Shown here: positions 1-20,000 of the stretch, piece by piece
Position numbering within the stretch: position 1 is the first letter of the stretch
Layout: each line of letters begins with the position of its first letter
Source: an uncultured virus (IMG/VR IMGVR_UViG_3300032220_001209)
Lineage: Duplodnaviria > Heunggongvirae > Uroviricota > Caudoviricetes
Virus record (IMG/VR): IMGVR_UViG_3300032220_001209
Direction: 5' to 3' (one strand)
DNA: 20,000 nt
Notes under the pieces: model-generated
Database searches by the model: none
The model's input: only the letters and a program-made list of their open reading frames with translations
What the model was told of the DNA's origin: nothing
Made by a program: the position numbers and the translations under genes

Positions 1-177
1 TATGATGCTATGGATTTAGGATGGAGTGTGAGTATGCCTGAATGGGATCAGGATGTCAAAGACATCAATGATGCTGTTATTAAATATGGTAGACTGCACA
101 CTTTATATTCAATAGTGAAGCATGCTGAAAATCAAGAACTAAAAATAAAACTGAGGATGAAAAAATGGCTGTCATAA
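1..177 (+). CDS. DNA primase, C-terminal fragment (5' truncated by window)
   Basis: Frame 1 reads YDAMDLGWSVSMPEWDQDVKDINDAVIKYGRL...KKWLS*. KDIND resembles the end of phage Toprim primases, and the ORF lies upstream of a DnaB-like helicase. Confidence 0.65.
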   Translation, partial: YDAMDLGWSVSMPEWDQDVKDINDAVIKYGRLHTLYSIVKHAENQELKIKLRMKKWLS

Positions 178-287
178 AAACAATATTAAGATTTATATTT
201 GCTCCTGTGATCAAATATTACCAATACAGACAATACAAAAAGAAAGTGAAAGAATTACAAAAGAGAGATCCTTTCATCTACAAATAA
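165..287 (+). CDS. Small basic phage protein (40 aa)
   Basis: MAVIKTILRFIFAPVIKYYQYRQYKKKVKELQKRDPFIYK. It overlaps the primase stop and ends 1 nt before the next ATG, consistent with translational coupling. Confidence 0.65.
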   Translation: MAVIKTILRFIFAPVIKYYQYRQYKKKVKELQKRDPFIYK

Positions 288-288
288 A

Positions 289-1284
289 ATGATAATTTGG
301 GGAATCACTGCTAACAATCACGATGCTAGTATTGCCGTTTTTGAATACAAAGTAGCAGGATTAACCAACAATAAAAAACTTAAATTACTTTGGGCTGGTT
401 TAACCAGAGATTTTTCTGATGTGCCCAATGATCCGGATCTTAATAGAAGAATCATTGAGTTTTTAAAAAATCAATTTGGCACTCCTACAGAGATAGTATT
501 TTATGAAAAACCTATTTTAAAAAGTTTAAGACAACTGTGGGCTGGTCAAGGATTCAAGTTTGGAGAAAACAATATTAAAAACTATTTGAAAAAATACGGT
601 TTGAATGTGCCTATCAAATACACCAAACATCACGAAAGTCATGCTGCCTATGGATATTACACCAGCGGATTAAAAAATGCTGTGATCATTGTGTTGGACA
701 GTATAGGAGAATTTGAAACCATTAGTATTTGGTCTGGTTTGGGAAATAAAATTCAAAAAAGATATTCTCAATCATATCCTCACAGTGTGGGATTATTTTA
801 CAGTGCTATGGCACAACGATGTGGTTTTCAAGCCAATGCTGAAGAAAACAAATTGGAACAATTGGCCAAACAAGGAGATTGGAAAGTATTATACAATTTG
901 TTCAACGAAGAACTAATCAAAAACAGAATGCCGTTTGAAACTCACATTAATTTACATCGTGGATGTCGTTGGTGGAGACCAGAATTAAATTCTGAAAATG
1001 ATATTGCTAATATTGCTGCTACCACCCAAAAAATATTTGAAGAAGTTATTTTGGAACATTGCAGTTGGGCTAGAATGTTTGTCCAAAGTAGAAATTTAAT
1101 TTTGGTTGGTGGATGTGCTTTGAATCGAACGGCCACAGATAAAATCAAAAATTTATGGAACAGTTTTTGGGTGCCAAAAAATCCAGGTGATCCAGGATCA
1201 TGTGTGGGTGCTGTGCTTGCCCGATATGAGAAACACATTGACTTTAATGAAAAATTATGGTATAATAAGAGTTGGAAATTTTAA
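289..1284 (+). CDS. Carbamoyltransferase (NodU/CmcH family), N-terminal Kae1-like domain only
   Basis: Motifs HDAS, HHESHAAYGYY, DSIGE, SVGLFYS, GGCALN and PGDPGSCVGA. The protein ends where the C-terminal domain would begin. Confidence 0.85.
   Translation: MIIWGITANNHDASIAVFEYKVAGLTNNKKLKLLWAGLTRDFSDVPNDPDLNRRIIEFLKNQFGTPTEIVFYEKPILKSLRQLWAGQGFKFGENNIKNYLKKYGLNVPIKYTKHHESHAAYGYYTSGLKNAVIIVLDSIGEFETISIWSGLGNKIQKRYSQSYPHSVGLFYSAMAQRCGFQANAEENKLEQLAKQGDWKVLYNLFNEELIKNRMPFETHINLHRGCRWWRPELNSENDIANIAATTQKIFEEVILEHCSWARMFVQSRNLILVGGCALNRTATDKIKNLWNSFWVPKNPGDPGSCVGAVLARYEKHIDFNEKLWYNKSWKF
1238..1266 (+). promoter_or_regulatory. Sigma70-type promoter for the helicase
   Basis: TTGACT (1238-1243), 17 nt spacer, TATAAT (1261-1266) with a TG extension, 20 nt upstream of ATG 1287. 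Confidence 0.65.
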
Positions 1285-1286
1285 AT

Positions 1287-2735
1287 ATGCCTGACGATAT
1301 TAAACAAAACACAGACTATGGATATGATATACAGAAAGTATATCTAGAAATGATGCTGAGTGATGCACAAACATTTGTGCGTTGTCAAAACATATTTGAT
1401 CACACTCTGTTTGATCGCAGACTTCAAACAGCAGCAGAATTCATTTACAATTATGTGAGCAAGTATAATGCATTGCCCACAGAAGAAATGGTAAATTCCA
1501 GTTGCAAAACTGAATTAAAAGTTCCCAGCAATCTTAATGAACAACACTTTGATTGGTTGTTGGATGATTTTGAAACATTTATTAGACACAAAGGATTAGA
1601 ACGTGCTATATTAAAATCAGCAGACATGTTGGAAAAAGGTGAATATGGTCCTGTGGAGGATTTGGTTAAGAAAGCAGTGCAAGTAGGATTGAACAAAGAC
1701 TTAGGAATCAACTATTGGGAAGATCCCAAAGGTAGATTAAAATCACTCAAAGATAACAATGGTCAGGTCAGCACTGGTTGGAAAACATTGGATAAGAAAT
1801 TGTTTGGTGGATTCAACAGAGGTGAGTTGAATATATTTGCTGGAGGATCAGGAGCAGGTAAATCTTTATTCTTAGCCAACCTAGGTTGTAACTGGGCATT
1901 GTCTGGATTGAATGTGCTGTATTTAACTTTTGAATTGGGAGAAGGATTGGTAGCAATGAGATTGGACAGTATGATGACCAATATACCTTCTAGAGAAATT
2001 TTTAAAGATTTGGATGGTGTGGAAATGAAAGTTAAATTGTTAGGTAAAAAGTCTGGCAGTTTTCAAATCAAATACATGTCTAGTGGTAAGAATGCCAACG
2101 ATATTAGAAGTTATATCAAAGAATTTGAAATTAAAAACAATAAAAAATTTGATGTGATATTGGTGGATTATTTGGATCTTATGATGCCAATCAGTAGAAA
2201 AGTTAGCCCCAGTGATTTGTTTGTTAAAGATAAATTTGTATCGGAAGAATTGAGAAATTTGTCCATGGACTTACAAACTATATTTGTAACAGCTTCTCAA
2301 TTGAACAGAGGTGCTGTGGAAGAGATTGAATTTGATCATTCACACATAGCTGGTGGATTATCCAAAATACAAACAGCAGACAATGTGTTTGGTATATTCA
2401 CATCCAGAGCAATGAGAGAACGTGGTAGATATCAAATACAATTGATGAAAACTAGATCATCCAGCGGTGTAGGTCAAAAGATTGATTTAGAATTTGATCT
2501 TGATTCTTTAAGAATTAGAGACTTGCCAGAAGACGAAGAATATAAAGAATTTGACAATAGAAAATCCAAAATATTTGACACATTAAAAAAGACCAGCACA
2601 GTGACAGATGAAATTCAATCTGAATCAATGCCTGTAGATCCCACACAAGGAGTTAATATCACTAAAACCAAAGTGGAAGCAGACTCTACCAAACTGAGAC
2701 AATTTCTAAATAATTTAGGACAAGACAAAGAATAA
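1287..2735 (+). CDS. Replicative DNA helicase, DnaB/T4 gp41-like (SF4)
   Basis: Walker A GGSGAGKS, Walker B VILVDYLD, ASQLNR and MKTRSS motifs. ATG 1287 is preferred over the TTG at 1272. Confidence 0.93.
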   Translation: MPDDIKQNTDYGYDIQKVYLEMMLSDAQTFVRCQNIFDHTLFDRRLQTAAEFIYNYVSKYNALPTEEMVNSSCKTELKVPSNLNEQHFDWLLDDFETFIRHKGLERAILKSADMLEKGEYGPVEDLVKKAVQVGLNKDLGINYWEDPKGRLKSLKDNNGQVSTGWKTLDKKLFGGFNRGELNIFAGGSGAGKSLFLANLGCNWALSGLNVLYLTFELGEGLVAMRLDSMMTNIPSREIFKDLDGVEMKVKLLGKKSGSFQIKYMSSGKNANDIRSYIKEFEIKNNKKFDVILVDYLDLMMPISRKVSPSDLFVKDKFVSEELRNLSMDLQTIFVTASQLNRGAVEEIEFDHSHIAGGLSKIQTADNVFGIFTSRAMRERGRYQIQLMKTRSSSGVGQKIDLEFDLDSLRIRDLPEDEEYKEFDNRKSKIFDTLKKTSTVTDEIQSESMPVDPTQGVNITKTKVEADSTKLRQFLNNLGQDKE

Positions 2736-2738
2736 TAC

Positions 2739-2763
2739 CTGCGCAGAAGTTGAATCTGCGCAG
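2739..2763. terminator. Inverted repeat between convergent genes (putative terminator hairpin)
   Basis: CTGCGCAGA-agttgaa-TCTGCGCAG forms a perfect 9-bp stem just after the helicase stop. There is no clear U-tract. Confidence 0.45.
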
Positions 2764-2817
2764 ATATTGATGGCTGACTTCAGAATGAAGCAGACATTGA
2801 TTGATGTTGGGTTTATA

Positions 2818-2931
2818 TTATTTGTTGATTACAACTTTTTTTACAATCACCTTAACACTTACTACCTTGCTGGAAATAAATTGTTTGATTGTGTCAATCA
2901 CCCCTGTGATTGTATTGATGATAGCCTTCAT
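2818..2931 (-). CDS. Small amphipathic/basic peptide (37 aa)
   Basis: MKAIINTITGVIDTIKQFISSKVVSVKVIVKKVVINK, preceded by the SD-like AAGGGAGA and a TATAAATA box at 2985-2992 on the minus strand. Confidence 0.6.
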   Translation of the reverse strand: MKAIINTITGVIDTIKQFISSKVVSVKVIVKKVVINK

Positions 2932-2984
2932 AGCCTATTCTCCCTTGTTTGAGTTAAGACATCATTCTGTGAATGATGACTAGA

Positions 2985-2992
2985 TATTTATA
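2985..2992 (-). promoter_or_regulatory. T4-type late promoter TATAAATA
   Basis: Exact TATAAATA on the minus strand, ~55 nt upstream of the 37-aa ORF. Confidence 0.55.
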
Positions 2993-3108
2993 AATCAGAA
3001 TGTAAATGTAAAACGCTCTTAGATTAAATTGCACGCAGTGCCAGCGCAGAAAAAACTGCAGTTAATTTACTTGCCGCTCGACGGCATGCAGCACGATTTT
3101 TTTTTGAT

Positions 3109-3648
3109 TTAAACTACTGTGTAATTGTATGTGATCACAATGCGCTTCTCATTCTCTATGGGAGACTGACTGCTGTGAAAATGTGTGCCGTCAAAAGAGT
3201 GCCAACTGTTGGCCACTGGTGACACAGATTCCATCACAGTGTATTTGGCAGATTCACTGCGCTCGTTGTAGATCAATGTGTCACCATCTGAATCCACCAC
3301 ATAGAACAGTCCGGTTCGGTGTGGACGTCCATCATCTATGTGTGGGTCATGTGTGACGCGATAGGGAGTGCGTGTGACCATGCCCAAACGTATGCGATAC
3401 AATTGATTCAACTGTTGACCTTCTGCATCCAGTGCAGCACTCAGCACAGCAAAAGCAGTGTCGAACAGATTGCTCACAGGTCCTGAATCATCTTTGAAAA
3501 TCAAATGGCTGAAACTGCCCACGTATTCACCTTTGTCGGTGGGCAGAGCTGTGTGACTGAGATAGTACCAATTCACTGAAGGACCTGCCAACTGTTGCTG
3601 AGTCAATTTCAAAAAGTTTGGTCCCAATACATTGATCAAATGCGCCAT
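3109..3648 (-). CDS. 2OG-Fe(II) oxygenase superfamily protein
   Basis: HxD (PHIDD), GDTLIY, distal His (FDGTHFHSSQSP) and terminal RIVITYNY. Confidence 0.75.
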   Translation of the reverse strand: MAHLINVLGPNFLKLTQQQLAGPSVNWYYLSHTALPTDKGEYVGSFSHLIFKDDSGPVSNLFDTAFAVLSAALDAEGQQLNQLYRIRLGMVTRTPYRVTHDPHIDDGRPHRTGLFYVVDSDGDTLIYNERSESAKYTVMESVSPVANSWHSFDGTHFHSSQSPIENEKRIVITYNYTVV

Positions 3649-3752
3649 GCAAATACTTATGGTTTTGGGTGGTTCACTCTGATATTTTTGACTGTGTGTG
3701 CAAAGGAGTGTGCTGTGGCATAGACCCCTTTAAAAAGACGTCTGTGTGGGAA

Positions 3753-4688
3753 TTACTGGGTGTTTTTTGGGGGGTTTTGGGTGGTGTGTGCCCACAGTTT
3801 TTGCACCACTTGATTCACACATGTTTTCCAATCTTTCACTGCGGATTCTGCATCTGCCTGCCACCAAATATCTTGATCCCACCAGCCTGCTTGTATTCTC
3901 ACTGTGTGATTGTTCACCTGAGCCACCACTCCTGCTGCTGTGTCACAATCGCCATTGATGCCAGCCAACACTGCTCGCTCACACCACAACTCCACTGTCT
4001 CTTTGGGCAGCAGCAGTGGTTGCCATAAATCCCAACTTCTTTGATCTCGCTCTCTGATTTGAACCACCACACAACCAGCACCTGCTGCTGGCAGCATCAG
4101 TTGAGGATCCAAACACCAGTGTTGACCACTCCAAGTGGGATGATTCCAATTGTTCACAGTGTCCAACAGATGCAATCTCTGCACAGCACACTCCGCCATG
4201 ATGATGGCAGAATATTCGCCATTGATTAATTTTTTTAATCGTGTGCCAATGTTGCCTCTCAATGTGACCACATCCACGTCTGGTCGCAACAATTTGAATT
4301 GTGCAGCACGACGAGCACTGCTGGTACCCACTCTGCTGTAACTGGGAATTTGTGAGATGTGACCGTATGCACTCAACACACAATCTCTGCGATCACCTCT
4401 CTGCCACACACAGCCCAACAGTGTGGTGCCTGGTTCAATTTGCGTGGGCACATCTTTGGCACTGTGAACCACACAGTCCACTTCACCTGCCAACAGTGCT
4501 TGTTCTAACTCTCTGCAGAATGCACCTTTGCCTCCCACTTCACTCAAGGGTCGATCCAGCACACGATCTCCGGTGCTGATAATCTGACGAATTGATGTGG
4601 GAATTTGTAAACCTTGCAAGGCCCACTGTGTTTGCACCATGGCCAGGTCTGACTGACGACTGCCCACAGTGTACACAGAATTTTTCAT
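3753..4688 (-). CDS. hemC: Porphobilinogen deaminase (hydroxymethylbilane synthase)
   Basis: GSRQSDLAMVQT, TGDRVLDRPL, GGKGAFCRELEQALL, VHSAKDVP, GTSSARR, LRGNIGTRLKKL, and the cofactor Cys in ERAVLAGINGDCDT. Confidence 0.92.
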   Translation of the reverse strand: MKNSVYTVGSRQSDLAMVQTQWALQGLQIPTSIRQIISTGDRVLDRPLSEVGGKGAFCRELEQALLAGEVDCVVHSAKDVPTQIEPGTTLLGCVWQRGDRRDCVLSAYGHISQIPSYSRVGTSSARRAAQFKLLRPDVDVVTLRGNIGTRLKKLINGEYSAIIMAECAVQRLHLLDTVNNWNHPTWSGQHWCLDPQLMLPAAGAGCVVVQIRERDQRSWDLWQPLLLPKETVELWCERAVLAGINGDCDTAAGVVAQVNNHTVRIQAGWWDQDIWWQADAESAVKDWKTCVNQVVQKLWAHTTQNPPKNTQ

Positions 4689-4694
4689 GATAGA

Positions 4695-4949
4695 TTAACG
4701 TCTACCCAACTTGCCTTTTTTCTTAGGTTTTTTATCCAATCCTAATTTTCTTTTGCGACCAATAGGCAAACTCATCCAGTAGCTCATGGGTTCACCACGT
4801 TTGGTCTGATAGGTTACTTGAACATCAGGCACTTTGACTTTGGCTTGAAATTGTTTCACTGCTCTCTTCCAACTGGTAGCATCGATGGAATCTTTTTTGA
4901 CTGAACCTTCTTCAAGGTAATCAAATTGATATGTTTTCATTTTTGGCAT
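4695..4949 (-). CDS. Small basic hypothetical protein (84 aa)
   Basis: AAAGGA SD and upstream TAAATA (4972-4977). Lys/Arg-rich C-terminus, directly upstream of hemC. Confidence 0.7.
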   Translation of the reverse strand: MPKMKTYQFDYLEEGSVKKDSIDATSWKRAVKQFQAKVKVPDVQVTYQTKRGEPMSYWMSLPIGRKRKLGLDKKPKKKGKLGRR

Positions 4950-5020
4950 TATTGAATCCTTTGTTTTTGAATATTTATGTATTATATTTTACACTAATTA
5001 AAATTTGATAAGTACAAGTG

Positions 5021-5491
5021 ATGGCTATTTTATATCAATTACGCTGCTCTAATCAACATCAATTTGAAGGTTGGTTTCCCAGCATAGCACAATTTGACAC
5101 ACAAAAAGAAAAAGGACAATTGCAATGTCCCATGTGCGGTATCAAAGAAGTGGATCGTGCCATCATGGCTCCTATGTTGGGTAAAAATAAAAAAACCAAA
5201 ACCAAAAAACTCACACGTCAAGAACGCTTGGATGCATTAAAAGATCAAGTGCAGTCTCCCACAGAAATGATGATGGGCACTCGAGTCAAAGAAATGATGC
5301 GTACCATACGTGATCATGTCAAACGTGAATATGAATTTGTGGGTGATCGCTTTGTGAAAGAAGTTAAAAAATACGAACATGGTGAACGTGATGATCGTTT
5401 TTATGGAACTCCTAGCGAGGAAGAAGCACGCAAATTGATAGAAGAAGGTGTGGATCTGTTTGTGGTGCCTGATGTTAAGGACGATGCCTAA
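5021..5491 (+). CDS. DUF1178 family protein (Zn-ribbon)
   Basis: YQLRCSNQHQFEGWF, CPMCG..VDRAIMAP, VGDRF..E, YGTPSEEEARKLIEEG. Confidence 0.85.
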   Translation: MAILYQLRCSNQHQFEGWFPSIAQFDTQKEKGQLQCPMCGIKEVDRAIMAPMLGKNKKTKTKKLTRQERLDALKDQVQSPTEMMMGTRVKEMMRTIRDHVKREYEFVGDRFVKEVKKYEHGERDDRFYGTPSEEEARKLIEEGVDLFVVPDVKDDA

Positions 5492-5550
5492 ACACATTAA
5501 GTGCAAATATAATAAATTTTTTAAGTGATCTATTCACGATAAATAATTGC

Positions 5551-5742
5551 ATGCACACACACGGATACAACGATAAAATTGGGCCCAACGCTGGCAATTT
5601 CCAAGAATACACCTACGAATTGGAATGGATAGAATGTGTGTGGAACAACACCTATCAGATCACAGACATGGTCACTGCCTACTGGTATCCATGGATACGC
5701 AATGCTGTGCTGGAGTCAATACCTCACACCAATTTAAATTAA
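5551..5742 (+). CDS. Hypothetical protein (63 aa)
   Basis: ORF with TAAATA at 5540-5545 just upstream, tightly packed with the next ORF. Confidence 0.55.
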   Translation: MHTHGYNDKIGPNAGNFQEYTYELEWIECVWNNTYQITDMVTAYWYPWIRNAVLESIPHTNLN

Positions 5743-5745
5743 TTT

Positions 5746-5886
5746 ATGATAGAATGTGTTTGTTCTAAGTGCTTTTGTGAACACCATTGTGAACAAGATT
5801 GTGCTGAATGTCAAAGATGTGACACATGTGATTGTGAACACTGTGAAAAAGATAAAGAAAACAAATCAGACATCTATCTAACCTAA
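5746..5886 (+). CDS. Cys/His-rich metallothionein-like peptide (46 aa)
   Basis: MIECVCSKCFCEHHCEQDCAECQRCDTCDCEHCEKDKENKSDIYLT has 11 Cys and 3 His. It fills the gap between ORFs ending at 5742 and starting at 5888. Confidence 0.7.
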   Translation: MIECVCSKCFCEHHCEQDCAECQRCDTCDCEHCEKDKENKSDIYLT

Positions 5887-5887
5887 A

Positions 5888-6310
5888 ATGAAAATATCTG
5901 AATTCATATCTGAGGGTGCTGGTTTATCGGGATTTTTTAAAGACGAAGAACTGAAAGCATGGAATTTTCCTCAAGGATATGCTTCTGACGAAGACGTAAA
6001 AGGTCCTTATTTGAGCAATAGCACTGCTAGAGAAGTTTTGACTGTGTTGGGAATGAATCCAGATTTTGAAAATTCTGAACCTGTTAAAATAGAAGTTTTT
6101 ATCAATCTTGCCACTCAATGGTTACAAAAACACATTGGCAAACCCAGCACAACCAAAACTGCTACTGTGAATAAAACAGACACAGGAGCCACTGTGTATG
6201 ACATGGGTAAACCTCAAGGTCGTCTCAATGATTTAATATTACAATTAAGTCAACAAGCAAGAAAGATCAAACAAAAATATCCCAGTATCACTCACGTGGC
6301 ATTCGTTTAA
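5888..6310 (+). CDS. Hypothetical protein (140 aa)
   Basis: Intact ORF 1 nt after the upstream stop, with N-terminus MKISEFISE. Confidence 0.7.
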   Translation: MKISEFISEGAGLSGFFKDEELKAWNFPQGYASDEDVKGPYLSNSTAREVLTVLGMNPDFENSEPVKIEVFINLATQWLQKHIGKPSTTKTATVNKTDTGATVYDMGKPQGRLNDLILQLSQQARKIKQKYPSITHVAFV

Positions 6311-6319
6311 TATTTTTTA

Positions 6320-6490
6320 TTATCTATTTTTTAATTTTTTAACAAGTTCTATTTTTTCTTCTGGAGTCATTAGGAACCAGTTGTTGATTTCTTCTGCTGT
6401 TCGTGAGCAGCCCATGCACAATCCACTGTCCGAATCTATGGTGCATATCTGAATGCAAGGATCTATCACCTGCTCGTGTTTCTTTTCCAT
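6320..6490 (-). CDS. DUF1289 family Cys-rich protein (56 aa)
   Basis: PCIQICTIDSDSGLCMGCSRTAEEINNW matches the DUF1289 pattern. ATG 6490 avoids overlap with the upstream gene. Confidence 0.8.
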   Translation of the reverse strand: MEKKHEQVIDPCIQICTIDSDSGLCMGCSRTAEEINNWFLMTPEEKIELVKKLKNR

Positions 6491-6506
6491 GCTGTTATTT
6501 AATGTT

Positions 6507-7568
6507 TTATTTGTCGGCGGGTATGTGTGGCAGCACAAATTGTATGCCCAGCCAACGGAAGTTTTTTGGACTGTCAGCAAAACTACAATTAATTCTCGCA
6601 GTTCTTACTTTGTAAGGATTCAATGGCTCAATAACTATTTTAGTTTCTGTTATAAACCTAATAGGCACTGTGGGCCAGCTGTCTCCATCGTTGGTGGTAC
6701 ACACTATATTTTTTAAATTTTTTAATCCTGGTACAAACTCTATCTCCAACTGTGGAGGATTTTTGAATTCTGTGATTTTTTTATCTGCAGGTAAAAATTC
6801 CTTGTAAGGCATAGGTAGTGTGTTCAACACCATTTCAAATCGTTCGGCTTTGCCCCAATTCTCATTGATGGGAAATCGTGGCAGCTCAAACCGATCTTTG
6901 CGACTGTCCACCACTCCTGAATGCTGTCCAAATGCCAATCTGAATCCCATGTCTTTGACCAGTTCTTTGAATTCTAGGCTGTATTCTCCAAATGGGTATG
7001 AGAAGTATTCAGGTATGGAACCCAACTCTCTCATGAAATCTTGCGACGCTCTTTCCATGTCCTTGCGCAGTGTGTCTTGATCCCAACCCACCATGTAGTC
7101 GTGACTGTAAGAGTGATGTCCTATCACTCCCAAACCTGACTCGTGTATCTCTCGAATTTGAGTCCAGGACATGTAATTACGATTCTTGGAATTGATCTCT
7201 CTAGTATTGATGAACAGCACAAAAGGTATACCTTCTTTTTTTAAGATAGGCCATGCATGTCGATAAAAACTGGCCCAGGCATCATCCACAGTTAATAGCA
7301 CTCTTTTATTGTACAGTTCTCTGTGCCCATGCATGTAGTCATCAAACTCTTCTATGGAGATAAAGTCCAGATTCATCTTGCGTATCATCTTGATCTGCTT
7401 TTCAAACTCTTTGACTTTAACATTGGTTGAGGGATATTTGTTTTCGTCAAACTTGTGATACATCAAACCGATCACGCCGGGTTCTTGATGAGGCTGCATG
7501 GAAAAAGTTGGAACCGTAAACGAAAGTATTAATAATAAGGAAATAATTAATTTGTTAAATTGGGCCAT
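6507..7568 (-). CDS. Exported polysaccharide deacetylase (CE4/NodB, IcaB/PgaB-like)
   Basis: Signal peptide, LMYH, LTVDD, GHHSYSH, FSYPFGE and LPRFPI motifs. Confidence 0.88.
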   Translation of the reverse strand: MAQFNKLIISLLLILSFTVPTFSMQPHQEPGVIGLMYHKFDENKYPSTNVKVKEFEKQIKMIRKMNLDFISIEEFDDYMHGHRELYNKRVLLTVDDAWASFYRHAWPILKKEGIPFVLFINTREINSKNRNYMSWTQIREIHESGLGVIGHHSYSHDYMVGWDQDTLRKDMERASQDFMRELGSIPEYFSYPFGEYSLEFKELVKDMGFRLAFGQHSGVVDSRKDRFELPRFPINENWGKAERFEMVLNTLPMPYKEFLPADKKITEFKNPPQLEIEFVPGLKNLKNIVCTTNDGDSWPTVPIRFITETKIVIEPLNPYKVRTARINCSFADSPKNFRWLGIQFVLPHIPADK

Positions 7569-8323
7569 TTTTTAAGATCTAGAGTTTTTTCCACTTGACT
7601 TTTGGCTTTGGGAAGTTTGGGCATAAAATTGATGCCAGTGGATTTTTCAACAGTTTCCACTGTGGTGGCGTAGTTGGGTAAATCTGCTACAGGTAATGCA
7701 GCATTGGGAAATAAAAATGCGATTGCTTTGCCTTCCTGACGGTCCACAATTACTTTCCATAGATGTGTGGGTACTCCTACTTTGTTGTCACCAATGGTGA
7801 GATGTCCGGATTGATAAATGGTACCACTGATCACATAGATATCCATGTTGTGATCCACCACCCAATCTCTCACATATTCTTCCAATTGTTTCCAAATGCC
7901 TCTGTTGTGATTGGGCACTTGTGGAACCATGTTGGATAAAAAGAAACTTTCACTCATCACTTGGTCATTTTGTGTATTATTGCCAGCCGGAGCCAGATGT
8001 CCTCTGTCGTAAGGATGTCCAGCATAATCTTTCAATGTAGCATTGTATTGGGCAGGTATTGCAGGGTCTGGTCTAAAATCATCTTTGCGTTTGGCAGGAC
8101 CTGTGGTGTTTTCTTTGGTCACATGCTCTACCACATATTCCGCTGTGCGAGTGTCATATCTGTAATGAATAGCATAATTGATCTTGCAGATATACTGAGT
8201 ATTCTGTTTGATCTTACTCACAGGTGCGCCTAACAGCACGTGTTGAGGACATTGGTCGTCGATGGGATTGGCCCAAACTCCTGTGATTGATAAAATTAAA
8301 ATTAATAATATTTTATAGTACAT
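7547..8323 (-). CDS. Exported DNA/RNA non-specific endonuclease (NucA/EndoG family)
   Basis: Signal peptide, YDRGHLAPA, SFFLSNMVPQ..NRGIWKQLE and VPTHLWKV. Confidence 0.92.
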   Translation of the reverse strand: MYYKILLILILSITGVWANPIDDQCPQHVLLGAPVSKIKQNTQYICKINYAIHYRYDTRTAEYVVEHVTKENTTGPAKRKDDFRPDPAIPAQYNATLKDYAGHPYDRGHLAPAGNNTQNDQVMSESFFLSNMVPQVPNHNRGIWKQLEEYVRDWVVDHNMDIYVISGTIYQSGHLTIGDNKVGVPTHLWKVIVDRQEGKAIAFLFPNAALPVADLPNYATTVETVEKSTGINFMPKLPKAKSQVEKTLDLKKWPNLTN

Positions 8324-8363
8324 ATTGAATGTACTTATATTATACTATATTATGTGTGTTTGG

Positions 8364-8400
8364 AAAAGGCTTCACAGTGCCAAAAAAGCACTGTGAGCCC
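8364..8400 (-). terminator. Rho-independent terminator after the acidic-protein gene
   Basis: Minus strand reads GGGCTCACAGTGC-TTTTTTG-GCACTGTGAAGCC-TTTT, just downstream of the stop at 8412. Confidence 0.65.
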
Positions 8401-8411
8401 AGGAATCAAAT

Positions 8412-8723
8412 TTATTTTTTCTTTTTTTTGGCAGGTTTTTCGTCTTCGTCTTCAAAATCTACGTCTATTTCTTCGTCAAGATCTTCTATATCTTCTTCAG
8501 ACTCGTCTTCACTGTCTTCACTGTCTTCGCTGTCTTCATCAGTATCATCCTCATCTTCAAAATAAGAATCATCAGAATCAGTATCTTCTTCGTCTGAATC
8601 TATTTCGTAAATGTAGTTTTCAATGATTGATTTAATCTCAGTTTGTTTTTCTTGTATTTTTTCTATAGAGTCGTCAATTTGTTCAAACAGTTTGTCAATT
8701 TTCTTTTGATTAAGTTTAGCCAT
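8412..8723 (-). CDS. Highly acidic low-complexity protein (103 aa)
   Basis: GGGAGG SD and TAAATA at 8751-8756. N-terminal coiled coil, long D/E tract and KKKKK tail. Confidence 0.75.
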   Translation of the reverse strand: MAKLNQKKIDKLFEQIDDSIEKIQEKQTEIKSIIENYIYEIDSDEEDTDSDDSYFEDEDDTDEDSEDSEDSEDESEEDIEDLDEEIDVDFEDEDEKPAKKKKK

Positions 8724-8843
8724 AGTGATCCTCCCATTGTGTGGTGATGTTATTTAATTTATAATTGAAAAATTTTAAATGACCATTTAAAACAAATTAT
8801 ATACCTAGATAACTGCGTACATTATTGCTGTAAATATTAAGTC

Positions 8844-9314
8844 ATGACAATATCAAACATACTTAAACCTATCAGTGTGGCTCTAGCTATATTCTTAGCT
8901 GCAGACTACTCCCTTGCTGGACCATTGCCTGACTACTCGTTCAAAAGCCCTGCTTTTAATGGCAATGGTTACAGCACTCACGAGTTGACCAAGTATAACC
9001 TGGAACAAACTCGTGCCAAGGAGATTCAACAGGCCTTGGAATCCAAAGCTGCGGCTGCCAAAGCAGAGGCCAAGAACACTCCAATCAATCAGTTCATGGT
9101 CAATTTGGAATCAAGAATTTATGCACAGATCAGTCAAAATCTAGCCACTGCCATGTTTGCGGATGGGGCAGCCACCACTGGCAGCATGACCTTCCAGGGC
9201 AACACCATATACTGGAACAAGAACGGCACCACGAGCATCACGTTGATGGTGACAGATACTCTGGGCAACAACACAACCATAGAAGTGCCATTGGGACAAT
9301 TTACATTTAATTAA
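8844..9314 (+). CDS. csgF: Curli assembly component CsgF-like
   Basis: Signal peptide, N-terminal YSFKSPAFNGNG and F..NLESRIYAQISQNL, immediately upstream of csgG. Confidence 0.8.
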   Translation: MTISNILKPISVALAIFLAADYSLAGPLPDYSFKSPAFNGNGYSTHELTKYNLEQTRAKEIQQALESKAAAAKAEAKNTPINQFMVNLESRIYAQISQNLATAMFADGAATTGSMTFQGNTIYWNKNGTTSITLMVTDTLGNNTTIEVPLGQFTFN

Positions 9315-9315
9315 T

Positions 9316-10173
9316 ATGATAAAAATTGCTTTGACATTGGGATTATTATTGCTGAGTAATTGTGCAGTGATGCAGAAGGCCGGCATGGAAAGCAAACCTG
9401 AAATCACTGAGATGAAAATGCAAAAAGAATTTGACACAGTACCTACACCAGCACAGAAGAAGATCACTGTGGCAGTGTACAGTTTTCAAGACAAGACAGG
9501 ACAGCGCAGGAACACTCCCAACGTGGCCAGTTTCTCCACAGCGGTCACCCAGGGTGCGGAACCATTCCTGATCAAGGCCCTGCAGGACGTGGGCAAGGGT
9601 CAATGGTTTGATGTGGTGGAGCGAGTGAACGTGGACAACCTGATCAAGGAGAGAACCATCATCAAACAGATGAGAGACATGTATGAGGGCGGCAATGCCA
9701 AGAGTGTGCCACCATTGCAATTTGCAGGCATCATTGTGGAAGGTGGCATCATAGGCTACGACAGCGGTATGGAGTCAGGTGGAGCTGCTTACAAATGGTT
9801 GGGCATAGGACCACAATCACAATATTCCAAAGACGTAGTGACCATCAGTTTAAGAGCAGTATCAGTGAGCAGCGGCAAGGTGTTGGCTACTATCACAGTG
9901 AGCAAGACAATTTACAGCACAGCAGACAGCATTGCCATATTGAAAGCATTCAGAGGCGGCACTGCATTTTTTGAAGCTGAGACAGGACTTACTATCAACG
10001 AACCCACCACTCTGGCAGTAAAGGCCACAGTCGAGGCAGCAGTGGTGGAATTAATAAATGAAGGCGAGCGCAAAGGTATTTGGAGTTTTAAAGATCCTAA
10101 ACCTGAGAACCTAGACGAGTGGTATGAAAATAATAACCAACAATTAAACAAAAAACAAGAGGAACAAAAATGA
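9316..10173 (+). CDS. csgG: Curli secretion channel CsgG/HfaB family lipoprotein
   Basis: Lipobox LLLSNC, AVYSFQDKTGQRR, FSTAVTQGA, WFDVVER...NLIKERTII, EGGIIGYD and DVVTISLRAVSV. Confidence 0.92.
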   Translation: MIKIALTLGLLLLSNCAVMQKAGMESKPEITEMKMQKEFDTVPTPAQKKITVAVYSFQDKTGQRRNTPNVASFSTAVTQGAEPFLIKALQDVGKGQWFDVVERVNVDNLIKERTIIKQMRDMYEGGNAKSVPPLQFAGIIVEGGIIGYDSGMESGGAAYKWLGIGPQSQYSKDVVTISLRAVSVSSGKVLATITVSKTIYSTADSIAILKAFRGGTAFFEAETGLTINEPTTLAVKATVEAAVVELINEGERKGIWSFKDPKPENLDEWYENNNQQLNKKQEEQK

Positions 10174-11117
10174 AAAATATGAAAATAATAATTCCTTGCT
10201 TGGTTACCATACTATATTCAACATCAGCTTTGTCTGATGATAATTTGATTTATATTGACCAAGTGGGTTCGTCATCTGACGTCACAGTGACACAGACAGG
10301 CAGTGGCAACACAGTGGGTGGTACCAGTGGTGCGGCTGCAACAGGTAATAGAGCGTCTTTGTCAGGATCAGATCAAACCATCAGTGTGACACAAACTGGC
10401 GATGGCAACACATTAAAATTAAAAACACAAGATGGATCCACAGGAACCAGCACAACGAACTATTCAGCGACCGGTGACAACAACACGTCTATCGTGGACA
10501 CTGTGAGCTCGGGTGCAGGTAACACCATCAATCAAACCATATATGGTAACACCAACACTACCAATGTCAATGTTAGAGGCAACAGTGGTGCCAACTCTGT
10601 GACCACAAATATTGGAACATCGGGTGCCAACAGCAACAGCAACACTGTGAATCAAAGTACCAGCGGTACTCTGAACAGTCAAACTGTGAGCATCACAGGT
10701 GGCAACAGCAACACCGTAACTGTGCTGCAAGGCAAAGGATCTTCTCTGACCAATGATATCACAGTGCCCACCACTTCAGGCACGTTGTTGGGATTAGATT
10801 CCGCCACATTTGGATCTGGCTCAACCAGTGACAAGGCCACTGCTTCAGTAACCATACAGGGTGGCAGCAACAATGTGAGAATTGGACAGGTGGGTGGAGA
10901 TGCCACAGGCAACTCGGCCACTGTGGACATCTTAGGATCTTCCAACGGCATCAGCATTGCACAACAGGGACTGGGACACAGCTCATCTAGTTTGACTGTG
11001 ACTGGTGGCAGCAACACTTTGAACGTGGGACAGAATGCCACGTCAGGCAACACCAATACTACCACTATGAGTGTGACTGGCAGCAACAACTTGGTCAACA
11101 TACAACAAAATCACTAG
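10170..11117 (+). CDS. Curlin-repeat (CsgA/CsgB-like) secreted protein 1
   Basis: Signal peptide and S/T/G/N-rich repeats of the hxQxGxxNxh type (IYIDQVG, VTQTGSGN, VTQTGDGN, IQGGSNN, VTGSNN), directly after csgG. Confidence 0.8.
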   Translation: MKNMKIIIPCLVTILYSTSALSDDNLIYIDQVGSSSDVTVTQTGSGNTVGGTSGAAATGNRASLSGSDQTISVTQTGDGNTLKLKTQDGSTGTSTTNYSATGDNNTSIVDTVSSGAGNTINQTIYGNTNTTNVNVRGNSGANSVTTNIGTSGANSNSNTVNQSTSGTLNSQTVSITGGNSNTVTVLQGKGSSLTNDITVPTTSGTLLGLDSATFGSGSTSDKATASVTIQGGSNNVRIGQVGGDATGNSATVDILGSSNGISIAQQGLGHSSSSLTVTGGSNTLNVGQNATSGNTNTTTMSVTGSNNLVNIQQNH

Positions 11118-11126
11118 GAATGTCCA

Positions 11127-11948
11127 ATGAGACTTCTAAATTGGCTCACAGCAGGATTGATACTTTCCTCAACAGCCTGCTGGGCAGCTGATAACGAAGC
11201 CTACATTGATCAACTGGGAGAATATGCCACCATCTATGTGGAACAGGATGGTTCAGCCAACAGCCTGGGTGGAGTGGACGGACCCATATGGTACAGCAAT
11301 CCTGCCATGATGTATGGTGATGGTCAAAACGTGGACATCAGACAGGTAGGGTCTGGCAACTATTTAAAATTTTCCATCTTCACCAAATTGGAAGACTACG
11401 AATATACCAGAACCGGAGTCACATGCACAGGAGTGTGCGGTGAAGCGGATGCCAACGAGTTCGTGGTGTACACCACTGGCTACGGCAATCTAGGCACAGT
11501 GAACGTCAATGCCGATGGAGAAGTGGAAACATCTGGCATAGCACTGTACCTTTCGGAGACTGGAGATTTCAATGAGAGCAACATATCCATCACTGGGTTG
11601 AAGCACACAGTGGTGCTGCTGACCATGGGAGATGTGAACACATTCAACAGTGTGACCACAGGCGAAGAGAACTTCTCCTATGCCAGTGTGACCGGATATC
11701 TCAATAATATTTCTATCACTCAGAGTGGCACTAAAGGTTTGGTCATATTGGACATAGCAGGCAATCAGAACACTGCCACTGTCACTCAATCAGGTGGCGG
11801 GGCATTGGGTCATTGGACCAATCTTTCTGTCAGTGGCAATCTCAACACTCACACCATAGCACAGTCGGGCACAGCCGCAGACAGTGTGGTGGATATCAAG
11901 ACCACGGGCGGCAGCAACAACTTTAACATCAACGTGAATTCAAGATAA
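11127..11948 (+). CDS. Curlin-repeat secreted protein 2
   Basis: Signal peptide, AYIDQLG, VEQDGSAN, IRQVGSGN, IAGNQNTATVTQSG and VSGNLNTHTIAQSG. Confidence 0.75.
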   Translation: MRLLNWLTAGLILSSTACWAADNEAYIDQLGEYATIYVEQDGSANSLGGVDGPIWYSNPAMMYGDGQNVDIRQVGSGNYLKFSIFTKLEDYEYTRTGVTCTGVCGEADANEFVVYTTGYGNLGTVNVNADGEVETSGIALYLSETGDFNESNISITGLKHTVVLLTMGDVNTFNSVTTGEENFSYASVTGYLNNISITQSGTKGLVILDIAGNQNTATVTQSGGGALGHWTNLSVSGNLNTHTIAQSGTAADSVVDIKTTGGSNNFNINVNSR

Positions 11949-13069
11949 TGAAAAAGATCCTATTATTGATGCTGTTATACACCACTGCTGTGTATCCAGC
12001 AGCCATAGGAACCATCACAGAACAAACAGCAGCACCAGGTTCTATTGTGAGAAATAAGAATACCATCACAGGCACCAAAGGCACAGGCATAGAGATGCAG
12101 GATGCTGTGAACACTGCCAAGGGCAAAGTGGGCATAACATTTGAAGATGCCACTCGAGTGGAAGTGAATGAAAATTCCAAACTCGTGATAGATGATTTCG
12201 TTTATGACGCTAAAAAAGGTTCAGGCAAATTGGCCATGAAGTTTGCCGAAGGCACAGTGAGATATGCCTCGGGTGCTATTGCCAGCAAGAATCCCAACTC
12301 AGTCAACATCAACACACCATCTGCCACCATCGCAGTGCGAGGCACGGACTTCACTGCCACTGTGGATGAAGTGGGTGCTAGCACCATTATTCTATTGCCC
12401 AGTTGTCCCAAAGGTTGGGCAGACATAGACAGAGATTGCAAGACAGGGGTCATTGATGTGATGAACAATGCAGGCACAGTCACTTTAAACAAACCCTTTC
12501 AAGGTACCAGAGTGGAAAATAGAAACACCATGCCATTAAAACCTACCATACTGAGTTTGAATTTAGATACCATCAATAACCTGTTGATTGTGAGTCCTCC
12601 CAAAGAGATCAAACAAGCACAGGAACAATATGACAACGAAGCAAAAAACACAGCCAGCATGCTGAATGAAAATCTATTGGACAGCAAGGATTTTTTAAAA
12701 GATGAATTGAAAAGCAGGAACGAGTTTGGAGATAATCCCCTGTTGGAAGATCTACTGGGACAAAATTTCTTGGCCAACATCTTTGATATATTGGAACAAC
12801 AAATAAAAAATGAAAGAAAAGCGGTGTTAAAAAGTGCATTGGTCCCAGAAGGTGACAGCCTGCTGCCGGACTACAATCCTGACACAGGAGTAAAGGCCAC
12901 AGTGGGTGCATCGGAAGTGACGCTGTGCCGCAATGATGGCAGCAACAATCAGTGCATCACCACACCGCGCGGCCAGAGCAGCACAATCATACAAGGTCAA
13001 GGACCAGTCAGCATTCAGAATAGAGTTAACTCAGGTGGCAGCACAACCATAACAGTGATACAAAAATGA
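11948..13069 (+). CDS. Exported FecR-domain protein
   Basis: Signal peptide and FecR beta-domain motifs MQDAVNT, ITFEDATRVEVNENSKLVID and INTPSATIAVRGTDF. Confidence 0.82.
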   Translation: MKKILLLMLLYTTAVYPAAIGTITEQTAAPGSIVRNKNTITGTKGTGIEMQDAVNTAKGKVGITFEDATRVEVNENSKLVIDDFVYDAKKGSGKLAMKFAEGTVRYASGAIASKNPNSVNINTPSATIAVRGTDFTATVDEVGASTIILLPSCPKGWADIDRDCKTGVIDVMNNAGTVTLNKPFQGTRVENRNTMPLKPTILSLNLDTINNLLIVSPPKEIKQAQEQYDNEAKNTASMLNENLLDSKDFLKDELKSRNEFGDNPLLEDLLGQNFLANIFDILEQQIKNERKAVLKSALVPEGDSLLPDYNPDTGVKATVGASEVTLCRNDGSNNQCITTPRGQSSTIIQGQGPVSIQNRVNSGGSTTITVIQK

Positions 13070-14448
13070 GAAATATATTAATAAGTTTAATGTTGATGTT
13101 GTTTTTTGCCAATTCAAAAGCACAAGCAATTGCTTACTCTCCCAATGGCACCACAGGATTGAATCTTGTTTACAATGGTGATGTTGATGATACATTTTTT
13201 ACTGTTAATCTACCTTGGACTGTAAATTTTTTAGGAAGTAATTATGGTACTATCTATGTAGGTTCTAATGGTTATATTACATTTTCATCAGGTAATAATA
13301 CATATAGTGGATTTTCTCCTTCTAATCCTGGAGGCCCACATTTAAGTATAATTCCAGGTGACCGTAGATTACGTAAATTATATTCTGCTGAACTTAATGC
13401 TGGAACTTCTAATGCTAAATTTGTTATTAGAGTGGAAGGAGTTGATTATTCTAATGCAGGCATTACTCACATATACGAAGTTCATTTTTATTCTGGTCAA
13501 TCTTATTATGATGTTTACTTTGTTGATTCTCCATCATCAGGAAATCAAAACGGTGGGACCACAGCCATCAGTAATGGATCTGCATATGTATTAAATTTCA
13601 GCTCAACAGAATCAACTGGCATAAGAATTAATTCCAACGGAACTCTGTATGTTGAGTCTTCACCTGTGGGCGGTGGAGGCAGTTACACCAGCAACATCAC
13701 AAACACACAACAAACCAACATCACTGCCAATAGAAACAGAACCACAGCCCTGAACAACGGCAATGAGATCTACATAGATCAAGTGGGAAACAATAACACA
13801 ACAACAATCACTCAAAAAGGTAATAATAATAAAATCACAGGTACCACACAGCAAACTGCCACCATATCAGGCAACAGCAACTCTACCACTATCAGACAGA
13901 ACAGTGGCACCGGTAAAAATTTAATAGATTTAAATGTGACCGGCACGGGCAGCAACACTCTCAATCTCAACCAGGGCTATCTGTCAGATGGCACACTGAG
14001 TGGCAATCAATTGGGCAACAACTATCAGAAAGTGGATGTGCAGGGCAACAACAACTCACTGACCACTCAGCAGAATAGAGATGTGGGCACTGCGGGCAAT
14101 TACATGGAACACACTGTGATCGGCAACTATAATTCTATCACCAGCACACAGTCTGGAGACAACAAACTGTTATTCAATTCTATCACGGGCAACAACAACA
14201 CCGTTAGCACCACACAGTCAGGCACAGGTGCTCAACACTACATTGACTTGACACTGAATGGTGCAGGCAACACTGCCACTGTGAATCAGAGTGGCAACAC
14301 ACAGAACAAGGCCACCATAGTGATCAACAATTTGGGTGGATCAGCGGGTGTGAATCTCACACAGACCGGCGGGCAAACCTACAACATCACTACCAACTGC
14401 GTGACACTGGGCGGTTGCGGCACTACCACGGTGAACCAAGCACAATAA
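13066..14448 (+). CDS. Curlin-repeat secreted protein 3 with extra N-terminal (NIDO-like) domain
   Basis: Signal peptide, N-domain DDTFFTVNLPWTVNFLG..YVGSNGYITF, and C-terminal curlin repeats (EIYIDQVGNNN, ITQKGNNN, VQGNNN, ITGNNN, VNQSGN). Confidence 0.75.
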   Translation: MRNILISLMLMLFFANSKAQAIAYSPNGTTGLNLVYNGDVDDTFFTVNLPWTVNFLGSNYGTIYVGSNGYITFSSGNNTYSGFSPSNPGGPHLSIIPGDRRLRKLYSAELNAGTSNAKFVIRVEGVDYSNAGITHIYEVHFYSGQSYYDVYFVDSPSSGNQNGGTTAISNGSAYVLNFSSTESTGIRINSNGTLYVESSPVGGGGSYTSNITNTQQTNITANRNRTTALNNGNEIYIDQVGNNNTTTITQKGNNNKITGTTQQTATISGNSNSTTIRQNSGTGKNLIDLNVTGTGSNTLNLNQGYLSDGTLSGNQLGNNYQKVDVQGNNNSLTTQQNRDVGTAGNYMEHTVIGNYNSITSTQSGDNKLLFNSITGNNNTVSTTQSGTGAQHYIDLTLNGAGNTATVNQSGNTQNKATIVINNLGGSAGVNLTQTGGQTYNITTNCVTLGGCGTTTVNQAQ

Positions 14449-14459
14449 ATACTCATATT

Positions 14460-16496
14460 ATGAAATGGGTCAGTCCTTGGACAGCAATCATCACTTTGAT
14501 ATTAATCCTCACTGTTAGGATGGCAGACCCCGCATTTGTGGAGAGTGTGCGACTGAGATACTTTGACACTCTGATCACTGGCAAAACTGCCACACAAAAC
14601 AACATATACACTGTTAACATTGACGAGAAGAGTTTGGAGCAGTATGGGCAATGGCCATTCCCCCGAGATGTGTATGGCCGGATTATCCAAGATTTGTATG
14701 ACAGAGGAGCAGGACTGGTGGTGTTCAACGTGCTGATGCCAGAACCAGATCGCAGTGGCAAAGATGCGACATTGGCAGAAACCATGAAAAAACATCCTGT
14801 GGTGTTGAGCAATGTGCCAGCACAACAGACCAAGAATGAACCCCGAGTGCCAGGCTCAGCAGTGCTGGGACCAGAACATCTTAACACCATTGTGAAATAT
14901 TCAGGCATGATTGCCAATATACCGTCATTGGAAAATGCTGCTGTGGGAGTGGGAACCACCAACACACTGCCAGAGATAGATGGCGTGAACCGACGACTGC
15001 CTCTGATAGTCACTGTGGATGGAAAATTATATCCCAACCTTGCAGTGGAAACTCTGAGAGTGGCCACAAACAATTCTACATTTCAAGTCAAGTTAAATGT
15101 GAATGGTGTGGAGAAGATGAGACTGCCTGGAGACATAGGCATCATTGACACAGACTCCTTAGGCAGAGTATGGATAGATTGGAGTCAACGGAATCACTCA
15201 GTGTCTTTAAATGATCTACCCGCAGACTTCAAAGGATCCATAGTGATAGTGGGCACATCAGCAGCAGGCATAGCCAATCCAGTGGCCACAGCCATAGGAC
15301 CAGTTTGGCCTCAGGATCTACAAGCAGCCGTGATAGGCACCATGATCAACAAAGTGAATATCAAGAGACCTGATTGGGCAGAGGGTGCAGAAGCAATCAG
15401 TTTAATACTATTGTCCTTGACTTTATTATTTTTAAGCAGATGGGTTTATGTGGGCATGGCAATGGGAGTCATTATGATTGTTGCCGTGGTTCCTTTGAGC
15501 AATCTTTTTTACACACACAATCTTTGGCTGTTGGATGGCACTCTACTGGTGGCAGGATTGACATTGGTGATGCTGCATGCCTATGGTATCAAATTTGTCA
15601 GTGAGTATCTACAGAAACAGAGAATCAAGAAACAATTTGGTGGATATGCATCTCCCATGGTGGTTGAAATGTTGCAGAAGAATCCAGACATAATCAAACA
15701 AGGTATTAAGAAAGAAGTCAGCATTTGTTTTTCAGATCTGCGTGGATTCACTCCACTGGGAGAATCATTTGGCGATGATGTGAAAGGATTGACTGAAGTG
15801 ATGAATGGTTATATGGATGCCATCACACAACCTGTGTTGGATGCCAACGGCATGATCATCAAGTACATTGGTGATGCCAGCATGCACATTCACAATGCAC
15901 CCATGGATGATCCAGAACATCCTAAAACAGCAGTGCAGACTGCTCTCCGCATGTTGAAGGCAGTGGAACGTTTCAATGAGACATTAACAGCCAAAGGTAG
16001 ACCCATTGTGGGCATGGGTGCTGGTATCAACACTGGTCTGGGTTATATCGGTGAAATGGGCAGCACACAGCGACATTCATATGATGTGTTGGGTGATGCT
16101 GTGAGCACCACAGCAAGATTGGAAAGTCAATGCAAGAACTATGGAGTGCTATTGATAGTGGGTCCTGAAACCCATCGCAGAACTGAAAATGATTTCTTCT
16201 ATCTCAAACTGGATGATTTGGCAGTGAAAGGCAAAACTGTGGGGCTGGACATCTACACAGTGCTGGATTTAAATTCCTTAGAACATGCTCAAGACAAAGA
16301 ATTGCACAATGCCATGCATGCGGATTATCGCAATCAAAAATTTGATGCAGCCATTGCAAAATGTAAAAAATTAAAAGGCAGTTTCAATGGTCTGATGGAC
16401 AAATATTATAAGATGTGGCAGGAACGTTGTGAATACATGCAAACACAAACACTGCCCACAGACTGGAATGGTGTGTTTATTGCCACCACCAAATAG
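14460..16496 (+). CDS. CHASE2-domain class III adenylate/guanylate cyclase
   Basis: N-terminal TM, CHASE2 motifs (IDEKSL..YGQWPFPR, EPDR..D, DGVNRRLPL), three TM helices, and cyclase motifs FSDLRGFT, IKYIGDA, GINTG, YDVLGDAVSTTARLES and VKGK. Start placed at ATG 14460. Confidence 0.9.
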   Translation: MKWVSPWTAIITLILILTVRMADPAFVESVRLRYFDTLITGKTATQNNIYTVNIDEKSLEQYGQWPFPRDVYGRIIQDLYDRGAGLVVFNVLMPEPDRSGKDATLAETMKKHPVVLSNVPAQQTKNEPRVPGSAVLGPEHLNTIVKYSGMIANIPSLENAAVGVGTTNTLPEIDGVNRRLPLIVTVDGKLYPNLAVETLRVATNNSTFQVKLNVNGVEKMRLPGDIGIIDTDSLGRVWIDWSQRNHSVSLNDLPADFKGSIVIVGTSAAGIANPVATAIGPVWPQDLQAAVIGTMINKVNIKRPDWAEGAEAISLILLSLTLLFLSRWVYVGMAMGVIMIVAVVPLSNLFYTHNLWLLDGTLLVAGLTLVMLHAYGIKFVSEYLQKQRIKKQFGGYASPMVVEMLQKNPDIIKQGIKKEVSICFSDLRGFTPLGESFGDDVKGLTEVMNGYMDAITQPVLDANGMIIKYIGDASMHIHNAPMDDPEHPKTAVQTALRMLKAVERFNETLTAKGRPIVGMGAGINTGLGYIGEMGSTQRHSYDVLGDAVSTTARLESQCKNYGVLLIVGPETHRRTENDFFYLKLDDLAVKGKTVGLDIYTVLDLNSLEHAQDKELHNAMHADYRNQKFDAAIAKCKKLKGSFNGLMDKYYKMWQERCEYMQTQTLPTDWNGVFIATTK

Positions 16497-16511
16497 ATAA
16501 ATACACATATT

Positions 16512-16790
16512 ATGGACTTTCTTAAATTAGCCATTGACGTGGGATTTCCCATTGCAGCAGCAGTGGCTTGTGGATTCTTTGTGTTCCTCACACTGAAATT
16601 TATATTGGCATCAGTGACATCAGATGTGAAGAAACTCAGCGGTATCATTGAAGCCTTGGACAACCGTGTCAAGACCATGAATGCAGATGTGATACGCATT
16701 GACACATTGGTGAGCTCCACTTTAAACATACGCCCTGATCTGGAACGCATTGGCCGAGCAGATGGCAAAACCGACGCAAGGAAAGATTAG
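16512..16790 (+). CDS. Small membrane protein, holin candidate A
   Basis: One TM helix after GFPIAAA followed by a coiled coil, upstream of the endolysin. Function is inferred from position. Confidence 0.6.
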   Translation: MDFLKLAIDVGFPIAAAVACGFFVFLTLKFILASVTSDVKKLSGIIEALDNRVKTMNADVIRIDTLVSSTLNIRPDLERIGRADGKTDARKD

Positions 16791-16791
16791 C

Positions 16792-17061
16792 ATGGGCAAA
16801 GATCTAGTGGTTCTAATCAATCAGTATGGTTTTCCTATTATTGCTGCGTTCGGCATGGGCTACTTTATCTACTTTGTGTGGAAGTGGGTGACCACTGAAA
16901 TTAAACCTGTGATGAGCGAAACCAGTAAAACACTCATAGCATTGGTGGACCGAATCAGAATGTTGGACAATGACTTGATCAGATTGAACACCAAATTGAA
17001 TGTGATACTGGAACATCAAGAAGAACAACAAAAACAACGTCAACCTAAGGAACCCCGATGA
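16792..17061 (+). CDS. Small membrane protein, holin candidate B (paralog of A)
   Basis: YGFPIIAA TM helix plus coiled coil (LVDRIRMLDNDLIRLN). Starts 1 nt after the stop of A and overlaps the endolysin start. Confidence 0.6.
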   Translation: MGKDLVVLINQYGFPIIAAFGMGYFIYFVWKWVTTEIKPVMSETSKTLIALVDRIRMLDNDLIRLNTKLNVILEHQEEQQKQRQPKEPR

Positions 17062-17678
17062 GCTTTACTTTTGACTTCACTGAAAATAAATTTGCACAAC
17101 TGATCAGCAACAACACCCAAGAATGGTATCAAGCCTTGGTGAACAATCTACCTCTGTATGATATCAACACTCCAGAGCGAGTGGCAGCATTCATTGCACA
17201 GTGTGCTCATGAATCGGGTGGATTTCGTAGATTGAAAGAAAATTTAAATTACAAGTGGGAGAGTTTGAGACGAGTGTTTCCTAAATATTTCCCCACAGAC
17301 GATGTGGCACAGGAATACGCACACAAACCCGAACAGATTGCCAACAGGATATACGGCAGCAGAATGGGCAATGGTGATGAAAGCTCAGGCGATGGATTCC
17401 GATATTGTGGCAGAGGATTGATACAATTGACCGGCAAAAACAATTACACTAAATTTGCTGAAAGTATAGGCATGGCAGTGGAAGAAGTGCCCACACTGTT
17501 GGAGACCTATGACGGTGCTGTGAAATCAGCCTGCTGGTTTTGGAGCAGCAACAACTTAAATCAATGGGCTGATGCAGGGGACATACTGACCATGACCAAA
17601 CGCATCAACGGTGGTACCATTGGTTTGGAAGATCGTATCAAACATTACAATCATGCTATGGAAGTGCTGCAGAATTAA
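17058..17678 (+). CDS. Glycoside hydrolase family 19 endolysin
   Basis: AAFIAQCAHESGGF, ENLNY, IANRIYGSRMGNG, GRGLIQLTGKNNY and TKRINGG.IGLEDR. Confidence 0.9.
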   Translation: MSFTFDFTENKFAQLISNNTQEWYQALVNNLPLYDINTPERVAAFIAQCAHESGGFRRLKENLNYKWESLRRVFPKYFPTDDVAQEYAHKPEQIANRIYGSRMGNGDESSGDGFRYCGRGLIQLTGKNNYTKFAESIGMAVEEVPTLLETYDGAVKSACWFWSSNNLNQWADAGDILTMTKRINGGTIGLEDRIKHYNHAMEVLQN

Positions 17679-17735
17679 CTGCGCACACAACTAATACTAT
17701 CTGTTAACTGATGGCTGTGCAGTTCTAAATACTTG

Positions 17736-17972
17736 ATGAAAATACTATTGGTGATCCTGATCTGTTTTCAGGGCGAATGCAAATACATAGTGAGCCGAGA
17801 GCCCACATTCACACAAAAAGCAGAATGCGAACAGTTCAGCCGTCAGGTGCTGAGAACTGTGGATCAGAAGATATCCAACAGCCACAATCAAGTGATGTGC
17901 TTGAATGAGCTGCAGTTGGCACAGCAGCAATTGCTGTGGTACTATGAAGGTATTCCTCAGGCCGAGCAATAG
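17736..17972 (+). CDS. Small exported Cys-containing hypothetical protein
   Basis: Hydrophobic N-terminus, 4 Cys, and TAAATA at 17726-17731. Confidence 0.6.
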   Translation: MKILLVILICFQGECKYIVSREPTFTQKAECEQFSRQVLRTVDQKISNSHNQVMCLNELQLAQQQLLWYYEGIPQAEQ

Positions 17973-18039
17973 CCTCAAAAATCACAATCAAAAAAAAAAT
18001 TATAGGGTAACTCTAAGATTCTCCAGAGAAGTTTTTAGA

Positions 18040-18152
18040 CCCCTTTGCACTGATAATACAAAGGGGCGAGTTATCAGCTCTTTATGGTATCCGAGCCTGG
18101 ATTAGATACCAGGAAAACACCCAGAGGGCCGGTCTGATTCCCGCACTCGGAT
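18040..18152 (-). ncRNA. Putative structured ncRNA: tRNA-like domain (18152-18085, ends ACCA) plus two hairpins with complementary loops
   Basis: AUCCGAG/CUCGGAU-ACCA acceptor-like stem, CCUGG/CCAGG T-like arm, downstream loops CUGAUAA and UUAUCAG, and a consensus promoter immediately upstream. Confidence 0.65.
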
Positions 18153-18158
18153 ACCCAT

Positions 18159-18187
18159 ATTGTATGCGATTTTTGGTGAATTGTCAA
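18159..18187 (-). promoter_or_regulatory. Sigma70-type promoter
   Basis: TTGACA (18187-18182), 17 nt spacer, TACAAT (18164-18159). Confidence 0.75.
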
Positions 18188-18190
18188 GAG

Positions 18191-18388
18191 TTAGATCACT
18201 GCAGGCTTGCGTTGAATATGACCCAACACAGTGCCCTGATGTTCACCCTGTTTGATCACATAGCCTGAAGTGCCATGGCCATTGATCTCCACTTCTCGGC
18301 GAGCTCGCACCAATGCTGCGTCCTGTGCTTTTTGACGCTGTTGTGCTGAGTGCTGCTGCAACAGATGAGTGTGTGTTTGTTTGTCCAT
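18191..18388 (-). CDS. 65-aa protein downstream of the glutamine riboswitch, possible GS inactivating factor (IF7-like)
   Basis: AAGGAGA SD before ATG 18388. Sequence MDKQTHTHLLQQHSAQQRQKAQDAALVRARREVEING... The function is inference. Confidence 0.65.
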   Translation of the reverse strand: MDKQTHTHLLQQHSAQQRQKAQDAALVRARREVEINGHGTSGYVIKQGEHQGTVLGHIQRKPAVI

Positions 18389-18415
18389 ACATTCTCCTTG
18401 GTTAAGGTTATGCAT

Positions 18416-18463
18416 GCGTTCCTTCGAATTGCTTCTACTTCCAAGCCACTGTGCTCGAACGAT
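18416..18463 (-). promoter_or_regulatory. Glutamine-I riboswitch (glnA RNA motif)
   Basis: AUCGUUC-GAGC acagug GCUU-GGAAGUA-GAA gcaa UUC-GAAG-GAACGC gives P1 CGUUC/GAACG, P2, the GGAAGUA junction, P3 with a GNRA loop and the GAAG E-loop strand. Confidence 0.85.
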
Positions 18464-18506
18464 TGAGTCATGCAATACACACATGACTGCTATGTTTATT
18501 TAGCAG

Positions 18507-18653
18507 TTATCTTGTCAAGTACAACAGCACAGGTATCATCACCATCAGTGCAGTGATGCACCAAATGAGAGCCACTTGCAGCAGAGCAATCCAAGTGTTG
18601 GAGTGCAGTGCCACATGTAAAAAATAGGGTCTAGCGGTGTGTTTCTTTTTCAT
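18507..18653 (-). CDS. Small membrane protein (48 aa)
   Basis: MKKKHTARPYFLHVALHSNTWIALLQVALIWCITALMVMIPVLLYLTR, starting 2 nt after the upstream stop. Confidence 0.5.
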   Translation of the reverse strand: MKKKHTARPYFLHVALHSNTWIALLQVALIWCITALMVMIPVLLYLTR

Positions 18654-18655
18654 GA

Positions 18656-18796
18656 TCACTTTCGACCCTGACCACGATACTGCTTGAACTGACGCTTTTT
18701 GTGCTTGTTCATGCTGCTGCGTTTCACATTGCGATGATCACTCTGTGAAGTCTTCTTGGGTCGGGGTGTGCTGTGCATGGTTGCTGTGTAAGCCAT
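18656..18796 (-). CDS. Small basic phage protein (46 aa)
   Basis: MAYTATMHSTPRPKKTSQSDHRNVKRSSMNKHKKRQFKQYRGQGRK. The KKTSQ...SSMNK...YRGQG pattern is familiar from T4-like phage hypotheticals, and a promoter lies directly upstream. Confidence 0.7.
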   Translation of the reverse strand: MAYTATMHSTPRPKKTSQSDHRNVKRSSMNKHKKRQFKQYRGQGRK

Positions 18797-18806
18797 AATA
18801 CAGTGT

Positions 18807-18835
18807 AATATACTGTGTTTTGAGCAGATTGTCAA
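18807..18835 (-). promoter_or_regulatory. Sigma70-type promoter
   Basis: TTGACA (18835-18830), 17 nt spacer, TATATT (18812-18807), 10 nt before ATG 18796. Confidence 0.7.
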
Positions 18836-18864
18836 CAGTCATGCTGAGGCAATTCTACCAAAAT

Positions 18865-19728
18865 TCAACCATGATTCACACTGTGCTGTGCAGTCACAAA
18901 GTACTGCTGATGTATGGCAGCAGCAAAATTTGCATGATGCTGCACAGAGGGGTGCATGTCATTCTCAGCGGGCGGTATTCGAGGATCATGTATCACCCTA
19001 CAGCTGTCATGATCCACAGTCAAACGGTACCACAGATCAGGGTGTGGTATGTTGTGAGGAGCTCGCAATGATGCCACCAATTCCTGCCTCACAGATTCCA
19101 GCTGCTGTGTGTAGGGTTCAGGCTCCACACTGAGGTGAATCACCCTGGCACCAGTGGCTCTGAGAAACCCATCAGTCATGCACATCAGCACCATTTGGTT
19201 GTAGTATCTGTCGTACTGACCCATGGGATTGAGATAGGTGTATCTGGTGCTGTTGTGTATGTACTCTTGAATCAGTGACTCTTCATCATTGTTGCTGTGT
19301 TCGGATGGATCCAACCCAAAGAATCTGTTGAATCCTTTGATCACTGTGCGCCAAGTGAATCCATTGGGATCCACCACATTGCACAAGGGCACAGTGGTTC
19401 TGGCAGGCCACTGCAGCGATAGTCTGCTCAAATAGGTCCACATTACTATGACAGTGTCTTGGGGTTTAATATCCTTGACTGCGACTGCACACTGACGAGC
19501 TATTTGCTGCATGCAAGCACCCCTGCGTGCATGATTCTGCACTGGACAGCCCAGTTTATCTGCCAACACTTGGGGCCATGCATAGTCACTGGGTTGATAT
19601 ACATGTGCATCGGTCCAATAGAAAGGTCGGCCCAATGCTTGCAGTTCAGCTGGAGTGAGTGATCTCACCACATCTGGCAGTGCAAAGCCCTGTGTGATGG
19701 AGCATCCAAATGTGTGCAGTGTGGTCAT
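18865..19728 (-). CDS. SGNH/GDSL-like hydrolase-fold protein
   Basis: Block I-like FGCSITQG, NHARRGAC, VIVMWT and C-terminal DMHPS. Start moved to ATG 19728, with TAAATA at 19734-19739. Confidence 0.65.
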   Translation of the reverse strand: MTTLHTFGCSITQGFALPDVVRSLTPAELQALGRPFYWTDAHVYQPSDYAWPQVLADKLGCPVQNHARRGACMQQIARQCAVAVKDIKPQDTVIVMWTYLSRLSLQWPARTTVPLCNVVDPNGFTWRTVIKGFNRFFGLDPSEHSNNDEESLIQEYIHNSTRYTYLNPMGQYDRYYNQMVLMCMTDGFLRATGARVIHLSVEPEPYTQQLESVRQELVASLRAPHNIPHPDLWYRLTVDHDSCRVIHDPRIPPAENDMHPSVQHHANFAAAIHQQYFVTAQHSVNHG

Positions 19729-19937
19729 GTGAATATTTACTGGGTTGAAACACACACATTGTACAGATTGAAAAACCATGCCAAAAATGGTTCAGTGCCA
19801 AAAAATCAAATTACAAAAAATTTAATAGAAGTACTTAACTTCTCGGGGTGGTGATTCCGCCACCTATAAGCACTGTAAAAAACAGCTTTAGTTTTAAAGT
19901 TGTATAGCCGAAGCCCCTGATGAAATTTTATTTTATT

Positions 19938-20000
19938 TTACCGAGCCTGACGCTTCATGAATGTGTGATCACCAATCACCCTGGTCTGCTGTTTCACATC
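19938..20000 (-). CDS. C-terminal fragment, possibly SleB-like cell wall hydrolase (5' truncated by window)
   Basis: ...DVKQQTRVIGDHTFMKRQAR*. The T..IG.H.F ending resembles Hydrolase_2 C-termini, but only 20 aa are visible. Confidence 0.35.
   Translation of the reverse strand, partial: DVKQQTRVIGDHTFMKRQAR

Follow-up and report, generated by a model that had tools for sequence, protein, structure and literature searches.

Why would a phage carry genes for curli secretion next to a gene for a membrane receptor cyclase, and do these genes form one system? The window that we analysed (the whole stretch of 20,000 nucleotides from an uncultured virus) contains ten genes on the + strand that abut each other from position 8,844 to position 17,678. 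ORF coordinates, Pfam, and PHROGs bear out the initial annotation, which had described ten co-oriented, abutting genes at just these positions. Five of them are of the curli type (CsgF, CsgG, and three proteins with curlin repeats); the others encode a protein with a FecR domain, a class III cyclase with a CHASE2 domain, a pair of small paralogous membrane proteins, and an endolysin of the GH19 type:

8844..9314, + strand: CsgF-like protein of 156 aa that starts with a signal peptide (Pfam PF10614, 3.6e-15; phrog_35372, 2.3e-46)
9316..10173, + strand: CsgG-like outer-membrane lipoprotein channel, 285 aa (PF03783, 5.9e-46)
10170..11117, + strand: curlin-repeat protein 1, 315 aa including a signal peptide (PF07012, 25.0 bits; cut-off 20.7)
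11127..11948, + strand: curlin-repeat protein 2, 273 aa including a signal peptide (PF07012, 24.8 bits; cut-off 20.7)
11948..13069, + strand: FecR-type exported protein, 373 aa including a signal peptide (PF04773, 1.8e-11)
13066..14448, + strand: curlin-repeat protein 3, 460 aa including a signal peptide (PF07012, 23.0-26.5 bits; cut-off 20.7)
14460..16496, + strand: membrane receptor cyclase, 678 aa when translated from the ATG, in a reading frame open as far back as a TTG at 14415 (PF05226, CHASE2, 1.8e-40; PF00211, Guanylate_cyc, 6.8e-16)
16512..16790, + strand: tm1, small bitopic membrane protein of 92 aa in which a helical tail follows an N-terminal TM helix (phrog_18771, 3e-33)
16792..17061, + strand: tm2, 89 aa when translated from the ATG, a paralog of tm1 (phrog_18771, 8e-34)
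17058..17678, + strand: GH19 endolysin of 206 aa; its gene shares 4 nt with the end of tm2 (PF00182, 6.7e-9; phrog_181, 2.5e-78)

Signal peptides, the lipobox, and the hydrophobic segments of the cyclase were read from the sequence, and the start of tm2 was picked from an alignment of homologs (the ORF lister starts it at a TTG at 16750). All of the module's proteins from CsgF through the third curlin have an export signal (a signal peptide or a lipobox). The genes are closely packed: CsgF and CsgG are 1 nt apart, CsgG overlaps curlin 1 by 4 nt, curlins 1 and 2 are 9 nt apart, curlin 2 overlaps the FecR gene by 1 nt, and the FecR gene overlaps curlin 3 by 4 nt. If the cyclase begins at the ATG at 14460, it lies 11 nt after curlin 3. 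It is followed by a 15-nt gap, by tm1, by another 1-nt gap (with the tm2 ATG at 16792), and by tm2, which overlaps the endolysin gene by 4 nt. None of the eight terminator-like sites that we found between 8,300 and 18,300 is on the + strand.

The phage context claimed for this locus also holds up: the module is 98% identical to one IMG/VR record over 2,746 bases, and its relatives are located on viral contigs. The carrier is probably a jumbo phage, judging from its replicative helicase, which is nearest to those of PA5oct, Atu_ph07, and other jumbo phages (51%). Related modules were found on IMG/VR contigs of 235-357 kb.

The window locus is one more instance of a module that has been published as the viral T8SS (curli), and the core set of genes was already known. 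A cluster of CsgF, CsgG, curlin, FecR, curlin, and cyclase genes in pelagiphages is described in the available part of Wittmers et al. 2022 (PMC9599517); earlier papers on viral curli are Zaragoza-Solas et al. 2020 (PMC7029224) and Buchholz et al. 2022 (PMC9004378). The GenBank annotations of HTVC008M (KC465899) and Melnitz (MZ577098) give these genes in the same order, and the window's module proteins are 36-50% identical to theirs. The window shares the gene set and order with the pelagiphage modules, but its carrier's helicase is nearest to those of jumbo phages while the published carriers are SAR11-type podo- and myophages; it has three curlin genes instead of two; and its tm pair is downstream of the cyclase and abuts the endolysin, whereas the published small genes are upstream of csgF. 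Going by the published versions and the window's helicase, the module is found in podo-, myo-, and jumbo-type phages.

In the available part of their paper, Wittmers et al. report one or two "histidine kinase" genes directly before csgF. These are probably the tm1/tm2 pair; tm1 matches no Pfam family and no kinase family. The same part of PMC9599517 has 0 occurrences of CHASE2, lists CsgF, FecR, and cyclase of HTVC008M in metatranscriptome rows (Data Set S1B), and remarks on the absence of CsgE and CsgC from viral curli. It also reports that fewer of the podophage versions contain the cyclase; curli genes can therefore occur in the absence of this enzyme. As had been claimed for the window, none of the CsgC, CsgD, or CsgE families was matched when we scanned its 23 ORFs with Pfam. 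The family scan of these ORFs also showed no cAMP receptor, no ECF sigma factor, and no TonB-dependent transducer or receptor.

We searched for linkage by tblastn (E ≤ 1e-4) from three independent anchors, with 10-kb flanks. Across 31 cyclase-anchored viral loci (those with at least 7 kb upstream, out of 80 kept), FecR and curlin were present in all 31, CsgG in 29, and CsgF, tm1, and tm2 in 26 each. The tm1-anchored set (34 of 80 loci, with at least 9 kb on both sides) had tm2 and the cyclase at all 34 loci, FecR at 32, CsgG at 29, and CsgF at 28. With CsgG as the anchor (38 of 78 loci), CsgF and FecR were found 38 times, the cyclase 37 times, tm2 31 times, and tm1 29 times. In the majority of the misses, inserts displace genes beyond the 10-kb flank.

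This near-perfect linkage shows a nine-gene unit that comprises tm1, tm2, CsgF, CsgG, one to three curlin-repeat proteins, the FecR-type protein, and the CHASE2 cyclase. Since all three anchors find the curli, FecR, and CHASE2-cyclase genes conserved as one viral unit, the refuting outcome named in the initial annotation (no co-occurrence in related genomes) is clearly not what we see. The tm1/tm2 pair are obligate members of the module, which is new here: tm1 is with the cyclase at 34/34 tm1-anchored loci, and the pair adjoins the module in three different gene orders. They precede csgF in 21 of the 31 cyclase-anchored loci and follow the cyclase in the window. They are true paralogs, with 24% identity and a common PHROG (phrog_18771).

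In alphaproteobacteria, homologs of the phage FecR protein are within 5 kb of the CHASE2 cyclase at 6 of 20 loci, away from csgG; the other 14 loci have none. Together with the precedents in the literature that are described below, these homologs support the pairing of FecR with CHASE2 that the initial annotation proposed.

The secretion genes resemble bacterial curli (CsgG/CsgF/CsgA/CsgB of E. coli; PDB 4q79 and 6l7a) in having a nearly full-length CsgG, the CsgF family, and curlin repeats. Residues 3-261 of CsgG match E. coli CsgG (3x2r/4q79/6l7a) at 4.6e-43, and CsgF scores 56.7 bits against PF10614 (cut-off 25.8), with no PDB sequence match at E ≤ 1. The lipobox cysteine of CsgG (Cys16) is invariant in 11 viral homologs. 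The E. coli CsgG loop has a Tyr, an Asn, and a Phe that we take to be the constriction residues; only the Phe is kept, and Thr and Ser replace the other two. The window set further differs from bacterial curli in its lack of CsgC, CsgD, and CsgE, and none of the seven alphaproteobacterial csgG loci that we examined has the phage's additional FecR, cyclase, or tm genes.

Curlin-repeat protein 1 has five repeat stretches at lenient E. Curlin-repeat protein 2 is an additional copy relative to HTVC008M and Melnitz, and its homologs are present in the close relatives L025, L060, and L074. Curlin-repeat protein 3 has an N-terminal domain of about 200 aa, then curlin repeats, and then a Cys-containing C-terminus; its residues 1-245 match no Pfam family. 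For this N-terminal domain, the Atlas offers only a lead: one cluster (score 0.86) is 12% NIDO.

The cyclase is laid out as a TM helix, a periplasmic CHASE2 domain, three TM helices, a class III cyclase domain, and a conserved C-terminal tail of about 70 aa. Among PDB sequences, it is closest to the adenylate cyclases 6fht and CyaB (3r5g), and it is 30-35% identical to alphaproteobacterial CHASE2 cyclases over its full length. We assume that in class III enzymes, two Asp bind the metals, Lys and Thr/Asp act on the substrate, and Arg acts on the transition state. The metal Asp residues, the Lys, the Thr, and the Arg are all kept, as judged by alignment to CyaB (3r5g) and CyaC (1wc0) and by motif counts in 83 phage sequences. 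At the position of the transition-state Asn, the window cyclase has Ser, as do 77 of the 83 phage sequences; four, including HTVC008M, have Asn, and two were unread. All 16 readable bacterial CHASE2 cyclases keep the Asn. We predict that the cyclase is a membrane sensor that makes cAMP.

The FecR-type protein has neither a cytoplasmic anti-sigma domain nor a TM anchor, as the signal peptide is followed directly by a beta domain. In the AF2 model (mean pLDDT 75.4), this N-terminal domain (residues ~17-215) leads to an acidic, low-confidence linker (213-302), taken to be disordered, after which six strands make up a C-terminal domain (315-372). Structure comparison of the model matched the N-terminal domain to the CCSSD of PupR (6ovk; Z 15.3, rmsd 2.9, 136 residues aligned). 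The protein thus shares a periplasmic FecR domain and a CCSSD-type fold with the FecR/PupR-type anti-sigma regulators, but it is without their anti-sigma domain, TM anchor, partner ECF sigma factor, and TonB-dependent transducer. The C-terminal domain resembles curlin repeats by profile comparison: against curlin C-termini, hhalign gave Prob 82.6 and a score of 30.4, while 60 shuffles reached a score of at most 10.9 and Prob ≤ 0.4. FecR proteins and curlins share a terminus of the form hydrophobic-x-hydrophobic-x-Q. The model of this domain had no solved-fold match (best Foldseek E 0.29; maximum VIA Z 3.6), and a plain curlin HMM picks up just one distinct protein among some 30 FecRs.

Residues 17-112 of the FecR model also match 5ix9, the retention module (RIN) of the LapA/MpIBP RTX adhesins (VIA Z 7.3, 73/76 residues; Foldseek TM 0.73, 28% identity over 63 columns). 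5ix9 heads the PDB sequence matches of the FecR profile as well, at an E of 0.48, which is not significant. The RIN plugs a TolC-like pore from the periplasmic side (PMC5550230; bioRxiv 10.1101/198937). Both proteins combine a folded periplasmic domain, a flexible stretch, and an outward-destined part, but secretion is of type 8 here and type 1 there, and, measured against the direction of secretion known for T1SS, the domains come in the opposite order. By this analogy, we infer that the FecR-type protein may be retained in CsgG in a RIN-like manner.

There are precedents for a FecR-domain protein encoded beside a CHASE2 sensor. According to the available portions of the literature, the S. 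meliloti CHASE2 cyclases CyaD1/CyaD2/CyaK sense an external protein via the outer-membrane beta-barrel NsrA, CyaD1 is constitutive if its CHASE2 domain is deleted, and signal perception reportedly does not require SMc02177, a FecR-domain gene beside cyaD1. These cyclases have the same architecture as the phage enzyme, cyaD1 likewise has a FecR-domain gene beside it, and the signal comes via an outer-membrane protein, but that partner is not CsgG, there are no curlins, and the bacterial enzymes keep the catalytic Asn. Similarly, in the Burkholderia "BiofilmReg" operon and the P. aeruginosa PA4035-type pair, an exported LysM+FecR protein is encoded beside a CHASE2 histidine kinase (PMC5192318, as far as its text is available). 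These are tied to biofilm control, but their output is a histidine kinase, the partner has a LysM domain, and they have no secretion pore.

We propose, with a probability of roughly 40%, that the state of the fibre is relayed via the FecR-type protein and CHASE2 to cAMP. After Sec export, CsgG and CsgF would form an outer-membrane channel, and the curlin-repeat proteins would be exported to give a surface fibre. The FecR-type protein would act as the coupler: at its N-terminus, a FecR/PupR-type beta domain, the first part of which is also similar to the plug by which LapA/MpIBP adhesins are retained in the periplasm, would itself remain periplasmic, and the curlin-like C-terminal domain would bind curlin subunits or the base of the fibre. 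CHASE2 would read the state of this FecR-curlin link, and the cyclase would make cytoplasmic cAMP. tm1 and tm2 may be inner-membrane accessory parts of the device, and the target of cAMP could be lysis timing or host reprogramming. Such a relay is plausible; contact between the FecR-type protein and CHASE2 is predicted from gene linkage alone. In favour of the relay are the linkage from three anchors, the tm pair's place beside the module, the similarity of the FecR-type protein to PupR at one end and to curlin C-termini at the other, the FecR homologs at 6/20 bacterial CHASE2-cyclase loci, the S. meliloti precedent, and the metatranscriptome rows of HTVC008M. The Ser for Asn in the cyclase, the 14/20 bacterial CHASE2-cyclase loci without a FecR homolog, the lack of a solved-fold match for the FecR C-terminal model, the single FecR picked up by the curlin HMM, the scanned window ORFs without a cAMP receptor, and the podophage versions with fewer cyclases are observations against a relay.

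Another explanation is that the genes are transferred together but are functionally separate. The fibres would promote aggregation ("sibling capture") or exclude superinfecting phages, as has been suggested in published papers (including the available part of PMC9599517); the cyclase would be a host-takeover enzyme that raises cAMP regardless; and the FecR-type and tm proteins would serve either. The podophage versions often lack the cyclase (PMC9599517) and FecR or cyclase is found at 0/7 bacterial csgG loci, so the two halves can work apart. However, the linkage outlasts repeated rearrangement, with the cyclase at 37/38 CsgG-anchored and 34/34 tm1-anchored loci. Also, the cyclase retains a periplasmic sensor domain, which in a homologous enzyme is reported to hold activity down until there is a signal. 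We consider separate functions to be unlikely.

A lysis-timing device seems quite unlikely to us. Here CsgG/CsgF would be a gated outer-membrane pore or a pinholin-like trigger, as put forward for Melnitz from synteny and models (Buchholz et al., PMC9004378, in its available part), with tm1/tm2 of holin/antiholin type and the cyclase as a clock. The 4-nt overlap of tm2 with the start of the endolysin gene fits this, as does a weak match of tm2 to a holin family (phrog_4898, 8.4e-4), but the match covers just 18 residues, and no stretch passes alone. GH19 is within 10 kb of the module at only 1/31 cyclase-anchored, 5/34 tm1-anchored, and 4/38 CsgG-anchored loci, so it is a neighbour in this lineage and not a conserved part of the module. 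The short match and the 5/34 figure rule against tm1/tm2 as holins. In the isolate collection, homologs of tm1 are confined to the six records that also bear the module, unlike a holin, which would be spread across related phages. Furthermore, the curlin-repeat substrates are always present, and a bare pore needs none. The initial annotation had grouped the paralogs with the endolysin as a lysis block; the paralogs do stay with the module whatever the gene order, but the endolysin does not.

The FecR-type protein might instead stand in for CsgE/CsgC, by binding curlins via its C-terminal domain, preventing early polymerisation, and delivering them to CsgG, while the cyclase senses something else. 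Neither CsgE nor CsgC was found among the window ORFs, an absence that Wittmers et al. also noted, and the curlin-like C-terminal domain would suit this role. But it leaves unexplained why a FecR-type domain, which is also found beside bacterial CHASE2 cyclases that have no curli, is fused to a curlin-like domain, and we give this explanation little credence. It is very unlikely that the pore imports cofactors or siderophores with FecR as an iron regulator (the FecR name suggests this, and Wittmers et al. raise the option), given a FecR-type protein with no anti-sigma domain or TM anchor and no ECF sigma factor or TonB-dependent transducer among the window ORFs, or that these are repurposed virion parts (the alternative in the initial annotation), given the export signals from CsgF through the third curlin and a module that is shared by phages built very differently.

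Returning to the relay of fibre state to cAMP, the FecR-type protein could in principle be a trans-envelope tether: its C-terminal domain would exit through CsgG into the base of the fibre, the linker of ~90 residues would be threaded in the channel, and the folded N-terminal plug would stay in the periplasm, as it does in LapA-type adhesins, touching CHASE2. This more specific version is a long shot. If it were true, load on the external fibre, or its loss, would be converted directly into cAMP, and the phage would make its own sensor of surface contact or superinfection. The principle of a retained FecR-like plug that is read by CHASE2 might then also apply to those bacterial CHASE2 cyclases that adjoin type 1 secretion genes and giant adhesins.

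The ten genes that the initial annotation had placed at 8844-17678 were confirmed: they abut on the + strand, with gaps or overlaps of at most 15 nt between neighbours, and they carry the Pfam or PHROGs families listed here. This spacing assumes that the cyclase begins at ATG 14460 (its ORF is open from TTG 14415) and the second small membrane protein at ATG 16792; both starts are consistent with homologs.

Genes of the cluster (8844-17678)
CsgF, + strand: Pfam 3.6e-15
CsgG, + strand: Pfam 5.9e-46
Three curlin-repeat proteins, + strand: Pfam Curlin_rpt over the cut-off in each
FecR-type protein, + strand: Pfam FecR 1.8e-11
Cyclase, + strand: Pfam CHASE2 1.8e-40 and Guanylate_cyc 6.8e-16
tm1 and tm2 (two small membrane paralogs), + strand: both PHROGs phrog_18771
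GH19 endolysin, last gene, + strand: Pfam Glyco_hydro_19 6.7e-9; PHROGs endolysin phrog_181

Also as annotated, no CsgC, CsgD or CsgE family was found by Pfam in the 23 window ORFs scanned. There were no terminator-like sites on the + strand between 8300 and 18300, and inspection by eye gave no convincing candidate for a T4-type late promoter 5' of csgF. A sigma-70 promoter scan was uninformative (32 sites vs. 20.6 expected). The viral curli (T8SS) module in the window, by which we mean all of these genes except GH19, is real, intact and strongly conserved.

We tentatively propose, with a probability of roughly 0.4, that the module is one device made of a channel, a curlin fibre, a FecR adaptor, a CHASE2 cyclase that leads to cAMP, and tm1/tm2 as accessories. 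The curlin-repeat proteins would be exported through the CsgG/CsgF channel, and the FecR-type adaptor would connect the curlins or the fibre with the periplasmic CHASE2 domain. The cyclase would then signal to the cytoplasm as cAMP, with tm1 and tm2 as inner-membrane accessories. Gene content, linkage, folds and homologies are what we observed; we predict fibre formation, all of the protein contacts, the direction of signalling, the activity of the enzyme and the target of cAMP. If so, the infected cell would gain an organelle that is absent from the host: a secreted fibre linked with a second-messenger enzyme.

The initial annotation had read all ten genes as a single candidate surface-sensing cAMP system. 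We counted linkage in IMG/VR around three anchors (tblastn with the window's proteins, E ≤ 1e-4), using the best-scoring relatives rather than a random draw. Pattern-limited scans gave the number of relatives as at least 565 for the tm type, 592 for the CsgG type and 127 for the cyclase type.

Linkage of module genes in IMG/VR
Cyclase anchor (80 loci kept of at least 127 relatives; 31 with at least 7 kb upstream counted): FecR 31, curlin-like gene 31, CsgG 29, CsgF 26, tm1 26, tm2 26, GH19 1
tm1/tm2 anchor (80 kept of at least 565 relatives; 34 loci flanked by at least 9 kb on each side counted): tm2 34, cyclase 34, FecR 32, CsgG 29, CsgF 28, GH19 5
CsgG anchor (78 new loci scanned from at least 592 relatives; 38 fully flanked counted): CsgF 38, FecR 38, cyclase 37, tm2 31, tm1 29, GH19 4

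Because of these counts from three anchors, the curli genes, FecR and the cyclase clearly do occur together as one set in relatives, and this part of the earlier reading stands. Most of the misses are due to inserted genes that shift a part past the 10-kb flank. The genes may instead have separate functions and merely travel together. Another reading makes the module a lysis-timing pore. GH19, which had been included in the system, was present at few of the loci counted in any of the three sets, and the adjacency of tm2 and GH19 (4-nt overlap) is a trait of the window's lineage and not of the module.

We read tm1 and tm2 as parts of the module. They lie 5' of csgF on the same strand in 21 of the 31 cyclase-anchored loci and are convergent with the cyclase in 20 of the 38 CsgG-anchored loci; the window's arrangement, 3' of the cyclase on the same strand, is the third of three seen. 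In the isolated-phage collection, tm1 homologs occur in six records, which are the HTVC008M and Melnitz records that also carry CsgG. Neither protein has a Pfam family (best E 0.04-0.4), and the closest clusters in the Atlas are unnamed and exclusively viral (YvrJ, at 0.88, is a lead only).

The order csgF, csgG, curlin, FecR, curlin, cyclase is annotated identically in Pelagibacter phage HTVC008M and Methylophilales phage Melnitz. CsgG/CsgF genes are discussed by Zaragoza-Solas et al. 2020 (PMC7029224) and Buchholz et al. 2022 (PMC9004378); in the available text of each, neither FecR nor cyclase occurs. For podo- and myo-pelagiphages, the available parts of Wittmers et al. 2022 (PMC9599517) describe the cluster in full: its members include an adenylate cyclase, FecR and, 5' of csgF, one or two "histidine kinase" genes. 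They report it as globally distributed, with metatranscriptome hits, and Data Set S1B has rows for the HTVC008M CsgF, FecR and cyclase; CHASE2 is not mentioned in that portion of the text. The module is widespread in aquatic phages and expressed in the sea. As a candidate identity, tm1 and tm2 are probably that article's "histidine kinase" genes; nothing kinase-like was detected in either protein.

The module is therefore already in print, and what the window adds is a new carrier type and a rearranged gene layout. The DnaB-like helicase at 1272-2735 (+) is nearest to that of Pseudomonas phage PA5oct (51% identity), followed by Agrobacterium phage Atu_ph07 and Sinorhizobium phage Phosso and also XaC1 and SCTP-2, all of them jumbo phages, and not to T4-like marine phages. 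Related modules lie on IMG/VR contigs of 235-357 kb. The window probably derives from a jumbo phage, judging by these similarities, so its phage group differs from that of the published carriers. The module has moved between very different phage lineages.

In alignments of the cyclase to CyaB (3r5g) and CyaC (1wc0), both metal-binding Asp, the substrate Lys and Thr, and the Arg are kept, and the position of the transition-state Asn is Ser; these are the roles that we take the residues to have. The Ser form was found in 77 of 83 phage sequences and the Asn form in four, including HTVC008M and the close relative L060 (two were unreadable). Asn is kept in all 16 of the alphaproteobacterial homologs that could be read by pattern (20 in total). 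Because the Ser form is conserved, it is probably functional. L060 is 93%, 85% and 88% identical to the window in CsgF, FecR and tm1, but only 70% in its cyclase, which at 606 aa is shorter and carries an Asn motif of the bacterial type. Within the module, it seems, the catalytic half of the cyclase has been swapped.

A scan of bacterial genome contigs with the cyclase alignment, using two very specific patterns only, returned 10 loci and no close bacterial donor of the phage cyclase. Nine of the 10 are phage-type (51-74% identity) and lie in MAG bins of unrelated phyla; the other is a distant relative. The bins (loci L084-L092) are labelled Rhodobacteraceae, Chitinophagaceae, Pirellulales, Verrucomicrobiaceae, Marivivens and Algoriphagus, and their cyclase contigs are likely to be phage DNA that was binned into bacterial MAGs. 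One bin, G002, has five CsgG matches besides its phage-type cyclase contig.

The FecR-type protein has a signal peptide at its start and is without a cytoplasmic anti-sigma domain. Modelled by AF2 on an alignment of 32 sequences (mean pLDDT 75.4), it has an N-terminal beta domain at about 17-215 (pLDDT near 88), an acidic, low-confidence stretch at 213-302, and a C-terminal six-strand domain at 315-372 (pLDDT 85-90; 87.6 overall when folded alone). The N-terminal domain resembles 6ovk (Z 15.3), the periplasmic cell-surface-signalling domain of PupR, as well as 4m0n (Z 14.4), an anti-sigma factor from Bacteroidales. Part of it, residues 17-112, also matches the MpIBP adhesin's periplasmic retention domain (5ix9; Foldseek TM 0.73, 28% identity, 63 columns; VIA Z 7.3, 73/76 residues aligned); 5ix9 is the top PDB sequence match of the FecR profile, at a non-significant E of 0.48. 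That retention domain is described, in the available text, as a plug that holds LapA-type adhesins threaded in their outer-membrane pore (PMC5550230; bioRxiv 10.1101/198937).

In hhalign, the C-terminal domain aligns end-to-end with the repeats at the C-termini of the module's curlins (Prob 82.6, score 30.4, 60 columns; Prob 52 against the second-curlin class alone). Controls scored 9.1 (reversed), 12.1 (FecR N-terminal domain) and at most 10.9 (60 column shuffles), and a hydrophobic-x-hydrophobic-x-Q ending is common to the module's FecR proteins and curlins. A plain curlin HMM matched one distinct FecR of about 30 (E 8e-5) and nothing unrelated among 1,759 ORFs; Pfam Curlin_rpt matched none of 18 FecR C-termini. 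Since the domain folded alone had no solved-fold match (Foldseek best E 0.29; VIA maximum Z 3.6 across 48,161 chains), the curlin-like reading comes from profile similarity only. The protein is predicted to join a FecR/PupR-type domain to a curlin-like one. Rather than the proposed adaptor, it could be a substitute for CsgE/CsgC. For the module, import or virion roles are further alternatives.

In the third curlin protein, the first ~200 aa (13066-13700, +) have no Pfam family. We dropped a NIDO-like domain as a candidate there (no Pfam match; Atlas lead only 0.86). Related second-curlin genes at other loci vary in their N-terminal extensions (246-575 aa in total).

As for bacterial counterparts, 66 of 151 alphaproteobacterial genomes sampled have CHASE2. 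The 20 best CHASE2-cyclase loci encode cyclases with 28-35% identity to that of the phage, in most cases over nearly its full length. By tblastn, six of these loci have, within 5 kb, a protein homologous to the phage FecR; a Pfam scan of neighbours, in which ORFs of some genes (among them the cyclase of L102 and L111) were taken from the wrong strand, found FecR at two. In two of these six cases, a giant cadherin/RTX-type protein carries the FecR-like domain close to its N-terminus. CsgG is absent from all 20 loci. Of 401 genomes, 8 gave CsgG relatives, including a MAG with phage-type contigs; at the seven other csgG loci, neither FecR nor the cyclase has a homolog within ~8 kb. The phage module thus has the look of a T8SS combined with a FecR/CHASE2-cyclase pair of bacterial type, a combination that we did not find in the bacteria sampled.

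Bacterial CHASE2 cyclases often adjoin envelope- or cAMP-related genes (alphaproteobacterial loci L104, L105, L108, L109, L111, L112, L113, L115, L116, L119 and L121), which suggests that CHASE2 may read the state of surface-tethered proteins. The neighbours include type 1 secretion parts (ABC transporter, HlyD, OEP), giant cadherin/RTX adhesins whose N-terminal domain is FecR-like, TPR(+SlipAM) outer-membrane proteins, and Crp-like or cNMP-binding genes. According to the available text of the sources, Burkholderia and P. aeruginosa encode an exported LysM+FecR protein next to a CHASE2 histidine kinase (PMC5192318), and CHASE2 cyclases of S. meliloti respond to an external protein via the outer-membrane barrel NsrA (PMC13001267). 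Also in S. meliloti, in the portion available, CyaD1 without CHASE2 is constitutive and the FecR-domain neighbour smc02177 is dispensable for signal perception (PMC5498481). The tm pair in the module, the FecR/PupR-type and curlin-like fusion, and the bacterial FecR/CHASE2-cyclase pairs replace a vague "regulatory" label with bench-testable claims and may bear on what CHASE2 domains sense.

Several genes flank the cluster.

Flanking genes in the window
289-1284, + strand: carbamoyltransferase-like (1.2e-29)
3753-4688, - strand: full porphobilinogen deaminase, HemC (6.3e-63)
5018-5491, + strand: DUF1178 protein
6507-8323, - strand: polysaccharide deacetylase (9.3e-25) and DNA/RNA non-specific endonuclease (2.4e-54), 22-nt overlap
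8412-8723, - strand: 103-aa protein, no family found
17733-17972, + strand: 79-aa ORF, no family found

HTVC008M likewise has a putative carbamoyltransferase near its curli module. HemC could be an auxiliary gene for tetrapyrrole synthesis; GC content is 0.45-0.46 in the HemC/DUF1178 region and in the module vs. 0.33-0.38 around the helicase. The deacetylase/endonuclease pair is just upstream of the module on the opposite strand, and the endonuclease has a signal-like segment at its N-terminus. The 103-aa protein, with its runs of D, E and S, is extremely acidic; its last five residues are lysines. The 79-aa ORF follows the endolysin after a 54-nt gap, has a hydrophobic N-terminus, and could be a lysis accessory.

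Follow-up and report, generated by a model that had tools for sequence, protein, structure and literature searches.

A variant glutamine-I riboswitch aptamer ahead of a SAR11-type micro-protein gene in an uncultured phage

The stretch of phage DNA considered here (20,000 nucleotides, referred to below as the window) carries close to one end, on the minus strand, a genuine glutamine-I riboswitch aptamer of a variant subtype. The gene that follows it encodes a 65-aa micro-protein and, to judge from its sequence relatives, is a real and conserved gene. Taking the aptamer, the leader in which it lies, and the distribution of the protein family together, we think it probable that this is a glutamine-I switch in the 5' leader of a phage micro-protein gene of host origin, which is turned on by glutamine and whose product acts as a small regulator or effector of nitrogen status. 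The elements of the locus are as follows.

18413..18463, minus strand: glutamine-I (glnA-motif) riboswitch aptamer, assigned by Rfam RF01739, our covariance model R1, and covariation.
18386..18416, minus strand: putative expression platform, from the minimum-energy fold.
18394..18399, minus strand: Shine-Dalgarno (SD) sequence AAGGAG, read from the sequence, 5 nt before the ATG.
18191..18388, minus strand: 65-aa ORF encoding a SAR11-type micro-protein (phrog_32989), from PHROG, profile searches, and alignment.

The first-pass annotation of this DNA had described a canonical glutamine-I aptamer and had proposed the Rfam glnA covariance model as the means of checking it, and that assignment holds up. 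RF01739 matches positions 18463-18413 (-) over the full model (1-53); its score of 42.3 bits exceeds the gathering score of 35 (E 2.3e-6), and no other Rfam match in the 20 kb of the window attains its gathering score. R1, a covariance model that we derived from 20 aptamers of viral, SAR11, SAR86, and cyanobacterial loci with the window left out, recovers 18464..18415 with 40.4 bits and an E of about 5e-7. Once 33 aptamers (21 distinct, the window's included) had been aligned to R1, 90.1% of the cells were paired, as compared with 30-48% in slid controls, and in the same set both sides had changed in 8 of the 13 pairs, the P1 helix being invariant. The P1 helix (CGUUC/GAACG) is followed first by a hairpin that varies, then by the core GGAAGUAG, then by a second hairpin, of 3 bp and with GCAA as its loop, and lastly by GAAGGAACG; every column that is invariant in the 20 other aptamers is retained in the window, including CGUUC, GGAAGUA, and GAAGGAACG.

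The variant character of the aptamer resides in two near-invariant positions: directly after the 5' strand of P1 an A is replaced by G, and directly before GGAAGUA a C is replaced by U. These two differences account for the lower score of the window aptamer, which at 42 bits lies 15-25 bits below the 57-67 bits of the marine phage copies. Such a drop in score, two substitutions at near-invariant positions, and a sequestering hairpin that is weak and poorly conserved (described below) could also point to a decayed, glutamine-blind copy, with the ORF expressed constitutively from an upstream promoter, a reading that we nonetheless judge very unlikely. The score still exceeds the Rfam cut-off, the other invariant nucleotides are kept, and the paired G/U change is common to eight of the nine aligned leaders from two protein subclades (L158, L159, L162, L163, and L165 from the clade of the window protein, L219 and L220 from the second), so that its recurrence in both favours selection over decay. 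If the two bases face each other, as we suppose, the exchange of A.C for G.U would moreover be isosteric. At all 14 metagenome loci that R1 detected, the aptamer stands directly upstream of a member of the 65-aa family; 13 of these aptamers score 36.8-43.9 bits and are thus window-like, and the remaining one (L213) has the canonical form, with 60.3 bits.

The 65-aa ORF starts with an ATG at 18388 and ends with a stop codon at 18193-18191, and its description as an ORF with a strong SD was correct, coordinates included, AAGGAG lying 5 nt before the start. The 27 nt originally given as the spacing between aptamer and ORF are obtained when counting starts from the C after P1 (18416); counted from the end of the Rfam match, the distance is 24 nt. 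The minimum-energy fold joins CAUGCAU (18416-18410) to AUGUAUG (18392-18386, start codon included) and CCUU (18407-18404) to the SD bases AAGG (18399-18396). This SD-masking hairpin reaches a z of -1.37 against shuffles, 19 of 200 of which fold equally well, and it was not found in the nearest relatives L159, L162, L163, and L165, whose linkers are shorter by 12 nt. The same layout, with an anti-SD immediately behind P1, can be made out in all seven marine viral leaders inspected (CACCU...GGGUG) and, among the matches listed, also in cyanobacterial ones (CGCCUC...GAGGCG).

The closest functional model is the leader of gifB, the gene for IF17, in Synechocystis sp. PCC 6803, which is driven by this riboswitch class (Klahn 2018, PMC6212724) and in which, according to the portions of the two reports available to us, glutamine turns translation on (Klahn 2018, PMC6212724; Bolay 2018, PMC6316151). 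The window shares with it the RF01739 class, the presence of one aptamer ahead of a small-protein gene, within its 5' UTR, and, in the predicted fold, an anti-SD after P1, and presumably also translation that is on in glutamine; it differs in belonging to a phage of a heterotroph rather than to a cyanobacterium, in carrying the G/U variant at two near-invariant positions, and in encoding a protein with no detectable similarity to DUF4278 or IF7. By this analogy, the segment 3' of P1 would mask the ribosome-binding site and the start codon, and the binding of glutamine would lift the masking, so that the protein would be made in a glutamine-rich infected cell. We infer the direction of switching from the analogy because the hairpin of the window itself is weak against shuffles and missing from its closest relatives.

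Upstream of the aptamer, three further elements with the same orientation bear on how the riboswitch may be transcribed.

18507..18659, minus strand: 50-aa ORF with a hydrophobic C-terminal half, from the ORF list.
18656..18796, minus strand: small, basic, co-oriented ORF assigned to phrog_17967, from the ORF list and PHROG.
18807..18835, minus strand: sigma-70-like promoter candidate TTGACA-17-TATATT, from a consensus scan (11/12 matches).

The promoter-like site, upstream of the two small co-oriented ORFs, is a candidate start of the riboswitch transcript; sigma-70-like sites in the region are not above shuffles in number (6 versus 4.2 +/- 1.7). As the listed TTG start of the phrog_17967 ORF, at 18835, overlaps this site, the ORF likely begins at an internal ATG at 18796. 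The 50-aa ORF, for which Pfam and PHROG searches returned no match, ends 44 nt before the aptamer and probably shares a transcript with the riboswitch. Six of the seven marine viral leaders inspected carry an exact TATAAATA, which we take to be the T4 late-promoter consensus, no more than about 15 nt from where the aptamer starts; an exact TATAAATA was not found near the aptamer start in the window. Contigs from four metatranscriptome runs (three studies) span the ORF and the aptamer; DNA carry-over can yield such contigs, and contigs from RNA libraries are blind to the start, the strand, and true transcription.

The evidence that the ORF is a gene comes from its relatives. It matches phrog_32989 with an E of 3.9e-6 and no Pfam or NCBIfam family, and we regard it as real because related sequences form 37 clusters at 90% identity (E <= 0.01) and, in a further search (E <= 1e-3), 142 clusters at 50% identity, nearly all of 40-110 aa. 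Members of the family were located at 30 IMG/VR loci, and a relative is encoded in at least 515 pattern-matched metagenome stretches (515 of 595 among the matches listed). The proteins are 60-70 aa long, with a variable, basic N-terminal half followed by an invariant core, ARKEVEINGxGTSGYxIKxG, whose part EVEINGxGTSGYxIKxG is diagnostic of the family; in the alignment, the invariant residues are A29, R30, E32, V33, E34, I35, N36, G39, T40, G42, Y43, K46, and G48. AlphaFold2, supplied with a 46-row alignment, places a helix at residues 3-32 and strands at 33-35, 42-45, and 54-57 (mean pLDDT 78.1, pTM 0.43), and the predicted fold is accordingly an N-terminal helix followed by a three-stranded beta meander that bears the invariant core. 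Comparisons with other structures yielded no informative match for this fold: Foldseek against the PDB gave nothing at E <= 0.001 (best E 5.5), the wide VIA-align search reached a Z of 3.5 at best with rows that mostly cover the N-terminal helix, the ESM Atlas returned viral hypothetical clusters only, with scores of 0.83 or less, and a sequence search of the PDB with the family profile returned chance rows, the best being a designer propeller (E 0.087).

Two cultured Pelagibacter phages have members of the family, namely HTVC106P, whose gp38 (54 aa) is annotated as a hypothetical protein, and HTVC008M, where the frame is unannotated and apparently frame-shifted. The neighbours of the gene vary among phages and include the clamp and clamp loader, the baseplate hub, primase, RNR, a radical-SAM protein, and endolysin; in some phages, the gene is found directly after, or fused to, that for AdoMet decarboxylase.

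The family is, on the strength of profile matches, near-universal and single-copy in SAR11 (Pelagibacteraceae) and common in SAR11 phages, and we infer that phages took the gene from their hosts. The family profile matches in 295 of 401 Pelagibacteraceae genomes, nearly always once (the tally includes genome G224, flagged as unpublished, which no other statement here uses), and in an even sample across the class it matches in 2 of 401 genomes, both Pelagibacteraceae. The chromosomal copies, for example the 63-aa MDA9745089.1, are annotated solely as hypothetical proteins. The 63-aa SAR11 proteins and HTVC106P gp38 share the family and the core motif with the window ORF; they differ in having no glutamine riboswitch, and the SAR11 copies have a double-pseudoknot leader in its place. 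One chromosomal locus comes close to the arrangement of the window: L104, in a Pelagibacteraceae assembly (genome G002), encodes a 70-aa member behind a single aptamer with a platform of the phage type, and its 20-kb surroundings are cellular, with genes for aldehyde dehydrogenase, DsbA, MnmA, a DEAD helicase, RpoZ, and a TRAP transporter. Elsewhere in SAR11, the neighbours include RmuC, a flavodoxin-like protein, RlmN, PNPase, and FabI, among others, and one SAR11 subclade has the gene directly adjoining a tmRNA piece. A conserved nitrogen-gene neighbour was not found at the SAR11 or phage loci, and glnA is distant from the family gene or on another contig in all four SAR11 genomes in which it was found (five were searched).

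What precedes the gene differs across the family. The glutamine aptamer is present at 11 of the 30 IMG/VR viral loci (at three of which the upstream DNA is too short for a verdict), at 14 of 80 metagenome loci searched with R1, and at 2 of the best 30 SAR11 loci. At the remaining 28 SAR11 loci, the space between a promoter-like site and the SD is taken up by another, strongly conserved leader of about 65 nt, and the two types of leader are mutually exclusive among these 30 loci. In this second leader, each of two hairpins has a 4-nt loop that pairs with sequence beyond an A-rich linker, which gives a double pseudoknot; 93.1% of its cells are paired, against 22-32% in slid controls, and both sides have changed in 10 of 17 pairs, including seven of the eight pseudoknot pairs, a covariation that is suggestive, with few independent lineages behind the changes. 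It also precedes the gene in the phage loci L015, L018, and L235. Rfam searches at E <= 1 found neither glutamine-II (RF01704) nor any other riboswitch in the leaders of 20 SAR11 loci, and no riboswitch at the HTVC106P and HTVC008M loci; the double-pseudoknot leader matched no Rfam family at that threshold and was likewise not met in the available portion of Meyer 2009 (PMC2704228). In a freshwater clade near the window protein, a third conserved leader stands immediately behind TATAAATA, and other members of the family follow the upstream gene without a gap. Since most members have no aptamer (19 of 30 viral, 66 of 80 metagenome, and 28 of 30 SAR11 loci), the role of the protein need not be tied to glutamine; since the gene almost always lies behind a dedicated structured leader, we read its product as a tightly dosed small regulator.

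In the main rival to our preferred explanation, the micro-protein would bind RNA or associate with the ribosome and would repress the mRNA that encodes it, with the leaders as operators, the aptamer as an alternative input, and no role in nitrogen metabolism. Autogenous operators are known for ribosomal proteins S15 and S4 and for T4 gene 32, and a pseudoknotted leader that reaches the SD is their typical architecture. All 28 riboswitch-less SAR11 loci have a conserved leader of just this kind before a gene whose product is small, basic, near-universal, and single-copy, and the adjacency to a tmRNA piece in one SAR11 subclade, the position of the Melnitz aptamer next to ssrA, and the fusion or direct succession to AdoMet decarboxylase in some phages can be counted on the same side. 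The searches described above, however, found no known RNA-binding fold or family, the loci examined have no ribosomal-gene neighbourhood, and the replacement of one leader by a metabolite riboswitch fits control by a metabolite better than it fits feedback by a protein. We hence consider autogenous repression unlikely, and favour the glutamine-responsive regulator described at the outset.

A pattern scan for the aptamer over one genome per species found at least 122 loci. Among the matches listed, the aptamer stands in cyanobacteria before peptides with YRG repeats (DUF4278-type) and IF7-like peptides, and in assemblies of SAR11, SAR116, SAR86, and other marine proteobacteria, often in tandem, before amt, glnA, and gltB/gltD, as well as before several small ORFs and a porin-like protein. 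The ammonium transporter and the enzymes of glutamine and glutamate synthesis would not be expected to be switched on at high glutamine, and because the opposite direction is what we propose for the micro-protein, an effector of nitrogen status or a brake on nitrogen assimilation, borrowed by the phage from its host, is suggested. Its target could be glutamine synthetase (GS), the ammonium transporter, or something else.

The first-pass annotation had gone further in one direction and aligned the N-terminus of the ORF by eye with the cyanobacterial GS-inactivating factor IF7 (GifA). The alignment as such can be reproduced, as hhalign pairs ORF residues 8-36 with residues 22-50 of the IF7-like set (29 columns, 31% identity), but at a probability of 1.9-2.0% (P 0.025-0.026); the kinship that was drawn from it is not supported. 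The comparison set consisted of riboswitch-linked cyanobacterial peptides taken from the aptamer pattern scan, among the matches listed. Six of six IF7-like peptides in it match the NCBIfam IF7A model NF052599 (best E 4.4e-10), as opposed to none of 23 members of the 65-aa family at E <= 10, and in Pfam none of the 23 matches DUF4278 (PF14105) at E <= 10. Against 15 YRG-repeat peptides, labelled DUF4278-type from their repeats and the available text of Klahn 2018 (PMC6212724) rather than from a Pfam scan, hhalign gave a P of 0.97. The profile comparison with IF7 and IF17 that had been put forward as a check therefore returned no similarity at a useful probability. The invariant R22, R35, and R42 of the IF7-like set align with H8, A21, and R28 of the ORF, which leaves one of the three, and each of the three arginines is essential for the binding of GS by IF7, as far as the accessible part of Bolay 2018 (PMC6316151) goes. 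Nothing in IF7 corresponds to residues 29-57, the best-conserved stretch of the ORF; a search of the PDB with an IF7-like peptide found no chain, and hence no solved IF7 to compare. Homology to IF7 or IF17 is not supported on these grounds, i.e., no HMM match, about 2% profile probability, one arginine out of three, and a core without a counterpart.

The likeness that remains comprises a similar size, a basic helical N-terminal half, the weak resemblance over 29 residues, and the existence of riboswitch-linked relatives of IF7A in cyanobacteria; the invariant beta-meander core is extra in the 65-aa family. One may still ask whether the protein, as a homologue or a convergent analogue, acts like IF7/GifA by binding and inactivating the GS of the host at high glutamine. 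The riboswitch class does drive IF17, IF7-like, and DUF4278 peptides in cyanobacteria (Klahn 2018, PMC6212724), the alignment is recovered by hhalign, the predicted basic N-terminal helix is of similar length, and SAR11 has no PII system (Smith 2013, PMC3870248, in its accessible part), which makes a hitherto unrecognised GS regulator plausible. To be set against this are the results of the HMM and of hhalign, the absence, at the aligned positions, of two arginines that IF7 requires, and the core at residues 29-57, as well as the absence of the riboswitch from most family members, the position of glnA away from the gene in all four SAR11 genomes, and the species specificity of GS-IF pairs (Bolay 2018, PMC6316151, in the portion available). 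An inhibitor of this type is, in our assessment, quite unlikely, and we retain the broader reading of a glutamine-responsive nitrogen-status effector whose target may be GS or another component.

With respect to the phage itself, PHROG and Pfam matches in the window include a DnaB-like helicase, endonuclease V, a carbamoyltransferase, and a GH19 endolysin, together with a curli module made up of CsgF, CsgG, curlin-repeat proteins, FecR, and a CHASE2-cyclase. With its counterpart in Melnitz, a myophage of OM43, the cyclase shares 49% identity over 99% of its length, and with that in Pelagibacter phage HTVC008M it shares 36% over 81%; the window has a GC content of 34-47%. The original suggestion of a phage of a probable heterotroph thus agrees with the Melnitz/pelagimyophage type, a group that infects heterotrophs. 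Among the matches listed, the stretch is present in 20 public runs from 15 studies, mostly labelled as lake, freshwater, or subsurface metagenomes. The record nearest to it, G001, is a fragment of 9.7 kb that lacks the aptamer.

Glutamine riboswitches in phages have been published for Melnitz, Mosig, and pelagimyophage assemblies (Buchholz 2022, PMC9004378) and also for T4-like cyanophages (PMC9964418), and those of the Melnitz-like phages and pelagimyophages correspond to that of the window in phage group, in aptamer class, and in being phage-encoded. The Melnitz riboswitch was read as controlling the tmRNA next to it, and the available text of that report names no downstream ORF (Buchholz 2022, PMC9004378). 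The Melnitz aptamer (L033, 3601-3649) lies just after ssrA, and the ORF behind it, unannotated and about 32 aa long, belongs to another family, whereas the aptamer of the window has a member of the 65-aa family as its target; unlike in Melnitz, no tmRNA was found in the window. The literature on glutamine riboswitches in phage and SAR11, supplements aside and in the portions available to us, contains no description of the micro-protein family.

A more far-reaching version of our explanation can be formulated, in which the micro-protein family is the heterotroph counterpart of the cyanobacterial GS-inactivating factors, a glutamine-induced brake on GS or Amt in the PII-less SAR11 that phages have repeatedly captured to reset the nitrogen flow of their host, and in which the double-pseudoknot leader is a new riboswitch class for glutamine or another nitrogen-status metabolite; we put this forward as a conjecture that is unlikely to hold in full.

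SAR11 are among the most abundant bacteria on Earth. They are devoid of GlnB, GlnD, GlnK, and NtrBC, going by the accessible part of Smith 2013 (PMC3870248), and the locus may bear on how nitrogen assimilation is tuned post-transcriptionally where the usual PII/NtrBC circuitry is missing (Smith 2013, PMC3870248). For the phages, the finding means that riboswitches of the Melnitz-like type have a protein target, one left unnamed in the available text of Buchholz 2022 (PMC9004378), and that freshwater relatives of these phages carry a distinct variant of the aptamer. For the hosts, the missing nitrogen regulator of SAR11 has a concrete candidate, amenable to testing, in a near-universal micro-protein whose dedicated leader is in some lineages and many phages a glutamine sensor.

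The SAR11-type micro-protein gene is preceded by structured RNAs other than the glutamine aptamer. In SAR11, all 28 loci devoid of that aptamer (L239-L266) carry, 5' of the gene, a leader some 65 nt long with a conserved double pseudoknot, and the same leader precedes it at three phage loci.

L242, 1687-1777 (minus strand): double-pseudoknot leader, SAR11 example
L015 and L018, both 2913-3003: double-pseudoknot leader, phage loci
L235, 388-478: double-pseudoknot leader, phage locus

Across the alignment, pairing is retained in 93.1% of cells, with compensatory changes at 10 of the 17 pairs, and the leader matches no Rfam family at E <= 1. We consider it a candidate for a new cis-regulatory RNA, which may be a riboswitch or a protein operator. 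A third conserved leader, immediately 3' of TATAAATA, is found in the clade closest to the window protein (N-terminus MTIDINK), where it forms a UGCA/UGCA hairpin whose loop varies and whose flanks are capable of alternative pairings; its loci have neither the glutamine aptamer nor the double-pseudoknot leader.

L164-L206 and L003, about 60 nt 5' of the ATG: third leader

In one SAR11 subclade, the micro-protein gene is directly bordered at its 3' end by a piece of a two-piece, alpha-type tmRNA, scoring 35-37 bits, which is below the Rfam cut-off. The ssrA gene of the OM43 myophage Melnitz is adjoined by a glutamine aptamer, and a tmRNA beside the micro-protein or aptamer locus is a recurrent neighbourhood.

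L248, 1658-1733 (plus strand): tmRNA piece
L261, 1566-1453 (minus strand): tmRNA piece

Within the window, the stop codon of the 65-aa ORF is immediately followed by a second strong sigma-70-like site, TTGACA-17-TACAAT (18187-18159, minus strand), and then by a 10-bp stem, GGUAUCCGAG/CUCGGAUACC, that encloses three small hairpins in a cloverleaf-like arrangement (fold energy -35.4 kcal/mol, z -2.25).

Window 18083-18187 (minus strand): sigma-70-like site and cloverleaf-like structure

Neither ARAGORN nor Rfam gave a call in this region; for the structure, a terminator, an sRNA, and a remnant of a tRNA are all possible. The window phage also encodes porphobilinogen deaminase (hemC) and a curli-type module comprising CsgF, CsgG, three curlin-repeat proteins, FecR, and a CHASE2-adenylate/guanylate cyclase, the module being syntenic with those of Melnitz and the Pelagibacter phage HTVC008M.

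Window 3753-4688: hemC
Window 8844-16496: curli-type module
L002 (HTVC008M, KC465899), 1415-1587: unannotated micro-protein homologue

The HTVC008M homologue is flanked by the genes for a DNA end protector and a baseplate tail-tube initiator. Its N-terminal part lies in another frame from the rest, across an A-run, a split that points to either a frameshift or an error in sequencing. In some metagenomic proteins (P0040, P0067, P0133, and P0055), the micro-protein is joined to the C-terminus of another domain, which we take, from its ETSH motif, to be S-adenosylmethionine decarboxylase-like; a link to polyamine metabolism is possible, as is gene-calling read-through.

Aptamer-pattern matches in Chromobacteriaceae, gammaproteobacterial, and Zoogloea assemblies (L042, L057, L112) lie within GC-rich, coding-looking sequence with no ORF start 3' of the match, and are probably chance or non-riboswitch occurrences.

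Other small ORFs also follow glutamine aptamers. That of Melnitz, unannotated, is about 32 aa long, basic, and contains Cys/Trp; ORFs of 36-48 aa resembling it stand behind tandem aptamers on two proteobacterial MAG contigs, and all three share the platform CACCUAAC...GGAGGGUG. SAR86 and other gammaproteobacterial assemblies have ORFs of 52-54 aa ending in ...FFPYYL behind one or two aptamers, which come with an anti-SD platform; the L066 variant has ...KPYYL and six further residues in place of that terminus.

L033 (Melnitz, MZ577097), 3601-3770: Melnitz-type aptamer and ORF
L074, 467-574 (minus strand): Melnitz-type ORF behind tandem aptamers
L155, 430-573: Melnitz-type ORF behind tandem aptamers
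L050, 419-580 (minus strand): FFPYYL-type ORF
L134, 424-579: FFPYYL-type ORF
L135, 424-585: FFPYYL-type ORF
L066, 412-570 (minus strand): FFPYYL-type ORF, variant

The Melnitz-type ORFs are a second micro-protein family under predicted riboswitch control, and the FFPYYL-type ORFs are a third, unrelated family under the putative glutamine switch.
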